A DNA stretch of 64,000 bases from Candidatus Thorarchaeota archaeon (GTDB lineage: Archaea > Asgardarchaeota > Thorarchaeia > Thorarchaeales > Thorarchaeaceae), in contig DXJO01000007.1 of assembly GCA_019057475.1 (NCBI GenBank), positions 1-64,000 on the forward strand, in the 5' to 3' direction. The notes under the pieces were generated by a model, which ran no database searches, was not told where the DNA came from, and saw nothing but the letters and a program-made list of their open reading frames with translations. This document shows, piece by piece, positions 1 to 64,000 of the stretch. Made by a program: the position numbers and the translations under genes. Position 1 is the stretch's first letter; every line of letters begins with the position of its first letter.

Positions 1-119
1 ATTGAGGTCAAGGCTTGACAACAGGAGGGTTGCGGAGACCCTGCTCAAGGTGGTGATATACAATGCAGAGCGTGCAAACTACTTCTCATGGTCCAACCCA
101 TGAGTTACGCAACAGAGCC
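1..119 (+). mobile_element. 3' end of an IS5-family (IS903-like) element, cut by the window edge
   Basis: Frame 2 reads LRSRLDNRRVAETLLKVVIYNAERANYFSWSNP* (stop 101-103), a typical IS5 transposase C-terminus. It is followed by GCAACAGAGCC (reverse complement GGCTCTGTTGC), which resembles the IS903 terminal repeat. The DNA is similar to the remnant at ~49580. Confidence 0.75.
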
Positions 120-240
120 TGATTTGATGGTGTTTGTGAACCGAGCAGTTTAAGAGTGGCCCAAGCCGAGCCCCTTAGAGAGCCTAGCAATGGCTGGCCA
201 AAGCCCCTTTCCGCAAGAATGACATGGGGATACTTGAAAG

Positions 241-1170
241 ATGTTCGAAACGTTTGACCCTGAAGAATACGAGTACACTACAACCGACCCGTACAGCAAA
301 GGGTTGAGCGAACTTAAGATTAGTCCACATGTAGCAAGATTCATATTGCCCAGAAAGAAAAAGGGACGGTCTTACCAAGCTGTGTTTGATGTTGAATGGT
401 CTGAAGTTGTGTCGTACGAATGTTGCGAAGTCAGCTACTGCAAAGACGACAAGACTTGGCCCCTGGATGAAAAGAGTCCCCAAGGCTATGAAGCAATAGG
501 ACCCGCGGGCATGCTCTTTTTCTACTTAAGATCAGTTCAGGAGGCTTACTTCCAAATCTGGGCTTACATGCCTATTGAGGAAGTAAGCAAAGTTCAGAAT
601 CTCCTAGAAGAGCGTCTCGAAACGCCGCCATTGCCGGGACTAGCTCACCACGGCACTGCCGCGGCAGTCAGGCATGTCGTGAGCCACTGTAAGGTTCTTG
701 AGAAGCACGGGGCTCAGTGGCACGATTGGATTCACAGGGGTCCTTCCACGGAGCCACGGGAGAAGAAATTCAGGGAGAGAGGGCCAGACTATATCTTCTG
801 CAGAGAGGGGATGGCCATCGACTTCTACGGCGCAGGCGAACAACTGGAACAGATGTCTACGTTTTGGCCGTGGCGTGTGATGAAAGCTATTTTCGTGGAT
901 GATGCTGAGATTCTCTATCAATGGTTCGAAGACAGTTACACGTTCAGACAACAAGTATGGGATGACTCGGAACGGCAATCGATTCTAGATGCTGCTGAGA
1001 ATGCACTTGCCACTTACAGGGCCACCGATGACCCCCAAGAACTAGTCCTAATCAGGCCATGGTCATTTCCATCGAGGTTTCATCGGAGTTGGGACAAGTT
1101 AGAGCCCTTCGCGAGTAAGGCCACTAGAAACTCTTTTCCCCCAGTGTTTGACTTTGAAGAAGAGGAATAG
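241..1170 (+). CDS. hypothetical protein
   Basis: 309-aa ORF with protein-like composition; no motif recognised; adjacent to the IS end. Confidence 0.6.
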   Translation: MFETFDPEEYEYTTTDPYSKGLSELKISPHVARFILPRKKKGRSYQAVFDVEWSEVVSYECCEVSYCKDDKTWPLDEKSPQGYEAIGPAGMLFFYLRSVQEAYFQIWAYMPIEEVSKVQNLLEERLETPPLPGLAHHGTAAAVRHVVSHCKVLEKHGAQWHDWIHRGPSTEPREKKFRERGPDYIFCREGMAIDFYGAGEQLEQMSTFWPWRVMKAIFVDDAEILYQWFEDSYTFRQQVWDDSERQSILDAAENALATYRATDDPQELVLIRPWSFPSRFHRSWDKLEPFASKATRNSFPPVFDFEEEE

Positions 1171-1249
1171 AGCGGAACTCTCGGTCCATGAAATCTGAAT
1201 AAAGAGAATGATGCAGAGCTGCTCATTTATATCTGTTAAGCTGAATCAC

Positions 1250-1286
1250 TAAAAGAAAAGAGAGGAAGAGAGCGTTTGCTCTCTTC
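1250..1286 (-). terminator. hairpin plus U-rich tract downstream of the permease
   Basis: Perfect 9-bp stem GAAGAGAGC-gttt-GCTCTCTTC (1265-1286), followed on the minus strand by CTCTCTTTTCTTTT; lies between convergent genes. Confidence 0.6.
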
Positions 1287-1295
1287 TGCTCAAGT

Positions 1296-2837
1296 TTACT
1301 CTGGTGGAAGCTGTCCGAAGATAGCACCCATATCGATGCCCTTTGCTTTGTTCTTCGCGCCATAGTACATGTACATTAGCTGACCCCAGAAGTACACGAA
1401 CACAGTGAATGCGACCTCATAGGTTAGTCCTGGTACATATGCAATGATGGCCCAGAAGAATACAATGCCGGCGATGAGTCCACCGATACTTATCAGCGGG
1501 ATGCCAAGGATCTTCCATGCCCCACTCCGCTCCCATAACGTAGGCCGGTAGTACGGTAACGCTACGGCAGCTAACGCCATTTGCCACCTGATGAACACAT
1601 ACGTGTATCCGACACCTACGAGCGCGCTAAGCGCAGTGCCGTAAGTTATCTGTAGCCATGTGGCATATGCCGTTGTACCGATGGTGAGTATCAGCCAGAA
1701 GTACAGGGATACGTGCGGGACGTGGTACTTCGGATGTACGCTTGCAAATGATTCGGGACAGAACCGGTCCATTGCCATTGAATGGAACGGCCGTGTGACC
1801 CACAGAGCATTGCTCGGGGCGTCCAATACACTTGCATAGACTGGGCAAAGTATCACAAACCATGAAAGCGGATTGGTGCCGAGGATTACAGCAGCGTAGT
1901 TGCCGAATCCTGGGAACACTGTGCCTGAAAGGTTTGCCTTGTACAAGAAGTCACCCATGCAGCTCTTCAGCGCAAATCCTGACAGCAGGAAGAAGAATGC
2001 AATCCCTGCCCAACCCCCCATGTTGCTCAGAGGAATATTCTTGCTGGGCTGTGAAACCTCACCAGCAACTGGCATAATAAGATACGGCCACATCATACCT
2101 ACAGTAAGGATGAGTGCCGGTCCGATTGCACCTGGGTTGAAAGTGACATAATCCACTGGTGTCGTGACATTGATTGCATCTACTGTCGCGTAGGCTCCAG
2201 AGCCAAAGACTCCATCCCAAATCGCTGGAGTCATCGGAGTCATCAGCATCACTATGTCAGCTGTAAGTAAGGCGAGAATGTTAATTATCCCGCCGATAAT
2301 TATGAACCAGCCCAACCACTTGACACTGAGATAGCTGAATACGAAGCCCACAAGGGTCATTATTGTAGCCCAGATGAACAGATTGATTGGTTCGTTCAGG
2401 GCCACTGCTGCTGCAGTAATCGTAGCGTCACCCGTAGCACTTCCCATTACGAACAGGCCACCAGCAAAGATTTGCACCGCGAAGAAGCTTCCGACTCCCC
2501 TGAATACGGGGTTTGTGATTACGCTTCGCCAACCTTCCATAACACCAAAGATTGGGCTGAGACCTCTTCCGGTGAAGTAGTACGAGGCTCCTGACCTCGG
2601 CATTGAAAGCATAAGACACATGAGAGCAAGTGCTTCAAAGAATACCGTGCCAGCACCTATTGCAAACATTGGCACAAGGTGTGCGCCAGCAAACCACGTC
2701 GAGATCTGTGGTCCAGCAAAGTGGAACCACGGACCAAGCGTGAGGGCTATCGGTAGAAGCAATGCCATTCCTGTGCCTACTTCCTTAACTAGGCCGGAGC
2801 TCTCTCGCACGAATAGGAGTTTATCCTCCTCACTCAT
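1296..2837 (-). CDS. APC-superfamily amino acid/polyamine permease
   Basis: Archaeal APC N-terminal motif LFVRESSGLVKEV, MPRSG motif, AGEV..PSKNIP, about 12 TM segments, C-terminal ..LPPE. Confidence 0.85.
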   Translation of the reverse strand: MSEEDKLLFVRESSGLVKEVGTGMALLLPIALTLGPWFHFAGPQISTWFAGAHLVPMFAIGAGTVFFEALALMCLMLSMPRSGASYYFTGRGLSPIFGVMEGWRSVITNPVFRGVGSFFAVQIFAGGLFVMGSATGDATITAAAVALNEPINLFIWATIMTLVGFVFSYLSVKWLGWFIIIGGIINILALLTADIVMLMTPMTPAIWDGVFGSGAYATVDAINVTTPVDYVTFNPGAIGPALILTVGMMWPYLIMPVAGEVSQPSKNIPLSNMGGWAGIAFFFLLSGFALKSCMGDFLYKANLSGTVFPGFGNYAAVILGTNPLSWFVILCPVYASVLDAPSNALWVTRPFHSMAMDRFCPESFASVHPKYHVPHVSLYFWLILTIGTTAYATWLQITYGTALSALVGVGYTYVFIRWQMALAAVALPYYRPTLWERSGAWKILGIPLISIGGLIAGIVFFWAIIAYVPGLTYEVAFTVFVYFWGQLMYMYYGAKNKAKGIDMGAIFGQLPPE

Positions 2838-3088
2838 TGCGTATTTTCTCCTTTGTTTTCTCTCTCACGGTCGAAAGTACTTCTCCGTGATAACAGAATG
2901 CCAAGGTAAACGCGTATTTAACACTTAAGGCGAAGGTGAAAACTCTGATATTCGCGTGGTTATTGCCCATCAAGACGGCCTCTAGAGGCGCTTTGTGGGG
3001 CGTTTTTTGTAACATAATGTTAAGCGTAAGTTAAACCAGAATGCCTAAACGCATCTAAACTGTCTTCAAGTTTACTTGCCTGAAGCTT

Positions 3089-3874
3089 CTAGTCGGATTC
3101 CGAAAGTTGGTCGAAGAACTCTTCATCCAAAAGAAAGACGTCGACACTTCTAAACCTCACTCCGGTCCTACTCTCAAACAATATGTTAAGAACTATATCG
3201 ATGTCCATAATGTGAACCGGGGGCACTGAGACCTTCACATCATTCACTGCGTAGCCAAGGGCTTCGTTCTTGCCCTCTCTCGACACAATGCCATTACTGA
3301 TGAGCACGCCTTGATTAGCGCTGACAGTTGGCAGTATTCCGCGAATCTCAGAGATTATTTCACGGCCAATGGGCTCATCAAGCGCGCATCTCTTCGCATA
3401 GACTACGACAGGTGAGCGCCCGCCATCATCAAGCCACGAAGTTAACATGACCACCGAGCGTTCATTGCGATGAATCACTTTCGTGTCTTCGTATCGAGCC
3501 CTAATGTTTGCCAGGATAATCTTAGCAAGCTTCTCGAAACCGTCCATATCCAACCTAGCGATAGCTTGGCGCATCTCCCTTCGCGTGGCAAGGTTGAACT
3601 CGTCAGCGCGAGCTCGGACTTCAACAATGAGATCCTCATCAATTGCGCCCTCACATAGGTCATTGTAACGGTAGAGCCCCGGTGCGGTTCTTATGAAATA
3701 CGGCGGCCGATTACCTACTATGGCCTGTCTTCTCTCGATAGATAAAGAAGCAGAAACTGAGCCGGGATCCCGCTGAAGTGCTTTGGCGATTTTCTTGTAA
3801 TGTATGGCTTCCGCACGAGCGTGCTCGGCAAGCCATTCCTTGAGGGTTAGTCTTGATTCACTCGGTTCCGTCAC
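3089..3874 (-). CDS. Mrr-like restriction endonuclease domain protein with N-terminal HTH (HARE-HTH-like)
   Basis: N-terminal IHYKKI...F.RTAPGLY; GFEKL..IL; V.AKR; IG...I.EIRG; GVLISNG..S.EG; terminal D..FF. Confidence 0.7.
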   Translation of the reverse strand: MTEPSESRLTLKEWLAEHARAEAIHYKKIAKALQRDPGSVSASLSIERRQAIVGNRPPYFIRTAPGLYRYNDLCEGAIDEDLIVEVRARADEFNLATRREMRQAIARLDMDGFEKLAKIILANIRARYEDTKVIHRNERSVVMLTSWLDDGGRSPVVVYAKRCALDEPIGREIISEIRGILPTVSANQGVLISNGIVSREGKNEALGYAVNDVKVSVPPVHIMDIDIVLNILFESRTGVRFRSVDVFLLDEEFFDQLSESD

Positions 3875-4022
3875 TTTGCTTAGCCACCAATTCCAACGTC
3901 TGCCAAAGACTGAATTCGAGCCCTTTTTTGACGCGTTCAGTATCTGGCATATTACCTTAAGGTGTTAGTCCCACATCATTAGACTTAATTTAAACTTTAA
4001 CCATGCCACCACAGACCGTCTG

Positions 4023-4322
4023 GTGGATATAATGACCCAAATCTTCGTGAAGCTGATGCACAAGGGGCTGAAATCCCATGAACATGACAAGTTCAGCTTC
4101 GAAACGGCACCGAATTCCACTGTCAGAGACCTAATCAACGAGCTTCATGAGGAGTACGGTGAGAAATTCGAATTGTATCTGGGTGACACAGAAACCAGGA
4201 CGCTGAAGCGTGAGGCTGTGGTCATTGTCAATGGCAAGAATATGGTTGCCCATCGGGGAGAGCAGACGCGCCTGTCAGACGGCGACCTGATAGTATTCAT
4301 GATAGCCGCGGTTGGCGGCTGA
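4023..4322 (+). CDS. MoaD/ThiS-family ubiquitin-like protein (SAMP-like)
   Basis: TVRDLI..L, IVNG, L.DGD.I and a C-terminal AVGG. Confidence 0.9.
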   Translation: MDIMTQIFVKLMHKGLKSHEHDKFSFETAPNSTVRDLINELHEEYGEKFELYLGDTETRTLKREAVVIVNGKNMVAHRGEQTRLSDGDLIVFMIAAVGG

Positions 4323-4351
4323 GGTTATTGCCGCAGCTTCGAAGTTAATTC

Positions 4352-5548
4352 TCAGTCATCAGGAATGTAGTAGGGATCAAGAATCTCTTCATCTACAAGT
4401 CCTGCAGACACGGCCATGAGTTCAGCAACATCTAGGACCCTGATTGCTGCATCAGCCTCGTACGTTGCATGAGTCAGATTCATCTCGCATGCGGGACAGA
4501 TGGTTGCCACTATCTCGGAGCCTGTCGCCAATACGTCAGTAAGGCGCTCACGAGATACTGCCCGAGAATAATCGGGGTACATCAGCTTGACCCCTCCTCC
4601 ACCTCCACAGCAAAATGACTCCGCTTCCTTTCGACTCATCTCTACAAACTCAAGTCCAGGGATTGCATTCAACACCTTTCGAGGGGGCTCGTAGATATCC
4701 CGATACCTGCCAATCTCGCACGGGTCGTGGTATGTTACGCGTTTCTTCACTTTGTGCTTGAGCTTGATCTTCTTCTTCTCAACAATCTCCTCTAGGACCT
4801 CACTTGTGTGGCGCACCTTGATTGGCAACTTCTCGACCCCAAGGATTCGGGGGTATTCTTCGTCAAAGGCTCTGAAACAAGACGGACAGGGTGTGATAAT
4901 CACTTTGACACCGCGATTCTGCATCTTTTTCAGCTGTGCTGAAACCATCTTCTTGGCCTCTGCCATGTTTCCGGTTATCCAGAGAGGAGTTCCACAGCAT
5001 GTTTGCTCATCTCCAAGGAAGTCCAGATCATAACCTGCCGCCTGGAGCAGCTGCACTAAGATTCTCGTCTTCTCTTTGAACCGATGACTGGCAAGACAGC
5101 CTGGATAGAATAGAATGCCTGAGCCTTTCTTAAACTCAAGACCTTCCGCCCATTTTGCATGAAATGCGGGGCTATCACCAAAGATGTTCCCCTTCTCCAT
5201 AGCCAGGGATGCCATCTCATTTCCAGCTTCGGGAATCTTTACGCCATGGTCCACAAAATCAGCACGCATTGCCTTCGTTATTTCTACTATATCAATTTGA
5301 GCGGCTTTCTTGCATTCCTCTTTACACCTGGCACAGAGAAAGCAGCCGAAGATTCTCTCAGCAAGATCCTCAGTATACTCCAGCTTTCCTTCTAGGAGGG
5401 CGCGTGCGATTAGCATTCTGCCACGCGCAGTTGATGACTCCCACTTCTGTGTGAATATCTCAGGACAGCGCTCATTGAAATCAAAGCCGCGACAGAATTC
5501 ACACCTGCCGCACGCATAGATCATCTCTGCGTACTCTTCAATTCTCAT
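4352..5548 (-). CDS. Fe-S oxidoreductase, GlcF/HdrD-like (ferredoxin motifs plus two CCG domains)
   Basis: CxxCxxC...CP twice, TCCG, CPSC, YHDPC, FCCGGGGG, CPAC. Confidence 0.9.
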   Translation of the reverse strand: MRIEEYAEMIYACGRCEFCRGFDFNERCPEIFTQKWESSTARGRMLIARALLEGKLEYTEDLAERIFGCFLCARCKEECKKAAQIDIVEITKAMRADFVDHGVKIPEAGNEMASLAMEKGNIFGDSPAFHAKWAEGLEFKKGSGILFYPGCLASHRFKEKTRILVQLLQAAGYDLDFLGDEQTCCGTPLWITGNMAEAKKMVSAQLKKMQNRGVKVIITPCPSCFRAFDEEYPRILGVEKLPIKVRHTSEVLEEIVEKKKIKLKHKVKKRVTYHDPCEIGRYRDIYEPPRKVLNAIPGLEFVEMSRKEAESFCCGGGGGVKLMYPDYSRAVSRERLTDVLATGSEIVATICPACEMNLTHATYEADAAIRVLDVAELMAVSAGLVDEEILDPYYIPDD

Positions 5549-6927
5549 AGCAGCTCCTCCTTTGGGATGAAGATGCCGCGCTGCAGTATGTTCTTCGGAT
5601 CTACTGCTTTCTTGATTACCTTGAGTAGACGATAGTATCCGGTGTTTCGAGCCTCAACAATCGGCCTGAGTCCCTCTCGCCCGCCAATACCATATGGAAC
5701 AACTGGACCACTGAGTACAAGCTCATTGATCTCATCGGCGAGCTTCATTATCATCTCAGATTCTTCTGGCTCCTTGTAGTTCGTGACCATGAATGCGAGC
5801 CAATCGCGTGGCAGGAAATTCCCTCCAAACCCGGCCTTCGTGTATCCTCGTTTCTCGATAAGTTCCTCTCTCCAAATTTTGTAGATGACCCCAATATCGT
5901 CAATCCGCAGAGACCCTGAGCCAAAGAAGTGCCACACCCCTGTGGCGAATATGTCGGTGAGACCTGTCAGGATTCCATCGAAGTAACCATTCGCAGGTTC
6001 AGAATCGCCGAACACTCCTCCAAGTTCCTTCACCTTCTCAATCACACGCTCTTTTCTGTGCTCAATGATTTCCTTTTCATATCCAAAGACATCCATCATT
6101 AGCAAGAACACATCTGGGGCTGAGGGGTCCACCCAGAGATAGGCGCCCTGAAGGTATTCATCGCCCACATGGCGGTTGATGAAGTGCCCGAACTCTATGA
6201 CCTTGTCAAGGCTGTCCATTGTGGCTAAGAGACGCTCTTTGAAATCTGTTGCAGGTCGGATTCGCAGAGTCAGCTCCGTACAGATACCCAGAATGCCCTC
6301 GGCACCGATAAACAGCCCAGCCAAGTCAGGACCCAGGCACTGTCTCTTGAACTTACCAGCGCTTGGCCAGGCCGCTGAGCCGGTTTCCACAACTTCACCG
6401 TTGGGTAAAACCATCTCAAGTGTGATTATGTCCTGATTACCGTGGAAACCAAACTTTGCTGTGCCATGGGGACCGCCGCCACCCTTCATAACTGACCCAC
6501 CAATCGTCATTGCAGGACCGCCTGCTTCGCTGCAGAGGTAAGTAAGTCCTTGTTTTCTGAGTTCGAAATCCAGTTTCGCCCATGTGCAGTTCGGTTGGAC
6601 TGTGGCTGTTAGATCGCGCTCGTTTATCTCTACTATAGCATTCAGGAAGGATAGGTCAAGCATGATGCCAGGTTCTTGAGCAAGGAATGCATCCCAGTGA
6701 GAAGTCCCACCCCCTCTTATGTAGATGGGCACATCATGCATATTGGCAATCTTCAGGATCCCCTGAATCTCCTCACGACTCTTTGGCATGACAACATGAG
6801 TTGGGAGTTTCTCCTTTGCAGGGCTGAGGTCTCGCCCATAAGGAATCAAGTCAAAATGTTTGTCACTTACACGGTCAGAACCAACAACTTTAACCAAGAG
6901 CTTGGTTATCTTGCCAACATTGGCCAT
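5545..6927 (-). CDS. FAD-linked oxidoreductase (GlcD/VAO-PCMH fold)
   Basis: P..VV.P, RGGGT, TIGGS, LEMVLPNGE, GPDLAGLFIGAEGILG, K..VDPKNIL; 4-nt overlap with the Fe-S gene. Confidence 0.9.
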   Translation of the reverse strand: MANVGKITKLLVKVVGSDRVSDKHFDLIPYGRDLSPAKEKLPTHVVMPKSREEIQGILKIANMHDVPIYIRGGGTSHWDAFLAQEPGIMLDLSFLNAIVEINERDLTATVQPNCTWAKLDFELRKQGLTYLCSEAGGPAMTIGGSVMKGGGGPHGTAKFGFHGNQDIITLEMVLPNGEVVETGSAAWPSAGKFKRQCLGPDLAGLFIGAEGILGICTELTLRIRPATDFKERLLATMDSLDKVIEFGHFINRHVGDEYLQGAYLWVDPSAPDVFLLMMDVFGYEKEIIEHRKERVIEKVKELGGVFGDSEPANGYFDGILTGLTDIFATGVWHFFGSGSLRIDDIGVIYKIWREELIEKRGYTKAGFGGNFLPRDWLAFMVTNYKEPEESEMIMKLADEINELVLSGPVVPYGIGGREGLRPIVEARNTGYYRLLKVIKKAVDPKNILQRGIFIPKEELL

Positions 6928-7076
6928 ATCTTGCCACTTCCTTCGAGCATAATCTGATTGGGTCAGGCTCGCAGCTTGGTGCTCAACGATTACATCCGCA
7001 TTAATTAAACTAACTTAAAGTCAAAAAGGAGCGACGTTCACAGGTCTTTTTAATATAAAAAACGAGTGCAGACAAC

Positions 7077-8210
7077 ATGAAACCCCGCGAACGATTCCAG
7101 AAAGCTATGAACTATGAGGAACCTGACCGAGTGCCAATTGACCTTTGGATAACAGGGGCGGCATATGAGAACCTCAAGAGCCACCTCAGAATCATAGCAC
7201 CTGGGACCCAAGAATGGGGAATTATGAGCAACTGGAAGATCTCTGAGGAGATGCTTCGCAGGCTCCATGTGGATTTCCGACGCGTGTACATGAATCCGTC
7301 GTCAAGTTTTGAGCCAAAGGACCATGGCGACGGCACGATTGACAGCGAATTCGGCTCTCGCTTTGCGTGGTTTGGTCCCTATTTGGAGGTCGTTCACTTC
7401 CCGTGGGCTAAGTTCACCGAGATCGAACAGGTTGAACAATACGAGTGGCTCGACCCTGATGACCCCTCAAGGATGGATGGCGTCGTGGAGCGAGCAAGGT
7501 ATCTTCACGAGGAAACAGACTTTGCAGTTATCGGGATGGTCGGCGGACCTTGGGGTGCGTTCGAAATCTGTGCACACTACATGAGGGGCTTCGACAAGTT
7601 CCTTGTTGATTTGGCCACTCGAAAGGACCTTGCAAAGGCCATGATGGATAAGTCAATGAATCTGGCAATTGAGATGAACAGAGTGCTCCTTGATGAGGCG
7701 GGGGATTACTTGGACCTTGTACTCGTGGGCGATGACCTTGGCCATCAACACGGGCTCATAATGAGTCCCAAAATGTATCGTGACTTGGTCAAACCGAGGC
7801 ACAAGAAAATCTACGGAGACATCCACAAGCGCGCTCCGCATGTCAAGGTGCTCTATCACTCCTGCGGGGCCATAGAGCCGATGATTGATGACCTCATTGA
7901 AGTTGGGGTTGACATTCTAAACCCCCTTCAGCCTCTGGCAAGGGGAATGGAATCAGCACTGCTCAAGAGGAAATACGGTGACCGTATCTGTTTCCATGGA
8001 GGCGTCGACCTGCAAGATGCCATGGCGGCAACTGGCACCTTGGATGATGTGAGAAAGGAAGTTGAAACGAGACTCTCAGCTTTCGCTCCCGGAGGCGGCT
8101 ACATATTCGCGCCGGCACATAACCTACAACCTGACTCGACCCCAGAGAAGATTGTGGAGATGTACGACCATGCAGAGAAGAAGGGAAAATACCCGATTTC
8201 TGCAAACTAG
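7077..8210 (+). CDS. uroporphyrinogen decarboxylase / MtaA-CmuA methyltransferase family protein
   Basis: MKPRERF...EPDRVP, GDDLG.Q.G.IMSP, YHSCG, GGVD, GGGYIFAPAHN. Confidence 0.85.
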   Translation: MKPRERFQKAMNYEEPDRVPIDLWITGAAYENLKSHLRIIAPGTQEWGIMSNWKISEEMLRRLHVDFRRVYMNPSSSFEPKDHGDGTIDSEFGSRFAWFGPYLEVVHFPWAKFTEIEQVEQYEWLDPDDPSRMDGVVERARYLHEETDFAVIGMVGGPWGAFEICAHYMRGFDKFLVDLATRKDLAKAMMDKSMNLAIEMNRVLLDEAGDYLDLVLVGDDLGHQHGLIMSPKMYRDLVKPRHKKIYGDIHKRAPHVKVLYHSCGAIEPMIDDLIEVGVDILNPLQPLARGMESALLKRKYGDRICFHGGVDLQDAMAATGTLDDVRKEVETRLSAFAPGGGYIFAPAHNLQPDSTPEKIVEMYDHAEKKGKYPISAN

Positions 8211-8238
8211 ATGAGGAATAACCATCATTGCTCCGCAT

Positions 8239-8907
8239 CTAGGGTATCGGTCGCTCCTTATGTAGTTCATGAGGATCTTTACCCTCGTCCAGTTTTTTTG
8301 CCCACCAGTCATCAGTGTCTACTATTCCTTCTGCAGCTGCCAGAACTTCATCAACAGAGTCCCGAGACACAACGACCACACCATCACCATCGCCGAAGAT
8401 TAGATCTCCGGGATGAACTGTCACGCCACCGCATAGTATTGGCTCGCCGATACTTTCCATGTCCATGCGTCCACGCATCGTGGCGGGATGGCGACCTCTA
8501 GCGAAGACAACGAAATCCGTTTTGTCAATGGTTTCGATGTCGCGGACAGTGCCGTCTACTACAGCACCACGAATCCCCAGTGGTTGACCTATTTGCGTTA
8601 GCACCTGACCCCAACCAGAACAATCCGTGGCATCGGACATGTTGATCACAATCAAGTCGTTGGTTTTTGCCTTGGTGGCAAGACTCATGAACTGATCCAG
8701 CTGGGTTTCGTCGTACGGGCGATCAACAGGTGACCTCACCAACTTCCCAGGCCGTGCGAATCCAACCATCTTCTGTTTCATGGTCATCGGTTTGATGCCA
8801 CGGTCCATGCAGACACGCCCTATGCCCACTTCATCAGCGCCATCAGACAGAGCTGGCACATAGAGTTTCAAACAACGCCCGATAATCTGGCTTCTCTTAT
8901 TGGTCAT
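8239..8907 (-). CDS. RraA / HMG-aldolase family protein
   Basis: LSDG.D, WGQV, GAVVDGTVRD, GGVTVHPGDLIFGDGDGVVVV. Confidence 0.85.
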   Translation of the reverse strand: MTNKRSQIIGRCLKLYVPALSDGADEVGIGRVCMDRGIKPMTMKQKMVGFARPGKLVRSPVDRPYDETQLDQFMSLATKAKTNDLIVINMSDATDCSGWGQVLTQIGQPLGIRGAVVDGTVRDIETIDKTDFVVFARGRHPATMRGRMDMESIGEPILCGGVTVHPGDLIFGDGDGVVVVSRDSVDEVLAAAEGIVDTDDWWAKKLDEGKDPHELHKERPIP

Positions 8908-8922
8908 GGTTTCACCTTCAAC

Positions 8923-9399
8923 CTACTTCCGCTTTTCATACCTGTAAATGCAGTAATCATCTCCGCGCATCATACACTTGGGCAAAGTCATCGTTGTATT
9001 CGGGTCTACCGCCTGACCGATCCCCACATCGATTTCGCATACCCAATGACATATGTCAGAACCAGCACCCTTTGCCCTGAATGTGTCAATCCAAGGACAA
9101 GAGGTCACTTTCATCTCCAGAACCCTATCTGATGCCTCAAGCAACTCGATGTCAAACCCGAAGTATGGATGCGCTCCATCGAAGAACCCAAAGATGGATG
9201 CCAAGTCTCCCGCTCTGAGACCCCCGTCTTTGATACCTTCTTTCCCCAGATCTATACCGTGCAAGCGGTTGGCTTCTCCGATTACCGCCAAGCCTTCGGC
9301 CCCCATTAATCTGCGGATGGCCTCGATATAGACCACATGCGTGGAGGCTAACGTGGCCATGCTACTTCTTCTGACATCGTCTGCTGATGGACCGGTCAC
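8923..9399 (-). CDS. ATC-hydrolase / V4R-like Cys-containing protein
   Basis: VTSCPW, C..VC..D, CMMRGDDYC pattern. Confidence 0.7.
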   Translation of the reverse strand: MTGPSADDVRRSSMATLASTHVVYIEAIRRLMGAEGLAVIGEANRLHGIDLGKEGIKDGGLRAGDLASIFGFFDGAHPYFGFDIELLEASDRVLEMKVTSCPWIDTFRAKGAGSDICHWVCEIDVGIGQAVDPNTTMTLPKCMMRGDDYCIYRYEKRK

Positions 9400-9535
9400 T
9401 CGTCACACATCCTTGGCTCTTCGATACGGATGAGATTGCAGCGAACATTAAGCACATCCCCATATATCTTAGGCCATCCTTTAGAGGGACGCTTCAAGAG
9501 GTTATTTAAACGGGGAGTTTGCCCACGTCGATTCA

Positions 9536-10708
9536 TTGGTGCCTTTGATGCTTGCAGATAGAAACAAACTGATTCCACAAAGCGAAATCAGAAGGATGTA
9601 CAACATGGCCTTCGGTCGGGAAGACATCCTTGACATGACGGTGGGTCTTCCCGATTTCGAAACCCCCAGTTTCATAATCAAGGCGGCCAAGAAAGCTATG
9701 GATGATGGATTCACCAAGTACACGCACAATGCAGGTCTCCTTGAGGTCCGGGAGGCATTAGCTAGAAAGCTGAAGCGCGAGAACAACATCGTCGCAGATC
9801 CAGAAACCGAGGTTCTCTGTACTGTGGGTGGCATGGGCACACTCGTCCTGACGAACATGGCGCTGGTCAATCCGGGAGACGAGGTGATTTATCCAGACCC
9901 GGGTTTCGTTAGTCATCGATCCCACGTCCTGTTAGCAAGAGGGAAACCTGTCCCAGTGCAGTTGAAGAAGGAAAATGGATTCGGTGTTCGAGCGGAAGAC
10001 ATTGAAGCTTTGATTACCGATAAAACAAAACTGCTAGTTTTGAACCACCCAAACAATCCAACCGGGGGTGTTCTGTCGAGGAAAGAAATGGAGAAAATCG
10101 CTGACCTAGCCATCCAGCATGACCTCTTCGTGCTATCCGATGAAGCCTACGAGAAGTTCCATTACGGAGAAGAGAATCCAGGACTCTTTGGGGCACTTCC
10201 GGGAATGAAGGAGAGGACGATCACTCTCATCTCATTCTCCAAGACCTATGCCATGACAGGATGGAGAATCGGCTTTTCCACGGGTCCTGCAGAAATTATT
10301 CATGCTATGACGATGCTTCAGGAGCATTTCGTTTCTCATCCTACCTCAATCTCGCAAAAGGCGGCGCAGGCCGCAGTAGATGGTCCGCAGGACTGTGTAA
10401 AGAAGATGTATGATACATTCAAAAAGCGGAGGACCATCATCACAAAAGGGCTGCAAAGTATCGAGGGTATAGAGCTAGACCGCCCGGGTGGTGCGTTCTA
10501 CGTGTTTCCTGATATAAGGGCTTACGGATTGAAATCGTTTGATCTCGCCAAGAAACTCCTAGATGACACTGGTGTTGTTACAGTCCACGGATCTGGATTC
10601 GGGCAATATGGAGAAGGTTTCCTCCGTCTATGCTATGCTGTGTCCACAGAACGAATAGAAAATGCTTTGCAGAGATTGGATACCTACCTGCCAAAGCTCC
10701 TCAAATGA
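9536..10708 (+). CDS. class I/II PLP-dependent aminotransferase (AspC-like)
   Basis: G.PDF.TP, NHPNNPTG, SDEAY, SFSKTYAMTGWRIG, GAFY. Confidence 0.95.
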   Translation: MVPLMLADRNKLIPQSEIRRMYNMAFGREDILDMTVGLPDFETPSFIIKAAKKAMDDGFTKYTHNAGLLEVREALARKLKRENNIVADPETEVLCTVGGMGTLVLTNMALVNPGDEVIYPDPGFVSHRSHVLLARGKPVPVQLKKENGFGVRAEDIEALITDKTKLLVLNHPNNPTGGVLSRKEMEKIADLAIQHDLFVLSDEAYEKFHYGEENPGLFGALPGMKERTITLISFSKTYAMTGWRIGFSTGPAEIIHAMTMLQEHFVSHPTSISQKAAQAAVDGPQDCVKKMYDTFKKRRTIITKGLQSIEGIELDRPGGAFYVFPDIRAYGLKSFDLAKKLLDDTGVVTVHGSGFGQYGEGFLRLCYAVSTERIENALQRLDTYLPKLLK

Positions 10709-10742
10709 TTCAGCACCCCTAACAGAAGAATAAAGTGATGCG

Positions 10743-13124
10743 TTGGTAGTGTTTTCAGGGATGACCTCCAGAACAAAGCGCATGAAACGGAGGATGCTCG
10801 AATCGCCCCCCACGATATCGGCTGAGCGAGCTGAGCTCTTCACCGCCTACATCAAAGACCATGTGCAGGAACCAGCCAAACTCAGGCTAGCAAAGGGCTT
10901 TGCCAACGTCCTCCTCAATATGACAATCCGGATTGAGCCCGAGGAACTCATTGTAGGGAATATGGGGTCAACGCAGAGATCATGTCAGATATTCCCAGAG
11001 TACAGCTGGAGATGGATAGAGCAGGAATTAGACAGATTCGAGAAGCGACGAACCGAGAAGTTCATCATTAGCGAGAAGGACAAGAACACGCTCCGCGAAG
11101 TATTCGAGTTTTGGAGAGGAAGAAGCACTGCTGAGATATGCGCGACGGAAATGCCCGAAGCAGCCCAGCGTGCATCCAAAGCCGGACTGTTCACCATTGG
11201 AGCACCGGGAACAGGCATAGGTCACGTGATTGTTGACTATCAACGCGTGCTGAATGATGGCCTAGAGGCTATCCTAGCAGAAACTGCGCTTCTCAAGGAA
11301 GCGGAAGACGATTCCGAGAAATCAGTATTCTACGAGGCGGTCGGGATTGAGATTCGTGCTGTGATAGGATTCGCAGAGAGATTCGCTGAGCTGGCTGAAG
11401 AACAGGCGAAGAGCGAGAGGGATACGAAAAGAAAGAAGGAACTCATCACCATCGCAAAGGCGTGCAGACGCGTTCCAGCTAAGCCCGCCCAGAGCTTTCA
11501 AGAGGCATTGCAATCATTCTGGTTCATTCAGCTACTAGTGCAGATCGAATCGAATGGTCACTCCATCTCCACGGGGAGATTCGACCAGTACATGCACCCC
11601 TACTACATCAGGGACATCGAGTCTGGACAAATGGCAAGGGAGGAAGCTCTCGAACTCCTTGAGATGTTGTGGATTAAATTCTCCAGCATAATTAAACTGA
11701 GGAATGAATACTACAGCACTGCGTTTGCAGGACATCCGATGTTCCAGAATCTGACAATTGGAGGACAGGATTCGGATGGCAATGATGTGTGTAATGAGGT
11801 CACAGACCTAGTCCTCGAAGCTACTGCGAACGTGAGAGTGACTCAGCCAACTGTGTCATTCAGGTGGCACAAGAACACACCCGAGAACATTAAAATGAAG
11901 GTCACCGAAGTAGTTTCGCAGGGCTTGGGCATGCCCGGCTTGTTCAATGATGAAATCATCATCCCGCTAATGGCGAAGAAAGGCACGGATAAGGAAGAAA
12001 CGCACGATTACTCCGTACTGGGATGTGTCGAGCCCATCATCGAAGGGAAAAGCGATCCACGAGCAAACATCGGGTATGTGAACCTATTGAGAATACTCGA
12101 AGTCACCTTGAACGGGGGCAAAGACCCGAGAACAGGAAACATGGTGGGATCCAAAACCGGCAATCCACATGACTTCGAATCATTTGGCGAGCTGTGGAAT
12201 GCTTACAAGGAACAGATTGACCATGCAATAGACCTTCTTACCAGCGCGGACAGGATTGCTGCTGGCATTCTGGCCAGTGAGAAACCCACGCCCTTTATCT
12301 CGGCGCTCCTGCAGGACTGCCTCAAGAACGGGAAGACAATGCAAGAAGGCGGTGCCAAGTACAACTCAGGCGGTATAATGGGCGTTGGAGTTGCCATGGT
12401 TGCAGATTCCCTTTCCATGATTAGAAAATACGTGTTTGAAACCAAGCAGATGACTATGAGCAATCTTCTGGAAGCCTTAGCGGACAACTTTGAAGAACAC
12501 GAAGAACTTAGAGCCCGCCTTGACAATGACTCAGAGAAGTACGGCAATGACTTGGAAAAGGTCGACATGCTCGCTCGGGAAACTGGAAAAGCATTTTGCG
12601 AATCCATCCAATCGAGAATGACAGCACGTGATGGTCCATATCATGGAGCGTTATTCTCAGTATCAATGTATATTCCTCAGGGCGAAACCGTAGGTGCAAC
12701 GCCGGATGGACGGAAAGCAGGACTCATGTTGTCGGATGGAGTCTCACCAGCACACAGTAGGGATATACATGGACCAACCGCAGCAATGAAGTCAGTAGCC
12801 CGTCTTGACCACGGGCTCTGTTACAATGGAACACTCTACAACATGAAATTCATGCCACATAGCTTTGACACGGAGGCAGGACGGAAGAGATTCATAGGTC
12901 TCGTCGACGCCTATTTTGAGCTTGGGGGCCTTCACGTGCAATTCAATGTAGTTGACAGAGAGACCCTTGAAGATGCAAGAGTCAATCCGCATCTTCACCG
13001 AGACCTCATAGTTCGTGTAGCAGGGTACAGCGCTTATTTCATCGAACTCGATCCATTCGTGCAAGACGAGGTCATAGCTCGTACCGAATTCTCCACCGGA
13101 ACCGGCTGGAGGATATCTTGTTAA
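10743..13124 (+). CDS. glycyl radical enzyme, glycerol/diol dehydratase-like (PFL2 group)
   Basis: NGHSISTGRFDQY, single-Cys loop GCVEP, ATPDGR, C-terminal glycyl-radical motif RVAGYSAYF. Confidence 0.92.
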   Translation: MVVFSGMTSRTKRMKRRMLESPPTISAERAELFTAYIKDHVQEPAKLRLAKGFANVLLNMTIRIEPEELIVGNMGSTQRSCQIFPEYSWRWIEQELDRFEKRRTEKFIISEKDKNTLREVFEFWRGRSTAEICATEMPEAAQRASKAGLFTIGAPGTGIGHVIVDYQRVLNDGLEAILAETALLKEAEDDSEKSVFYEAVGIEIRAVIGFAERFAELAEEQAKSERDTKRKKELITIAKACRRVPAKPAQSFQEALQSFWFIQLLVQIESNGHSISTGRFDQYMHPYYIRDIESGQMAREEALELLEMLWIKFSSIIKLRNEYYSTAFAGHPMFQNLTIGGQDSDGNDVCNEVTDLVLEATANVRVTQPTVSFRWHKNTPENIKMKVTEVVSQGLGMPGLFNDEIIIPLMAKKGTDKEETHDYSVLGCVEPIIEGKSDPRANIGYVNLLRILEVTLNGGKDPRTGNMVGSKTGNPHDFESFGELWNAYKEQIDHAIDLLTSADRIAAGILASEKPTPFISALLQDCLKNGKTMQEGGAKYNSGGIMGVGVAMVADSLSMIRKYVFETKQMTMSNLLEALADNFEEHEELRARLDNDSEKYGNDLEKVDMLARETGKAFCESIQSRMTARDGPYHGALFSVSMYIPQGETVGATPDGRKAGLMLSDGVSPAHSRDIHGPTAAMKSVARLDHGLCYNGTLYNMKFMPHSFDTEAGRKRFIGLVDAYFELGGLHVQFNVVDRETLEDARVNPHLHRDLIVRVAGYSAYFIELDPFVQDEVIARTEFSTGTGWRISC

Positions 13125-13191
13125 ACGACACATTTAACATTCGCGCGATTCACCCATACCCAGATTAAGCTGACACGTGAGGCTGAACTTG

Positions 13192-14187
13192 ATGGGTTAC
13201 GATGTCGTTACCTTCGGCGAAGTAATGCTAAGGCTTTCGCCCCCTGACTTCATGCGATTTGAGAACACCGTGAGTTACAACGCTAATGCAGGCGGCGCCG
13301 AAATGAACGTTGCAGTGGCATGTGCAAGACTCGGTTTGAAATCAGCATACGTGACCAAGCTTGGTGACAACTCTGTTGGACATTTCATACGCAACAAGGC
13401 AAGGGAGCACGGAGTTGATACATCGCATATTCTCTGGGACTCCAACAGTCGATGTGGCGTTTATTTCGTGGAGTTCGGAGCTGCACCCCGGACAAATCGA
13501 GTCATCTACGATAGAAAGCACTCAGCAATCAGTAAAATCACACCAGGTGAGGTTCCGTGGAGGAACATCCTGAAAGGCACGAAGCTGTTTCACACCAGCG
13601 GAATCACGCCAGCGTTGAGTGAGTCGTGCGCCCGAGCTACCGAAGAGGTTCTGAAGACTGCCAAAGAACAAGGATGCAAGGTTTCCTATGACGTCAATTA
13701 TCGAGGTAAGCTTTGGACTACTGTCGAGGCTCGCAAATTCACAGAACCGGCCTCCAAGTACATTGACATCCTGATAACAACGGAAGAAGATACGAAGATC
13801 GTCTATGGCATCGAAGGCAAAGATTACGAAGAGGTTGCACAGAAATTAACAGACAAGTTTGGATTCGAAGCAGTCGTTATAACTCTCCGCGAAACCCCCT
13901 CTGTTTGGCATAACAAGTGGTCTGTTTTTGCCTACTCAGATGGCAAGGTGTACAAGAGTCCGACATACGACATCGAAGTTGTCGACAGGCTTGGCGGAGG
14001 AGACTCCTGCAGTGCAGGATTCATCTATGGATATCTCAAGCTGAAGGATCTACAGAAAGCAGTTGAGTTCGGCTCAGCCTTCTCAGCTCTGAAACATTCT
14101 GTGCCTGGGGATTTAGCATTTGTCTACCGGGAGGAAGTCGAGAAACTCATCAAAGGACGCAAGCGCGGTCTGCGTATCGAGAGGTAG
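13192..14187 (+). CDS. kdgK: 2-keto-3-deoxygluconate kinase (PfkB family)
   Basis: VTFGEVMLRLSPP, GGAEMNVA, HTSGITPALS, SYDVNYR.KLW, VDRLGGGDS, ALKHSVPGD; directly before eda. Start taken after an RBS-like GTGAGG. Confidence 0.85.
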   Translation: MGYDVVTFGEVMLRLSPPDFMRFENTVSYNANAGGAEMNVAVACARLGLKSAYVTKLGDNSVGHFIRNKAREHGVDTSHILWDSNSRCGVYFVEFGAAPRTNRVIYDRKHSAISKITPGEVPWRNILKGTKLFHTSGITPALSESCARATEEVLKTAKEQGCKVSYDVNYRGKLWTTVEARKFTEPASKYIDILITTEEDTKIVYGIEGKDYEEVAQKLTDKFGFEAVVITLRETPSVWHNKWSVFAYSDGKVYKSPTYDIEVVDRLGGGDSCSAGFIYGYLKLKDLQKAVEFGSAFSALKHSVPGDLAFVYREEVEKLIKGRKRGLRIER

Positions 14188-14856
14188 GTGAACAATACTA
14201 TGTGGAACAAGCAAGATGCAATGAATCTAATCAGTGAAACTGCACTCATCCCGATCATCAGGGTGGATTCGATAGATGTCGGATTCAAAGTTGCAGATGC
14301 CTTTCTGGAAGGTGGTGTAAACATCATCGAAGTCACATTCAGTGTGCCTGGAGCCACAGAGTGCGTCCGTCAGCTCTCAGAGAAAATTGGCGACGAAGTG
14401 CTAATTGGCACTGGCACGGTCCTTGACCCTGAAACTGCTCGCAGGGCTATTCTGGCCGGTAGTGAGTTCATCGTTAGCCCAACCTATTCCAGAGAGCTCA
14501 TCGAGATGTCTAGAAGGTATGCGAAACCGGTGTTCCCGGGAGCGCTGTCCCCGACAGAGATTCTTGAAGCCTACACCATGGGAGCTGATGCAGTGAAAGT
14601 GTTCCCATGTGGGACCGTGGGAGGAGCATCCTACATCAAGGCGGTCAGGGCGCCTCTACCACAGATACCTCTAATCCCCACAGGCGGTGTGAACCTTGAA
14701 ACCGCAGGACCCCTTCTTGATGCGGGCGCCTTTGCACTCGGGGTGGGCGGTGCCATTACGGATAAGAAAGCCATCAAGGAAGGGAATTACGAAATCATAA
14801 CAGAGAATGTCAAGAAGTTCCTCAAAGTGGTCAAGAAGCACAGGAGTAAGAAGTGA
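14188..14856 (+). CDS. eda: KDPG / 4-hydroxy-2-oxoglutarate aldolase
   Basis: IEVTF, IGTGTVLD, FIVSP, SPTEI, VKVFP, PTGGVN. Confidence 0.92.
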   Translation: MNNTMWNKQDAMNLISETALIPIIRVDSIDVGFKVADAFLEGGVNIIEVTFSVPGATECVRQLSEKIGDEVLIGTGTVLDPETARRAILAGSEFIVSPTYSRELIEMSRRYAKPVFPGALSPTEILEAYTMGADAVKVFPCGTVGGASYIKAVRAPLPQIPLIPTGGVNLETAGPLLDAGAFALGVGGAITDKKAIKEGNYEIITENVKKFLKVVKKHRSKK

Positions 14857-14928
14857 ACACCAGCGCCTAAGCCAAAAGGAAAGCTTTTTGCAGTGCCCTT
14901 TAGTGCCGCGAGAGAGAAGTGATCTGAA

Positions 14929-15255
14929 ATGACAGATGATTTACTTGAATTGATGCGCGAGAGAATCGCTATCGGTCTTGAACGCAAGAAAACCCAAGAA
15001 GCCCTGGATGGTTGGGAACGCAAGGCGCTGCTGACCCTCAAGGATGGAAGGCAGTACCATTTTCTCGTTGCAAACAACACCATAAAGGTCAACGAGGGTC
15101 CCATTGACAATCCGGACATGCGGGTTGAGGCCTCAGAAGAAACAATGCGGAAGCTCTTCTTGGAGGAGATGGGGGCTACAACTGCAATTCTCAAGAGAAA
15201 ATTGAAAGTTAAGGGTTCAACTTCCGACCTAATGAAATTGAAACACATATTCTAA
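14929..15255 (+). CDS. SCP2 sterol/lipid-binding domain protein
   Basis: PD..V..S......LF.......A....KLKVKG....LMKL signature. Confidence 0.8.
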   Translation: MTDDLLELMRERIAIGLERKKTQEALDGWERKALLTLKDGRQYHFLVANNTIKVNEGPIDNPDMRVEASEETMRKLFLEEMGATTAILKRKLKVKGSTSDLMKLKHIF

Positions 15256-15283
15256 CAACATTCAGAAACGGGAGATGTAATTT

Positions 15284-16690
15284 GTGGATCAGAAAGTAGT
15301 AGATGAGCTTGCCCGGATCGTGGGCGACGAATTCGTGTCGACACGTGATGATGTACTTCTGACTTATTCCGCCTCGGCATCGATAGGATACGACTCAGTT
15401 CGTCCTGGAGCTATCGTAAGACCTGGAAGTACTCAAGAGGTTGCTGATATTCTCACGGTTGCCAACAAGTACAAAATCCCGGTGACACCACGTTCTGGAG
15501 GGTCAAGCCTCCAGGGAGAAGCTATTCCAAGACCTGATGGTCTGGTCATTGAACTCCTAAGACTTAAGGACATCACGGTATTTGAGGACCTCAGATCAGT
15601 CAGGGTTGGGGCAGGAATTACCTTTGGCAGGCTCGATAAGTTCCTGAACCAATACGACCTCTGGGTGCCCGTCTATCCGGAGTCAGCATTAGTCTGCACA
15701 CTGGCCGGGAATGTTGCTGTCAATGGCGCCGGACCAGGTTCAAGCACCTATGGTTGCATCGCTGAGATGGTCCTCGGACTTGAAGTAGTTCTGCCGGATG
15801 GTACGATAATCCAGACAGGTACAGAGGGCAATCCAAATGCTCCCGGTCCATTCTTGCGCTATGCCTTTGGACCGGATCTGACAGGCCTATTCATAGGATC
15901 TCTGGGCATTCTTGGGATAATAACCAGCGTGTCAGTAAAGGCATTCAAGAAGATGCACCATTTCCACTATGAAACGTATGGGTTTGATAGAGCAGAACAG
16001 ACTGAAAAATTCCTGATGGACCTGAAGCAAAATGAGATAGGCGTTCTGTTCGCATCAATCTACGAAGGCGAAATCCTAAGCTTCTTCATGGACATGGTCG
16101 AAGTGGAGTTTGGGATTCCGAAACACGAATGGCCTCCGTTCACGATCTCTGCAATCCTCGGCAGAGTCAGAGAAGATCAGCTGAAGAGCGACACCGAACT
16201 AACAAAAAGGATTTGCGAAGAGCTTGGAGGACATGTCATTGGAATAAGTGAGCTTCCTAGAGGTGAGTGGGATAAACGAATGTGGACTTTTGCCCGCACC
16301 TCTTACCTCCACGGATGGCACTGGCGTATTCTTTATCACCACCAGACGCCATCAAACTGGCACCGCTCAATTGAGGAAATATGGGCAGTAATGGACAAGT
16401 ACGGCTTGCTTGGCCACACTGCAGGCTTTCTGACAGGTCATGGGAGCTACAATTTTTATCCCCACCTCTACTTCGATCCGCAAGACAGAGAGGAAGAGAT
16501 GAAGGTTAGAGAGGCTCACAAGGAGCTCGCTCAGCGCCTCTTCAAAACCGGGGCAGTTCCATTCAAGCTTGCACCTTACTGGATCGAGGACGTCGAGGAG
16601 ATGAAGGATTATCTCAATCTCATCAAGACATTGAAACGGGTGATGGACCCCAACAACATCATGAATCCTGGCATCTTCGGGGAAATGTGA
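15284..16690 (+). CDS. FAD-linked oxidoreductase (GlcD/VAO fold), paralog 1
   Basis: PRSGGSSL.G, T.AGN, GLEVVLPDG, GPDLTGLFIGS.G.LG, DPNNIMNPG. Confidence 0.9.
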   Translation: MDQKVVDELARIVGDEFVSTRDDVLLTYSASASIGYDSVRPGAIVRPGSTQEVADILTVANKYKIPVTPRSGGSSLQGEAIPRPDGLVIELLRLKDITVFEDLRSVRVGAGITFGRLDKFLNQYDLWVPVYPESALVCTLAGNVAVNGAGPGSSTYGCIAEMVLGLEVVLPDGTIIQTGTEGNPNAPGPFLRYAFGPDLTGLFIGSLGILGIITSVSVKAFKKMHHFHYETYGFDRAEQTEKFLMDLKQNEIGVLFASIYEGEILSFFMDMVEVEFGIPKHEWPPFTISAILGRVREDQLKSDTELTKRICEELGGHVIGISELPRGEWDKRMWTFARTSYLHGWHWRILYHHQTPSNWHRSIEEIWAVMDKYGLLGHTAGFLTGHGSYNFYPHLYFDPQDREEEMKVREAHKELAQRLFKTGAVPFKLAPYWIEDVEEMKDYLNLIKTLKRVMDPNNIMNPGIFGEM

Positions 16691-16716
16691 TATTAGTTAG
16701 AGGAGTGCAGAACTCA

Positions 16717-18123
16717 GTGAACAAGAGGATAGTCTCGGAACTTGCCAAGATTGTTGGCGAGGAATATGTATCCACCAGAGAGGATGTTCTCCTCACGTAT
16801 TCTGAGACTGCGTCTATGGCTAAAGACCCAGTGACTCCAGGGGCTGTAGTGCGACCCGGGTCTGCTGAGGAGGTATCGCAGATACTTCAGCTCTGCAACA
16901 AACACAAGATCTTGGTGACTCCGCGCTCAGGCGGATCTTCACTTCAGGGGGAAGCTATCCCCAAGCCGGACGGTTTGGTTGTTGAGCTCTTGCGAATCAA
17001 GGGTATCACTCTTCACAAGGAACTCAGGTCTGTAACAGTCGGAGCGGGCATGACATTTGGTGAGCTCGATAAGTTCCTGAATCAACATGATCTCTGGATT
17101 CCCATCGCCCCTGAATCAGCTTTGGTCTGTACAGTTGCGGGCAATGTGGCTGTCAACGGCGCGGGTACCGGATCTAGCGCTTACGGCAGTATTGCAGAGA
17201 TGGTCCTTGGCGTGGAGGTAGTTCTGCCGAATGGAGAGATCATACAGACGGGGTCAGAAGCGAACCCCAATGCTCCGGGCCCATTCCTAAGATATGCCTT
17301 CGGGCCAGACCTAACAGGGTTGTTCATTGGGTCTCTTGGAAGTCTTGGAATCATAACGAAGGTTTCCCTGAAGACCTACAAGCGAATGCATCACTTTCAC
17401 TACGAAACATATGGATTCGACACGGCTGAGCAGGCTGAGAAGTTCCTTATAGAGATTAAGAACAATGATGTCCTCCCGATGTTTGCGTCCATCTACGAAG
17501 GCCCGGTGCTCAGCTTCTTTATGGACATGGTGGGTGAGGAGTACGGAATTCCGGAACATGAATGGCCCGATAGGACAATTTCAATGACAATTGGTCGACT
17601 CAGGGAAGACCAACTGAAGAGCGACGTTAGGAAAGCCAAGGAGATTTGTGAGCAACTTGGTGGACACGTGATAGGCATCAGTGAATTGCCACAAGGAGAA
17701 TGGGACGGCCGCCTCTGGGTCTTTGTGAGAACGTGTTACATACACGGCTGGCACTGGCGCACCCTGTACCATCATCAAACGCCTACGAACTCTCATCGCT
17801 CAGTGGAAGAGATAACGGCTGCCATGGATGAGCATGGATTTCTTGGGCACACCGCCGGATTCCTCTCTGGGCATGCCAGTTTCAACCTTTATCCCCATTT
17901 TTATTTTGATCCGCTCGACAGAGAAGAAGAACACATGATACGCGCTGCGCATGATGAGCTCGCTACTGCGCTCTACAAGACAGGGGCAGTTCCATTCAAA
18001 CTCGCAGAGTACTGGAAGGGCCGCATGGAAGGAATGGAGGACTACATGAAGCTCCTCTCCGCAATCAAAGAAGCGCTCGACCCTAACGGAATACTTAACC
18101 CGGGTGTACTTGGAGGCATATGA
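16717..18123 (+). CDS. FAD-linked oxidoreductase, paralog 2 (tandem duplicate)
   Basis: Long identical stretches with paralog 1 (e.g. NPNAPGPFLRYAFGPDLTGLFIGSLG). The GTG start at 16717 follows GGAG and aligns with the paralog 1 N-terminus. Confidence 0.9.
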   Translation: MNKRIVSELAKIVGEEYVSTREDVLLTYSETASMAKDPVTPGAVVRPGSAEEVSQILQLCNKHKILVTPRSGGSSLQGEAIPKPDGLVVELLRIKGITLHKELRSVTVGAGMTFGELDKFLNQHDLWIPIAPESALVCTVAGNVAVNGAGTGSSAYGSIAEMVLGVEVVLPNGEIIQTGSEANPNAPGPFLRYAFGPDLTGLFIGSLGSLGIITKVSLKTYKRMHHFHYETYGFDTAEQAEKFLIEIKNNDVLPMFASIYEGPVLSFFMDMVGEEYGIPEHEWPDRTISMTIGRLREDQLKSDVRKAKEICEQLGGHVIGISELPQGEWDGRLWVFVRTCYIHGWHWRTLYHHQTPTNSHRSVEEITAAMDEHGFLGHTAGFLSGHASFNLYPHFYFDPLDREEEHMIRAAHDELATALYKTGAVPFKLAEYWKGRMEGMEDYMKLLSAIKEALDPNGILNPGVLGGI

Positions 18124-18126
18124 GAA

Positions 18127-19290
18127 ATGACTGAGATTGACCTAGAAGAACTGATGGAAAACTTGGCGCAGTGTCGCAGATGTGGAATCTGCCGCGATGC
18201 TGTGTATGAAGACATGGGTTTTGACGGCATATGTCCTGTCTGGAAGAACACAGCAGGCTTTGAAACGAGCTTCATGCGAGGGAAACTCATGATTGCCATT
18301 GCCCTGCTTGAAGGACGGCTTGAGAAGACAGCAGACAACGCGGAAGCCCTATACTCATGTTCGCTCTGTGGGAACTGTACTGAGATATGTGCAGCGGAGT
18401 TTGATCCAACAAAGTCGCTTGAGTTGGCTAGGGCGGTTCTGAGTGACATCCCCAATGAGGTGCGGGATGCCATTGCAGAGAGGATTTTGACCACCAACAA
18501 TCCGTATGTCACGGACAAGAAAGGAAAACGCGACTGGGTAGCGGAGCTGGGGTTTGAGCCTCCAACCAAGGCTGACACGCTATACTACTTCGGATGCACT
18601 GCAGGCATGAAACTGCCCGAAACCGCCAAAGCAGCAGCGAAGCTGCTTAAGGCGGCGGGTATCGAGTTTGCGGTTCTAGAGGACGAGCCATGCTGTGGGT
18701 CCGTTATGATTCGAACAGGTCGACTCCAAGATGCCAAAGAAAATGCGAAGAAGGTGCTTGAATCAATCCAAGAGTCAGGAGCCAAGATTGTTCTCGTATC
18801 ATGTGCTGGCTGCCTCAAGACTCTGAGAAAGGATTATCCTGAGAAATTCAACCTGTCCATGCCCAAGGTAGTCCACTTCGTTGAGCACTTCCTAGAACTT
18901 GTTAAGAGCGGAAAAATCAAGCTCAAACCTCTAGGTGAGAACGTGAAGATTACATATCATGACCCCTGTCACATGGGTCGAGAGTTAGGCATCTACGAAG
19001 AGCCGAGAGACCTACTGAAGGCGATACCGGGGGTAGAACTCGTAGAGATGGAAACCAACAGGCGAGCTGCAATGTGCTGTGGAGCTGGAGGCGGGTTGCG
19101 CTCATATGATCCAGAACTCTCCAAGAAAATCGCAGCTGATAGAGTCAGAGAAGCTGAAAACGCAGGTGCGGAGATTATCGCCAATGCCTGCCCCTTCTGT
19201 GAGCAAAATCTCGAAAGCGGTGCCAAACTAATAGATAGCTCGATAGGAGTGGCCGACATTGTGGACCTCATTGTGGATCTTATTGAGTGA
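18127..19290 (+). CDS. Fe-S oxidoreductase, GlcF/HdrD-like with CCG domains
   Basis: CRRCGIC..CP, CSLCGNC...C, PCCG, CAGC, YHDPC, CCGAGGG, CPFC. Confidence 0.9.
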   Translation: MTEIDLEELMENLAQCRRCGICRDAVYEDMGFDGICPVWKNTAGFETSFMRGKLMIAIALLEGRLEKTADNAEALYSCSLCGNCTEICAAEFDPTKSLELARAVLSDIPNEVRDAIAERILTTNNPYVTDKKGKRDWVAELGFEPPTKADTLYYFGCTAGMKLPETAKAAAKLLKAAGIEFAVLEDEPCCGSVMIRTGRLQDAKENAKKVLESIQESGAKIVLVSCAGCLKTLRKDYPEKFNLSMPKVVHFVEHFLELVKSGKIKLKPLGENVKITYHDPCHMGRELGIYEEPRDLLKAIPGVELVEMETNRRAAMCCGAGGGLRSYDPELSKKIAADRVREAENAGAEIIANACPFCEQNLESGAKLIDSSIGVADIVDLIVDLIE

Positions 19291-19330
19291 TTATCAACTA
19301 GTCCGAATTGATCTGCACAGTTTGCATTAA

Positions 19331-19405
19331 GAAGAAGGTGGACGTCTGGCAGACTCCCTGACTTGGCAGCCAAGACATGGCTTTAAGGTCCACCCTCTTT
19401 TTTTT
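19331..19405 (+). terminator. putative terminator of the catabolic operon
   Basis: GGTGGAC...GTCCACC stem with an internal CTTGGC-A-GCCAAG inverted repeat, followed by a T8 tract. Confidence 0.5.
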
Positions 19406-19694
19406 GAACGTGAAGCCCCTGCGCTCTCACTGGAACGCCTCCCTCTGAACCATAAGGTGAGAGTAGAATCTCCCTGCAGACGGACATTCTTTTGGGCATA
19501 CCAATGCAGAGTGTTGTCCAATTGCTTGAACTACTCGCGGAGCAACGGGCATCGACCAGTCGTCCGTTCCATACAATGTCAACAACACGAAATAAGCTTA
19601 TTGTTCTATGAGTATAGAATTCTACGGGCATAAAACTTTAAAACCAACCTCATCATGGAGCTGGAGCAGACACAATCGAGTGTGAGGCGGTATA

Positions 19695-20762
19695 ATGGAT
19701 GACATTAAGGTAGCCCTCATTGGCATAGGTAATTGTGCAAGCGCTCTTGTGCAGGGTGTTGAATTCTATAAGAATGCAAAAGCGAACGGTGATGTGATTG
19801 GACTCAATCACACGGATTTCGCAGGATATCATGTTCGCGACATCAAGTTCGTGGCAGCCTTTGACGTTGTTGAAGGCAAAGTAGGGCTTGACCTCTCAGA
19901 GGCTGTGTTCGCAGAACCGAACAACGTGATGCGGTTCAGTGAGGTACCAAAGACAGGCATCAAGGTTCTCAGAGGGCCGCTACTCGATGGTGTTGATGAC
20001 AACCTTCGAGCCCTTGTCAAGATATCCAATGACAAGGAAGCAGATGCTGCCAAAGCCCTAAAGGAATCAGGGGCTGAGATGGCAATCAATCTATTACCCG
20101 GCTCTGCCCAAGAAGCGACGGAGTTCTATGCCAATGCATGTCTTGAGGCCGGCTGTGCGTTCATCAATGGCACACCCATAGAGATCGCTTCAAACCCGGA
20201 ATGGAACAGGAAGTTCAACGAGAGGGGAATCCCGCTCGTCGGTGACGACATCCAGGACCAACTTGGTTCAACTGTACTCCACAGAAACATTCTGCAATTG
20301 CTAGTTTCTCGAGGTGTACGTGTGGACAAGAGCTACCAGCTCGACGTAGGAGGAGGCGCAGAATCACTCGATTCTCATTATCGCGGACGCCTGCGAAAGC
20401 GGGATATAAAGACCTCTGCAATCAGTCAAGATCTCCCATACGACGCACCCCTTGTCGCAGGTTCTTCTGATTACGTTCAATTCATGAACAATGAACGCGA
20501 GTCATACTTCTATGTGCACGGAAGGCAGTTTGGAGGAGCACCAATCACAATAGACATACGGGTGGAAATGACTGACGGACCGAATGCAGGACCAATCCTC
20601 CTTGATGCGATTAGAGGGACTAAGCTTGCATTGAAGAGAGAGATAGGTGGGGCACTCGAATCCATATCGGCTTATGGCTTCAAGAAACCGCCAAAACCCA
20701 CGACAATGTATCGTGCGGAGAGATGGGTTGAGGAGTTCCTACTGAACAAGAGAAGGCTGTGA
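19695..20762 (+). CDS. ino1: myo-inositol-1-phosphate synthase family protein
   Basis: IKVALIGIGNCASALVQG, FVAAFDV..KVG.DL, GDDI..QLGST..H, YQL..GG, D.PN.....DAIR..KLA. Confidence 0.9.
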   Translation: MDDIKVALIGIGNCASALVQGVEFYKNAKANGDVIGLNHTDFAGYHVRDIKFVAAFDVVEGKVGLDLSEAVFAEPNNVMRFSEVPKTGIKVLRGPLLDGVDDNLRALVKISNDKEADAAKALKESGAEMAINLLPGSAQEATEFYANACLEAGCAFINGTPIEIASNPEWNRKFNERGIPLVGDDIQDQLGSTVLHRNILQLLVSRGVRVDKSYQLDVGGGAESLDSHYRGRLRKRDIKTSAISQDLPYDAPLVAGSSDYVQFMNNERESYFYVHGRQFGGAPITIDIRVEMTDGPNAGPILLDAIRGTKLALKREIGGALESISAYGFKKPPKPTTMYRAERWVEEFLLNKRRL

Positions 20763-20767
20763 AGGAG

Positions 20768-21172
20768 CTAGTCGTAGACCTTCAAGTACTGCTCAAGAAG
20801 GCGTTTCAGCGATGCTAAGTCATGTAGGACTATAAACTCGGTTTCATTGCCAGTTTCCTCAAGTGTCTCATTGAATGCAACTACACTCGCAAAGGTCTTC
20901 TGCAGCTCTTCCTTGGCAGCCTTGGTCTTGGCAGAAGCATCGAATACGACTATCTTGCTTTCGGGCTCAAAGTTGATGACAATGCTCCTCTTCAGGTACA
21001 TTACCTTCTTGCATTTGGGACATTGCACCCGATTAGCCTTACCGGACTTCAGGTTCCTGATAAGACTGCGATCATCATGCAGGTCGATGTGATCGATGGC
21101 CTCAGCTTCATACATTTTATTGCACTTCTCGCATGTCACTTCGACTGTTTTTGTTCCGACCATCGTCATCAC
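20768..21172 (-). CDS. CpXC-domain zinc-ribbon protein
   Basis: CEKC...(~35 aa)...CPKC with typical CpXC spacing. Confidence 0.7.
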   Translation of the reverse strand: MMTMVGTKTVEVTCEKCNKMYEAEAIDHIDLHDDRSLIRNLKSGKANRVQCPKCKKVMYLKRSIVINFEPESKIVVFDASAKTKAAKEELQKTFASVVAFNETLEETGNETEFIVLHDLASLKRLLEQYLKVYD

Positions 21173-21271
21173 CTTAGTTCTCTAGAAACAGTTTGGAACA
21201 CCTCTTAAGAGTTGTGAACAGCGTCATCCCTGACGATGTAAGAAACATGGAAACGAGAGGTTTTGCAGCCT

Positions 21272-21697
21272 CTATTTCGTGACATCTTCCACGCGAACTT
21301 TCTTCACGCCATCAAGTACCGTGAGTGCGCTCTTGAGGTCATCCAGACTTGTGTTCAACTGCTTCGCGCTGAAGTAGCATTCGTAAAAGCAACGCGTTCC
21401 TCTAAGACATACACCCGTTGAGAAAAGCAAGTCCACGAGTCCTGACTTCTTGAATATCTGCGATAGCTTGGTGAGGAAATCGTTTGTCAGCTTGCCAATT
21501 TCGAGACTCAAGAACGTTACGTCACTGCTATCAAGAGGGAAGATTTTGATCAACCGGTCTTTCAACACTAGGACCATAAGTCCCTTGCTTGTCCCCATAG
21601 CTGCCTTGAATGCAGCTGGAAACGCCACTGTTTTGCTGTCGTCAAAGACCAGAACTTTTCCTGCTGTTGCGCCTTCGTATTCGGAGTCCCCGGACAT
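21272..21697 (-). CDS. hypothetical protein (possible AbrB-like N-terminus plus ACT-like domain)
   Basis: Clean ORF with an upstream TATA (TTTATAAT, minus strand ~21765-21773); ACT-like ending L..LDGVKKVRV. Confidence 0.65.
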   Translation of the reverse strand: MSGDSEYEGATAGKVLVFDDSKTVAFPAAFKAAMGTSKGLMVLVLKDRLIKIFPLDSSDVTFLSLEIGKLTNDFLTKLSQIFKKSGLVDLLFSTGVCLRGTRCFYECYFSAKQLNTSLDDLKSALTVLDGVKKVRVEDVTK

Positions 21698-21860
21698 CTT
21701 ATCGCCTTCTTGAGTAAGTAGTGACCTCGCTGACTGGGTCCAATTCTATGAGTTCACCCTCTCTATTATAAATGATGTTCTGCTCTCATGAATGTTCATA
21801 TTACTAGAGTGACACCAAGAGTGTGCTGTTTTTGAGGAGCATTACGACATTCAGAGTTGA

Positions 21861-22061
21861 GTGATGCGGCGTATGAGCTCCTCTAGAAGATTGCCTCCAG
21901 GGAGATACCGTCGGGTGTCGGACCTGCGAACACAGAGCCAATGTGAATACCGGCTTCATCTAAAGAGGGTACACGGCGACCTGCCTTCGGATGCAAGTGT
22001 GCGGGGTAGCAACAGCTGCCAAGAACTTGGACAATTTTGGGCATTTTGTAGGTGGTTATAA
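21861..22061 (+). pseudogene. possible fragment of a Cas4/PD-(D/E)xK-like protein N-terminus
   Basis: RVSDLRTQSQCEYRLHL...S..G resembles the Cas4-like 'SDL.....C....' start, but the similarity stops before any nuclease core. Confidence 0.35.
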
Positions 22062-22457
22062 CATACTGCTCAGGATTGAGTGGTGTGGAGGTTCAATGCT
22101 GATTGCTATGACCAGATTTCTCCTGAGGAGTCTGTGAGCAGTAACGACCCCACCATGGCAAATACTATGGAAATATCGTTTGCAGCTACGAGTTCTGGTA
22201 ATCGTAGCTTCGTAAAGCAGCGAACAGAAACCTGGTGCCAACAGAGGGACAATGTCCCAGTGAAGTCGGGCAAAGCTCACGACACTGCATCTGGCTCAGG
22301 CCTGATGCAGGCTGGCGACTGCGGTCGTGAGAAGGGTGGAACACAGAAGTTTCTTAATGGTTCACTCAACCAGTTAGAGAACTAAACAGGTCATGCAACC
22401 ACTCAGCAGCTTGAAACACAGAGGTTTTTTACGGATTGACTTCTACCCTTAGTCACC

Positions 22458-22874
22458 ATGGGTTATGAGTTGGAGAACTTCCTCACACGCGTGATGAGTT
22501 CAAAGAGAACGCTGAAGGAAGTCTACTATACGACAAGAGACTCCGAAACAAAGTCTGACGCAAAGGAATTGGTTGTCGCAGCGATATCCTTGCAGAAGAC
22601 ATTGGAAGACCTACTAAACATGAAAAGGAAGGTCCGGGTTGCGACTAAGGTGTTGGAAGACCGAAAAGCAGTCCTATCACTGAGCAAGTGGACCAAGGCA
22701 TTGCCAAGAAGAGTCGATAGCTACACGAAGAAGAAGGGAAAATTCAAACAGGATCACCTTCACAAATACCAGGACAGCCTGCTCGAGTATATCGAGAAGA
22801 TTGGTGAGGAACTGGCGAAGTGGATTATCGATATTGAAACTCTGAGTGAGATACCTCGACCCCCAAAGAAGTAA
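22458..22874 (+). CDS. hypothetical helical protein
   Basis: 138-aa ATG ORF with amphipathic helical composition. Confidence 0.75.
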   Translation: MGYELENFLTRVMSSKRTLKEVYYTTRDSETKSDAKELVVAAISLQKTLEDLLNMKRKVRVATKVLEDRKAVLSLSKWTKALPRRVDSYTKKKGKFKQDHLHKYQDSLLEYIEKIGEELAKWIIDIETLSEIPRPPKK

Positions 22875-22888
22875 ATGATGTGCCCGCG

Positions 22889-23968
22889 TTACCAGCGCAG
22901 CCTGGCCGCTACACCACCGAATGATTTCAACTGTGCACCCGACTCGGTCTGGCTTGAGAACACCATCACTTCAGAACCATAAGTCTGCGCTTTATTCATG
23001 AACTCGTCAACAAGGTCCATGTCATCCTCAATGACCAGTATCGTACGCACTCTGCCTGCTTGAAGGGCTTCAAGGACCTCCTTCTTACCGTAGGTTACTA
23101 TTGCATTGCCCTTCATCAAGTCCCCCATGAAAGCATCCCACGCCTGGCGCTCAGCGTAGATCTCCGTTTCTTTCAAGATTCGAGAGGCTTCCTTCATCGC
23201 CTGATACAAGCCAGTTTCGTCAATAATACTGACGGGTATTATTTTCTCAGCAACCTTCTCTCTCAAACGGTAGTCTAGGTCTCCCTTCTCTAGGAACTCC
23301 TGTGCACGAATTGTGTTGCCCCCAAGAACAATGGCATCAACGTTCTCTAGATTCTCCACGAGAAGCTTGTTCAGTAACCGTCCAACGAATTTGAAGAACT
23401 CAACCATCTTCTCATCACGTAAGCGATCGTAACGTTTGGCGCTTTGGCCTCCTGCACGTGTTTTCCCGATGATGAAGAAATCTTCGTCTCGGATAAGCTC
23501 CATGTGTTTTCCACGGAGATAGCCAACTGTGACTTTGCCACCCTCAATCAATACGATTACGACCAGGCTCTTAGGTCGCGTCATGTCCTCAAGCTCTTCA
23601 AGATTAAACTCTCGACCACAGATATAGCTGAACTGAGAGATTGGAGAAAGTGGAATCACAATCTCGCGTATCTCCTCGTTTGTACCACCTTCCTCTTTGA
23701 CGCCGTAGAAGAATGCAATACCATTCTCTGGAATCGAACCTATCTTCGTCAACTCGCTTAGTATCGCAGTCAAATTATCAGATACGTTCTTTCTGTTTTG
23801 CTTGCTCTTTATGTTCTCAGCACCAGCTAGTTCAGCCTTGACAAATGAAATCGTGTCAGTCAAGTTCTTCGTTGGGGGAACGTAGATTGTCGTGAAAGAA
23901 CTGTGTCGACCCTGATGCGCTCTAAGCTGATGCACCTTGCGCCTCAGGCGTTGTCTTTCGGCCTCCAT
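22889..23968 (-). CDS. prf1: archaeal peptide chain release factor aRF1/eRF1 family (divergent, short)
   Basis: NIKS, YICGREF (YxCxxxF) and GGQS motifs; C-terminal FGGVAARLR. Confidence 0.85.
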   Translation of the reverse strand: MEAERQRLRRKVHQLRAHQGRHSSFTTIYVPPTKNLTDTISFVKAELAGAENIKSKQNRKNVSDNLTAILSELTKIGSIPENGIAFFYGVKEEGGTNEEIREIVIPLSPISQFSYICGREFNLEELEDMTRPKSLVVIVLIEGGKVTVGYLRGKHMELIRDEDFFIIGKTRAGGQSAKRYDRLRDEKMVEFFKFVGRLLNKLLVENLENVDAIVLGGNTIRAQEFLEKGDLDYRLREKVAEKIIPVSIIDETGLYQAMKEASRILKETEIYAERQAWDAFMGDLMKGNAIVTYGKKEVLEALQAGRVRTILVIEDDMDLVDEFMNKAQTYGSEVMVFSSQTESGAQLKSFGGVAARLRW

Positions 23969-24286
23969 GTTCTATCACCTACTTTGTCGGATTAGTGCGA
24001 ATGTCAACAGAGAATTAGTTGTCGTCCGGCAACTGAAAGAAATGCAGGCTAGACCGTATTTTAAGGTTGTGAACTAGCAGGGCAGATTGCCTGCTGCAGT
24101 CTGTAAATTGCGGCCTTCGACGTGGGCGAATTGATGACCATGCCTTATTTGGAGCTTCTCTTTAGGTACTAGCGTATATGGTATGCTAGAGTGCCGCTGC
24201 TCTTACGCTGATTTCTATTCTGAAAAATAAGAGAGTGGCATGGAAAATTCCAAAGAATTCTCCACACCGTTTACCAGATAGGATTC

Positions 24287-27142
24287 TTATCCTTCGTACC
24301 AGGTCACATATCCAGTTGTCTCGTATAGGATGTTGACAAATGTGAAATATCCACTCCAGTATATCTCATATGTTCCTGCCGCTTGTGGGAGAACGTAGTA
24401 TCGATATGGGACATGTGAAACCCATTTTTCATTCGCCTCATCATAATGGACATCTAGATTTTTCCAGAGGTATCCTGAGTCGAGCCTTTTGAGTTCCTCA
24501 CCATTAAACGTTCCACCAAGTATGAATGAGTCTACGTAGTACCTGAGTGTTTGTTCGGCAATCTCAGCAGTTTCACCAGTCGCCGTCAATCCAAAACCGA
24601 TTGTAAGCCATGTTCCAGTTTTGATATAATGAGGCTCATTGAAGTGTGGATAGAATGCTGCATAATAGTGACCCTTTACCAATCTCGGAATATCACCAAA
24701 GAAACCAAGTATCCACACATAGTCTTTGCCTTGAATCTCACTCCCTCCAAACTCGTCTTTGAGATTGGCGTTGATATAGAATGGTTTGTTCAAGCCGCTA
24801 TAAGTCTGGAGTCTGAAAGCATCTACAACCTCGGGGATATCGAAATGCAGAACCAAATCCACATATCCATCACTTCCAGCCTCATGTCCGTCATATGGGT
24901 CGCCGACGAAAGGTGTGGCAACATCCTCATAGCTCCAGCGAAGAGGTGAAACTACTCCAGATTCTCCTTCAAAAGCAAGGACTATGGTGTTTGGATCTAT
25001 TGTCGTGACATCGAAGCCTTCAGTCCCGCATATAGCCACTGGAAGGACTCCTGCGCTTGCTAGATTTATCGGATTAGGCCAAGACTCAGGTTTGATATCG
25101 ACATACACTTGATATGGTGGTATCTCTGCTTGAAGAATTCCGCCTCCAAACTCGTATAGATTCGGAGGATTGTCACCAGTCCAACGAAGACTGGCGGCCC
25201 AAAGGTGGTTATTAGGACCAAATCCCATTCCCTCGACATACCCCACATCTGTATACTCGAAGACATTCTCTTCGACCCATACTCCATCAACCTTCGACCA
25301 TTGTGCAATCTTGTCAGAGAACATATCGGAGATCCAAATGGACCCCCCAGCGTAATCTAATCCATCATGATGTTCAGCCGAGTGATGAGGATTCATACCC
25401 GGATAATCGAAGATGACTTCCCAGGTTTCATAGAAACCATCAGAGTCAAGATCGCTAGCTTGCCAGATATCACGAGTGGGGTCTCCCAAGTCTCGTGCAC
25501 CCGCATACCAAACATCATTGTCAGGATCATATGCTAGAGTTTCAGTCCTTTCGAGGGTATTGCTCTGAGGAACAGGAGGTGCTAAGGCAATCTGCTCAGG
25601 TGGTCTATCGGGAATACCATCACCAGTGTCATCGTTCCAGCTGTGGTCCCATCGGTGAATGCCAAGTGGCCAAGCTCCCAAGAATATTCCTCTCTCATCG
25701 ACATGGAACTCATCGGAATGCCATCTAGCCCCATCTGTGTAACCTGTCAAGTCAGCACTGGAAACTATCTCGAAGTGTCTAGGTTCAACTGGTCCAGGAA
25801 CATTGGGATTGTCAGGATGCTGATGTGGTTCAATCCATCCGGGACTCAATGAATCGGTCCCTATCTCAGCATAATCAGTTAACCACACTCGTACTTGATA
25901 TGCGGTTGTTTCGGATAGGAAATACAAATATTGTTCCTCATCGCCCCACACATTGGGATCACCGTAGTCAGCTACCCATCCACCAACACTGGACACATAT
26001 TCCGCATCCGGAAAATAATGACTATAGACATAATAGTCATCCACTGGTTTGGTCTTTCCATCTACACCAGCATTGTAGATTGCTTGTATTTCTTCAAGAC
26101 TAAGTGCTCGATTGTATATTGAAATCTCATCCATCAGACCATTCAGTTCCTCCCCCCAATCACTGTTGAACATCACCCCGTCACCAGGAGCAACAAGACC
26201 ACTGAATGCATAATTACCCACTTCGACACCATCTAAGTACAGTCTCATGAAGTCTCCATCATATGTTCCCACAACATGATGCCATCGATAGGCTTCAAGA
26301 ACATCTGGAACCCATAAGTGATGCACCCCATAGGTAACCACATTCAGGGTCCAATCTCCAGGTTCTAATGAATAATCGAAACAGCCTACAACAAGACTGT
26401 CACACTCAAGACCCCAGCCTATGCTTCCCTGCTCGGGAGATGCAATGGATGCCATTTGGTTCCCTATGATGTTGTTTGCATAGGAATACTCAGCTGGATT
26501 CATGTCACCGGGCCAAGCCATGAAGTCCGAGTCAACATTTGTGAACTCTGCTGAGAGTGATATCCGCTCTACGAACTGCAGTCCTGTAATGGTGATGAAT
26601 GAGAACTGTGAGTGATCGATTGGGTTTCCGGTGAATGGACTGTATCCTTCATCTGGAATTACAAGACTGGAGGTTTCTGAATAGTAGTGAGCACCGAGAT
26701 TCATGTAGAAATGAAGATGTCCAGAATCATGACGAAGGGCTGCCTTCTCACCGCCCAATAATACGTAACGATTGATTTCGTCCGTAAGTGGCGACTCATG
26801 ACGGACCCAGGCTTCAATGGTGAGTTCTTGTAGGCCATCTATTCCATGTCCGGTCGACCATACCATATCTTGATACCCATCGAAGCTAAAAGCATCCCCA
26901 ACCATTCCTGGTGCGAATGTTGTATCATAGAGCAGGGTTCCATGGTTTGGGCCAGCGTAATCATATGCATTTCCGTCTCCGGGCCACCAGCTGACAAGTC
27001 CCGCTGGAGGCTCAATAGAATCGGCAACAGTGAATGCGTCTGGATTTTCCATATTGGTTGCTAATGGAGCTGTATTTGATAGTAGGGGCATAAACCCCAT
27101 GACAATAAGCAGCCCCATAGCAATTATAGCTATTATTCTCAT
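24287..27142 (-). CDS. secreted multidomain protein: LamG/concanavalin-like domain, probable beta-propeller, C-terminal 'DIKP..PNPIN' domain
   Basis: N-terminal signal peptide; GLVSWWPGDGNA.D, TIEAWV, WHHVVGTYDG..MRLYLDG, G.MDE..IYNRALS..EI; VDIKPESWPNPIN. Confidence 0.8.
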   Translation of the reverse strand: MRIIAIIAMGLLIVMGFMPLLSNTAPLATNMENPDAFTVADSIEPPAGLVSWWPGDGNAYDYAGPNHGTLLYDTTFAPGMVGDAFSFDGYQDMVWSTGHGIDGLQELTIEAWVRHESPLTDEINRYVLLGGEKAALRHDSGHLHFYMNLGAHYYSETSSLVIPDEGYSPFTGNPIDHSQFSFITITGLQFVERISLSAEFTNVDSDFMAWPGDMNPAEYSYANNIIGNQMASIASPEQGSIGWGLECDSLVVGCFDYSLEPGDWTLNVVTYGVHHLWVPDVLEAYRWHHVVGTYDGDFMRLYLDGVEVGNYAFSGLVAPGDGVMFNSDWGEELNGLMDEISIYNRALSLEEIQAIYNAGVDGKTKPVDDYYVYSHYFPDAEYVSSVGGWVADYGDPNVWGDEEQYLYFLSETTAYQVRVWLTDYAEIGTDSLSPGWIEPHQHPDNPNVPGPVEPRHFEIVSSADLTGYTDGARWHSDEFHVDERGIFLGAWPLGIHRWDHSWNDDTGDGIPDRPPEQIALAPPVPQSNTLERTETLAYDPDNDVWYAGARDLGDPTRDIWQASDLDSDGFYETWEVIFDYPGMNPHHSAEHHDGLDYAGGSIWISDMFSDKIAQWSKVDGVWVEENVFEYTDVGYVEGMGFGPNNHLWAASLRWTGDNPPNLYEFGGGILQAEIPPYQVYVDIKPESWPNPINLASAGVLPVAICGTEGFDVTTIDPNTIVLAFEGESGVVSPLRWSYEDVATPFVGDPYDGHEAGSDGYVDLVLHFDIPEVVDAFRLQTYSGLNKPFYINANLKDEFGGSEIQGKDYVWILGFFGDIPRLVKGHYYAAFYPHFNEPHYIKTGTWLTIGFGLTATGETAEIAEQTLRYYVDSFILGGTFNGEELKRLDSGYLWKNLDVHYDEANEKWVSHVPYRYYVLPQAAGTYEIYWSGYFTFVNILYETTGYVTWYEG

Positions 27143-27251
27143 CTAATTTCTCTCCTCCACATTAGAACTCATGTGACAAAGCATTCGCATGAGTCAGTAA
27201 AATGCACCTATTCCAGAGGTTTGATTTAAGGGTTTCGCAACTCATAGTTAG

Positions 27252-27440
27252 GATAAAAGAGTAATTCTGCATTCTCTACAAATTAACAGCAGGTTCAGCA
27301 ATACGACGACCGAAACTACGACGCCCACTGGCACTATTCCCGAAGGTCTTGACCCTTTGGTGATCATTGCTCTTGGAGCAAAAGTCGGAGCAATTGCAGT
27401 ATTGGTTTTTGTCGTTGTTTTTCTCAAGAAGAAATTATGA
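27252..27440 (+). pseudogene. orphan C-terminal membrane anchor of a surface protein
   Basis: The frame reads ...NTTTETTTPTGTIPEGLDPLVIIALGAKVGAIAVLVFVVVFLKKKL* (Thr linker, TM helix, basic tail), with an in-frame TAG upstream and no start codon before the linker. Confidence 0.6.
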
Positions 27441-27685
27441 GATAGCAGAAGGAAAACAATATACGAGCACGCCATATGGACTCCAAGAGGAATCCATCCT
27501 TCTATCTTCAGCGATAGATTCAAATCAGGGGATGAAGCCAGACGCACATAACAATGAGTGAGGAGCCATGGATCACTACCAATTTACATCATCCAAGTAG
27601 GTGTTTGTTTCTCTCTTGGATTCAGTCCGTACTCCGTGGTTCATCTCAAGCATCATCTCACAAGTGAAGGAGTTTTGAATGACAA

Positions 27686-29191
27686 ATGGCCGAGCTGACT
27701 ATAGGCGAAAGGAAAGTTCTGGGAAAACTGGCCGAGTATGATAAGCTGGTTTCCGCATCAGAGCTCGCTAGCGAGCTTCAAGAAAGGAATGAGCGAGTCA
27801 TCTCCATCCTCAACTCATTAGCTGAAAAGGGATTCATCAAACTGGACACCAGGGAACACATGACCCACCGCCTGACAGATGAGGGCCGCAGCTACGTGAA
27901 AGATGGGCTTCCTGAGGAACGCCTGTTTCATGCGGTTACGCGACTCGGCGGTCAAGCAGAGCTTGACAAGGCTGTTGCCGAAGCAGGTCTGGATAAGCAG
28001 GCTAAGGGAATATCTGTTAACTGGGCGCGAAGGAATGGATGGCTGGAGATTGAAAAGACCAATGGAACTACCGTCCTCAAGGTAAAGGTGGAAAACGCCG
28101 AATCAAGTGTGAAGAATGTCCTAGTCCTTCTGAATAAGGGAGATGTCAACGTACCCACGAAACTTGCAGGTGGTCTCGAAACCGCTGTTGAACGAACTCT
28201 TGTAGAGGAAAAAACCGCCAAAATGTTCGAGGCCGCAATTGCGGAGAATCGCAGAGGTGAGATTGAATCACTCCTATCGCAAACTGCTGAGGGTATTACT
28301 GATCTCACGCCAGAGCTGATTGCTAGCGGCGAATGGAGGAATTGCACCTTCAGACCGTATAATGTGGAGCTTGAGCCTGCATTCGTGAACTATGGGAAGA
28401 AACACCCATACAACGAGTTCATTGATTGGCTCAAGGAGGTTCTCGTTGGCATGGGATTCAATGAGTGGTATGGACCCTATGTTGAGACCGAGTTCTGGAA
28501 CAACGATGTCTTATTCGTGCCACAAGACCATGTTGCCAGAGAAGTTCAAGACCAGTTCAAAATCACCGAACCCTACGATCATGGTGACATTCCCGACGAG
28601 AAATACTACAGAAAGGTGAAGGCTGTACACGAGAATGGAGGGGATACAGGATCCACTGGATGGGAAGCGCCATTCAGTCGAGAGGTAACCACCAGACTAT
28701 GCCTACGTTCCCACACTACGCCAGTATCAATTAGATATCTCTGGGAAAATCCAGAATCGCCGCAGAAGATGTTCATAATCGACCGTAACTTCAGGTCAGA
28801 ATCATTGAGCGCCACTCACGCTCAGGAGTTTAACCAGTTTGATGGCATCATCATGGACAAGGGACTCACTCTCCGCGATCTCATGGGTTATCTGAAGGAG
28901 GTGTGCCATCGCATGGGAATCAAGAAAGTGAAGTTCAAGCCAGGACAATTCCCCTTCACGGAACCCAGTATCGAAGGCTTTGCGAAACACGACACGCTTG
29001 GCTGGATAGAGGTTGCGCCTGGAGGAATTTTCAGACCGGAGGTGACGCGTCCGCTGGGAATAACCGATCCCGTTCTAGCATGGGGCATAGGTGCAGGACG
29101 ACTCTACATGGCGTCGATGGACATCAAGGATATCCGAGATCTTTACTCAAGGGACTTGACTTGGCTTCGCAGGGCATACTTCGTGAGGTAG
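27686..29191 (+). CDS. pheS: phenylalanine--tRNA ligase alpha subunit (archaeal/eukaryotic type)
   Basis: N-terminal wHTH domains, FWN.D.LFVPQDH.ARE.QD, LRSHTT, FPFTEPS, GIFRPEV, AWGIG. Confidence 0.97.
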   Translation: MAELTIGERKVLGKLAEYDKLVSASELASELQERNERVISILNSLAEKGFIKLDTREHMTHRLTDEGRSYVKDGLPEERLFHAVTRLGGQAELDKAVAEAGLDKQAKGISVNWARRNGWLEIEKTNGTTVLKVKVENAESSVKNVLVLLNKGDVNVPTKLAGGLETAVERTLVEEKTAKMFEAAIAENRRGEIESLLSQTAEGITDLTPELIASGEWRNCTFRPYNVELEPAFVNYGKKHPYNEFIDWLKEVLVGMGFNEWYGPYVETEFWNNDVLFVPQDHVAREVQDQFKITEPYDHGDIPDEKYYRKVKAVHENGGDTGSTGWEAPFSREVTTRLCLRSHTTPVSIRYLWENPESPQKMFIIDRNFRSESLSATHAQEFNQFDGIIMDKGLTLRDLMGYLKEVCHRMGIKKVKFKPGQFPFTEPSIEGFAKHDTLGWIEVAPGGIFRPEVTRPLGITDPVLAWGIGAGRLYMASMDIKDIRDLYSRDLTWLRRAYFVR

Positions 29192-29199
29192 TGGTTAGG

Positions 29200-30870
29200 A
29201 TGTTAGTTGAATGTGTAATTGACGAGCTGTTGAAACTAATCGGCAAGAAACTGACGATGGAGCAGCTGGAGGACGCGTTATTCCTCGTGAAGGCGGAGAT
29301 AGACAAGGCGGATGATAAAATCATTGTGATCGAAATCAATCCCGACCGTACAGACATGCTGTCAACAGAAGGCATAGCGCGCGCCCTGAGAACATTCTTG
29401 AATGTAAGTTCGGGGATAACGGAGTACCCTGTTAAGAAGTCAGGACTCGAGATCATTGTCAAACCAGGGCTCAAGAAGATTAGGGAGTTCATTGCCTGCG
29501 GTATTGTGAAAAGCGTGCAGACAAGTGATGAGCTCATCAAAGAGTATATGCACCTACAAGAGGCCCTGACTACTACACATGGAAGGAACCGCAAGAAGGC
29601 CAGCATCGGCCTCTACGTTTTCGATGAAATCGAGTTTCCGGTGGTTTATTGTCCGGCAAGACCGGAGTCTATACGATTTGCGCCATTGGGCACTGAAGCA
29701 GAGATGGATGGTCCCACAATCATCAATGAGCATGAGAAAGGCGTTCTGTACGGACCGATTATATCGAAGCACAAGAAGTGGCCGCTCTTAATTGACTCCA
29801 AGGGCACAACCTTGAGCCTTCCGCCCATCATCAACAGCAACACATTGGGCCAAGTGGATATGACGACCCGAAACTTGTTCATCGAAGTAACAGGAACTCA
29901 CAAGAAGACAGTTGATCAAGCTCTGAACATCATGGTGACTTCTCTAGCTGAGCGAGGGGGCAATCTGGAATCAGTGACCGTACGTTATCCCAATGGCACC
30001 TCCATCATAACTCCCAACTTGAAGCCGAAGAAAATGCTCCTAAAAGTGGAGAATGTTGTCGGACTTACAGGGCTTTCACTCTCAGATGCGGAAACTGCAG
30101 TCTGCCTACAGAAGATGGGCTACGACGCACGAATCGGGGGAAAAGGGAATCTAGAAGTCAAGGTTCCAGCATATCGCACTGATGTTCTTCACCCAGTTGA
30201 TCTGATAGAGGATGTGGCAATAGGATATGGCTTTGATAGAATCGAACCGTCGATACCACAGACAGCAACATCAGGGAAACTGCTGCCTATCACTCGGCTC
30301 AAGAACAAAATTAGAGACCTATTGGTTGGCACGGGGTACCAAGAAATCAAGAGCTATGTCATGACATCGCCTGAAATTATGAATATCAAAATGCAAAGGA
30401 ATAAGCCACTGACTGTCACTGGGAACCCAAAGAGCCGAGATTACTCAGTTCTCAGAAACTCGCTCTTGCCAGTTCTGCTCGATTTTGCCTCTCAGAATCA
30501 GCATGCAGACTATCCTCAACGAATCTTTGAGGTGGGAGATGTCGTTATGCCTAATGCAAAAGAGCGGACGCGAACGAAACAAGTTCCACATGTATGCCGC
30601 TTGATCGTTGATACTCGTGTCAATATCACCGAGATGCTCACGGAGATGGGATTCATTCTACGGAACTTGGGTCTTGGCAGCAGAATCGAGTTCGCCGCTG
30701 AAAAGACTCCCGAATTCATAGACGGGAGATCTGGAAAAATCCTGATAAACGGAGAACCCGTGGGTGTCTTTGGCGAGGTTTCACCAGAGGTGCTGGATAA
30801 TTTCGGTATTGGAATGCCAGTGGTCGCATTCGAGATGGAGTTGCCAATAAATGGCATGTGGATAATGTAA
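29200..30870 (+). CDS. pheT: phenylalanine--tRNA ligase beta subunit
   Basis: NPDR.D.LS.EGIAR, GRNRKK.SIG, SLPPIIN, YRTDVLH..DLIEDVAIGYG; start placed at ATG 29200, just after the pheS stop. Confidence 0.95.
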   Translation: MLVECVIDELLKLIGKKLTMEQLEDALFLVKAEIDKADDKIIVIEINPDRTDMLSTEGIARALRTFLNVSSGITEYPVKKSGLEIIVKPGLKKIREFIACGIVKSVQTSDELIKEYMHLQEALTTTHGRNRKKASIGLYVFDEIEFPVVYCPARPESIRFAPLGTEAEMDGPTIINEHEKGVLYGPIISKHKKWPLLIDSKGTTLSLPPIINSNTLGQVDMTTRNLFIEVTGTHKKTVDQALNIMVTSLAERGGNLESVTVRYPNGTSIITPNLKPKKMLLKVENVVGLTGLSLSDAETAVCLQKMGYDARIGGKGNLEVKVPAYRTDVLHPVDLIEDVAIGYGFDRIEPSIPQTATSGKLLPITRLKNKIRDLLVGTGYQEIKSYVMTSPEIMNIKMQRNKPLTVTGNPKSRDYSVLRNSLLPVLLDFASQNQHADYPQRIFEVGDVVMPNAKERTRTKQVPHVCRLIVDTRVNITEMLTEMGFILRNLGLGSRIEFAAEKTPEFIDGRSGKILINGEPVGVFGEVSPEVLDNFGIGMPVVAFEMELPINGMWIM

Positions 30871-30976
30871 TCCCCATCGGGTGCTGATAAGAATCCCCGC
30901 AGAAAAGATATAAGAACACGCTAGAACGCTTGTTTTGTAGCGCGAAATTTAGTTCTGGCTACGGGGTACCACTCGA

Positions 30977-31570
30977 ATGACTGAAATGCAGCCATCAGCG
31001 GCCGATGCTGATGATACAAGCACCGGATTCAAGTATAGAGTGGTATTGTTGGGAGAGGCTTCTGTAGGCAAGACTTCACTTCTCAGAAGGTTCGCTGAGA
31101 ATGTGTTCGATGAAGTATACAAACAGACCATAGGAACCACTTTTGCCTCCAAGGATGTTGCTGTCGTTGGCGAAGATGGTATGAAGCGCAATGTGCGTCT
31201 CGTGGTTTGGGACATGGCGGGTCAAGCAACATACCGCGAGTTGAGACGCCAGTTCATGAAAGGAGCATCCGCTGCAGTGATAGTGTACGACGTTACCAGG
31301 CCAGAAACTTTCATGAGTTGCAATAATTGGTTCGAGGCGTTTCGTGAAACATGCCCTGAAGCAGCAGTCATCGTCGCTGCGAATAAGATTGACTTGGAAG
31401 AAGAGAGGATTGTGCCAATAGAGCCCGGATGGATGTTACGGGACTGGTTCCAAGCCAATTACTATGAAACCTCTGCAAAGACCGGAGCCAAGGTTACTGA
31501 TGTCTTCACTAAAGTTGCTGAGATTGTTCTTAAGAGAGGCTTGGGTCAACGTAGTGACCTAGCCATGTGA
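30977..31570 (+). CDS. Ras-superfamily small GTPase (Rab-like)
   Basis: G1 GEASVGKTS, G2 YKQTIG, G3 WDMAGQ, G4 NKID, G5 ETSAK. Confidence 0.93.
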   Translation: MTEMQPSAADADDTSTGFKYRVVLLGEASVGKTSLLRRFAENVFDEVYKQTIGTTFASKDVAVVGEDGMKRNVRLVVWDMAGQATYRELRRQFMKGASAAVIVYDVTRPETFMSCNNWFEAFRETCPEAAVIVAANKIDLEEERIVPIEPGWMLRDWFQANYYETSAKTGAKVTDVFTKVAEIVLKRGLGQRSDLAM

Positions 31571-31610
31571 CATTCACCAAATCATCAATAATCAGCAGGA
31601 GAGAAACAAA

Positions 31611-32015
31611 GTGCTAGTGAGTGACTTCATGACCAAGATGATCATCACCGCGGAAGTGTCGACCCTAGTAACTGACGCGGCCCGAGTGATGGCTGCAGAA
31701 GACATCGGCTGTCTTGTTGTGACAAAGGGAGATGTGCTAGCAGGCATTGTAGCACAACGTGATTTAATCGGAGCACATCTTCTCTCAGAGGAGGTCTATC
31801 GTACGATGGTGCTCGCAGATATAATGACAACCCCTGTGGTCACCGTAAGCCCTGAAGCAGACTTGGGGCAGCTCGTCGCCCTCATGCATCAGAGTGGAAG
31901 AAGGCACATTCCCGTGGTTGTTGGTGACGCCATCACTGGGATAATAACAGCCACTGACGTTATCAGAGTTCTGGCCACGATGAAGATGATTGCAGATAGC
32001 GGAAGCGATGACTAA
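31611..32015 (+). CDS. CBS-domain pair protein
   Basis: VSDFMT...IGCLVV...GIV..RD; DIMTTPVVTVSP...RHIPVV...GIIT.TD. Confidence 0.9.
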   Translation: MLVSDFMTKMIITAEVSTLVTDAARVMAAEDIGCLVVTKGDVLAGIVAQRDLIGAHLLSEEVYRTMVLADIMTTPVVTVSPEADLGQLVALMHQSGRRHIPVVVGDAITGIITATDVIRVLATMKMIADSGSDD

Positions 32016-32731
32016 GCTGGCTGGTAGCGCTTGATTTCCTTCTTCATTTCCTTCTTTATCTTCAGTATATCTCGTGCTTGCAGTTCCTTTCTGCGGGGCA
32101 CAGCTGCCACGATACCATTCCACTTGTCAATTTTCACCATTATTGGATCACTTGGTACAATTTTGGTTATCTCCGCTTTCGAGGAGGCCATCTGATCCAA
32201 GACTGCTCCGGCCTTGCAGCCCATCTTCAGTGTTGCGACCATTGCTTCAAGCTGAGCAGCAATCTGTATGCCTGCATGTGGTGACACCGACCCTCCTGTC
32301 GCAATCGGATCTTCGACTGGTGCTGGAGCAACTTGAGCAGGTGCGGGTGCAGGTTTAGGTGCAGGGAGTGGGGAAGGAGTAGTAGCGGGAGCGATAGTCG
32401 GAGCAGAGGTGGGAGCAGAAGCGGGAGCAGGAATGTTCTGAACCATCGTCTGTATCTCTTGGCGGAAACTATCCAGGGTTGAATTGACTGAAGTATTGAG
32501 ACTTGCTAGATCGCCCCTGATTGCCGCAATTGCATCCTCCTGAAACGCCCCTTGTGCTTGGGTTTGAGGGATTGTCTGGATAGCCGTCATGATTTGTTCC
32601 GTTGCTATCCGGACTTCAGACTTGATCTCGTTAAGTGCGCTCAGGAGCGTTACCATACGCTTGAGTGTTTCACCCAGAGACGCGATGCTAGATTCTATCT
32701 CAGTAAGTCGACTCAGGAATTGCTCTGCCAT
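32012..32731 (-). CDS. hypothetical protein: N-terminal coiled coil, Pro/Ala linker, C-terminal helical domain
   Basis: Heptad pattern after the likely start MAEQFLSRL; low-complexity PAPASAPTSAP linker. Confidence 0.75.
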   Translation of the reverse strand: MAEQFLSRLTEIESSIASLGETLKRMVTLLSALNEIKSEVRIATEQIMTAIQTIPQTQAQGAFQEDAIAAIRGDLASLNTSVNSTLDSFRQEIQTMVQNIPAPASAPTSAPTIAPATTPSPLPAPKPAPAPAQVAPAPVEDPIATGGSVSPHAGIQIAAQLEAMVATLKMGCKAGAVLDQMASSKAEITKIVPSDPIMVKIDKWNGIVAAVPRRKELQARDILKIKKEMKKEIKRYQPA

Positions 32732-32898
32732 AGGTGCCACCCATTCATAGTTGACATCAGCTTGAGAGAATCCTAGCAATAAAGGCTTTGTCTGACGGGT
32801 GTCAACGCATGCCCGCAAGATTGGGAGGACACACGCACAGAAGCGTTAAATGTCAAAGATTGGGAATCCACAAGAGAGGAATCTAGGACGGTAATAGG

Positions 32899-33498
32899 TT
32901 GAACTCTGAACCAGTTTCGCACATGTTTAAGCTAGTTGCCCTAGGGGACGGGGCAGTCGGCAAGACTAGTTGCATTAAAAGATACACAGAGGACAGCTTT
33001 AGCGAGCAGTACATCATGACGATTGGTACGACCTTCGCGCTCAAGACAGTTGAGGTCGATTCGCCCGAGGGACATAAGATTACAGCACGAGTTGTTTTAT
33101 GGGATCTGGCAGGACAGCCCACGTACAACGAACTGCGTCGCCGTTACATGGCCGGCGCGTCGATGGGCATAATTGTCTATGATGTCACTCGTCCTCAGAC
33201 ATTTCTGGATATCGGCGAGTGGTTCACGAAATTCATCACAGTCTGCCCCAATGCTGTTGTTGCTGTGGTTGCCAACAAAATTGACAGGTCGGATAGGCTT
33301 GTGCCACCTGAAGCAGGCGATATGGTGAAGGAGTGGCTGGATGTTCTGCACTATGAAACTTCAGCCAAGAGCGGGGAAAATGTAGACACACTATTCACTG
33401 AGCTGGTTCTTAGGGCGATTGAGAAACAGAAGAAGCTAGGTCCGATGGAGCCAGGATTCCATGGTTCATCTCAATCGAAACCCTTTAAGACGACGTAG
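32899..33498 (+). CDS. Ras-superfamily small GTPase (Rab-like), second copy
   Basis: GDGAVGKTS, YIMTIG, WDLAGQ, NKID, ETSAKSG.NV. Confidence 0.93.
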   Translation: MNSEPVSHMFKLVALGDGAVGKTSCIKRYTEDSFSEQYIMTIGTTFALKTVEVDSPEGHKITARVVLWDLAGQPTYNELRRRYMAGASMGIIVYDVTRPQTFLDIGEWFTKFITVCPNAVVAVVANKIDRSDRLVPPEAGDMVKEWLDVLHYETSAKSGENVDTLFTELVLRAIEKQKKLGPMEPGFHGSSQSKPFKTT

Positions 33499-33519
33499 AA
33501 TACTCCCAGATATGGGCTG

Positions 33520-34062
33520 GTGCCAATGGTTCAGAGAGGGCAAATTGTCAAAGGGGCTTTGGCTCACTTCTTGCTGTTGGTCATTAATTTCTTCGTCCTG
33601 CTTGGTGTGATTGAGAGTCTACAGATATTCACCGACGACTTACCGATTATCAACGCGATTATTCTTGGCTACATGTTGCTACACACGATATCTTTGCTCA
33701 CAATACAGTTGAGCATCCAGATTCTTCAACTGATTAGAATTAGGACGCCATCTTTTCTTATTAGCTACTACTTCAGATTCGATGATGATGAAGCCATCCC
33801 GATCTCCCTGCTAGACCCCACCAAGAGCAGGCTGGCTGTGGTCATTCTTCTTCTAATTATCAGCGGAGGACCAATACTCTATCCAATATTCGCTGTGTAC
33901 GGCTTCTTCCTAGCCTACGCGCATCTTGCTTCCATTATCATCGACCCGTTGACGATTCTCTACTACTTCGAGGTGTTCTTGAATTACATGCCACCTGTAC
34001 TTGTGATTATAGTAGCCATTGTGATCATCTCGATTGTGGCCATTGAGTTCAGACATGTCTAG
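33520..34062 (+). CDS. hypothetical integral membrane protein (about 4 TM)
   Basis: Long hydrophobic segments; 21 bp after the GTPase gene. Confidence 0.75.
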   Translation: MPMVQRGQIVKGALAHFLLLVINFFVLLGVIESLQIFTDDLPIINAIILGYMLLHTISLLTIQLSIQILQLIRIRTPSFLISYYFRFDDDEAIPISLLDPTKSRLAVVILLLIISGGPILYPIFAVYGFFLAYAHLASIIIDPLTILYYFEVFLNYMPPVLVIIVAIVIISIVAIEFRHV

Positions 34063-34142
34063 TAAGCCCGGAAGAGCACCCGACACGCGTGTTGCGACGC
34101 ATGTGTTTATATCGCTACGAACTTCTTGCAGCCCGACTCACA

Positions 34143-35498
34143 TTGAAACGACCCGACGTAATAGTAGTTGGTGCAGGGACAGCAGGCTGTGTTACTGCGA
34201 AACGGTGCGCTGAACTGGGACTGAAGACCATGCTTCTTGACCGCAGACAAGAACCAGAGATTGGGAAAAAGGTCTGCGGGGATGAGATCAGCAAGTCACA
34301 CTTCGAGTTCACAGGAATCGAACCACCACACGGCAATGAAATATCATCTGAAGTCAAGGGTGCGGACGTCTATCCGCCCAACATGTCGAACGAGCTGCAG
34401 GTTAGAGGATGGGACGAATTCGATGGTTGGACAATTGACAGACCGCTATTTGGACAGCGGCTGCTCCAGAGAGCGGTGCAAGTGGGGGTGGTCTTCAAGC
34501 CAGAAGTTCACGTTATCGGGCCAATGCTCATGCAGGAGAGGGTGGCCGGAGTAGTGTATCTCGACCGCAACACCGATGAAAAGATGGCAATCAGTTGCAA
34601 GCTGGTAGTGGATGCAAGCGGTTTCGCTGGAGCAATCAGAAAGAAGCTGGACGATCCACTTGTTGAGCGCGACATTGCGAAGGAAGATGTCGCCTTATGT
34701 TACCGTGAGATACTGGACTTGAAGAATCCAATGGCAGAGCCAGAGGTGGCACGAGTATACCTGGGGGGTGATGCCGCTCCGCAAGGCTATGCATGGGTGT
34801 TCCCTAAGGGACCTAAGACAATCAACGCGGGTGTTGGAATCACTGGAGGGAAGGGAAAGGGGTCTCCCAAGAGTTACTTCGAGACCTTCAAGAAACAAAA
34901 CCCACTGTTACATGGCGCGCGTGTATTAGAAGGCGGAGGAGGAGCAGTGCCAATCAGGCGGCCAATGAAGAGCCTTGTGGCAGACGGAGTGGCTTTTGTA
35001 GGTGATGCCGCTTGGCAGGTTAATCCCATACATGGTGGTGGTATTGGAGCCGGAATGAGAGCTGGAATAATCCTAGGCGAAGTGGCAAAACAGGCCATAG
35101 CGAGGAAAGATGTGAGCGCAGGAGGCCTGTGGGGCTACAACACACTGTACCTTCGTAGATTTGGAAGAAGACTCGCTTCTCTAGAGGTATTCAAGAGGCT
35201 TCTCCAAGCAGTCAGTGACGATGATATGAACTATGGCTTCGAGAAGCGCCTGCTCGAAGCAAACGACCTGATGGCTGCAAATCGCGGTGACGGATTATCA
35301 ATTAGCATGAGAAACAAGATAGGCAAGGCAAAAAGAGGCGCCTCACGCGTCAAACTCCTATTGAAGCTGCAGAAAGCGGCCAGTCTTATGAAGAAAGTTG
35401 ACCGCCACTATGCTCAATACCCCGGAACTCCAGACGGTCTTGAGAATTGGGCACGTGGCACCGATAAGATTATGGCTTCAGCTAAATTTGGCTCGTGA
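34143..35498 (+). CDS. geranylgeranyl reductase family (digeranylgeranylglycerophospholipid reductase-like)
   Basis: DVIVVGAGTAG, KVCG, GYAWVFPKG, VGDAA.QVNP.HGGGI; TTG start chosen just before the Rossmann motif. Confidence 0.9.
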   Translation: MKRPDVIVVGAGTAGCVTAKRCAELGLKTMLLDRRQEPEIGKKVCGDEISKSHFEFTGIEPPHGNEISSEVKGADVYPPNMSNELQVRGWDEFDGWTIDRPLFGQRLLQRAVQVGVVFKPEVHVIGPMLMQERVAGVVYLDRNTDEKMAISCKLVVDASGFAGAIRKKLDDPLVERDIAKEDVALCYREILDLKNPMAEPEVARVYLGGDAAPQGYAWVFPKGPKTINAGVGITGGKGKGSPKSYFETFKKQNPLLHGARVLEGGGGAVPIRRPMKSLVADGVAFVGDAAWQVNPIHGGGIGAGMRAGIILGEVAKQAIARKDVSAGGLWGYNTLYLRRFGRRLASLEVFKRLLQAVSDDDMNYGFEKRLLEANDLMAANRGDGLSISMRNKIGKAKRGASRVKLLLKLQKAASLMKKVDRHYAQYPGTPDGLENWARGTDKIMASAKFGS

Positions 35499-35511
35499 CG
35501 AGCCAGCTTTC

Positions 35512-36555
35512 TTAGGTGGTCATCCCGTCAACGTCCCTGATGCCATCCTTGCATACTCTGAAGATGGCTTCGCCTTCAGGCAAATTCGGTGAGTCTACCA
35601 GTCTGCAAATCCTACGTTCACCCTTGGACTTTCTTAGATAGCAACGTGTCTGAGGTACGTGAGCCAGAACATGCCCACCGACAGGTGTTGTTGGATCACC
35701 AAAGAAAGCGTCGGGACGCGACATCACCTGATTCGTGATATAGATAGCCATATTGGCGACCTCTGCACCCCGCTGTAGATGATGCAGGTGCTTGTTGAGC
35801 TTCTGCTGTCGTGCCGCTAGAGTACCGCGACCTGTGTATTCAGCTCTGAAGTGACTGGTCACTGAGTCAAGAACGAGAAGCTTGGCATTTAGCTCTGTGG
35901 CCATCTCCAGTGCTTGGTCACATAACAAAATCTGATGATCGGAATTGAACGCTCGTGCCCACACCACGTTCTTCAGAACTTTCTTGGGATCAAGACCCAC
36001 AGCCTCAGCCATGTCAACAAGACGCTCCGGACGGAAAGTACCCTCGGTATCCACATAGATCGCTGTTGCGCTCAAGCCTCCCTTGTCAGGAGGTAGTTGA
36101 ACATTGACAGCCAGCTGGTGAGCCATCTGTGTCTTCCCCGAACGGAACGAACCGTACATCTCGGTGATACTCTGGGTTTCAAGACCGCCGCCGAAGAGCT
36201 CGTCAAGAGCCTTAGAGCCAGTACTGATTCTACCAGCCGTTCTGCGCCGCTCTAGCATTAGGTCAGCTGTTTCGAAGCCGATATCCAACATCTCTCTTGC
36301 TGCCTTGACGATTTTCGTCGCAGTTGTTTCGCCGATTGAGCCGGCTGCTGCAAGCTCTCTCGGTGAAGCCACTGCAATCGCCTCAACACTCTTGTAACCT
36401 GACTCAGCTAGCCTTTTTCCAATTGCAGGTCCGACGCCTGGAAGATCGGTCACATCGAGACTGGCGTTAGCTTCTGCACTGGCCTCTAATGTAGAATCTT
36501 TCCCTTCATCAAACTCCTCGTAGTCAACATCATCCTTGTCCTTCTTTGCTGGAAT
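35512..36555 (-). CDS. radA: DNA repair and recombination protein RadA
   Basis: N-terminal HhH (DLPGVG), Walker [22 protein letters not shown], Walker B LLVLDS, FRAEY.GRGTLA.RQQ, GGHVLAH; start codon uncertain (see findings). Confidence 0.97.
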
Positions 36556-36781
36556 CCTAAAGACCTCCCTCAAGTGCTTGGTACGCTGAATTTCACCGAC
36601 GCAAAGCACGTGGCTAAGCTATGGTGGATTCATACAGTATAAAAATGGCACTAGTTGCGGCACCGAGTGAGTATGCGATGAAGACAGGATTCGACGAACC
36701 TAATCAAGCGAACCGTACAATGGGATTGGTCTGTCTTTAAGAGGCAGTGTGGTGCGTTTGTGAAACTGAGGTTCCGGTGAA

Positions 36782-37090
36782 TCAGAGCTTAGTCAGAGTA
36801 ACAAGAATAAACTCTTCTTGAGGAGCAATGCGAATTCCACCGAAGGTCGTTTGAACCTGGATGAAATGCAAATCACCGCCCTCATTGACCTGTCTGATGA
36901 TTTCTTTTGTCTTACCGATGAGGGCACTGAGCAGCGCCGATATCTCTTCAGCTCTTTCTAGACTTACGCCCCAGCTGTTTATCGGAAAGCCCTCTGGACT
37001 GATGAAGAGTGCGGCATAGACGTCCGGAAACTTGCTGGTAATATTCTGGATTATTCGTTCAAAGATCTCCCGCTTTGGCATTGCCGGCAT
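36782..37090 (-). CDS. Roadblock/LC7-domain protein
   Basis: A.FISPEGFPI.S.....E.ISAL.S.L......L..I.V.T..G.I.IAP...FILV. Confidence 0.85.
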   Translation of the reverse strand: MPAMPKREIFERIIQNITSKFPDVYAALFISPEGFPINSWGVSLERAEEISALLSALIGKTKEIIRQVNEGGDLHFIQVQTTFGGIRIAPQEEFILVTLTKL

Positions 37091-37437
37091 GAGTTACACA
37101 TCCGTGGTTGTCGCTGGACTTCCCGTATTAAGAAAAAGGGAAAATAAGAGAACAAAAGGTTTGCCATTGTAGACTTCTCGTATCAGCTTCGGAAATTCAC
37201 CACTTCCTCAAGACTGTCGGAGGAGCATCGAAGGGCTTCATGACCACACGGGATGCCTAAGCATTGCTCTACATCTGGCAATACGTCTAAGCTATCCTTA
37301 TGAAACACCACAAATCTATTTCTGGTAAGGATTACCTGAAACGCCGAGCTGACGCTGCTACGCGTTTGGCCTTTCAGTTTCTCCGTAGGCGTGCTGTTCC
37401 TCAATGATGACCAGCCGCAGTCAGTAATAGATCAGAT

Positions 37438-38787
37438 GTGTGTGCAATGGCTGAGTTTATAGAATGCCCAGAGTGTAGCAAGAGAATTCGCAAAGGATCA
37501 ACCTTCTGCTTGCATTGTGGAATCAGAATCGGAAAGGATATGAAATCTATGGGCAGTCCTATCGTCACGGAGAATGCGCCAAGCACTGAAACTGCTGGCG
37601 TGGAGGGTCTTGAGGACAAGATGGCAGACATGCTAGCACAATCTGGTTTGCCGACCACAGTGCACTCTACAGAGGCACCGACCAGCTCAGATGCAGAAGA
37701 AGACGTTCTTCCTGATATCGATGACTCTGTTCTTCCAGAACCTGAAGAGGTTACACGAACTGAAGAAGAATCCACACTCGAAGCAACATCGCTCCCACCA
37801 GATAATGAACTGAGCTGGGAAGTTGATAATCCAGCCCCGGTAGAGGGGATGCCTGTTGTGGCAGCCGATGAGCTACCAGCCGCTCCTACCGAACCCGAAT
37901 CAGCTCGAGAGGTTGAAGTGCGCGATTACGATCATGTAAGTGCTGAGATGAATTGGGACACAGCGTCCATACCTGAGTTCTCTTCAGATGAAGTCAAGGA
38001 GGGCATGCCATTCAAGGAAGTGGCGCCTCCAAGGATTGCTGCAGATGACATAGCCACTTCAACAGATGATGCACTGCGGCACCTATTCCCGGATGAAATT
38101 GATGCTAGCACAACAGAAGCTGTTACACACCTATTCCCCAGGGGACGTGGAGATGCATCGCGTGACTTCGTCGACGTTGTGGTAGGAAAACCCAAGAAGA
38201 TTACCATCACATCCAAAATGCACGAACTGAAGACACCATCCTGTCCGAATTGCGGAACCACAATCACAGGAGATGGTTATGAGTACCCGTCTTACGTTTA
38301 CGAAGCCATGGGGAAAGCAAGGCTTGGACAGGGAGTTCAGAAGCAGAAGGAGAATGAGCACGAAAATGCCATCGAATCGTTCGAGATGGCCAAGACGCTT
38401 TTTGAGAGGGCGGAGAATCCCAAGGCGATTTTCGAAGCCCAGAAGAGAATAGATGGCGGCTATGAAGCAATGGCGGCGTCACATCTCACGCAGGGCGAGA
38501 TGCACTTCAAGGCTGGCGAGTTTGAATGGGCTGCAGTTCAATTCAAGAAAGCACGTGAGATCTTCATGTTTACAACTCGAGCCAAAATGAGAGCCAAGTG
38601 TTCCGAGAGGATACGTGCATCCTACGGTGCTTGGGGGAAGGCCATTGAATCTGATGGTGATCGATTGTCCAAAGAGGGTCGGTCAAGAGAAGCACTCGCG
38701 AAGTACCAACTTGCTGCCAGGAAGTACAAGGAGGCTGACGCTCCCAAGAGACTCAGGAATCTCGACAAGAAAATTCGCAAGGCATAG
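37438..38787 (+). CDS. zinc ribbon, acidic disordered linker, second zinc knuckle and TPR/SNAP-like helical repeats
   Basis: CPEC...CLHCG; E/D/P-rich middle; CPNCG; repeats of the form G......E...A...F..A...F. Confidence 0.75.
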   Translation: MCAMAEFIECPECSKRIRKGSTFCLHCGIRIGKDMKSMGSPIVTENAPSTETAGVEGLEDKMADMLAQSGLPTTVHSTEAPTSSDAEEDVLPDIDDSVLPEPEEVTRTEEESTLEATSLPPDNELSWEVDNPAPVEGMPVVAADELPAAPTEPESAREVEVRDYDHVSAEMNWDTASIPEFSSDEVKEGMPFKEVAPPRIAADDIATSTDDALRHLFPDEIDASTTEAVTHLFPRGRGDASRDFVDVVVGKPKKITITSKMHELKTPSCPNCGTTITGDGYEYPSYVYEAMGKARLGQGVQKQKENEHENAIESFEMAKTLFERAENPKAIFEAQKRIDGGYEAMAASHLTQGEMHFKAGEFEWAAVQFKKAREIFMFTTRAKMRAKCSERIRASYGAWGKAIESDGDRLSKEGRSREALAKYQLAARKYKEADAPKRLRNLDKKIRKA

Positions 38788-38863
38788 ACTGCAGCTAAGC
38801 CTTGATTCGGACAACAAAGAGATAAGCCTTCAGACATACATAGAACCTGCGGGGAATCGTGTT

Positions 38864-39091
38864 ATGCTTGAGTACATCATCGCTGCGGCTTTGGCTATTC
38901 TTGTGGTGTCAGTAATAATAGGGTTTGGTGTCAAGCGATCTGAGGTTTCGTCTCGATCCTCTGCACCACCTAACGTGTACGACAGGTCCTATTTCCCAGG
39001 CATTACTGGCTCAACCGCGGGGCCATTGCCATTGGAAGGAAGGACCGAGAGGAAGAAGACAGAAACTTTCCGACAACATAGTGACAATTAG
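38864..39091 (+). CDS. small single-pass membrane protein
   Basis: MLEYIIAAALAILVVSVIIGFGVKR, i.e. a TM helix plus basic residues; 75 aa. Confidence 0.55.
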   Translation: MLEYIIAAALAILVVSVIIGFGVKRSEVSSRSSAPPNVYDRSYFPGITGSTAGPLPLEGRTERKKTETFRQHSDN

Positions 39092-39100
39092 TTGCGGAAT

Positions 39101-41218
39101 TCAAATCCAATCTCCGGTTTCCAGCTTCGTAGGCAAGTACTCGTCAGTCAGATACTTGAATGAATGGCTAGCAAAGGCCTGTATCTCAGCTTTCTCCTTC
39201 AATTGCAGCATGAGCTTCAAGTCCCTGACCCAAGCTTTGTTCTTCTGGATAAAGGGCTCCTTGAGCATATCCTTTACTCGCTTGATGTCTGTTGGCTCCA
39301 TTGGTATCCGAACAGCCTTTGGAATATTGTACGCGTCAAGGTCTCTGCTCAGGACACCAAGCAGTTTCAGCTCGGGGGTGGCTATGAATGGTGACTCGTA
39401 ACTGAGCCTCTTGCTGCCACGGAGAAACACCGAGTAGATATAATGTCCGTACGGATCTGAGTCGACAAGGGCGAAAGCAGGAATCTCAAGCTCCTTCACA
39501 AGCGTCTTAAGGAATGCTCTTGTTGCGATGTCACCACTACCTTTTCCTGTAAGGACAATGCACGGTTGTCGGTTCCAGTACTTGGCTTCAGAAAGGCGCA
39601 TTACGGCAGCATCCTTCTCGGAAAGTAGGATGAATTCTGCATCGCTTTCGAGAATTTCTACCTGATCGAGGAATGGTGTGATTGCCCACCCACCTGTACC
39701 CATCTTCGTCAAATCAATAGTGTCGCCGCCATCTCTTATGACCACACGGCCCATGGCTGATCCTCGGGCTGAAGCAACAACATGGACACTGTCTCGAGTC
39801 GTACGAAGCATAGATGCGACATCCTCAATGATCTTATCGCTATACTTCTGTTCCCGAAACAGGTTAACGTCACTGTAGAATACCTCTCGTTTCGTTGCGT
39901 GTAGGTTGGCCTTGAGCAACTCGAATACTATCTCCATTACTCGAGCAGTACGTGTGGCATCTACGACGGAAGCCAATGAATGATAGGGACGCGTGATGGT
40001 CTTCATTCCGAGGAGGAGAAGGTCTCTAATCTCGTCCCAGATGATGTTGTCTGCGGATCTGCGAGGAATCTCAAAAGCAGGGCGACCTGTCATCATAGTT
40101 TCGTTGAGGACCTCCATAGCAACTTGGATTAGCTTGTCCTGTGTTTCATCGGTTGTCAGACCAACAACTTGGACTGTGTCCTCTGTTGTCAATTCGCCCT
40201 CTTTAGGTTCCGCCCCACCTGCGAGAGCCTCAGCTCTCTTCTCAGCTTCCCTCCACTTCCTCTTCATCTGCTTGGCAACATGAGTGACAGCCGCAGGGAC
40301 GGGAAGGCCTGATTTTTTCTTCTTCGCTTTCGTCCTTTGAAGCTTCTTTGGAATCTGCTTTGCATCTTCTTCCATTGGTTTCTTCTTGGTTGGTGCCTTC
40401 TTGGACGCAGCTTTCTTTTGTGGAGCCTTCTTTTTGGATTCCACTTTCTTGGCCGCAACTGCTGCCTCCGTAGGAACCTCCTCCTTGGGAGCCACGGGTC
40501 TCTCCACGGGCTTCGGTTCTACCTTGGGAATAGCCATACCAGTTATTGCCTGCATCTCCCTATCTTGAACAGCCTTCTTCGCCGCGACAATTATCATCTT
40601 CGCTCGATTAACGCTCAAGCCGCTCACAAGTCGGGCAACACTTTGCGGACGTGCTCGCGATAATCGGGACACAGAATTGTAACCTGAGCCCTCGAGCTTG
40701 CGTACCATTTTTGCACCCACCCCTGGCAGAGAAGCAAGAGGAATCTCAGCGGGGCCTCGTGTGATTTCCACTGCTGCAGCATCCTCAGGCTCAATGTCCG
40801 CTACAGGCTTCGATTTGGTACTCTTCTCAGGCACCTTAAGAGATTCCTTTGCAGCCCGCACCAAGTTCTTCGCACCCGTCTTACTTAATCCGTTCACTTT
40901 CTTCGCAACGCTTTTCGATCTGGCTTTTGAAAGCTTGAGAACAGAGTCATATCCTGCAGCTACAAGTCGGTTTCTAAGCTTGGACCCAACACCTGGAAGT
41001 GAAGCCAGTGGTGGACCTGTTACAACTTGCGGCTCTTTCTTGACAGAGGGCTTTGCCTTAACCTTCTTAGCAAGTGCCTTCCTCTTGGTTGTCTTTGCTG
41101 AGGATTTCTTCTTGGTAGTCTTCTTCTTGCTAGTGGTTTTCTTGGAAGGCTTTTTTACAAGCTCACCCAATGTAGATTGGATGGTTTCCTTTTTTCTAGT
41201 CTTCTTTCTTGGACTCAT
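39101..41218 (-). CDS. top6A: DNA topoisomerase VI subunit A with a long N-terminal Lys-rich/HhH extension
   Basis: TKREVFY (catalytic Tyr), Toprim SEKDA, TGKG, DSDPYG..I, KAEIQA in the C-terminal ~355 aa. Confidence 0.93.
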   Translation of the reverse strand: MSPRKKTRKKETIQSTLGELVKKPSKKTTSKKKTTKKKSSAKTTKRKALAKKVKAKPSVKKEPQVVTGPPLASLPGVGSKLRNRLVAAGYDSVLKLSKARSKSVAKKVNGLSKTGAKNLVRAAKESLKVPEKSTKSKPVADIEPEDAAAVEITRGPAEIPLASLPGVGAKMVRKLEGSGYNSVSRLSRARPQSVARLVSGLSVNRAKMIIVAAKKAVQDREMQAITGMAIPKVEPKPVERPVAPKEEVPTEAAVAAKKVESKKKAPQKKAASKKAPTKKKPMEEDAKQIPKKLQRTKAKKKKSGLPVPAAVTHVAKQMKRKWREAEKRAEALAGGAEPKEGELTTEDTVQVVGLTTDETQDKLIQVAMEVLNETMMTGRPAFEIPRRSADNIIWDEIRDLLLLGMKTITRPYHSLASVVDATRTARVMEIVFELLKANLHATKREVFYSDVNLFREQKYSDKIIEDVASMLRTTRDSVHVVASARGSAMGRVVIRDGGDTIDLTKMGTGGWAITPFLDQVEILESDAEFILLSEKDAAVMRLSEAKYWNRQPCIVLTGKGSGDIATRAFLKTLVKELEIPAFALVDSDPYGHYIYSVFLRGSKRLSYESPFIATPELKLLGVLSRDLDAYNIPKAVRIPMEPTDIKRVKDMLKEPFIQKNKAWVRDLKLMLQLKEKAEIQAFASHSFKYLTDEYLPTKLETGDWI

Positions 41219-43284
41219 TCTGTACCGCCCTCCATTGAAGCCTCAGCGGGTTCACCTTCGCCAAGAGATACGTCTGCAACAAGATCGGTTCCTTTTGCGT
41301 CTGTCTCGGTTTCCTCAGCGTCGACTTGTGTTTCAAATCCAGTTATGGAATCCCTCATTTTTCTGGCGAGTACCTCAGCATTGAACTTGGGCTTCTTGTG
41401 ACCATCATTGACTATGTTGGCTAGACTTTGAGCGAACTGGTCTGCGTACATAGCAAGGATTCCCGCTCGCTTTGCTTTTCGACGGGCAGTTTCACGCCTT
41501 GTGATGAACCTCTTGAACTTCCGACCTGCATCTTCAAGGGCAAGTTTGATCTCTCGTAGAAGAACCTCATCCTCTGCTAGAGCCTGCTTACTCTGACCCT
41601 TGAACATCACATGCACATATGCACCAGCCACATGAATGAAGACCATTATTTGACCGCGAGGAATGCCATTATCGAATGTGGCAACCTTGTAGTTCTTCCA
41701 ATTGACCGATGCTGTGCTTTTCCACGTCGCGCAGTCACTATTGTCCCTAAGCTTGGGCACGCGATTCACAAACCGCCAAAGCGCCATTGGGGCTGAAGTG
41801 GCAGTCCTCAGCTCCCCACCATACGCGATACAGACTTCCACTGCGAAGGAAAGGCCCTTACCTGAGGTGGGTTTGCGTGTCACAGCAGTGACGAACTCAG
41901 GACGGTAAGCTAAATCAATTGTTTGCTCGAAGACCTCAGCTCCGACTGGTACAACTGTATCCGTCGGAGGAGAGATGTAATCCTGACTTGAGAATGACTT
42001 GTACAGTAGCTCCACTTCTGTCTTGGACAGAGAATCAGCAGGCGTCTTCATGCTCAGAGTATCAAGGTGACGGCGCCGTAGTTCCTTATTCGCGCCTTGA
42101 ATGATAGTTCGGGCCTTGTTTATGCTTAGTCTAACAAACGCCCGCGTGAGGAAGCGCCCTAGGTCGTTCTCCTGGGTTTCCCGCAGAAGGTCCTGAAATT
42201 CTCCAATCCGTATACTTGCAGGATGAGGCTGAGCATACTTGGGCTCATCTGGGAAACTCCTCACACGCCGTGGATGGATATGAACAGCGCCGTATGGATC
42301 AATAAACACAAGTGTTGCGTGCGCGTTGAGAAGAGAAGCCATCTCTGTGTAGATGTCAGCGTAACCCCGTCTATACTGGATATTTAGGTAGTAGAGTTTG
42401 ATGAATGTACCGTGCTCAAATGGAAGGTCCATATCAATGGGACCACTGACGTAATCCTTTGTATTAGCTGTCGTCGTATAGAAGTCAGTTACAGTCGCTT
42501 TATCCGAGGTGAACCGCTTGGAAACGGTGAAGATTGGTTTTCCAGTCGTATTCTGCGAATCACTGAATGCAGATGGTGCACCGAAGCCCTGACTTCCTCT
42601 GGTTTGCTTCAATTTCTCCGATTTGCTTGATGCCAGATAGATACCATACTTCTCGAGGTCTGACGGAACCATACCCACACCATTGTCGAAGCAGATGAAT
42701 TCGTAAACCTTGAAACCCTCCTCGTCATCGAGTGGTATAAGGTCAGGCATTTGAACTTCCGTGAGCTGCATCACGACTAGGGGTTCACGTTTCTTGATCA
42801 AACTCCTGAATGGAACCAAGAACTTCCTAAACCTCGTGAGCTGCTCATCAAGCGTTTCTTTTCGGCGGAGGGGGATATCTATTTCCTTACCAGCGCGAAC
42901 ATCCTTTTCTAGCCGTTTGCTGAGAGCAATCGAGTCATGCAGGGTCCCCTCAAGCTTGTCCCGAATCTCCTGAATAATCTCCGGGTCCAGTGCATCTTTG
43001 AGCCGTGGTCTTTTATCTGTCTTCCACCACCAGCTCTCCAACGCGTCGATAGCATTGTCCAGGAACTCTATGCTAAACTGGGTGTGTTTGTTGAGTCCCG
43101 TTTCGAAGCCTACCAACTGAGTTCTCTTTCGCATGAACTTGGCAATCGTGCCTTGGCGAATGTCGCCTGTGTCGTCCATAATGGGGACATCTACTGTCGT
43201 CTTCTTGCCACTACTTGACTTACCAGCGCTACGCTTCTTTTTCTTGCCAGACTTGGTGCGTCCAGTCTTCTTCGAAGGACTCAT
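41215..43284 (-). CDS. top6B: DNA topoisomerase VI subunit B
   Basis: GHKL motifs EFLDNAIDA, DNGVGM, QTRGSQGFG, HGT; PHP; RFVNRVP; K..SKQA; overlaps the top6A start. Confidence 0.93.
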   Translation of the reverse strand: MSPSKKTGRTKSGKKKKRSAGKSSSGKKTTVDVPIMDDTGDIRQGTIAKFMRKRTQLVGFETGLNKHTQFSIEFLDNAIDALESWWWKTDKRPRLKDALDPEIIQEIRDKLEGTLHDSIALSKRLEKDVRAGKEIDIPLRRKETLDEQLTRFRKFLVPFRSLIKKREPLVVMQLTEVQMPDLIPLDDEEGFKVYEFICFDNGVGMVPSDLEKYGIYLASSKSEKLKQTRGSQGFGAPSAFSDSQNTTGKPIFTVSKRFTSDKATVTDFYTTTANTKDYVSGPIDMDLPFEHGTFIKLYYLNIQYRRGYADIYTEMASLLNAHATLVFIDPYGAVHIHPRRVRSFPDEPKYAQPHPASIRIGEFQDLLRETQENDLGRFLTRAFVRLSINKARTIIQGANKELRRRHLDTLSMKTPADSLSKTEVELLYKSFSSQDYISPPTDTVVPVGAEVFEQTIDLAYRPEFVTAVTRKPTSGKGLSFAVEVCIAYGGELRTATSAPMALWRFVNRVPKLRDNSDCATWKSTASVNWKNYKVATFDNGIPRGQIMVFIHVAGAYVHVMFKGQSKQALAEDEVLLREIKLALEDAGRKFKRFITRRETARRKAKRAGILAMYADQFAQSLANIVNDGHKKPKFNAEVLARKMRDSITGFETQVDAEETETDAKGTDLVADVSLGEGEPAEASMEGGTE

Positions 43285-43561
43285 TCTAATCACTCCGTAG
43301 GCTTCATTGGTTCAAGCCCTAAGATCTACATTATTTCGTGGATAGGAAAACGAGCGTCTTCCCCACATAAAGCAGTTCTCTGCTTCTAGTAATCGTGGAA
43401 TCTCCATTATGCCTATTAGGCTTTTGCCGGTATACATGCTTGTAGAAGCATTCTGGTCCTTCTGGAGCACTCCTCCGATAGAGTGGGTTTCTTCCAGAGA
43501 AGTGAACAACAAACAGAGGATTTTTCCGTGTTACAGATACCGGGGGGGCCGAGATGAAGCA

Positions 43562-44317
43562 TTGAACAAGCAAAGTATCTCCATCATGGCCCTGGTAGGT
43601 GTCCCCATCATTGATTATGGAGATGATGTTGCAGATGCTATACTCAATGCTCTTGAACCCTCAAACATCCAGCTGCTGGATGGAGACCTGGTCATTATCG
43701 CTCATACAGTCGTTTCGAAGTCCGAAGGGAGAGTTGTGCACGGTGACGAGGTGTCAGTGTCAGGCAAGGCAAGAAAAATAGCTGAACAGAATGGCTTCGA
43801 TCCCGTGCAAGTCGAACTGGCATTGAGAGAAAGCAAGGAAGTGATTCGGAGTGAGGGAACTCTCATTACTGAAACCAAGACTGGACTTGTATGCAACTTC
43901 AGTGGGGTTGACCGTTCAAATGCACCCGAGGATTCGTATGTTCTTCTCCCTGAGGATCCTGACCGGAGTGCAAGAGAGATTTTGAGGAAGCTGACTGATG
44001 CAACCAGCGTCAGATTAGGAATTGTCATAACCGATACACAAGGAAGACCCTGGAGAAAAGGGTCCGTGAATCTTGCAATTGGGTCTGCAGGGATTAACGC
44101 ATTCAAACACAATAGAGGGAAGCAAGATCTCTATGGAAGAACTCTCAAGAGATCTACTGTCTGTCAGGTGGACGAGCTGGCAGCATCCGCGGAACCCCTC
44201 ATGGGACAGGCAGACGAGGGGATTCCAGTTGTTATCATCCGGGGTTACGAGTATGAAGATGGTTCAGAGAGCGGTAGAGATATTCCTCGCCCAAAGAGCG
44301 AGGACCTCTTCCACTGA
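43562..44317 (+). CDS. cofE: coenzyme F420-0:L-glutamate ligase
   Basis: P.I..GDD, DGD.V.....VSKSEGR, GVD.SN, LLPEDPD.SA, ITDT.GRPWR.G, DLYGR.L, DELA, MGQADEG.PVVIIRG. Confidence 0.93.
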   Translation: MNKQSISIMALVGVPIIDYGDDVADAILNALEPSNIQLLDGDLVIIAHTVVSKSEGRVVHGDEVSVSGKARKIAEQNGFDPVQVELALRESKEVIRSEGTLITETKTGLVCNFSGVDRSNAPEDSYVLLPEDPDRSAREILRKLTDATSVRLGIVITDTQGRPWRKGSVNLAIGSAGINAFKHNRGKQDLYGRTLKRSTVCQVDELAASAEPLMGQADEGIPVVIIRGYEYEDGSESGRDIPRPKSEDLFH

Positions 44318-44329
44318 CGAAGGATCGTC

Positions 44330-45022
44330 CTAGACCGGTTGCCCACACTTGCCGCAGAACTTGGAACCCGCAGGCAGTGGTTGGCCACACTTCGTACAGA
44401 ACCCGCCGCCTCCCTCTGTGGGCACGTGGATGTGGATGGTTTCGCCCCCGCCTTGAGCTGGTGCTCCTCCGCCGCCTTCGAGTGGCGCTCCACACTTTGG
44501 ACATGTTGTGGCATTGGGAGCAGTTGTACCGCAATATGGGCACTTGCCTTCGTTCTGGGCAGAATTGACATTTGCAATGACAGAGGGAATGACCTTGCTC
44601 TGCTTGAACTCAAACTGCATGTTTCCGCCTGATTTGAGCTCGACTATCAGTTTCTTACCGCTCTGAGTTGCTTGACTGATTGCCACAAGCGGGAGGGCGA
44701 TGGTTTCCGTATTTCCGTTCTTATCCTTGTTGTAATAGGAATCCATGGTCCATGAAGAGACCGCCACGCCAATGGATGCATAGGCTACTGTTCGGCCAGC
44801 ACGCCGAATCGCGCGTCCGGCAACGCCGCCAATGCTATCTCCAATTATGTCAGCGGCTATAGCTCCACCAACTGCAGCAGCGATTCCTCCGAACTTTCCC
44901 ATGCCGCCCCATTTCGAAGGCTTCTTGATCCATACGATGCGAACATCGGTGAGCTCGAGTGAGCCATCCTCACCATCAAACTTCACATCTTTTTCTCGTA
45001 TCATCTTCTTTTCATAGTTCAT
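44330..45022 (-). CDS. PH-like domain with a glycine-zipper insert and two C-terminal zinc ribbons
   Basis: G.L.LT..RIV (PH-like), Gly/Ala-rich segment, CPYCG..CPKCG, CTKCG..FCGKCG; start at MNYEKK. Confidence 0.75.
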   Translation of the reverse strand: MNYEKKMIREKDVKFDGEDGSLELTDVRIVWIKKPSKWGGMGKFGGIAAAVGGAIAADIIGDSIGGVAGRAIRRAGRTVAYASIGVAVSSWTMDSYYNKDKNGNTETIALPLVAISQATQSGKKLIVELKSGGNMQFEFKQSKVIPSVIANVNSAQNEGKCPYCGTTAPNATTCPKCGAPLEGGGGAPAQGGGETIHIHVPTEGGGGFCTKCGQPLPAGSKFCGKCGQPV

Positions 45023-45212
45023 GGTCGTGAGACCAGAACCCGAATAGGTCACTGTTAGAAAGCCAGGTCGTTCTCCCAAGTTTAACACCGACCGTTTCTT
45101 GATATCAAATGATTTTAACTTTGCTGAGGATGAACTACGGAACTGCATGTGACAATCAAATCATATCGTCGACCTTCCCACCAAGGAAGATCTAGCAGTT
45201 CGCACTTAGTGA

Positions 45213-46724
45213 TTACTCCTCCATGGGTTTATCGTCGAATACTTCAGTAGGCCACGACTCCGTGAATTCTTCCGAAGACTTGTCCCCGAGCACATCTGAT
45301 TCCATCGATGGTGTCGCCCAAGTGTCCTCTGTAGGGATTGGTTTTGGCTGGGCAAGTCCGTGTCTAATCAACAGCACACCCACTAAGGATACGATCGCTA
45401 TCCCCGTTAGTGTCAACGGAAAGCCATACATGGGAACGAGCATACCAAATAGTGCGATCTGCGGAATGGCAAAGACAATCGCTACGGTTGGAATGAGCGA
45501 GTAGATGCTGTTACGAATGCGATTCGGAATGACATCCAGGAGCATGCGTTGTGTGAGAATCTCTGCAAATCCGCCAAAGAAGCTCGTAGCGGCAAATGTG
45601 ATGAAAGCAAGGACAATAGGGATGATCGATTGCTGTGGTATGCTCACTATGATCAAGTCGGTGAAAGGCCACAATACATCAATTGTAGGCGCATTTGCCA
45701 GCGGCGGAGGAAAGATATAGGTAATTGCTGCAAGGATTCCAAAGAATAGGAAACCACACGTTTGAAGGAGACGAAAACGGGGTATCCATTTGATGGGCTC
45801 AAATCGTTTTGACCAAATGCCTGACCGCTCCCGTGCTGCGACTCCTGGCAAGAATAAGAGTGTACGATAGCTTGCTACTGCTACGTCGGTAATAAGGTAG
45901 CTAAAGTAGAAAGGAAAGAGAATCAGATTCCCCCAAACCATTATGCTGCTGATTGTTAACATCCCTCCGATGATAAGGTATTTGACAAACTTATCACCGA
46001 ACAGGAAATTCACTCCGGACCTGAGTATTGACAAGTATTCACTTGTGGAAGGGCGTTTCTCTCGGGCTTCTCGAACCTCTGGGAAGTCCACTACATATTT
46101 GAATACTGCAATTGCTACCACCACACAGAGGACAGCCTGGAGCTGAAACACCCAAGCCCTCTGAAATAGCATGGCCAGAATGCTGCCAGGAATCAGTGAC
46201 AGCGTCGCGACTATCCCAAAGACCATTCCAATCCGACCTTGAAAGACACCGTACTGTTTTCTATCAGTGTCCTCAGGCATCGCCGCCCTGTAATTATTGT
46301 CAAACCAAGCACCAAATGCTCCACTCTCTTGCGCCGATGCGAATCCTTGTAGTGCATAGATTACAACCAGAAAGAGGAATGGAGTCGAGCTGGTGACCAG
46401 CGACACCATATAGAATACGACACCATATAGAATGAAGGCTGAAGAGATTATATATCGCTGGCCAAGCCAGTCCCCGATCCCTCCTGTAGGATAGTCGAAA
46501 ATTGTTTGTACCGCCAGCTGAATAACTACAAGAACACCTACCAAGCCCATACCCTGCATAAAGTCGCCGCTCCCCAGAGCCTCTGCTATGAAAATGACGT
46601 AAAACGTTGTTGAGAGCATGACCGTCACGGAAATTATGGGGAAGAATACAATCATGAGCCGAGCCATTCTCATTATCCTATCGTTGGGTTCAGTGAAACC
46701 AAAGAAGTTCGCTAATCTACTCAT
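45213..46724 (-). CDS. MFS transporter
   Basis: DYPTG.IGDWLGQR (motif A-like), SGAF.AWF, IPN.IR..IYS; about 12 TM. Confidence 0.9.
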   Translation of the reverse strand: MSRLANFFGFTEPNDRIMRMARLMIVFFPIISVTVMLSTTFYVIFIAEALGSGDFMQGMGLVGVLVVIQLAVQTIFDYPTGGIGDWLGQRYIISSAFILYGVVFYMVSLVTSSTPFLFLVVIYALQGFASAQESGAFGAWFDNNYRAAMPEDTDRKQYGVFQGRIGMVFGIVATLSLIPGSILAMLFQRAWVFQLQAVLCVVVAIAVFKYVVDFPEVREAREKRPSTSEYLSILRSGVNFLFGDKFVKYLIIGGMLTISSIMVWGNLILFPFYFSYLITDVAVASYRTLLFLPGVAARERSGIWSKRFEPIKWIPRFRLLQTCGFLFFGILAAITYIFPPPLANAPTIDVLWPFTDLIIVSIPQQSIIPIVLAFITFAATSFFGGFAEILTQRMLLDVIPNRIRNSIYSLIPTVAIVFAIPQIALFGMLVPMYGFPLTLTGIAIVSLVGVLLIRHGLAQPKPIPTEDTWATPSMESDVLGDKSSEEFTESWPTEVFDDKPMEE

Positions 46725-46882
46725 TCAGTCATTCCTCCATGGATTTCACCCTCTGCCTTGGAAACCGGAATTGAAAGAGTTAGGCCAAGAATCCTTAAGA
46801 CTTCTTGCATAACAGGAAGTCCAATTGACGGATGCCACTCAACTAGTTTCTTTGAACTCGAAGCGGGAATCATTCGTATCAT
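46721..46882 (-). CDS. putative 53-aa small ORF translationally coupled to the downstream MFS gene
   Basis: MIRMIPASSSKKLVEWHPSIGLPVMQEVLRILGLTLSIPVSKAEGEIHGGMTE*; fills most of the intergenic gap; the stop overlaps the MFS start (ATGA). Confidence 0.35.
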   Translation of the reverse strand: MIRMIPASSSKKLVEWHPSIGLPVMQEVLRILGLTLSIPVSKAEGEIHGGMTE

Positions 46883-46916
46883 TCTCCACTAGGTGGTTAG
46901 GCGGCCCCCAAGGGAG

Positions 46917-48356
46917 CTACTCCGCAGGGACCGCCAGTGAGATAGACTCTGTTTTGGCTATGTCGTCGTGCTTAGCTGGAATCGGGTAGCTTAGACCTTT
47001 CCGAATCATGACAACTCCGATCAAAGCCACGATTCCAACAGATGCTAGAGTCACAGGAAAGCCAGCTGTTGGTATTAGCCAGCCAAACAGCGCAATCTGA
47101 GGGATTGCGAAGATTGTTGCTATTGTAGGAGATAGAGAGTACATGCCGTTCCTGATCTTGTTCGGGATTACATCTAGTAGGATTCTCTGAGTTAGAATCT
47201 CAGCGAACCCACCGAACAATCCAGTCAGCGTGAATGTACACATTATCAATAGCACTGGCAAAACTGAACTAGCTGGCATCCGCATAATGGCAATGGTTGT
47301 GAAAGGTAGAATCACATCGATGATTGCCCCACCTGCGGCAGGGGGAAAGAGAAACATCGTGATTGCCAACACAATGTAGAACAAGAAACCTCCGAACTGA
47401 AGGAGTCGGAACCGCGGAATCCATGTCGTTGGATCGAATTTCCTAGACCAAACGCCAGATCTTTCCTGTGTGAAGATTCCGGGAATGAATAGAATTGTTC
47501 TGAAACTTGATACTGCGATGTCTGAAACCAAATACGAGAAGTATAGAGGGAAGAGAATCAGCTCAAACCATACGAATCCTGCGCTCCATATAACGCAGCC
47601 TCCAATGGTTACGTACATCATGAACTTATTACTGAACAGGAAACTAACTCCAGACTTCAGTAGCGATGTGTACTCGTTCATGGTCGGCTTCTGTCTGGCA
47701 GCCTCTACTTCAGGGAAATCCTGCACCAGACGAAGCACGATTGCAGCTATGACCACGCACAACACTGCTTGAAGCTGGAATACCCACGCCCTGCCGAGAA
47801 GCGCTGCGATGATGCTTCCAGGTATCAGAGCTGCAGTTGCCACGATTTGGAAAAGCATTCCGATTTTTCCCCAAAACACGCCATACTGCTTTCTGTCCTT
47901 ATCACCAGGCATCGCTACTCTGTAGTTATTATCAAACCAAGCATTGAATGAGCCACTGAGCTGGGAGCTTCCAATACCCATCAAAGCATAGAGAGCAATC
48001 AGGAAGACGAAGGGAGTGGTGCTATTAACCAGCGAGACCATGTAGTATGCAAGGCCATAACAAAGGAATGCGGACGCTATCACGTAGCGTTGACCAATCC
48101 AATCGCCTATCGCACCTGTTGGGTAATCCAACAAGGTCTGGACGACCATCTGAATGACGATCAAAAATCCTACGAGCATCATTCCGTCAATGAAGGAGCC
48201 ACCGCCCAAGGCCTCCGCCACGAAGACCATGAAGAAAGTGGTGCTAAGCTGTATTGTAGCAGCCACAACAGGAAGCAGCATAGACATTATCTTAGCTAAC
48301 CGCAGGATCTTATCGTTTGCGTCAGTCAATCCAAAGAAGGTACCTAGTTTGCTCAC
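46917..48356 (-). CDS. MFS transporter, paralog of 45213-46724
   Basis: Same motifs (DYPTGAIGDWIGQR, WFDNNYR.AMP.D.DRKQYGVF.G). The GTG start at 48356 follows GGAGGTG and aligns with the paralog N-terminus. Confidence 0.9.
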   Translation of the reverse strand: MSKLGTFFGLTDANDKILRLAKIMSMLLPVVAATIQLSTTFFMVFVAEALGGGSFIDGMMLVGFLIVIQMVVQTLLDYPTGAIGDWIGQRYVIASAFLCYGLAYYMVSLVNSTTPFVFLIALYALMGIGSSQLSGSFNAWFDNNYRVAMPGDKDRKQYGVFWGKIGMLFQIVATAALIPGSIIAALLGRAWVFQLQAVLCVVIAAIVLRLVQDFPEVEAARQKPTMNEYTSLLKSGVSFLFSNKFMMYVTIGGCVIWSAGFVWFELILFPLYFSYLVSDIAVSSFRTILFIPGIFTQERSGVWSRKFDPTTWIPRFRLLQFGGFLFYIVLAITMFLFPPAAGGAIIDVILPFTTIAIMRMPASSVLPVLLIMCTFTLTGLFGGFAEILTQRILLDVIPNKIRNGMYSLSPTIATIFAIPQIALFGWLIPTAGFPVTLASVGIVALIGVVMIRKGLSYPIPAKHDDIAKTESISLAVPAE

Positions 48357-48475
48357 TACAAGCACCTCCGCTCATGACTGCCATAGAGAACTGCCGTGAC
48401 GCGAGTCCCCTTTGGGGCAAATACTGCGCATTCCACGCAGGCTGCTGCATCTGTCGGTGTTGTTTCACTTCTCAT
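48356..48475 (-). CDS. putative 39-aa small ORF with CxxC, coupled to the MFS start
   Basis: MRSETTPTDAAACVECAVFAPKGTRVTAVLYGSHERRCL*; RBS-like GTGAGGT upstream; TAG overlaps the MFS GTG (TAGTG). The frame could extend to 48562. Confidence 0.4.
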   Translation of the reverse strand: MRSETTPTDAAACVECAVFAPKGTRVTAVLYGSHERRCL

Positions 48476-48567
48476 TTCGTAGACCTCACATTTCTTTGGA
48501 CTGGTCACACTATATCCCGTTGATGGGCAATGGTGCCCAATTCTGTGACCACTCGTGACCATGCAGT

Positions 48568-48669
48568 TTACCTTCTGTAGGCAAAAGCGTAAGAAACCGC
48601 TTCAGTAGACTGAACCTTTGCGATCTTCTTCAGCACGGATGAATCTCGATTGTTTGATGCTAGGGCCAT
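48568..48669 (-). CDS. 33-aa small peptide (paralog B)
   Basis: MALASNNRDSSVLKKIAKVQSTEAVSYAFAYRR*; GGAG RBS; 25/33 identical to the peptide at 48821-48928, with many synonymous differences. Confidence 0.8.
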   Translation of the reverse strand: MALASNNRDSSVLKKIAKVQSTEAVSYAFAYRR

Positions 48670-48728
48670 ACTATCATACTCCTAAGTTTGTGTGCCAAAC
48701 CTTTCTGTAGTCCATGGCTTGCACATAA

Positions 48729-48751
48729 GTCTATATAAAGGTTTTCTCTCC
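48729..48751 (-). promoter_or_regulatory. archaeal BRE plus TATA promoter for peptide B and the MFS genes
   Basis: Minus strand GGAGAGAAAACCTTTATATAGAC (purine-rich BRE, then TTTATATA). Confidence 0.65.
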
Positions 48752-48820
48752 AAACCATATCCTGTGTAATCGTCTGGAGTTAAAACCCAATCATTCACTT
48801 ATCAGACACCTCTACACAAT

Positions 48821-48928
48821 CTACCTTCGGTAGGTGAATGCAAAGCTGATTGCTTCAGTTGACTGGATCTTCACGATATTCTTGTTCTTGAGCGCTGACG
48901 AGTTCCGGTTGTTAGTTGCTAGAGCCAT
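48821..48928 (-). CDS. 35-aa small peptide (paralog A)
   Basis: MALATNNRNSSALKNKNIVKIQSTEAISFAFTYRR*; TATA-like TTATATAC ~30 nt upstream (48959-48966); paralog of 48568-48669. Confidence 0.8.
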   Translation of the reverse strand: MALATNNRNSSALKNKNIVKIQSTEAISFAFTYRR

Positions 48929-49216
48929 TATATCTCACAAGATATCCTCTCAGAATCAGTATATAATGCGAAGCCACAATTCAGGGTCACAGAAAGTGGT
49001 CACATCTTGTGACTATGTAAAGGGAGTCTGACAGTCAAACATATATCTGAACGAGTGATTGATGAATCAGAGGATGAGGGTACAAAGAGCACGCTCTCCT
49101 CTCACTCAGAAGACCCACACTGTTTGGGTTCCTTCTGGCATAAGTCACTTCTCATCCTAGTGAAGGATTACTTCCAATACAGGTCAATGGTATTCCTGTG
49201 CTGACAGTACCTGCAC

Positions 49217-49770
49217 TTGAGTGGTTCTCCCGCCTTCAGCTTGGTGACCTCAATGAGGGTCAGAAACCGACCAAGTGATGATGCAAAGATGTTGATCCCA
49301 ATGCTCGAAGGGATGTGGGCAGATGAGCTTGAGGTGGTCTATGGTGACAAGGCGTACCTGTCGAAGATCAATGTGACCTACATTCACAGTCTGAGTGCAA
49401 AAGCTGTGATTGAACCGAAGAGGGGATTGACTGGGAAGGCTCATGGACACGGGGAGTACGCAAGGCTGGTGAAGGAGTATCCTGGAAATCCCGAGGATGG
49501 AAGGAGAAATACGAGTACGGGAAGAGGAGTCTGGTGGAGAGTGTGTTTGGAGCCGTGAAGGTGAAGTTCGGAGGGATATTGAGGTCAAGGTGATACAACA
49601 GGAGTCTTGTGGAAACCGTGTTCAGCATGATGAAGCTGAGATTCGGGGGAGGACTGAGTTCGAGAAGGTACAGAGAGCAGAGGAGAGAGTTACTCATCAT
49701 AGTGATCCTACATAATATCGGGAGGGTGAACTTCTTGGAGTATGCCGGGAGGTGATTTATTGGACAGAGC
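49217..49770 (+). mobile_element. degraded, 5'-truncated IS5-family (IS903-like) transposase remnant with right terminal repeat
   Basis: DDE motifs D....IPML, YGDKAY, then frameshifted Y..RSLVE.VF...K..FG. The right end reads GCTCTGTCCAATAAATC on the reverse complement (49754-49770), resembling the IS903 repeat as recalled (GGCTTTGTTGAATAAATC). Confidence 0.85.
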
Positions 49771-49810
49771 TTAAGAAAAGAAGGTTTTAAATAAAACAAT
49801 GATGAGTTAG

Positions 49811-49840
49811 ATAATTGCAATTATTTTTTGTAATTGCAAC
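49811..49840. promoter_or_regulatory. candidate operator palindrome
   Basis: Perfect 14-bp palindrome ATAATTGCAATTAT (49811-49824) plus a second partial copy TAATTGCAA, located between a TATA-like TTTAAATA and the ATG at 49860. Confidence 0.5.
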
Positions 49841-49859
49841 GAAGTATAATGTGAGAGAA

Positions 49860-50474
49860 ATGAAAGCAAAATTCAAATCCAAATATAAATCTGCAATCTC
49901 TCTAGCGATGTTTTTGGTTTTAGTAAACACCATGGTAATTGCTGCACCCGTGAAAGCCGCTGATCCCAGTCGCATCTTAATGATTGATATCATGGCGATA
50001 GGAGACGATTTTGATGTTCCTGGAGCTAGAAGCTCTATCATAGGTAGGATTGAATACAATAAAGTCACCGGTGAATGTCAGGGACAGGTAGAATTTCATT
50101 TAAAACTCTATGATGAATCAGGTGAGAAAGTTTATTCGATGAAGGGAAAGCTCAAAGACGCGGCAGTTATGGAAATTCCCGCCTATTATTGCAATGTACG
50201 GGACGTCACGTGGACTAACTTATGGCTTGTCATAGGCGAGGGAAAAATTAAAACTACTGATACAGATATCGAGATAGAATATCGAGGGAATCTAATAACC
50301 TTGCCTAATACCGGAGGTCAGTATATCACAATAAACCTCGCTATGCTTGTAAGCCCTAATGGTGAATATATTGGGGGAGTTTGGGAACAAGGAGGATGGG
50401 CTGCTGCAGGAATGTTGGGAGTATTCGGTGCGGGAACCTATTTGACAAAATATATGGAAAAATTGGTCCCATAA
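49860..50474 (+). CDS. secreted hypothetical protein
   Basis: Signal peptide MKAKFKSKYKSAISLAMFLVLVNTMVIAAPVKA; beta-rich mature part; AT-rich. Confidence 0.75.
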   Translation: MKAKFKSKYKSAISLAMFLVLVNTMVIAAPVKAADPSRILMIDIMAIGDDFDVPGARSSIIGRIEYNKVTGECQGQVEFHLKLYDESGEKVYSMKGKLKDAAVMEIPAYYCNVRDVTWTNLWLVIGEGKIKTTDTDIEIEYRGNLITLPNTGGQYITINLAMLVSPNGEYIGGVWEQGGWAAAGMLGVFGAGTYLTKYMEKLVP

Positions 50475-50887
50475 CACCACATCAAGCACGAATGTGCCTG
50501 AAATAAGAATGAGGATTCTTCTCACAAATGAGCCGCGCTATTGGGAAACGCCGGTGAAACCCCCGAAGACAAAAGGTCGTGAGTTTCGGGTTCACAGGGG
50601 TAGGAAACTCTCAAGTAGAATGGACTGGCAGCCAGACACAGCGAAGAGTACCAAGAAAGGAAGAGAGAAGCCAATAAGGCTCAAGAAGGATTATCCTATA
50701 ATCTGGCGTCGATATCAGACCATACAAGGCTCCAAGAACAACGAGCTTTGGTATTTGATGATGAAGGTCTCATGATGCACCTCGCCGCACTTGCACTATT
50801 AGATTGTGACCACAAGATGTGCTTGAAAACGGTTCAATCTCATTTTGTTCACTGGTACTGTAGGTTGACGGATCAGCCAACTAGGAA

Positions 50888-51232
50888 TTGTGGGGGAAAC
50901 ATCACAAAGTACTGCACCACCACAGACAGCAGGATGCCACTCAACACGAGCCCCTTTCCCTTCCCAGTGTTGATGTCAGTGAACCAGAGGATTGCTTCCA
51001 CAAGGACCACGATCACCCCACAGATGGAATGTTCGAGGACACAGATGGCTCCCCAACGGGGTTAGACGATTGGCCTATCGAATGGGTTGACGTGGAAGAA
51101 GAGAAGCACATGCGAGATATGAGATCATGGACCTGTCCCAAATGTTGGGCATCCCTCCTGCCTGACCTTGTTGAATCCATTTTGGCGGGTAGAACTGGGT
51201 CCTGTCCATTCTGTGGCACCACCCTTGGTTGA
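50888..51232 (+). CDS. hypothetical zinc-ribbon protein (start uncertain)
   Basis: C-terminal WTCPKC...CPFCG with an acidic region before it. Confidence 0.5.
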   Translation: MWGKHHKVLHHHRQQDATQHEPLSLPSVDVSEPEDCFHKDHDHPTDGMFEDTDGSPTGLDDWPIEWVDVEEEKHMRDMRSWTCPKCWASLLPDLVESILAGRTGSCPFCGTTLG

Positions 51233-51513
51233 GCAATGCATAGATTGCTATTAGATTAAGGCCACGCTGAAAAAGGGAACCGTTTATGTTTACTGGGTCA
51301 AGAAGTAGTTCTCCTACACTACAACGTCACATGTGAGTGAAGGCTGGGTGAAAAAATAAATCGCAAGAGTATTAGACCAAGAGACCCTTGACAACAAATA
51401 CTGACTCTCTGGGCCAGTGTTTCAGTGACACACGAAGTTCTCCATGAACAAACATATTACAGACCATCTTGCGAACCAATGACATACAAACCATCAACGA
51501 GAGGTTGTTAACG

Positions 51514-52395
51514 ATGGAGATAAAGAAGATAGCAGTTCTCGGAGCGGGTCAGATGGGCAACGGCATAGCCCAAGTCTGCGCACAGGCCGGCTACGAAGTC
51601 ACTATGCGAGACATCGCACAGAAGTTCTTGGATGGTGGCATGGCCACAATAAAGAAGAACCTAGAGAGAGGTCTCAAGAAGGGGAAAATCACTCAGGAAG
51701 AGGTTGACGCGGTTCTTGGCAGAATTAAACCAGTTCTTGAGATGAAGGATGCTGTGAAGGACGCGGACCTCATCATTGAGGCCATTCCAGAGATTGTGAA
51801 GCTTAAGCTCGATACTTGGAAGGAGGTCGACGAACTGGCTCCCAAAGAGGCGTACTTGGCATCCAACACGTCGAGCATCAGCATCACACAGATGGCTGCT
51901 GCAACAAAGAGGCCTGAGAAGTTCGTGGGTTGTCATTTCTTCAACCCAGTTCCAGTGATGGGTCTCATAGAGATCATCAAAGGCGCCGCAACGAATGACG
52001 AATCTGTCGAGGTCATAAAGCGGCTTGCCAAGAAGCTGAACAAGCAGACTGTGATTGTCAATGAAGCACCCGGCTTTGCAGTAAACCGCCTGCTAGTCCC
52101 AGCAATCAATGAAGCGATATTCGCAATCCAAGAGGGAGTCACCACGGTTGAGGACATGGACCTCTCAATCAAGCTTGGGCTGAACTGGCCGATGGGTCCG
52201 CTCACCTTGGCAGACTTCGTAGGTCTGGACACTCTGCTGTACATAAGCGACTACTTCGTCGACGAATTCAAGGACAGCAAGTACAGAGCACCGGCTCTAC
52301 TGAGGAAGATGGTGCGCGCAGGATGGATGGGACGAAAGACCCGGAAGGGCTTCTACGATTATTCCGGTGAAAAGCCCGTACCTCAGCGTTTCTAG
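51514..52395 (+). CDS. hbd: 3-hydroxybutyryl-CoA / 3-hydroxyacyl-CoA dehydrogenase
   Basis: VLGAGQMGNGIAQ, IEAIPE, ASNTSS, HFFNPVPVM, PGF..NR, PMGPL.LAD.VGLD, G.KT.KGFYDY. Confidence 0.95.
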   Translation: MEIKKIAVLGAGQMGNGIAQVCAQAGYEVTMRDIAQKFLDGGMATIKKNLERGLKKGKITQEEVDAVLGRIKPVLEMKDAVKDADLIIEAIPEIVKLKLDTWKEVDELAPKEAYLASNTSSISITQMAAATKRPEKFVGCHFFNPVPVMGLIEIIKGAATNDESVEVIKRLAKKLNKQTVIVNEAPGFAVNRLLVPAINEAIFAIQEGVTTVEDMDLSIKLGLNWPMGPLTLADFVGLDTLLYISDYFVDEFKDSKYRAPALLRKMVRAGWMGRKTRKGFYDYSGEKPVPQRF

Positions 52396-52403
52396 TTCAG
52401 GTC

Positions 52404-52457
52404 GAGGGTTGTGTGGACACCTGCAGGAAACCACAACACCCTCCCTTACTCTTTTTC
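52404..52457 (+). terminator. hairpin plus pyrimidine tract after hbd
   Basis: Imperfect stem GAGGGTTGTGTGG...CCACAACACCCTC followed by CTCTTTTTC. Confidence 0.5.
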
Positions 52458-52508
52458 TTCGTCAAGATTAATTAGTGCAGTTCAACAGAATCATTGATAG
52501 TGCCCAGG

Positions 52509-53351
52509 ATGAAGCATGAAGAGAGTGAGTACATCGGATATGATGGAACCAGAATGTTCATGCATGTCTGGCTCCCCAGTCGCGAGAGACCTCGTGCTCT
52601 GCTAGTCGCAATACACGGACTAGGCAGCCACGGAGGAGGCTTGCAGGGCATTGGTGAGTATTTCGCAGAGAAAGGTTTGGCCGTCTTCGCGCCGGACATG
52701 AGGGGCTTCGGTCACTATTCCGGTTTGAAAGGCCATGTCATGAACTTCGATGAGTTTACCGAAGACCTGCAGAACATCATCATGCAAGTCAAAGACCGTT
52801 TCCTCAACACGCTCACATTCCTCTATGGAATATCATTGGGCGGCCTCCATGTGATAAGATACGTAGCGAGATATCCAAAAATGGTCGATGGATTGATGCT
52901 CACTTGCCCTGCAGTGTCTGAAACCCTAGATATTCCACTGGGCACGAGGATACTTGCTGAGCTGCTGTCTGTGCTGAATGTGAAGAAGTACTTCTCAAAC
53001 CTTGGCAGTCACGAAGATGGCACGCGTTCTCCCGAAGTGGTAAAAAGGCATGAAGAGGATCCTCTACGATTCGAATCTGTTACACCCCGATTCGGCATCT
53101 CCGGCCTAAAGGCCTCCAAGGATGCATTCCATGCTGCACCACAAATTACGTTGCCAATTCTTGTTCAACAAGCAGGCGATGACAAGCTAGTGTCACCGGA
53201 GAAGAGCAAGACATTCTTTGACAATCTCAAGTCCGAGGACAAGACCTGGCGACTCTACGAAGGCCTCTATCACGAACTTCCCGAAGAGCCGGAGAAGGCC
53301 ATGGTTCTAGGAGACATGAACGCTTGGCTTGAGAAGAGGCTGCCTAGATAG
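52509..53351 (+). CDS. alpha/beta hydrolase, lysophospholipase/monoacylglycerol lipase family
   Basis: IHGLGSH, D.RGFG, GISLGG nucleophile elbow, D.LV, GLYHE. Confidence 0.9.
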   Translation: MKHEESEYIGYDGTRMFMHVWLPSRERPRALLVAIHGLGSHGGGLQGIGEYFAEKGLAVFAPDMRGFGHYSGLKGHVMNFDEFTEDLQNIIMQVKDRFLNTLTFLYGISLGGLHVIRYVARYPKMVDGLMLTCPAVSETLDIPLGTRILAELLSVLNVKKYFSNLGSHEDGTRSPEVVKRHEEDPLRFESVTPRFGISGLKASKDAFHAAPQITLPILVQQAGDDKLVSPEKSKTFFDNLKSEDKTWRLYEGLYHELPEEPEKAMVLGDMNAWLEKRLPR

Positions 53352-53413
53352 GAGTTGCACTGAGTCCACAAGACAAATAGCGGGGGAAGCACTCTACCAG
53401 AGGGGTGGTCACA

Positions 53414-54253
53414 ATGAAGACTGAAGAGAGTGAATATATTGGATATGATGGAACAAAGATGTTCCTTCGCGCCTGGCTTCCTGACGCTGAACCGCGTGCG
53501 CTTGTGATAGGGATTCATGGACTCGGATCACACAGCGGCCTGATGTCGTTCCACGGTGAGAATTTCGCGGCGAAGGGTATGGCATTCTTCGCACCGGACC
53601 TGCGGGGTTTTGGCAACAATCCGGGTTTGAAGGGGCATGTCGAGAAATTCGATGATTACATAGAAGACATGAACAGCCTAGTTACACAGCTCAAGGACAG
53701 AATGTCGGACAAACCTACTTACATGTTTGGCCATTCTCTTGGGGGTTTGCATGTCATCAGATACGCCGCCACATATCCGGATGAGCTTGATGGGATTATT
53801 ATTCCGTGTCCTGCTGTTTCCGAGAGGTTAGAGATAAGTGCGGGGCTTAGGATCATGGCAAATCTTCTCTCCAAACTCAATATCAAGAAGACCTTCAACA
53901 ACGGTCTCAATTTCAATCTGCTTTCACGAAACCCAGAGGTTGTTAGGCGAAATCGGGAAGACCCGCTTAGAGTGGACGATGTGACTCCGCGCTTCGCCAC
54001 TGAGGGACTAGCAGCTCGCGTGGAAGGAGCCAAACTGGGTCCGAAGATCACACTGCCGGTTTTAGAGCAACAAGCAGGGGATGACCTCATACTTATTCCG
54101 GAGGAGAACAAGGCGTTCTTCGACACAATAGCCTCCTCTGACAAGACATTCAGGCTCTATCCGGGTTTCTACCATGACCCCTTCGAGGAACCAGGCGGGG
54201 AAGAGCTCGTTGCAGACATGTTCTCCTGGCTTGAAGAGAGGCTGCCGTCGTAG
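53414..54253 (+). CDS. alpha/beta hydrolase, lysophospholipase family (tandem paralog)
   Basis: IHGLGSH, DLRGFG, GHSLGG, GFYHD; N-terminus EESEYIGYDGT shared with the upstream copy. Confidence 0.9.
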   Translation: MKTEESEYIGYDGTKMFLRAWLPDAEPRALVIGIHGLGSHSGLMSFHGENFAAKGMAFFAPDLRGFGNNPGLKGHVEKFDDYIEDMNSLVTQLKDRMSDKPTYMFGHSLGGLHVIRYAATYPDELDGIIIPCPAVSERLEISAGLRIMANLLSKLNIKKTFNNGLNFNLLSRNPEVVRRNREDPLRVDDVTPRFATEGLAARVEGAKLGPKITLPVLEQQAGDDLILIPEENKAFFDTIASSDKTFRLYPGFYHDPFEEPGGEELVADMFSWLEERLPS

Positions 54254-54262
54254 CCCGTCAAG

Positions 54263-57097
54263 CTATGTGATAGTTTCGGCAGCAGCTGCAAGTTTCTCTT
54301 CCTTGTGGTGACCAAACAGAATGTGAGGCGGTATCAAAAGCGCCGGTATGCATGCAAGAATAATCACTACCCAGTCCAGCGGATTTAGCGGAACACACTG
54401 GAACAAGACCGCCACAAATGGCACGTAAATGGTAACCAGAGTCAATACAAATGAGAACATAACCGCAATCATCAGCGCCTTCGATCCGGTGATGTGGGTC
54501 TTCCAGACAGGATGGTACTCATCCCGACAGTTCCATACGAAAAGCAGTTCAAAGAAGACAACACTTGCGAAAACTGTTGTACGTGCATGCGTTAACACAT
54601 AATCCCAAGTCAAACCAGTAACACTTGACACATCTGTAGCCCAGTTCACCACGGGTCCAGTAAGACCAGGAATCCAACCACCGTAGACAGTCAGAGACCA
54701 GAAGAATGCCGTAGCTGAAGCTAGGAATGCCACAAATCCAGCCACAAGGATGAAAGACATCATGCCTCGGTCCATCATCTTTTTGCCAGGTTTCCTTGGA
54801 GGCCGATTCATCACGCCCGTCTCAGGAGGGTCGACCCCCAGAGCCAGAGCAGGAAATCCGTCAGTGGCAAGATTCAACCAGAGTATCTGAATTGCAGTGA
54901 TTGGCAAGGGCAGACCAATCATTATTATTGTGAAGATGAGGAACACCTCGTCGAAGTTGGCCGCCAGCAAAAAGCGGACGAATTTGCGGATGTTGGAATA
55001 GATCTCCCTACCCTTCTCAACAGCTGAAACAATAGTTGCGAAATTGTCGTCAACCAGTATAACGTCAGAGGCTTCCTTCGTTACATCAGCTCCCCGTATT
55101 CCCATCGCGATTCCTACATCTGCGGCCTTTACGGCAGGAGCGTCATTGACACCGTCCCCAGTCATGGCAACGACTTGATTATGACCTTTGAGCGCCTCGA
55201 CGATACGTAGTTTGTGTTCGGGAGCTACTCTTGCATAGACGCTGCATGTATCAACAATGGCGTTAAACTCCTCGTCAGTCATATCATCAATCATGGCCCC
55301 GGTGATGACTTGACCATCACGTTCAATGAGACCGACTTCATGGGCAATGGCCCGTGCCGTGAGTTCGTGGTCGCCCGTTATCATGATTGGACGAATTCCC
55401 GCCTTTGCGCATGTAGCCATCGCTTCAAGAACCTCATCGCGCGGTGGGTCAATCATTCCCTGAAGCCCAACAAATACAAGGTCCTTCTCTACCTCCTCGG
55501 GTTCCCAATCGGGAATTTCGTGATCGAGGTCCCTGTAGGCGAAAGCTAAAATCCGGAGGGCCTTCGCAGCGAAACTGGCGACTGCTTCGAGGATGCTCTC
55601 GCGCTCATTCTCCTCCAATGGTCTAACAGTGCCATTCTCGTAGATGCGACTACAGAGGGACAAGAGGACCTCTGGAGCACCCTTGGAAAACGCCGTTAGG
55701 CTTTCTTCGGGACCCTTGCAGATGGATGTCATCCTCTTCCTGGCTGAGTCGAAAGAAATCTCTGTTATCTCCGTATACGTATTCCACGTTTGATCGTATG
55801 GTACACCAGCCTTCTCCGCCACCACCAATAGAGATCCCTCGGTCGGATCGCCTACAATGGTCCAATCACCTGCGCCCGACAGATCTTTCTGAAGCAAGGC
55901 GTTGCTGCAGAGCTGACCTATCTCGATTAGCTTGATGACGTGAGGGTCTTGATGAACGTCAAACTCCTTGTCTTCTTGGAAGAACTGCCCTTCCTTGTTA
56001 TACCCGACGCCTGTAACGTCGATAGTCATCCCATTGCTGAAGAAATTCGTCACTGTCATTTCATTCTTGGTGATGGTCCCTGTCTTATCAGAAGCAATGA
56101 CAGTTGTAGAGCCTAGGGTTTCGACAGACGGGAGTCTACGGACAATTGCATTTCTCTGAACCATTCGCTGAACTCCGATGGCAAGCGTTATGGTAACAAC
56201 CGCAGGGAGCCCCTCGGGGATGGCCGAGACTGCAAGGGCGATTGCCGTCAGAAGCTCCTCCATCAGCCCGCCTACATTGCGAAGTATCTCTGCAGCGAAA
56301 ACGATAACAACTAGTATGATCACAATGATTCCCAGCTTCTTCCCCAGGTCTTCAAGGTCATACTGGAGAGGAGTCATGTCCTTCTCGCTCTCTTGAACCA
56401 TCTCGGCGATTTTGCCAAACTCAGTATTCATTCCAGTTGCTGTGACAACAGCTCGGCCCTTGCCGGACACGATGGTAGTGCCAGAGAATACCATGTTGGT
56501 CATGTCAGCTATTATCGGGTTGTGAAGATGAATTGGGTCGTCAATCTTACGTACTGCCATCGATTCACCGGTGAGAACTGCTTCGTCTACGCCGAATCCA
56601 ACAGCATAGACGACCCTGCCATCCGCAGGAACGCGGGCTCCTGACTCAAGCGCTACTACATCACCCGGGACCAATTCTTTCGAGTCGATCTCTATCCACA
56701 GGCCATCTCTCATGACAAGGGCTCGCGGTGCAGCCATCTCTTTGAGAGCCTCAAGCGCCTGCTCCGACTTATACTCCTGGACAAAACCAAATACTGAATT
56801 GAAGACGACAATCGCAGAGATCACGATTGCGTCAATGAGCCCATGACCCCCATCATCGCCGAACATTGATGCGAAAACGGAGATGACTATGGCAACTAGA
56901 AGGATAATGACCATGGGGTCAGTGAACTGTCGCAGGAACATTCGGAGGGGGCTGATTCGGCCAATGGCGATTAGCTCATTGTACCCATGGGTCTCAAGAC
57001 GTGTCTGCGCCTCGGAACTGGAGATTCCGTCCATCGTGGTGTCAAGATGTTTAATTGCGTACTCGACGTCGTTGCTGTGCCACTCATGTTCGGACAT
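54263..57097 (-). CDS. P-type cation-transporting ATPase, P2A (Ca2+) type
   Basis: TGES, IPEGLP, DKTGT, KGAPE, DPPR, TGDGVNDAP, WLNLATDGFPALALG. Confidence 0.93.
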   Translation of the reverse strand: MSEHEWHSNDVEYAIKHLDTTMDGISSSEAQTRLETHGYNELIAIGRISPLRMFLRQFTDPMVIILLVAIVISVFASMFGDDGGHGLIDAIVISAIVVFNSVFGFVQEYKSEQALEALKEMAAPRALVMRDGLWIEIDSKELVPGDVVALESGARVPADGRVVYAVGFGVDEAVLTGESMAVRKIDDPIHLHNPIIADMTNMVFSGTTIVSGKGRAVVTATGMNTEFGKIAEMVQESEKDMTPLQYDLEDLGKKLGIIVIILVVIVFAAEILRNVGGLMEELLTAIALAVSAIPEGLPAVVTITLAIGVQRMVQRNAIVRRLPSVETLGSTTVIASDKTGTITKNEMTVTNFFSNGMTIDVTGVGYNKEGQFFQEDKEFDVHQDPHVIKLIEIGQLCSNALLQKDLSGAGDWTIVGDPTEGSLLVVAEKAGVPYDQTWNTYTEITEISFDSARKRMTSICKGPEESLTAFSKGAPEVLLSLCSRIYENGTVRPLEENERESILEAVASFAAKALRILAFAYRDLDHEIPDWEPEEVEKDLVFVGLQGMIDPPRDEVLEAMATCAKAGIRPIMITGDHELTARAIAHEVGLIERDGQVITGAMIDDMTDEEFNAIVDTCSVYARVAPEHKLRIVEALKGHNQVVAMTGDGVNDAPAVKAADVGIAMGIRGADVTKEASDVILVDDNFATIVSAVEKGREIYSNIRKFVRFLLAANFDEVFLIFTIIMIGLPLPITAIQILWLNLATDGFPALALGVDPPETGVMNRPPRKPGKKMMDRGMMSFILVAGFVAFLASATAFFWSLTVYGGWIPGLTGPVVNWATDVSSVTGLTWDYVLTHARTTVFASVVFFELLFVWNCRDEYHPVWKTHITGSKALMIAVMFSFVLTLVTIYVPFVAVLFQCVPLNPLDWVVIILACIPALLIPPHILFGHHKEEKLAAAAETIT

Positions 57098-57273
57098 GCT
57101 ATGCGCTCCGAGGTCTAGTCAGATTGCAGACCTTTGCTAGGTGAGGTGCGGCAAATATTCGATAGAAATACCTTTCGGCATAGACTGGCCCCTTCAATCC
57201 ATTCCTCTGACGAAAGGATTAAGAGATTGCCAGAACACGCAGCCGACCGGTTCCAGAAGAAAGGTGACTAGAT

Positions 57274-57870
57274 ATGAGTGAGAAGTCCAAGTTCAGCTTC
57301 AAGTGCCTTGAACAGAAATGCGACACAAAGGCATGCCACATTCGAGCGCGCATCAATGTCACCATGGGTGATATCGCAAGATGGACAAGCCAGAACTACC
57401 TTTCTCAGATCATACCTGGTATAACTCTGAGCATGCCATCCAATGAAAACGAACCTCTTGCTCTTACTACTCTTCGGAAGCCCTTGGAGAGCGACCCAGA
57501 GCAGACTGCATGCATCTTCTACCATGAGGAGTCAAACGGGTGCACAATAAGGTATTCGCGACCAATCTCCTGCAGAGCATTCCCACTTGAATACAACGGC
57601 GAGAAGTACTTCTTGAGCGATAAGAACTGTCCCGGTGTTGGGGAAGGAGAAGTCAACAAGGACGCCTTGAAGGAGGTAAGAGACCTTGCCGAACAAGAGT
57701 ACAGGGAGAAAATCGAAACGCTAGCGGCCTTGCCAGGCGTCTACTCCATCTTTATGGGAATGATGATAAGACAGTCCGCAGAGGCAATGAAGGACTTGTC
57801 AGAAGACGATAAGAAGCACATTGAAGACATCATGTCCAAACCATCGGAAGATGAGAAGCATGACGAATGA
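57274..57870 (+). CDS. YkgJ/CxxCxxCC-family cysteine cluster protein
   Basis: F.F.C....C....C, CIFY.....CTI...RP.SCRAFP, CPGVG. Confidence 0.85.
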   Translation: MSEKSKFSFKCLEQKCDTKACHIRARINVTMGDIARWTSQNYLSQIIPGITLSMPSNENEPLALTTLRKPLESDPEQTACIFYHEESNGCTIRYSRPISCRAFPLEYNGEKYFLSDKNCPGVGEGEVNKDALKEVRDLAEQEYREKIETLAALPGVYSIFMGMMIRQSAEAMKDLSEDDKKHIEDIMSKPSEDEKHDE

Positions 57871-57880
57871 CCATTCAGAT

Positions 57881-58990
57881 TTATACATCAATCTGAATTA
57901 GGTTCCTTGGCGAGTAGGTCAACACCTCAGGTCCGCCGTCCTTCACGCAAACCAGGTCTTCTACCCTGATTCCGAACTTACCTTCCAGGTATATGCCAGG
58001 CTCAACACTGTGAGTCATGCCCACTCTGAGTTCACACGGATTCCCTCGAACGAGATAAGGCGGTTCATGTACTTCGATGCCAATACCGTGTCCCAGTCGG
58101 TGCGTGAAGTACTCGCCATATCCGGACTCTTCGATTATGCGGCGCGCAATGCCGTCGGCTTTGCCGCAGGCAAGTCCGGGGGCTATCTTCTCAATGGCAG
58201 TCTGTTCAGCCTCCAACACTACAGAGTGGACCCGGTTCTGTTCGTCCGTGGGTTCACCAACAACTCCTACTCGAGTCATGTCAGTGTTATAGCCACCTAT
58301 TGAACAACCGCAATCCAAGAGAACGATATCGTGCGTAGTCAACTCTCTGAGAGAGGGATGAGCATGGGGGAGGGCACTATTCTCCCCAAACTGAACTGCT
58401 GCGAATGTTGGCTTGGCGCCTAGACGAACTATCTCATTTTGAACTATCTGCTTCATCTCCATCTCAGCCATTCCCAGCTGTGCCTTACTGAATGCCAGCA
58501 TGACTGCGTCATCAATAATTCGCCCTGCCTTCTTGATGAGGTCAAGTTCTGCTTGACTCTTGATGAGTCGCATCTCACCAAGATAGGGAGTCAGCGATAC
58601 AGCACTCTTGAACCCCCCAATAGATTTCTCAAGCGACCAGTATACGCCAAGGGGCAGACTGTTATCAAGAAGAACCGAGTAGCCTGATGTCTTTGAACTG
58701 AGTGTTTGTGAGATTAGCGAGTATGGGCTTTCCTCTTCCTCCCAAGGCAGAATCTCGTTAATCCAAGTCCCACTTGAGAGGTTGGAAACCTCAAATGCGG
58801 GAGCTATCATCTTGGGCACATCATCCGCTGTAAGAAGCAAACCAACAAGACGTTCACGCATCTCCAGATCCAGACCTGTGAGATACTGAAAGGCTGGCGA
58901 AGGCGTGAGAAACACAAAATCCGAATCAGTCTCCCGGATATGGTTTCTGATTCGATCCACTCTCTTCTGAAAGACCTTGTCTTCGAGCAT
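57881..58990 (-). CDS. pepQ: Xaa-Pro peptidase (M24B)
   Basis: R.IKS..E, NSALPH, D.G....GY..DMTR, HRLGHGIG.EVHE.P, VEPGIY....GIRVED. Confidence 0.92.
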   Translation of the reverse strand: MLEDKVFQKRVDRIRNHIRETDSDFVFLTPSPAFQYLTGLDLEMRERLVGLLLTADDVPKMIAPAFEVSNLSSGTWINEILPWEEEESPYSLISQTLSSKTSGYSVLLDNSLPLGVYWSLEKSIGGFKSAVSLTPYLGEMRLIKSQAELDLIKKAGRIIDDAVMLAFSKAQLGMAEMEMKQIVQNEIVRLGAKPTFAAVQFGENSALPHAHPSLRELTTHDIVLLDCGCSIGGYNTDMTRVGVVGEPTDEQNRVHSVVLEAEQTAIEKIAPGLACGKADGIARRIIEESGYGEYFTHRLGHGIGIEVHEPPYLVRGNPCELRVGMTHSVEPGIYLEGKFGIRVEDLVCVKDGGPEVLTYSPRNLIQIDV

Positions 58991-59093
58991 ATATCAGCTC
59001 TCTCTACGCTTCACACGAGAAGTGACCAAGCAGATAATGCTGACGGTCTGTATCTTCAAGCTGGTTTCCTAAGACCTAGAGTTAATAGGGGAG

Positions 59094-60470
59094 ATGTCTG
59101 ACCGAGGGTCTACTTCGGGAAGGTTACTCATGGAGCAGGATGCAACTCAACAACGCACCAAGAAGCTTCCGCCAAGAGCATACCTCCTAGGATCGCTGCT
59201 GAGTTCTGCTCAGGGCATGTATGCTCCGTTCATGATGACATACTTGATTGACATGAATGCCAGTTTTACTGAGTTGGGAGCTTTCCGCAGCGTGGGCAAC
59301 ATTGCGCCTGCCATACTGCAGCCAGCATGGGGCGCTGGTTCTGACAAGGTAGGGCACAGGAACCTATTCGTGGCGTTTGGTAGTCTAACTGGGCTTCTCA
59401 CGGTGTATCTGTTCCTCTGGGCCAAGACACCATTTGAGATGATTATCCTTTACGCAATTCAATCCATGCTTTTCAGCATTCAAATACCAACTTGGCTCTC
59501 CCTTGTGGGCAGCTTCATTGATGAAGACAAGAGAGGCAATGAACTAGGGCGTCTCGAAATGATCACTCGATTGACCGCTCTTGTCGCCACGTTAGTGTCC
59601 GGATTCCTCATCGGACTAGAGGGCATGGTCACCTTGCTACGAAATACGCTGGGCGGAGTGGGAGTTATTCTTTTGCCCCCATCAGAAGCACTGGGTGAGC
59701 CATACTACCTTTCGTTTTATCTTACTGCCATTCTGGGTATCGTAGCTGCGCTGATTTCAATCACAATCCATGAGAAGCCACTTGACAAGGTCAAGAAGAG
59801 AGAGTTTCCACCAATCATCCGGTTACTCAGGAAACCCGGAGACTTTAGGAGATTTTGTCTTGTCACCATATTATTCTCATTTGCCATGGCCATGTCGTGG
59901 CCGTATTTCACCGTGATTCTGTATGGTAGGCTAGGGGCTACACATTTTGGTGTAGGAATTGCATCAGCAATAATGGCCCTAAGCGTCATTGTATTTACCG
60001 TTCCATTTGGACGCCTCAGTGACCGAATAGGTAGAAAACCCCTAATCGTCTTTGGGCGCGGCATTCTCTTCCTTGTTCCATTACTCTATGCCTTCGCACC
60101 GAATGTATACTGGATTTATGCAGCCAACACAATTGCAGGTATCTCCATGGCGTCATCATGGAATGCACTCACAGCATACATCTATGACATTGCACCGGAG
60201 GAAGAAAGAGGGGCGCATTTGTCGGTCTACAATATGTTCATTGGAATTGTCTTTCTTTCAGGCTCGCTTGTAGCGGGAGTGCTCGGTGACGTCATTGGGG
60301 TTTTCATGGAGGAATACGCAGTCGCATTCACGATGCTAGTGGCAAGCGGAGTGCTAAGGTTTGTGGCTTCATTTTTCTACCTGCTGCTCCGAGAGCCTCG
60401 GGACTACACATCCAACTTCTGGGCAGAACTGAGAGGATTTGTTCACAGGGAGAGACTTGATTATCCGTAG
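59094..60470 (+). CDS. MFS transporter
   Basis: GA.SDKVGHR and GRLSDRIGRK motif A copies; PEEERG; about 12 TM. Confidence 0.9.
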   Translation: MSDRGSTSGRLLMEQDATQQRTKKLPPRAYLLGSLLSSAQGMYAPFMMTYLIDMNASFTELGAFRSVGNIAPAILQPAWGAGSDKVGHRNLFVAFGSLTGLLTVYLFLWAKTPFEMIILYAIQSMLFSIQIPTWLSLVGSFIDEDKRGNELGRLEMITRLTALVATLVSGFLIGLEGMVTLLRNTLGGVGVILLPPSEALGEPYYLSFYLTAILGIVAALISITIHEKPLDKVKKREFPPIIRLLRKPGDFRRFCLVTILFSFAMAMSWPYFTVILYGRLGATHFGVGIASAIMALSVIVFTVPFGRLSDRIGRKPLIVFGRGILFLVPLLYAFAPNVYWIYAANTIAGISMASSWNALTAYIYDIAPEEERGAHLSVYNMFIGIVFLSGSLVAGVLGDVIGVFMEEYAVAFTMLVASGVLRFVASFFYLLLREPRDYTSNFWAELRGFVHRERLDYP

Positions 60471-60572
60471 GCTTATTAGGAGACGGAAAAGTACTTAGTG
60501 TCACTATGTACTGCCCGGTTACAGGACTAGCGAGAATATGTTGATAAGAACCTGTGTTTAAACACTAGAGGA

Positions 60573-60935
60573 TTGTGGGAATTGAGGAAGGCGCCAAGCT
60601 TCGAAGACAGTTGGAAGGTCGAGATTAGGAGAGGAATTCTTCAATATGCAATTCTAGTCATTGTCAGTCGGCACAAAGATGATGGCATTCACGGATATGG
60701 AATAGCTCGCGAATTGGAAAAGAAAACGGACGGTCTTCTTGAAGTTAAAGAAGGAACGTTGTACCCCATCCTGCATAGACTTCGCAAGGAGAGGCTCTTG
60801 AACGTCAGAACAGAGAAATCAGAAGCTGGACCGGTTCGTAAGGTGTATGTATTGACAGGGGACGGTGATCGGGTCTATCGGGAACTCACGCGTATTCTTG
60901 GTAGCATTTATGAAAAGTTGGAGGCTTTGCGTTGA
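60573..60935 (+). CDS. PadR-family transcriptional regulator
   Basis: RRG.L...IL, HGY.I, EGTLYPIL.RL, RKVY.LT..G. Confidence 0.92.
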   Translation: MWELRKAPSFEDSWKVEIRRGILQYAILVIVSRHKDDGIHGYGIARELEKKTDGLLEVKEGTLYPILHRLRKERLLNVRTEKSEAGPVRKVYVLTGDGDRVYRELTRILGSIYEKLEALR

Positions 60936-61399
60936 GTATGAGAGAGATTGCGGAGATTGTTGAGGACTACCTCAAGAGTGTTGGTCGAGTCCTGCCGTCA
61001 GGTTTTGAAACTGAAGACATGCTCGAGGAACTCGAGATACACATTGACGAAGCTTTTCAAGAGAAGGTTCAAAAAAACCCTCAGGCCAGCAAAGTCGATC
61101 TCTTGAGAGAGGTGTTGAACGATCTGGGTGAGCCAAAGGAGATAGCTGAGGAGTTCAAAAGAACTGGCATTCATCTTCAGGAGCAGGAGGAATACAAAAA
61201 GAGAATATTCCGGCTGGTGGTGCGATTCATCATCAACATGGTTGTGGTTGTTGCTGCATCATGGTTCGTGTCAAACCTCCCCGATGCTGGGATATCCTTC
61301 TATTGGGCACTTGGTGTGCTTCTTGTGTTTGGTCTTTTTGAGTGGTTCATCCGAGTTTGGCAGATGCGAGAAGCTGGTCGGATAGATGTACAAAACTAG
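60932..61399 (+). CDS. HAAS-domain membrane protein (PadR partner)
   Basis: DYL..V...L.....E....EL..HI.E...LG.P.EIA plus 2 TM; overlaps the padR stop. Confidence 0.75.
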   Translation: MSMREIAEIVEDYLKSVGRVLPSGFETEDMLEELEIHIDEAFQEKVQKNPQASKVDLLREVLNDLGEPKEIAEEFKRTGIHLQEQEEYKKRIFRLVVRFIINMVVVVAASWFVSNLPDAGISFYWALGVLLVFGLFEWFIRVWQMREAGRIDVQN

Positions 61400-61414
61400 G
61401 AGATAGCAGCGAAC

Positions 61415-62452
61415 CTAATCGAAGACCTCTACAAAGCTCTCCAAGTACTTCTTCTGTTCCTTAGTGGGCTTTTTGGGAATGTGGATCTTGACTCGCACCC
61501 GCTGGTCACCTTGTCGCCCATCTTGGGCATGCACGCCTTTTCCCCTCAGGCGAAGAATCGTGCCACCCTTTGTGCCCTTCTTGATCTTCATCTTGCTTGT
61601 GCCCCACATCGTAGGTACATCAACATCGCCCCCGAGTACCGCCACCGAGAAGGGTATGTCCATCTCCATGTAGACATGCAACCCACGACGCACGAATTGC
61701 TTGTGGCGCTTAACTGAGAATATCACGATCAGATCGCCATTGAGGCCGCCACGTGCTCCCGCATCTCCACCGCCCTGAATACGCTGACCCATGCTATCCT
61801 CTACACCAGGTGGTATTGGAACTGTGATCTCCATTCGTTTCGATTGTAGCCCGGTTCCGCGGCACGTCTTGCATGGGCTGTCGATAATCTCTCCAAGACC
61901 TCTGCAGCTTGGGCAAGTTTGTGCTACCGTCATGAATCCTCCCATGGACCGCATGACTTGGCCTTGACCTTGGCACGTAGGACATCTTTTGGGGGTGGTC
62001 CCAGGTTGGGCACCTGAAGCGCCACAGGTTTCACACCGCTCCTTTCGTTTGAATGCGATTTCCTTTTCGGTGCCAAAGAACGCCTCTTCAAAGGTGAGCC
62101 GTATCGTTATCCTGAGAGTCCTGCCCGGTGGCGGTCCGGCTCGGCCTCTCTGGCCAAAACCACCAAAGCCTCCAAATCCTCGGAATATCTGGCTGAACAG
62201 GTCGCCAAAACCTTCCATGTTGATGCTCTGGAAGTCTGCAGTACCGTACCGATCGTAGTTTGAGCGCTTCTCAGGATCACTCAGAACAGTGTAGGCTTCA
62301 TTGATACGTTTCAGCTTTTCTTCGGATTCTTTGCTGTCGGGATTCCTGTCGGGGTGATGTTTCTTGGCTAGATTCCGGTAAGCCCGTTTGATTTCATCTT
62401 GGGTGCTACTCTTGCTGACACCCAAAATGTTGTAGTAATCATTCTCAGCCAA
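61415..62452 (-). CDS. dnaJ: chaperone DnaJ
   Basis: DYY.ILGV, HPD, G/F region, four CxxCxGxG repeats. Confidence 0.97.
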   Translation of the reverse strand: MAENDYYNILGVSKSSTQDEIKRAYRNLAKKHHPDRNPDSKESEEKLKRINEAYTVLSDPEKRSNYDRYGTADFQSINMEGFGDLFSQIFRGFGGFGGFGQRGRAGPPPGRTLRITIRLTFEEAFFGTEKEIAFKRKERCETCGASGAQPGTTPKRCPTCQGQGQVMRSMGGFMTVAQTCPSCRGLGEIIDSPCKTCRGTGLQSKRMEITVPIPPGVEDSMGQRIQGGGDAGARGGLNGDLIVIFSVKRHKQFVRRGLHVYMEMDIPFSVAVLGGDVDVPTMWGTSKMKIKKGTKGGTILRLRGKGVHAQDGRQGDQRVRVKIHIPKKPTKEQKKYLESFVEVFD

Positions 62453-62475
62453 TCTACGTCACCCAAACAAGGATT

Positions 62476-64000
62476 CTAGTCGAGGTCCTCAAAATCAACG
62501 TCAACTACGTCTTCGTCATCTGAGTCCTTCGACTTTGTCTTTTCACTACCTGGCATCTGGGTTGCATCAAAGCCCATCTTACTTGGGTCCATTCCAGCCG
62601 CGCCCGGTCCCTGAGCACCGTAGGCCTTCTCTGATATCTTGAATATCACTTGCTGCAGTGCGTCTGTTCCGGTCTTCATCTTCTCGTAGTCATCCGCTTC
62701 GATGGCTTTCTTGAGACCCTCAGACTCCTTCTCGAACTCCGTCTTGAGGTCTGCAGGGACCTTATCGCCGAGATCCTTCAGTAGCTTCTCTCCCTGGTAG
62801 ACCATCTGATCTGCATTGTTCTTGGTTTCCACCTGTGCTTTCCTCTTAGCGTCTTCTTCAGAGTACTTCTCCGCATCCTGTACCATTCTCGCAACGTCGC
62901 CATCAGATAGGTTAGTGCTTGCAGTGATGGTCATGGACTGCTCGTTACCTGTTGCCTTATCCTTGGCTGCGACGTTGACAATGCCATTGGCATCTATGTC
63001 AAATGTGACTTCAATCTGTGGGATGCCTCTGGGTGCAGGCGGGATACCAACTAGCTGGAAACGCCCAAGGGTCATGTTGTCCGCAGCCATTGGACGCTCG
63101 CCCTGCACAACGCGGATATCGACGGCGGTCTGGTGGTCTGCAGCAGTAGAGAAAATCTGACTCTTCCGCGTCGGAATCGTAGTGTTCTTGTCGATAAGAG
63201 GTGTTGCTACACCGCCCAGTGTTTCAATGCCAAGTGTCAGCGGAGTGACGTCGAGCAGAAGAATATCTGTGACTTCTCCAGACAGCACACCTGCCTGTGC
63301 GGCCGCACCCAATGCGACACATTCGTCTGGATTGATGCTCTTATCCCCTACTTTGCCGAACATGGCACGGATAATGTCCTGAATCATTGGCATCCTCGTA
63401 GCACCTCCAACTAGAAGTATCTTATCGATGCCTTCTGGTTCGACCTTGGCATCAGTGAGGGCTTGTCTAATTGGACCCAGTGTGGCCTGTACCAAGTCAT
63501 CTGTCATCTGCTCAAGCTTTGCCCGCGTGAGGTCTAGATTCAGATGCTTTGGACCACTCTGGTCAGCGGTTATGTAAGGAAGGTTGATTGTTGTCTGTTT
63601 GACAGTAGAGAGCTCGATCTTCGCCTGCTCAGCAGCATCCTTGATTCTCTGCATAGCAGATAGGTCCTTTGAGATGTCCATGCCAGTCGCTTTCTTGAAC
63701 TCCGCAATCATCCAGTCCATGACACACTGATCCCAATCATCGCCTCCCAACTGGGTATTGCCACTTGTGGAGAGTACCTCATAGACTTCTTCACCAATTT
63801 CGAGTATCGATACATCAAAGGTACCACCTCCGAGGTCGTAAACAAGGACCTTTAGTTCCTCATCCTTGTCAAGACCATAGGCCAGAGCTGATGCTGTGGG
63901 TTCATTAACAATTCTTAGAACCTCAAGACCAGCAATCGTCCCCGCGTCCTTCGTTGCTTGCCGTTGACTATCGTTGAAATATGCAGGCACCGTGATGACA
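62476..64000 (-). CDS. dnaK: chaperone DnaK (Hsp70), 5' end outside the window
   Basis: [66 protein letters not shown]. Confidence 0.98.

Follow-up and report, generated by a model that had tools for sequence, protein, structure and literature searches.

Glycyl radical enzymes (GREs) are primed by an activase that installs the glycyl radical, after which a cysteine thiyl radical takes hydrogen from a carbon bearing a hydroxyl (or amino) group, and a single Cys in a CXE motif is the criterion for those acting as 1,2-eliminases or isomerases (PMC13450708). According to a 2026 review, every PFL-like GRE with an established function comes from bacteria, archaeal GREs are a clear gap, and none is listed that acts on an aldonate; among the CxE enzymes, YbiW/PflD act on a sugar derivative and feed an aldolase (PMC13450708). 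The semi-phosphorylative Entner-Doudoroff pathway (gluconate dehydratase-KdgK-Eda) and the DgaE route through glucosaminate-6-phosphate ammonia-lyase (PMC9529869) have a lower part made of KdgK and KDPG aldolase. The window analysed here, 64,000 nucleotides from a marine-sediment Asgard archaeon, a Candidatus Thorarchaeota (genome G000, 96% complete), has the same lower part but an oxygen-sensitive GRE in the dehydratase position, and enolase-type, Edd/IlvD and UxuA enzymes were not found. Among the papers that literature searches brought up, none had a title or abstract dealing with such a GRE-kdgK-eda cassette.

The closest solved enzymes are the B12-independent glycerol dehydratase (GD) of C. 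butyricum (1R8W/1R9D) and the GRE propanediol dehydratase (PD; 5I2G, 9RCO), with a fold TM of 0.96 and ~41% identity. The Thorarchaeota GRE shares with them the single Cys in CxE, the Gly loop and the equivalents of His164, His281, Ser282 and Phe333, but differs in having R-x-N for W445-H446-D447, Phe for Tyr640, Tyr for Asn645 and another 150s loop, and it sits on a separate branch, in a kdgK-eda context, without a neighbouring activase gene. The sugar-phosphate isomerases YbiW/PflD (8ID7, 8ID0) of radical glycolysis are also CxE GREs, and YbiW has an Arg at Cys+12 as well, which we take to be phosphate-binding there; however, identity is 34-36%, the score is 613 bits against the PflD equivalog cut-off of 1109, the GRE is followed by KdgK/Eda and not by a deoxyfructose-phosphate aldolase, and the kinase comes after the GRE, not before it. 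The hydroxyproline GREs HypD, HpyG, HpzG and HplG set a precedent for carboxylate- and amine-bearing substrates, yet are 31-35% identical (596 against 1100 bits for the HypD model), and the island is without a P5C reductase.

Gene content and the supply of KDG

Homologues of the 793-residue GRE ORF begin at its Met7, making ATG 10761 the likely start. The GRE lies exactly 67 bp ahead of kdgK, as an earlier note on this DNA had it, when the homologue-supported ATG 13192 is taken as the kinase start (52 bp to an upstream GTG at 13177), and eda (from 14188) abuts the end of kdgK (14187). Most of 22 loci have a GACAGATTTAACATT-like element ahead of kdgK, even where the gene preceding kdgK is not the GRE; it is possibly an internal promoter or operator.

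Table 1. Features of the GRE-kdgK-eda island, in window coordinates
Feature	Position	Strand	Basis
APC-family amino acid/amine permease, island edge	1296..2837	-	PF00324; syntenic in several loci
GlcD-like FAD oxidoreductase and GlcF-like Fe-S/CCG subunit (pair 1)	4352..6927	-	Profile match; co-inherited
UroD/MtaA-family protein, HxC motif	7077..8210	+	Profile match; co-inherited with GRE
RraA/HMG-CHA aldolase-like protein	8239..8907	-	Profile match; mostly co-inherited
ATC-hydrolase/V4R-like small protein	8923..9399	-	PF14196; syntenic in most loci
TATA-box-like element before aminotransferase	9502..9510	+	TTAT(A/T)TAAA recurs here across genera; consensus match only
Class I PLP aminotransferase, heads co-oriented run	9536..10708	+	Profile match; directly upstream of GRE
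GRE, eliminase/isomerase type by sequence; Cys428-Val-Glu430, Gly761	10743..13124	+	TIGR01774 and structure model
GACAGATTTAACATT-like conserved element, ~55 nt before kdgK	13127..13142	+	Recurrence across loci
KdgK-type PfkB kinase (2-keto-3-deoxy-aldonate kinase)	13192..14187	+	Best PDB match 2AFB
Eda, KDPG/KHG aldolase; Arg25, Glu48, Lys137, Thr165-Gly-Gly	14188..14856	+	TIGR01182, PDB matches, motif positions
Two GlcD-like paralogues and GlcF-like subunit, downstream of eda	15284..19290	+	Often, not always, syntenic

The kinase, the only KdgK-like protein encoded in G000, has T. maritima KDG kinase as its best PDB match (2AFB, E 5e-83), carries the same GGAExN, YFxE, YDR, DxNYR and GxGD motifs, and scores below the haloarchaeal equivalog cut-off (313 versus 440). 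Eda exceeds the TIGR01182 cut-off and has the Schiff-base Lys, the Glu and the Thr-Gly-Gly, whose roles have been described for Thr161/Gly162/Gly163 (PMC3962226); with Thr165 mapped onto Thr161 by motif, this sequence would speak mildly against galactonate. One radical-SAM activase (TIGR02494) is encoded in G000, at C47:44413. It is kept in genomes whose sole detected GRE belongs to the clade described below, was not found where that GRE is broken or missing, and presumably acts on the GRE in trans.

The earlier note had seen no Edd/IlvD or enolase-type dehydratase in the cluster, and none was found genome-wide either. Searches of G000 gave no match to Edd/IlvD, UxuA, UxaA/GarD or the mannitol-DH and D-serine-dehydratase families, did not find the uronate isomerases UxaC and UxaE or the pectin/alginate route enzymes KduI and GH88/105, and returned enolase itself as the sole enolase-superfamily match; Edd/IlvD is absent from 56 of the 61 GRE genomes. 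G000 encodes six SDRs, so that a KduD/DEH-reductase-like source of KDG remains conceivable. No aldonate-forming enzyme, aldose dehydrogenase or sugar transporter was identified, the transporter encoded in the island being of the APC type. In other taxa, close relatives of kdgK(-eda) often lack an adjacent dehydratase. None of the conventional kind adjoins the nearest outside kdgK relatives (five loci), a result with little bearing on whether such an enzyme takes the place of the GRE there.

A Thorarchaeia-specific GRE clade and its pocket

By profile search the GRE scores 770 bits against the TIGR01774 cut-off of 678, and with its PFL-like barrel and C-terminal RVxG glycine it belongs to the PFL2/GD subfamily of the superfamily. 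Its alignment-based structure model (pLDDT 95) has a TM of 0.96 to GD 1R8W, and GD and PD are its best solved-structure matches. There is a single Cys in CXE and not a Cys-Cys pair, C428-V-E430 being invariant in 121 clade members, which fits the GRE 1,2-eliminases and isomerases; judged by these motifs, the enzyme is of that type. Thorarchaeia GREs are at present annotated as PFL or benzylsuccinate synthase. Both assignments can be set aside for this protein, the first by the missing Cys-Cys and the second by 27% identity.

Clade members are 65-94% identical to one another and at most 46% identical to the sequences found outside, forming a 50% cluster of their own, and scans of genomes and metagenomes returned no GRE sequence between 46 and 65% identity. 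Among the genomes searched the clade is confined to Thorarchaeia; in ~230 genomes from the rest of the phylum nothing exceeds 41% identity. Records that carry the names Hermod-, Odin- or Promethearchaeota fall into the same clusters as Thorarchaeota ones and may be mislabelled. In a FastTree phylogeny with modest deep support, in which P0125 represents GD/PD and the PDB sequences themselves are left out, the clade branches apart from that GD/PD-like protein; its nearest relatives (SH 94) are not glycerol dehydratase but bacterial GREs that share the Cys+12 Arg and lie in amino-acid catabolic loci. Their neighbours, in separate loci, are P5C reductases with a MutL/B12 mutase pair, or saccharopine dehydrogenase with an M20 peptidase; further relatives adjoin a DAO-family oxidase and an amino-acid kinase, or a class III aminotransferase and a polar amino-acid ABC transporter. 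None of the NCBIfam equivalog cut-offs for HypD, CutC, HpfG, HpsG, PflD, IAD, HPAD or PFL is reached, all being at least 350 bits away. With its own cluster, its scores below every characterised-family cut-off and its separation from P0125, the protein is the uncharacterised GRE that the earlier note supposed in what is indeed, as a thorarchaeote, an anaerobic archaeon.

The active-site motifs are GIGH (158-161), NGHS (271-274), FAGH (328-331), GCVE (427-430), PRAN (439-442), ALFS (636-639) and RVAG (758-761). The retention of GxGH, NGHS and GCVE, which had been recognised at first reading, stands, and the changes from WHD to RAN and GLY to ALF are real against GD 1R8W; however, GD reads FGGY at the remaining motif, FAGY being that of propanediol dehydratase. 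Arg440, Asn442, Phe638 and Tyr643 are invariant in the 121 members. The full GD/PD substrate set (His164, His281, Ser282, Glu435, Asp447, Tyr640) is not kept, Asp447 and Tyr640 having given way invariantly to Asn442 and Phe638, and the protein thus neither clusters with a characterised GRE nor retains all its substrate residues. The more basic pocket that had been suggested is real in so far as an invariant Arg440 is gained and the Asp447 equivalent lost, but position 331 is H, F or Y across the clade, which rules out His331 of 'FAGH' as a specificity residue and leaves one Arg as the basis. In the orientation suggested by the alignment, Arg440 would anchor a substrate carboxylate.

Co-inheritance across Thorarchaeia

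Among 87 genomes of the class, the GRE and kdgK occur in 61 each, and 60 of the 62 with either gene carry both; the two genes are adjacent in 54 of these 60 (gap below 250 bp in 51). Related genomes are not independent in these counts, and genus g4 is the only one in which function can be told apart from physical linkage. Neither kdgK nor eda occurs around ~80 GRE loci outside the clade (50% identity or less, flanks up to 8-10 kb), and this together with the 54 adjacent pairs makes the linkage more than chance, so that the conserved kdgK-eda association on which the earlier note depended does exist. In genome G009 the GRE has been relocated and is interrupted by 3 internal stops; kdgK has 2 stops at a separate locus, eda is frameshifted and an activase was not found. 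The aminotransferase of G009 remains intact, as do most of the flanking genes. G041 keeps GRE and kdgK intact though separated; G053 has an intact GRE and a split kdgK, likely a sequencing error, since frameshifts affect several further genes there.

The UroD-like gene is present in 59 of the 61 GRE genomes and a GlcD1 orthologue in 58; the RraA gene was not found in some. These UroD-like, GlcD/GlcF and RraA-type genes, absent from the first reading of the locus, are co-inherited with the GRE to about the same degree as kdgK. The aminotransferase is kept alone in 4 genomes without GRE and kdgK, which, with its integrity in G009, rules it out as an obligate partner.

Candidate reactions and their implications

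The catalytic Cys, Glu, Gly and His, the invariant clade pocket, the genetic coupling to kdgK-eda and the lack of another detected KDG source are evidence for a GRE that makes a 2-keto-3-deoxy acid for KdgK-Eda, and so for a radical route into a lower pathway of the Entner-Doudoroff type; we rate the prospect that it does so as about even. The conserved upstream element of kdgK itself, the relatives in amino-acid loci, the kdgK(-eda) relatives elsewhere that lack a neighbouring dehydratase, and the failure to identify an aldonate-forming enzyme or a sugar transporter count against it. Acting as a C-O eliminase peculiar to Thorarchaeia, or as an isomerase that opens a ring, the enzyme would by established GRE chemistry (PMC13450708) receive its Gly761 radical from the activase and pass it to Cys428, whose thiyl radical would abstract hydrogen from an OH- (or NH2-) bearing carbon; Glu430 would deprotonate, His161 would assist departure of the neighbouring O-leaving group, and the product radical would be quenched to CH2. 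With Arg440 holding the carboxylate, abstraction would fall at C2 and loss at C3, and the KDG-type product could proceed through KDPG to pyruvate and glyceraldehyde-3-phosphate.

Aldonate dehydration is easy polar chemistry, whereas the GRE eliminases known to us act on unactivated carbons, which also weighs against this reading. A plain aldonate of the gluconate/mannonate/altronate type is a doubtful substrate, and by analogy a 2-amino-aldonate (glucosaminate-type, with HypD-like chemistry via an imine) and a 3-O-substituted or anhydro-aldonate (YbiW-like ether cleavage) each have slim prospects. Since the UroD-like, GlcD/F and RraA genes accompany the GRE almost as closely as kdgK does, the GRE need not act just before KdgK. 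It is a possibility of some weight that it serves the same catabolic pathway at an earlier step, on an N-containing or methylated compound (polyhydroxy amino/imino acid, amino-acid-sugar conjugate, polyol), with GlcD/GlcF or the aminotransferase later making the 2-keto-acid end, the UroD-like protein taking off a methyl or carboxyl group and KdgK-Eda finishing. Inheritance of the UroD-like and GlcD1 genes, the aminotransferase directly upstream of the GRE, the APC permease and the grouping with Cys+12-Arg bacterial GREs all suit such a step, which must be tempered by the survival of the aminotransferase without the island in 4 genomes and its integrity in G009, by the RraA gene not being found in some GRE genomes, by Phe328 in place of the carboxylate-binding Ser334 of HypD, and by the want of a concrete substrate that explains all island genes. 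From this co-inheritance, the operon-heading aminotransferase and the relatives in amino-acid loci, amino-, O-substituted and earlier-step substrates appear as likely as gluconate or mannonate.

That the GRE is a divergent small-diol (glycerol/propanediol-like) dehydratase, or unrelated to KdgK-Eda and travelling with them in an island gained and lost as a block, is improbable: the GD and PD structural matches, the retained His161, His273, Ser274, Cys428 and Glu430, the agreement of Phe334/Val640 with PD Phe344/Val696 and the mostly physical linkage behind the co-occurrence are set against the invariant replacements of Asp447 and Tyr640, the modest identity and separate branching, the decay of both GRE and kdgK at separate loci in G009, and an island without diol-utilisation genes (alcohol/aldehyde dehydrogenase, shell proteins).

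For the KDG-supplying reading, we tentatively suggest that a glycyl-radical aldonate (or amino-aldonate) dehydratase replaces the Edd/IlvD, enolase-type and UxuA enzymes and that most Thorarchaeia may thus possess, together with GlcD/F, KdgK and Eda, an Entner-Doudoroff pathway that is entered by a radical step and is strictly anaerobic. The clade occurs in ~70% of Thorarchaeia genomes, and with KdgK/Eda as built-in reporters and a single activase its function is directly testable. If true, it would extend the known GRE reactions by one, bring a further protein family into KDG formation, give an archaeal eliminase-type GRE its first assigned function, and reveal a carbon source used by an Asgard lineage that is widespread in sediments.

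Linkage of the GRE with kdgK and eda

Among 87 genomes of the class, an orthologue of the window's glycyl radical enzyme (GRE) occurs in 61 and the kinase in 61, with both in 60; the two are co-oriented neighbours in 54 of these 60 (at most 250 bp apart in 51), so the linkage with kdgK and eda on which an earlier note relied is conserved. Its 67 bp spacing between GRE and kdgK is borne out too, because homologues begin the kinase at ATG 13192. Six genomes remain: G088 has the genes adjacent after all, three are apparently split at contig ends, and two (genus g4) hold them truly apart. Both genes are apart and intact in G041. G009 carries a relocated GRE with stops at residues 82, 236 and 612, a kdgK with two stops on another contig, a frameshifted eda and an intact aminotransferase. 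This co-decay at separate loci, a single event, is the strongest sign of a common function beyond physical linkage. As a control, kdgK and eda were absent from the fetched flanks of about 80 loci with GREs outside the Thorarchaeia-specific group (hereafter the clade) that includes the window GRE, and metagenome clade loci repeat the gene order.

The conserved GACAGATTTAACATT-like element is often followed, about 25 nt further, by a GTTAAA/TTTAAC half-site, and its exact pattern recurs just once more genome-wide, at C26:81604. Genus g12 has a gene of about 1145 aa between GRE and kdgK (L030:11272-14715; L091:7219-10650).

A larger unit is co-inherited: a UroD-like gene is found in 59 of the 61 GRE genomes, GlcD1/GlcF1 in 58, and an RraA-type gene mostly shares the GRE's distribution; none of these was found in G009. 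The aminotransferase, first gene of the run, stands without the rest in four genomes (G020, G046, G049, G050) and is therefore a looser partner. This island is flanked by an APC permease and additional GlcD/F genes; the Mrr-type gene at its edge is split in G009. Three genes follow eda in genus g2 (L027:3327-6755, L029:12829-16260). By eye they encode a corrinoid protein, an activator and another protein of MtaA/UroD-like type; they may reflect rearrangement or point to methyl transfer.

Features in the window and elsewhere in its genome (C, contigs; L, fetched loci)
Feature	Position	Strand	Remarks
Mrr-type endonuclease-domain protein (PF04471)	3089-3874	-	island edge, stable across genera
GRE	10743-13124	+	793-aa ORF
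GACAGATTTAACATT-like element	13127-13142		upstream of kdgK
PfkB kinase (kdgK)	13192-14187	+	nearest T. maritima KDG kinase, E 5e-83
Eda aldolase	14188-14856	+	above Eda cut-off
myo-Inositol-1-phosphate synthase	19695-20762
Two small Rab-like GTPases and roadblock-like protein	30977-31570, 32899-33498, 36782-37090		by eye; Asgard eukaryotic signature types
Two further uncharacterised GREs	C40:70276-72648, C47:42014-44416		35-36% identity to window GRE; both widespread in Thorarchaeia
Activase	C47:44413-45396 (= L185:2914-3897)

Family, pocket and ancestry of the GRE

By every sequence test the enzyme is a member of the GRE eliminase superfamily, and it fails membership of glycerol dehydratase (GD), propanediol dehydratase (PD) and the remaining named families. 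It scores 770 bits against TIGR01774 (cut-off 678) and falls at least 350 bits short of the HpfG, PflD, HypD, HpsG, CutC, IAD, HPAD and PFL cut-offs. GD and PD are the closest solved structures (TM 0.96, about 41% identity, for an alignment-based model with pLDDT 95). Near homologues are from Thorarchaeota: against 1.8 billion 50%-identity representatives, one match reaches 72% and all others at most 46%. Orthologues (65-94% identity) are confined, among the genomes searched, to the window's own family, with none across some 230 genomes from the rest of the phylum (top match 41%). P0053, from Thorarchaeota AB_25, shares 70% identity and belongs to the clade; its annotation names a benzylsuccinate synthase alpha subunit, which appears mistaken and might encourage claims of hydrocarbon degradation.

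Invariant across 121 clade members are His161, His273, Ser274, Phe328, Phe334, Cys428, Glu430, Asp438, Arg440, Asn442, His634, Phe638, Val640, Met642, Tyr643 and Gly761. Relative to GD, Trp445 becomes Arg440, Asp447 becomes Asn442 and Tyr640 becomes Phe638, while Phe334 and Val640 equal PD Phe344 and Val696. Three pocket changes had been proposed; the gained Arg with the lost Asp, and the Tyr-to-Phe change, hold throughout the clade, whereas the His of FAGH (His331) varies among His, Phe and Tyr and is therefore not a determinant. YbiW likewise has Arg at Cys+12, where it presumably binds substrate phosphate. HypD holds its carboxylate via Ser334; other eliminases have Phe there (PMC7077986), and so does the window GRE. 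A CXE motif marks GRE eliminases and isomerases (PMC13450708).

In a FastTree phylogeny of 108 sequences the clade is monophyletic (SH 100) and branches away from the GD/PD-like representative; its sisters are bacterial GREs mostly with Cys+12 Arg (SH 94). In Emergencia they adjoin P5C reductases together with a MutL/B12-mutase pair, and in Synergistaceae saccharopine dehydrogenase and an M20 peptidase. Other loci carry a DAO-family oxidase with an SSF transporter and an amino-acid kinase, or pair a class III aminotransferase with a polar amino-acid ABC transporter; kdgK was absent at all these loci. Given such amino-acid catabolic surroundings, the scaffold seems derived from amino-acid-type substrates; this ancestry is consistent with carboxylate binding, but cautions that nitrogen could play a part. 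Uncharacterised bacterial GREs with Asp-x-Arg after the Cys loop (P0122, P0126, P0128, P0299; loci L071-L079, L174), set among lysine, ornithine and proline catabolism genes (saccharopine dehydrogenase, P5C reductases, B12 mutase, class III aminotransferase), are candidate hydroxylysine/hydroxyornithine-type eliminases.

Probable activation in trans

The genome encodes three GREs and one activase, which adjoins another GRE. It very probably acts on the window GRE in trans, because it is retained where the window-type GRE is the sole one detected (G017, G019, G053, G059, G100) and was not found where GREs are broken or undetected (G009, G021, G024, G025); nor was it found in the fragmented G001. 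Activases are described as specific to their own GRE, yet most Thorarchaeia genomes hold two to four GREs against a single activase match, which suggests a common, promiscuous activase that would be useful for in vitro work.

Candidate reactions

The cluster had been said to lack an Edd/IlvD or enolase-type dehydratase, and this extends genome-wide: the genome (96% complete) gave no match to Edd/IlvD, UxuA, UxaA/GarD, UxaC, UxaE, the mannitol-dehydrogenase or D-serine-dehydratase families, KduI or GH88/105, positive controls gave matches, and enolase is the sole enolase-superfamily match. Edd/IlvD was not found in 56 of the 61 GRE genomes. Six SDRs are also encoded, with no role assigned.

All substrates discussed here are ones that we infer. 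The likeliest reading, with about an even chance, is that the GRE yields a 2-keto-3-deoxy acid from a sugar acid for KdgK and Eda. Arg440 would hold the sugar acid, the thiyl radical would take H from C2, and the C3 oxygen would depart, helped by His161/Glu430; KdgK and Eda would then give pyruvate and glyceraldehyde-3-phosphate. Eda keeps Arg25, Glu48, Lys137 and Thr165-Gly-Gly; since in E. coli KDPG aldolase the Thr sets stereoselectivity and the glycines hold phosphate (PMC3962226), the motif mildly favours a KDPG-type over a KDPGal-type substrate. Within that even chance, a plain aldonate is by itself unlikely, and a 2-amino-aldonate (HypD-like, via an imine) and a 3-O-substituted or anhydro acid (YbiW-like) would each be rather improbable.

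The main alternative, possible if doubtful, is that the GRE acts earlier in the same pathway, on a nitrogen-containing or methylated compound, and that GlcD/F or the aminotransferase supplies the keto acid; this would fit the amino-acid-type ancestry, the island permease, the extra co-inherited genes and the lack of any need for radical chemistry on plain aldonates. That the GRE is an unrelated diol dehydratase carried along in the island is unlikely.

Open-access literature yielded nothing on a GRE-kdgK-eda cassette, and a 2026 GRE review (PMC13450708) leaves gluconate unmentioned, lists no aldonate substrate and names archaeal GREs as a gap. The GRE-kdgK-eda unit is well supported as an orphan pathway, its candidate substrates being those we infer, and its GRE, judged from sequence, is an enzyme that acts like a GRE eliminase yet belongs to no named GRE family.

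Follow-up and report, generated by a model that had tools for sequence, protein, structure and literature searches.

Introduction

Topoisomerase VI is a type IIB enzyme whose A subunits (Top6A) belong to a class from which ATP-dependent relaxation and decatenation are expected. Archaeal Top6A is represented by the proteins of S. shibatae (2zbk_A), M. mazei (2q2e_A), and M. jannaschii (1d3y), which combine a winged-helix and a Toprim domain, carry a Tyr/Glu/DxD set of residues, and are encoded in a top6B-top6A operon. The protein described here, from the archaeal family Thorarchaeaceae, has the same core, residues, and operon, but the Thorarchaeaceae form adds an arm of ~300 residues that contains a PIP-like motif, Lys tracts, and two to seven (HhH)2 modules. 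According to the main text of PMC12680538, the conserved Asgard Top6A is the sister of eukaryotic Top6A/Spo11, and Thorarchaeia possess a third copy.

The fusion of a topoisomerase core to an (HhH)2 array recalls Topo V of Methanopyrus kandleri, a type IC enzyme with 12 tandem (HhH)2 domains (PMC2647321), although the sequence similarity between the modules is weak (E 6e-4 to 1e-3). The catalytic fold and class of Topo V are unrelated to those of Top6A, and its array, which includes AP-lyase activity, is at the C-terminus, whereas the Top6A array is N-terminal, has long linkers, and varies in copy number. Lys-rich low-complexity tracts also occur on actinobacterial TopA, and passages of PMC5714199 describe how the Lys repeats of Streptomyces TopA stabilize its complex with DNA and confer processivity. 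The likeness is an analogy only: TopA is bacterial, of type IA, and has its tract at the C-terminus, and those passages mention neither HhH modules nor a clamp motif.

At its tip, the arm resembles the archaeal PIP-box proteins (Fen1, PolB, PolD, RFC, RNase H2, NucS, and NreA; PMC4929162), with which it shares a terminal, disordered Q-x-T-L after basic residues and, by prediction, the same pocket on PCNA. Top6A differs from them in having Leu/Val/Ile instead of the aromatic pair. For topo VI, PMC4929162 reports only that its subunits and PCNA co-purified in a NucS pull-down. The modules belong to the same (HhH)2 fold family (Pfam HHH_5) as the RadA/Rad51 N-domain, NusA AR1/AR2, and the N-terminal HhH of haloarchaeal L32e; they are one residue longer than the RadA N-domain before the second hairpin and lack FxxA, and their closest relatives are the modules of Thorarchaeaceae eL32, eS25, Rpo6, and HEAT proteins.

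The top6B-top6A locus

The window, that is, the whole stretch of DNA analyzed, covers 64,000 nucleotides of a Candidatus Thorarchaeota contig (DXJO01000007.1). Both topo VI genes considered here lie on its minus strand:

41215–43293, minus strand: top6B partner gene, stop codon overlapping the top6A ATG (ORF, Pfam, profile models)
39101–41218, minus strand: top6A, the conserved Asgard-type copy, 705 residues with an N-terminal arm (ORF, Pfam, profile models, core tree)
39104–40153, minus strand: catalytic core of Top6A, a winged-helix domain with Tyr448 (39875–39877) and a Toprim domain with Glu534 and Asp586/Asp588 (Pfam, alignment, dN/dS 0.046)

The top6B stop and the top6A start overlap in an ATGA sequence, with GGAGG upstream of the top6A ATG, and a top6A start at or beside the top6B stop was found repeatedly across Thorarchaeaceae. 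The top6B product scores above the NF003218 cut-off (328.6 versus 274 bits) and contains a transducer domain (E 8.5e-41), in keeping with a cognate Top6B built of GHKL and transducer domains. As judged from this junction, top6A is translationally coupled to top6B. A scan for promoters and terminators returned motif counts lower than in shuffled sequence. Open frames of 1,000–1,590 residues in other Asgard archaea, which hinted at Top6B-Top6A fusions, turned out to be in-frame neighbors with a stop codon between them.

The sequence-only reading, made before this analysis, had named two ways in which the long protein could be spurious, and neither held. First, an internal translation start near the core is unlikely: translation from Met1 is favored because of the ATGA overlap with its GGAGG and because the modules of the arm are under purifying selection (dN/dS 0.11 and 0.18), and the arm is present in 35/35 genomes. 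Second, an assembly artefact is excluded because modules are found in all of the best 120 homologues (two to four each) and in all 35 inspected genomes of the family (two to seven).

The C-terminal half of the protein contains the Pfam domains TP6A_N (residues 422–480, E 6e-19) and Toprim (PF21180, residues 529–699, E 2e-53). When aligned with the solved Top6A structures, Tyr448 takes the position of the catalytic Tyr, and Tyr448, Glu534, Asp586, and Asp588 do not vary in an alignment of 71 homologues. The Toprim domain has a three-residue insertion relative to 1d3y and 2q2e. By domain content and alignment, the 705-residue protein is a bona fide topo VI subunit A with intact catalytic residues, as the sequence-only reading had proposed. 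The best explanation, which we hold to be probable as a whole, is that the enzyme is an ordinary A2B2 type IIB topo VI and the main, conserved Asgard-type copy in the genome.

Architecture of the N-terminal arm

The following elements make up the arm downstream of its terminal motif:

41033–41155, minus strand: first Lys-rich disordered tract, residues 22–62 (34% Lys in residues 1–68; pLDDT <50)
40844–41008, minus strand: (HhH)2 module 1, residues 71–125, net charge +11 (HHH_5; pLDDT 79–88; dN/dS 0.11)
40574–40738, minus strand: (HhH)2 module 2, residues 161–215, net charge +10 (HHH_5; pLDDT 85–90; dN/dS 0.18)
40313–40450, minus strand: second Lys-rich disordered tract, residues 257–302 (predicted disorder, composition)
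40220–40294, minus strand: conserved helix, residues 309–333 (conservation, model; dN/dS 0.19 for residues 301–345)

Pfam assigns HHH_5 to residues 71–124 and 161–215, and the Lys tracts noted from the sequence by eye are at residues 22–40 and 262–280. Both these tracts and the two HhH copies lie in the N-terminal half, where the sequence-only reading had placed them. Residues 1–345 have a net charge of +59. Compared by eye, the helix at residues 309–333 probably corresponds to the short, basic helix at the N-terminus of Top6A in other Asgard archaea. AlphaFold predicts two folded modules (pLDDT about 80–90) joined by disordered linkers; the full-length model is poor in the core (pTM 0.26, low-diversity alignment) and uninformative on contacts between arm and core. 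A comparison of five genomes from the genus gave dN/dS values of 0.11 and 0.18 for the modules, 0.63–0.76 for the linkers, and 0.046 for the core. The modules are under purifying selection, and the linkers are under relaxed selection.

Hairpin 1 of the module has a conserved G-V-G; hairpin 2 reads G-L-S in this lineage and G-h-G in deep-branching genera, and the fold is predicted with confidence. Net charge varies across Top6A homologues from −4 to +11 and is near neutral in the deep-branching genera. In a structure search, the closest compact match was NusA AR2 (rmsd 1.3 Å over 56 columns), and RadA-N and SAM tandems were matched as well. NusA AR2 is a protein-binding module.

Distribution of the arm and the Spo11 question

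A survey of domain architectures across Asgard archaea, which the sequence-only reading had proposed, found modules on Top6A in all 35 Thorarchaeaceae genomes with an inspected locus, in numbers of two, four, five, or seven, whereas the 29 Top6A proteins taken from 19 further Asgard families, a sister-family genome (G108) among them, all lacked modules. The Top6A of other Asgard archaea is about 390–510 residues long and has neither the arm modules nor the PIP-like motif. Two database homologues have three modules, and some modules are near-identical to each other, pointing to recent duplication. In a tree of the catalytic core, built without eukaryotic sequences, every arm-bearing Top6A falls on a single branch (99/99) that has G108 as its sister and is nested among short conserved Asgard copies; the 705-residue protein groups with the short copies of the conserved Asgard clade as that clade is presented in the main text of PMC12680538. 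Two further Top6A paralogues of the same genome form long outlying branches. The arm was gained once, on the Thorarchaeaceae stem, within Thorarchaeales.

Only two of the best 150 module matches among 1.84 billion representatives have a Top6A core, and both are of the Thorarchaeaceae type. A search for long Top6A elsewhere, with a divergent paralogue as the query, yielded 20 proteins with inteins and none with HhH; since it failed to recover even the Thorarchaeaceae proteins already known, this negative result carries little weight. Named homologues are mostly Thorarchaeota proteins annotated as ‘helix-hairpin-helix domain-containing protein’ or ‘SPO11’. The literature searched, which included few subscription papers and term searches of PMC12680538 (main text), PMC11302465, PMC8185306, and PMC11894792, yielded no description of the arm, nor any mention of a PIP motif on topo VI itself; the main text of PMC12680538 does not mention HhH. 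Arm-bearing Top6A is apparently undescribed in the literature, yet already present in databases under the name ‘helix-hairpin-helix domain-containing protein’.

The sequence-only reading had expected the arm to bear on the origin of Spo11, an expectation that this distribution does not support. The core belongs to the Spo11-related lineage, and the arm was added later, within one family, and is silent on the origin of Spo11, because it is confined to one Thorarchaeales branch and missing in 19 other Asgard families.

Relatives of the module on other proteins

When the same genome was searched with a profile of the Top6A modules, eL32, an MFS-like membrane protein, and Rpo6 all scored higher than RadA. 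In related genomes, the module is also found on eS25, two HEAT-repeat proteins, and one protein of 2,416 residues. Rpo6 carries it in 15/15 complete genes of the family, eL32 in 12 of 16 genomes, and eS25 in several genera; it was not found on Rpo6 or eL32 in G108 or in the scanned loci of other families. The extension of Thorarchaeota Rpo6 has been remarked upon before and termed a helix-loop-helix fragment (PMC13257274). Averaged over 83 Top6A modules, identity is 39.1% to eL32, 38.2% to eS25, 37.4% to HEAT-a, 35.4% to Rpo6, and 34.5% to RadA-N, and the best match outside Top6A is eL32 for 60 modules and RadA for one. Judged by these matches, the module is promiscuous: Thorarchaeaceae attached it also to eL32, Rpo6, eS25, HEAT-repeat, and membrane proteins. 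Only in G233 was gene conversion seen among the modules of one genome (mean identity of 51% within the genome versus 38–44% with others); it is not general.

These relatives invite the main alternative reading, in which the (HhH)2 modules would dock onto other proteins, as SAM domains, NusA AR1/AR2, and the alpha-CTD of RNA polymerase do, and would thereby bring topo VI together with RNA polymerase and ribosomes, or with a shared scaffold. Modules of this class, alike in their length signature, recur on Rpo6, eL32, and eS25; many copies have a neutral or acidic charge, membrane proteins bear some of them, and the fold resembles NusA AR2 and SAM tandems. In some genomes, the copy numbers on Top6A and eL32 also rise jointly (4/4 and 7/3, versus 2/1). 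However, the Top6A modules of this genome are strongly basic (+10 and +11) and set in Lys tracts, and the modules of Rpo6 and eL32 also lie near nucleic acid, so that nucleic-acid binding accounts for most hosts. On balance, we consider docking an unlikely function of the Top6A modules. A more elaborate version combines the two ideas in a PCNA-riding topo VI with a family-specific (HhH)2 docking code common to Rpo6, eL32, and eS25. The PCNA tether within it is, taken alone, fairly probable, but a docking network of this kind is much less likely, and as a whole we give this version little credence. If the docking code were true, topology control would be physically coupled to replication, transcription, and translation.

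The Q-x-T-L motif and PCNA

The tip of the arm contains a short motif that had been overlooked in the sequence-only reading:

41156–41185, minus strand: degenerate PIP-box-like motif, residues 12–21 (Q14-x-T16-L17), in 111/112 complete homologues and predicted in the PIP pocket of PCNA

Q14, T16, and L17 are nearly invariant amid a fast-evolving Lys tail, and residues 1–23 are disordered in the model (pLDDT <50). Q-x-[TS]-L occurs in 111 of 120 homologues, always inside the first 30 residues; eight of the nine exceptions look N-terminally truncated, which leaves 111 of 112 complete proteins with the motif. Shuffled tails contain it in 1.8% of cases, and it was absent from every armless Top6A examined. 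The PIP-box consensus, QXXhXXaa, ends in two aromatic residues (PMC4929162), whereas positions 7 and 8 of the Top6A motif are mostly L/V followed by V/L/I. By its residues, the Top6A motif is a degenerate rather than a canonical PIP box. The same genome has two canonical PIP boxes that open with the same four residues, at the C-terminus of a Fen1-like ORF and the N-terminus of a PolB-like ORF (both proteins named by eye), and it encodes one PCNA. Another PIP-like stretch, at the N-terminus of Top6B, was dismissed, since it is conserved in Asgard Top6B both with and without the arm; we take it to be the GHKL N-terminal strap.

A complex of PCNA with residues 1–34 of Top6A was predicted with a score of 0.75, a mark that 58 of 80 solved complexes and 2 of 110 mismatched pairs attained; the best of the unrelated-peptide controls scored 0.00. 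Contact agreement among the prediction runs was at least 85%, with a partner pLDDT of at least 58. The predicted contacts join peptide residues 10–21 to PCNA residues 40–47, 123–128, and 244–250, which form the canonical PIP pocket. Because PIP-PCNA complexes are solved, textbook pairs, this score may echo the known structures; what it conveys is likeness, in favor of binding but short of a demonstration. Predicted PCNA binding may also be weak, or the motif may serve another partner, because the aromatic pair is missing.

In a second alternative, the HhH and Lys arm would bind DNA and raise processivity while Q-x-T-L would be a site not for PCNA but perhaps for Top6B or another factor. The missing aromatic pair and the possible echo of solved PIP structures in the predicted complex speak for it. 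Yet Q14 and L17 are invariant in an otherwise variable tail, the motif is identical to the first half of the genome’s own PIP boxes, and the unrelated-peptide controls scored 0.00; a motif without a role at PCNA is, in our view, distinctly improbable.

Relationship to RadA

The gene for RadA lies in the same window:

35512–36609, minus strand: radA, a loosely syntenic neighbor (Pfam; synteny, module comparison)

Its distance from top6A is 2,495 bp, close to the ~2.5 kb given by the sequence-only reading, which had aligned the modules with the RadA N-domain and proposed a physical link between topoisomerase and recombinase. The alignment holds at the level of the fold: because both modules match the RadA models NF003301 and TIGR02236, the likeness seen by eye is real in that sense. 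It does not extend to RadA-specific features. Ahead of the second hairpin, 24/24 RadA N-domains and 3/83 Top6A modules are shorter by one deleted residue, and the FxxA polymerization motif downstream of the domain follows 24/24 RadA domains and 2/83 Top6A modules. The phylogeny of HhH modules and RadA N-domains that had been suggested was built from 64 columns and placed RadA-N in a separate clade (100/100), with a backbone otherwise unresolved.

Synteny offers an argument on both sides. Where both genes are on one contig, radA is on the same strand and within 10 kb of top6A in 48 of 53 genomes, a proximity that, together with the matched RadA profiles and the common fold, would suit modules that mimic the RadA N-domain and tie the topoisomerase to filaments of RadA, a forerunner of recombination begun by Spo11. 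However, radA and top6A are not one operon, as an opposite-strand gene lies between them. They are most tightly linked in G108, of the sister family that lacks the arm, and the linkage is broken in some arm-bearing genomes, where the genes are 37 kb and about 500 kb apart; the arm itself is missing from all 19 other Asgard families tested. Identity, the indel, FxxA, and synteny all count against modules derived from RadA or mimicking it, a reading that we reject; we rate coupling to RadA filaments as highly improbable, and the proposed physical link is left without support. RadA very probably plays no part in the mechanism of the arm.

A tethering model for topo VI

Near-neutral accretion of a mobile module, which its promiscuity, its labile copy number, and linker dN/dS of 0.63–0.76 might suggest, is scarcely credible for an arm that is kept in 35/35 genomes with module dN/dS of 0.11–0.18 and a near-invariant N-terminal motif.

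We think it rather likely that the Top6A arm is a clamp- and DNA-tether that keeps topo VI on DNA near forks. The A subunit would have acquired a flexible tethering arm of ~300 residues on the Thorarchaeaceae stem. Its tip would dock on the PCNA clamp through a low-affinity PIP-like motif, for which the conservation is observed and the binding predicted. Behind the tip, the Lys tracts and two to seven (HhH)2 modules would grip DNA without sequence specificity, as fold, charge, and analogy with Topo V and Streptomyces TopA suggest. The tetramer, with its two arms, would in this way be held on DNA close to replication or repair forks, and longer residence there would raise its processivity in removing precatenanes and supercoils. 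The module would be neither derived from RadA nor a device for binding it.

A DNA-binding or tethering role for the arm is plausible by analogy, and it is the part of the sequence-only reading’s functional proposal that stands as the leading interpretation: the modules are folded, under selection, and basic (+10 and +11), and they are embedded in Lys tracts; the link to RadA falls away. Several observations count against tethering: DNA binding is no obvious task for the copies carried by membrane proteins and acidic HEAT proteins, the Top6A modules are not basic throughout, hairpin 2 reads G-L-S in this lineage, and the nearest compact structure, NusA AR2, is a protein binder. Gyrase B was not found in the 96%-complete genome, and its other Top6A/B copies are divergent; a division of labor among the topo VI copies, with the arm-bearing copy tethered at forks, is therefore plausible.

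Implications for the family

The arm is an innovation at the level of one family, and the evidence it provides for RadA coupling or for the origin of Spo11 is none, so it is less weighty than the sequence-only reading had hoped. Its interest lies in the targeting of archaeal topo VI to forks or catenanes, for which the arm offers a directly testable mechanism: a conserved clamp-docking-like peptide joined to a putative DNA-binding arm. A passage of a recent review (PMC11894792) calls the in vivo division of labor among the topoisomerases of Sulfolobus unanswered; in the genome studied here, the putative targeting arm sits on one of several topo VI copies, and gyrase B was not detected. Beyond the topoisomerase, one Asgard family has put the same small domain on a topoisomerase, on RNA polymerase, and on the ribosome.

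Topo VI genes of the window and the rest of the genome

The window's Top6A is accompanied by a Top6B of 692 aa. This Top6B has an N-terminal tail rich in Lys and a C-terminal tail that is acidic, and ~100 aa appear to be inserted downstream of its N-box. In other Asgard families, Top6B frames are up to 990-1,190 aa long. The roadblock/LC7 gene and the TPR gene listed below lie between top6A and radA. The two Rab-like GTPases were recognized by eye, and the genes between them encode a CBS-domain-like protein and a Pro/Ala-rich coiled-coil protein.

Genes of the window
30977-31570 (+), Rab-like small GTPase
32899-33498 (+), Rab-like small GTPase
36782-37090 (-), roadblock/LC7 protein
37438-38787 (+), protein with zinc-ribbon, acidic linker and TPR
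41215-43293 (-), Top6B

Further topo VI genes of the same genome (G000)
C21:163392-165984, second topo VI A/B pair
C12:6569-7477, divergent Top6A-like frame of 303 codons
C47:22363-23964, third Top6B

The C12 frame seems to have a short N-terminus. The third Top6B adjoins an integrase-like ORF, and no Top6A is adjacent to it on C47. Relatives of the C21 Top6A paralogue (database proteins P0271-P0290, some labelled Bathyarchaeia) bear inteins, many of which contain a LAGLIDADG domain.

The (HhH)2 module on other proteins

In Thorarchaeaceae, the (HhH)2 module of the Top6A type is also fused to the ribosomal proteins eL32 (one to four copies) and eS25, to Rpo6, to two proteins with HEAT repeats, to an MFS-like membrane protein and to a protein of 2,416 aa, and Lys tracts often accompany it in these non-Top6A fusions. 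The fusion to the membrane protein is present in the sister-family genome G108 as well.

Loci of (HhH)2-module fusions
C42:20453-21259 (L031), G000
C29:21572-23326 (L032), G000
C47:51191-51868 (L033), G000
L179-L194, relatives

N-terminal additions to Top6A and PCNA gene pairs

In seven other Asgard families, an additional domain of ~80-100 aa is present at the N-terminus of Top6A.

Top6A with an additional N-terminal domain
L242:2605-2889 (-)
L243-L245
L250-L252

The L242 domain exceeds the Pfam cut-off of both ubiquitin (E 1.6e-7) and Rad60-SLD (E 3.8e-8); matches of the domains at the other loci are weak or absent. The 453-aa Top6A frame at L206 (G025, family f18) has a basic N-terminal tail that includes the PIP-like ESSLDRYL, possibly a clamp motif of independent origin.

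Several genomes of genus g8 carry paired, adjacent PCNA genes (L218, L222, L230 and L237), and these pairs may bear on the specificity of a degenerate PIP motif.

What the first reader, a model, noticed from the sequence alone, without database searches (positions are those of the whole stretch)
48568..48966. Two unannotated paralogous micro-peptide genes under purifying selection, heading an MFS transporter pair
SEEN: two short minus-strand ORFs fall below the ORF-track cutoff. A (48821-48928) is MALATNNRNSSALKNKNIVKIQSTEAISFAFTYRR* and B (48568-48669) is MALASNNRDSSVLKKIAKVQSTEAVSYAFAYRR*. By hand alignment 25/33 residues are identical and most differences are conservative (T/S, N/D, I/V, F/Y). 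12 of the 25 identical residues use different codons, including AGC vs TCT for Ser. The stops differ (TAG/TAA), the length difference is exactly two codons, and the flanks are not similar, so selection acts on the peptide and not the DNA. Each ORF has its own TATA-like box, and both lie directly upstream of and co-oriented with two paralogous MFS genes. The peptide has a polar/basic N-half and a conserved C-terminal QSTEAxS[FY]AF[TA]YRR with alternating aromatics, but no TM helix or Sec signal. INFERENCE: this could be an undescribed peptide-plus-transporter system in an Asgard-like archaeon. The options are an exported signalling or antimicrobial peptide precursor, a micro-protein regulator of the MFS, or a nascent-chain arrest leader. 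No modifying enzyme is encoded nearby.
Basis: partly seen in the sequence, partly recalled or inferred. Interest (0 to 1): 0.9.

Follow-up and report, generated by a model that had tools for sequence, protein, structure and literature searches.

The report
Thorarchaeota multicopy micropeptide regulon
The two tiny genes are real members of an undescribed family of 27-40-residue peptides that nearly every Thorarchaeota (Asgard archaea) genome keeps in several copies under three conserved promoter types, together with efflux-type transporters and an acetyltransferase; what the peptides do is inferred, not shown.

Summary
Confirmed and larger than reported. ORFs A and B are under purifying selection and belong to a peptide family found in 84 of 86 genomes of one Thorarchaeota family (up to 14 matches per genome) and essentially nowhere else in the phylum. 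The canonical unit is promoter -> P1 -> P2 (basic, core STxA[IL]xYAY) -> P3 (acidic, ends EVLALEAT, overlapped by a covarying hairpin and U-tract). Where P3 is missing, an MFS gene usually follows (22 of 29). The window stacks three promoter classes (A, B, C), each heading a short ORF (a third, 39 aa, was missed), before the MFS pair. Class B is the probable operator of a PH1932-like ArsR regulator whose paralogues flank peptidases; classes A/C also drive a 1,100-aa GNAT, a bactofilin and a membrane protein. MFS linkage is real but not obligatory; the terminal Arg largely reflects an overlapping Shine-Dalgarno site. No match in Pfam, NCBIfam, PDB, Rfam or searched papers. Best guess (35%): processed, exported peptide effector; cytoplasmic microprotein 30%; arrest leader 15%. 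The scan noted this family before in other genomes (e1-5448073, e1-5448578).

The parts
48959..49015 (-). Class A promoter: GTCAC-N5-GTGAC palindrome (48999-49015), direct half-site repeats (48984-48991, 48968-48977), TATA box (48959-48967)
   Evidence: Conserved in 61 cassettes across genera; 60/65 metagenome copies are followed by P1; coordinates
48821..48928 (-). Peptide A, 35 aa, P1 type; start about 31 nt after the TATA box, so nearly leaderless (inferred)
48686..48756 (-). Class B promoter: two GTTTG-N5-CAAAC sites (48741-48756, 48686-48701) around a TATA box (48732-48740); probable operator of the PH1932-like ArsR regulator encoded elsewhere (contig C21)
   Evidence: Same layout at the regulator-linked locus C21; motif in 14/24 regulator-linked cassettes vs 3/86 others; also just upstream of regulator genes lacking peptides
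48568..48669 (-). Peptide B, 33 aa, P1 type
48502..48560 (-). Class C promoter: TGGTCAC repeats, weak TATA-like CATATC/GATATA, GTGACCA; same half-site as class A
   Evidence: 32 copies aligned; genome scan finds this one, C46 (peptide cassette) and C40 (GNAT)
48356..48475 (-).
   Evidence: Frame open in four genus orthologues and L270; equivalent short ORFs at L090, L232; profile score -2 bits
46917..48356 (-). MFS transporter 1 (lineage-specific subfamily); probable start GTG at 48356 (longest ORF begins 48365)
   Evidence: Pfam MFS_1 E=1.4e-12; no NCBIfam match; follows peptide cassettes in several genera
45213..46724 (-). MFS transporter 2, paralogue; no A/B/C motif in its own upstream region
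   Evidence: Pfam MFS_1

Best explanation
A and B are P1-type members of a family-wide Thorarchaeota peptide system whose products act in trans. SHOWN: the peptides are selected, multicopy, made from short cassettes (P1-P2-P3 or P1-P2-MFS) with stop codons overlapping the next ribosome-binding site; three promoter classes each drive homologous peptides; the window stacks all three ahead of an MFS pair. INFERRED FROM MOTIFS: class B is bound by an adjacent PH1932-like ArsR regulator; classes A/C belong to a second, unidentified regulator that also controls a 1,100-aa GNAT, a bactofilin and a membrane protein; so three inputs converge on peptide plus transporter at this locus. HYPOTHESIS: the basic, variable N-half is a leader removed by peptidases of the kind that flank the regulator's paralogues (TldD/PmbA, M32), the conserved core STxA[IL]xYAY (perhaps acetylated by the co-regulated GNAT) is the effector, and the co-transcribed MFS moves it across the membrane as a signal of cell state, with the acidic P3 as an intracellular partner at loci without a transporter.
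For: Family in 84/86 genomes, about 586 matches, P3 in 70/85. Conserved C-terminal core and variable middle. Products needed without a downstream gene: 44/61 P3-ended and 22/49 P1/P2-ended cassettes face convergent genes. Two unrelated MFS subfamilies recruited behind cassettes, one Mef/EntS-like. Regulator divergent from 24/110 cassettes, present in 77/85 genomes, fold like PH1932; its peptide-less paralogues sit beside TldD/PmbA, M32 carboxypeptidase, a C45 peptidase and the same MFS subfamily. GNAT carries class A and/or C promoters in 23/30 orthologues, against 4 strong hits among 2854 genes here.
Against: No expression, processing, export or binding datum. Three of five loci in this genome and all 15 P3-ended class-A metagenome cassettes lack an MFS. 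No cleavage motif or signal is evident, and an intact 33-mer is large for an MFS (own knowledge). The MFS association rests on two or three ancestral loci, so the counts are not independent. P3/MFS exclusivity may only reflect that P3 carries the terminator. Peptidase neighbours belong to the regulator's paralogues, not to the cassette-linked orthologue.
Confidence: 0.35

Rival explanations
1. Cytoplasmic microprotein regulators: P1, P2 (net charge about +5) and P3 (about -3) are made in fixed ratio and bind a cytoplasmic target (regulator, protease, ribosome or the MFS itself) or each other through their conserved C-terminal motifs; the MFS, GNAT and bactofilin are merely members of the same stress regulon.
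For: No export signal or amphipathicity; universal, vertical, syntenic distribution typical of housekeeping control; tight coupling and charge complementarity (short spacers favour coupling of complex subunits, PMC10666635); a natural P2-P3 fusion P0048 exists and P2/P3 are in frame in 43/59 cassettes; most loci have no transporter.
Against: Does not explain why two unrelated MFS subfamilies are translationally coupled behind peptides; no target identified.
Confidence: 0.3
2. Cis-acting leader or arrest peptides: ribosome passage or stalling on P1/P2 gates the Shine-Dalgarno site at their 3' end and so the translation of the next cistron (P3 or MFS).
For: Lengths of 27-40 codons with conservation near the C-terminus; SD overlaps each stop; P2 is directly coupled to the MFS at many loci (spacers -4 to +9 nt); short ORFs persist before the MFS even when the motif decays (ORF C).
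Against: Core-to-stop distance is 12, 13 or 14 codons in similar numbers; no conserved RNA structure at P1/P2 ends (mean z -0.33, -0.45); A and B have no coupled downstream cistron yet are the best conserved; 22/49 P1/P2-ended cassettes face convergent genes; the same promoters drive GNAT, bactofilin and membrane protein without any peptide.
Confidence: 0.15
3. Leaderless multi-peptide antimicrobial (aureocin A70 / PSM-like) with MFS as exporter and P3 or GNAT as immunity.
For: Tandem cationic 30-35-aa paralogues; efflux-like MFS; GNAT in the regulon.
Against: Hydrophobic moment not above shuffled and far too polar; present in almost every genome at syntenic chromosomal sites rather than patchy; none on viral contigs.
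Confidence: 0.08
4. The RNA is the main product (SD-rich decoy or structured RNA) and the ORFs are secondary.
For: Covarying hairpin at the P3 end; repeated GGAGG sites.
Against: dN/dS 0.25-0.48, codon-sized indels, synonymous variation of invariant residues even inside the hairpin loop; no Rfam hit; hairpin absent at the window locus.
Confidence: 0.04

Closest known systems
PSM / PmtR / Pmt of Staphylococcus aureus (PMC5080381)
   Same: Chromosomal tandem short peptides without signal sequence, a repressor, and a co-regulated exporter; peptides bind the repressor and induce their own export.
   Different: PSMs are amphipathic helices exported by an ABC system and sensed by a GntR protein (amphipathy from own knowledge); here the peptides are not amphipathic, the transporter is MFS, the regulator is ArsR/PH1932-like, and binding is not shown.
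SHP/Rgg and other RRNPP peptide signalling (own knowledge)
   Same: Small peptide gene divergent from a regulator; basic N-terminus, conserved C-terminal core; operator next to the TATA box of the peptide gene.
   Different: Regulator has no TPR domain and folds like PH1932; three peptides per cassette, many cassettes, three promoter classes; archaeal.
Leaderless multi-peptide bacteriocins (aureocin A70, garvicin KS; own knowledge)
   Same: Tandem cationic paralogues of 30-35 aa.
   Different: Not hydrophobic or amphipathic; universal in the family; no ABC exporter or membrane immunity protein in the cassette.
Microcin C cluster (own knowledge)
   Same: Combination of short peptide, MFS exporter and GNAT.
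   Different: No ThiF-type adenylating enzyme was seen beside any cassette; genes dispersed; no sequence similarity.
Ribosome arrest leaders (SecM, TnaC, PepNL; PMC11890864)
   Same: Short ORFs with C-terminal conservation upstream of a transporter.
   Different: Variable register to the stop, no downstream gene at most loci, no known arrest motif.

Membership tests
Any described small-protein family | Profile match in Pfam, NCBIfam, PDB sequences, ESM Atlas | tested here: not met
   48 profile hits among 1.84 billion proteins; those read are this family and the 10 looked up are unnamed or 'hypothetical'
PSM / leaderless bacteriocin | Amphipathic, hydrophobic helix | tested here: not met
   Core moment at 100 degrees 0.26 vs 0.21 shuffled (P1), 0.19 vs 0.24 (P2); best 15-mer hydropathy median 0.35 and -0.1
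PSM / leaderless bacteriocin | Tandem cationic paralogues without signal peptide | tested here: met
   Net charge median +5, length median 33
PSM / leaderless bacteriocin | Killing or membrane activity | not testable with these tools
   needs synthetic peptides
RRNPP peptide signalling | HTH-TPR receptor | tested here: not met
   Linked regulator matches PH1932/ArsR/PadR folds, E=1.6e-7
RRNPP peptide signalling | Peptide gene adjacent to the regulator, with its operator in the peptide promoter | tested here: met
   24/110 cassettes divergent from the regulator; class B motif enriched there; operator assignment is inferred
RRNPP peptide signalling | Mature peptide binds the regulator | not testable with these tools
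   needs EMSA or calorimetry
RiPP cluster | Dedicated modifying enzyme encoded with the precursor | tested here: inconclusive
   No radical SAM, YcaO, ThiF or lanthionine enzyme among the commonest immediate neighbours of 110 cassettes; a Trm112-fused methyltransferase lies convergent at the regulator locus (16 cassettes) and a GNAT shares the promoters in trans
Arrest / attenuator leader peptide | Regulated gene downstream on the same strand | tested here: not met
   66/110 cassettes face a convergent gene; met only at MFS loci
Arrest / attenuator leader peptide | Fixed spacing of conserved residues to the stop codon | tested here: not met
   12, 13, 14 codons in 46, 44, 43 peptides; a stall inside the ORF is not excluded
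Known structured RNA | Rfam match | tested here: not met
   no match up to E=1 in six loci

The most novel reading that the evidence does not exclude
Thorarchaeota run a ribosomally encoded peptide signalling circuit: multicopy precursors under three promoter classes are trimmed and possibly acetylated, moved by dedicated MFS transporters and read by an ArsR/PH1932-type receptor that feeds back on the peptide genes, with a bactofilin and a membrane protein as outputs, i.e. peptide-controlled cell-state or cell-shape switching in Asgard archaea.
Probability: 0.15. Interest if true: 0.92.

Novelty: categorically new. Interest (0 to 1): 0.72.

Why it matters
The family is a near-universal, mostly uncalled signature of one Asgard family (often 5-14 genes per genome) and matches no described protein or RNA family. 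It comes with a reconstructed regulon: three operator motifs, one candidate regulator with an inferred site, and named co-regulated genes. A search of the paper library found nothing on peptide signalling in Asgard archaea. Whichever mechanism holds (exported signal, microprotein complex or archaeal arrest leader), it would be new for this group, and every part is small enough to test in vitro without a cultured organism. The class reflects sequence and architecture; the function is unproven.

Tried and rejected
Co-fold of the regulator dimer with P1: no answer (score 0.01), used neither for nor against. ESM Atlas gave no usable hit for A and only its own cluster for the membrane protein. No class A promoter on viral contigs. 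SD-sequestering hairpins at P1/P2 ends: no consistent signal. Programmed P2-P3 readthrough: in frame 43/59 with TAG 43/59, but a second in-frame TAG in this genus, 16 out-of-frame cases, TAG the commonest stop in the genome and no CUA-anticodon tRNA found by ARAGORN, so not required. PQQ-type ExxxY, HbYX and PIP motifs were considered by eye and rejected because the needed residues are not conserved. One search used a wrong Pfam accession and is uninformative. The PH1932 structure paper is not held. Sigma-70 scan irrelevant for archaea. The regulator for classes A/C was not identified; an HTH_45 gene lies just upstream of the bactofilin promoter but that is not autoregulatory evidence.

Full report
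OBSERVATION. Both ORFs lie at the stated positions on the minus strand. They share 24 of 33 residues with one two-codon gap, 12 of them through different codons. The similarity is far beyond chance (tblastn E=6e-18; clear gap in HMM scores). Synonymous divergence exceeds non-synonymous for A vs B (pS 0.71, pN 0.16) and for disjoint close pairs across the family (dN/dS 0.36 for first peptides, 0.25 for second), and orthologues of B differ by whole-codon indels. The genes are real by these criteria; expression was not testable.

A FAMILY, NOT A PAIR. The organism is Ca. Thorarchaeota. Its genome holds five loci: this one, C21, C46 and two near-identical cassettes broken across contig ends (C37/C51 with C48/C50). 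A 36-sequence profile finds the family in 83 of 85 other genomes of the family, up to 14 matches each, and in 2 of 314 other genomes of the phylum at borderline E-values; one of the two negative genomes has a copy on closer inspection (L176). A search of 1.84 billion proteins returns 48 hits, nearly all 29-46 aa; those read are this family, and the ten looked up are unnamed or 'hypothetical'. Pfam, NCBIfam, PDB, Rfam and the ESM Atlas give nothing, nor do paper searches.

ANATOMY. The canonical cassette is promoter, P1, P2, P3. P1 and P2 are paralogues, median 33 aa, net charge +5, starting MALA and ending in the core STxA[IL]xYAY plus R. P3 is unrelated, 29-40 aa, acidic, variable except for [LI][TS]xE[ED]VLxLEAT; it occurs in 70 of 85 genomes. 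Each stop overlaps a Shine-Dalgarno site: the last Arg is AGG in 102 of 139 peptides against 18% internally, so the RR end is partly a DNA constraint. The P3 stop lies in a hairpin followed by a U-tract; all 40 fold more stably than synonymous recodings (mean z -2.7) and two pairs show compensatory changes (G-C 27 / A-T 6; C-G 32 / T-A 4), while loop residues still vary synonymously (relatedness not corrected). P1/P2 ends show no such structure. None of the peptides is amphipathic or membrane-spanning.

THREE PROMOTER CLASSES. Class A (GTCAC-N5-GTGAC, two further half-sites, TATA) is conserved across genera; of 65 metagenome copies picked by the promoter alone, 60 are followed by P1. Class C uses the same half-site in another layout. 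Class B (GTTTG-N5-CAAAC beside the TATA box) marks the locus divergent from a regulator gene, the commonest neighbour (24 of 110 cassettes; motif in 14 of 24 against 3 of 86 others). The regulator is in 77 of 85 genomes, folds like the ArsR-type PH1932, and the motif also lies just upstream of its gene where no peptides are present, which points to it as the operator (inference). Paralogues of the regulator without peptides lie beside TldD/PmbA, M32 carboxypeptidase, a C45 peptidase and, twice, the window's MFS subfamily. Classes A/C also precede a bactofilin and an unnamed membrane protein (29 of 86 genomes by exact pattern, none with the reversed control) and a 1,100-aa GNAT (23 of 30 orthologues; 4 strong hits among 2854 genes here), without peptides in between.

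THE WINDOW. It stacks class A -> peptide A, class B -> peptide B, class C -> a 39-aa ORF (48356-48475) whose stop overlaps the probable MFS start. The same three modules, in another order, precede the orthologous MFS in other genomes. No terminator-like site separates them, so the MFS probably receives transcripts from all three promoters (inference). ORF C keeps its frame and SD but has lost the core.

MFS LINK. Among promoter-selected loci, none of 15 cassettes ending in P3 leads into an MFS, while 22 of 29 lacking P3 do, of two unrelated subfamilies, one Mef/EntS-like and directly coupled to P2. About 7 MFS genes were detected in this genome (a lower bound), two of them first genes after cassettes. 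The link rests on two or three ancestral loci: real, not obligatory. 44 of 61 P3-ended cassettes face a convergent gene, so the peptides must be products in their own right.

MECHANISM. Shown: selected multicopy peptides, coupled cassettes, three promoter classes, co-regulated genes by motif. Inferred: action in trans, integration of three inputs at this locus. Hypothesis (0.35): the peptides are precursors whose conserved core is released, perhaps acetylated, and moved by the MFS as a signal or effector. Rivals: cytoplasmic microproteins or a P1/P2/P3 complex (0.30; short spacers are typical of coupled complex subunits, PMC10666635); cis-acting arrest leaders (0.15; against: variable register, no downstream gene at most loci, same promoters work without peptides); antimicrobials (0.08); RNA product (0.04).

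COMPARISON. It resembles in layout the PSM-PmtR-Pmt loop (PMC5080381), SHP/Rgg, leaderless bacteriocins, microcin C and arrest leaders (PMC11890864), but fails a defining test of each or leaves it open (see membership table). The cassette was found here before consulting earlier notes; two notes on other genomes report the same three-peptide operon. They are AI notes and not independent support. Elements not seen in the displayed lines of those notes are the stacked A/B/C promoters, the regulator-operator assignment, the peptidase context and the GNAT/bactofilin regulon.

VERDICT. Interest 0.72; categorically new by sequence and architecture, function untested.

Noticed in passing
window 49045-51448: About 2.4-kb insertion relative to the orthologous locus L001, between the 3-hydroxyacyl-CoA dehydrogenase-like gene and promoter A; holds a DDE transposase remnant (49217-49558, 86% identical to a copy on C18) and a 219-aa putative secreted protein without Pfam match.
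   Followed up: partly
G000 C42:252600-257500 (L225): A second paralogue of the 1,100-aa GNAT lies in an operon with two membrane proteins, an ArsR regulator and a weak LiaF-like_C protein, an envelope-stress-like context.
   Followed up: partly
G000 C21:20380-20483 and L069, L092, L109: Several P2 genes appear to start with CTG or TTG 7-8 nt after the SD site.
   Followed up: no
P2-P3 junctions; protein P0048: P3 is in frame with P2 in 43/59 cassettes, mostly behind TAG, and one natural 70-aa fusion exists; in this genus a second in-frame TAG follows.
   Followed up: partly
L013, L028, L059, L063, L067 (G014); G000 C37/C51: Dispersed copies within one genome are nearly identical (same P2 at five loci), suggesting recent duplication or gene conversion; the repeats break assemblies.
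   Followed up: no
L011, L057, L069, L092: Some cassettes have a further upstream context (TGACTCATG / CATGAGTC-like sites or an upstream SD) that fits none of classes A-C.
   Followed up: no
L356: Upstream of a GNAT gene, promoter A is followed by a decayed P1 start and promoter C by a P2-like start running into the GNAT frame, suggesting this locus arose from a cassette.
   Followed up: no
L172 (G130), L173/L174 (G136): Outside the family, a close homologue of the regulator heads a TldD-PmbA operon with the class B motif upstream and no peptides.
   Followed up: partly
window 44330-45148 (-): 272-aa protein with C-terminal double zinc ribbon directly downstream of MFS 2, possibly co-transcribed.
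   Followed up: no
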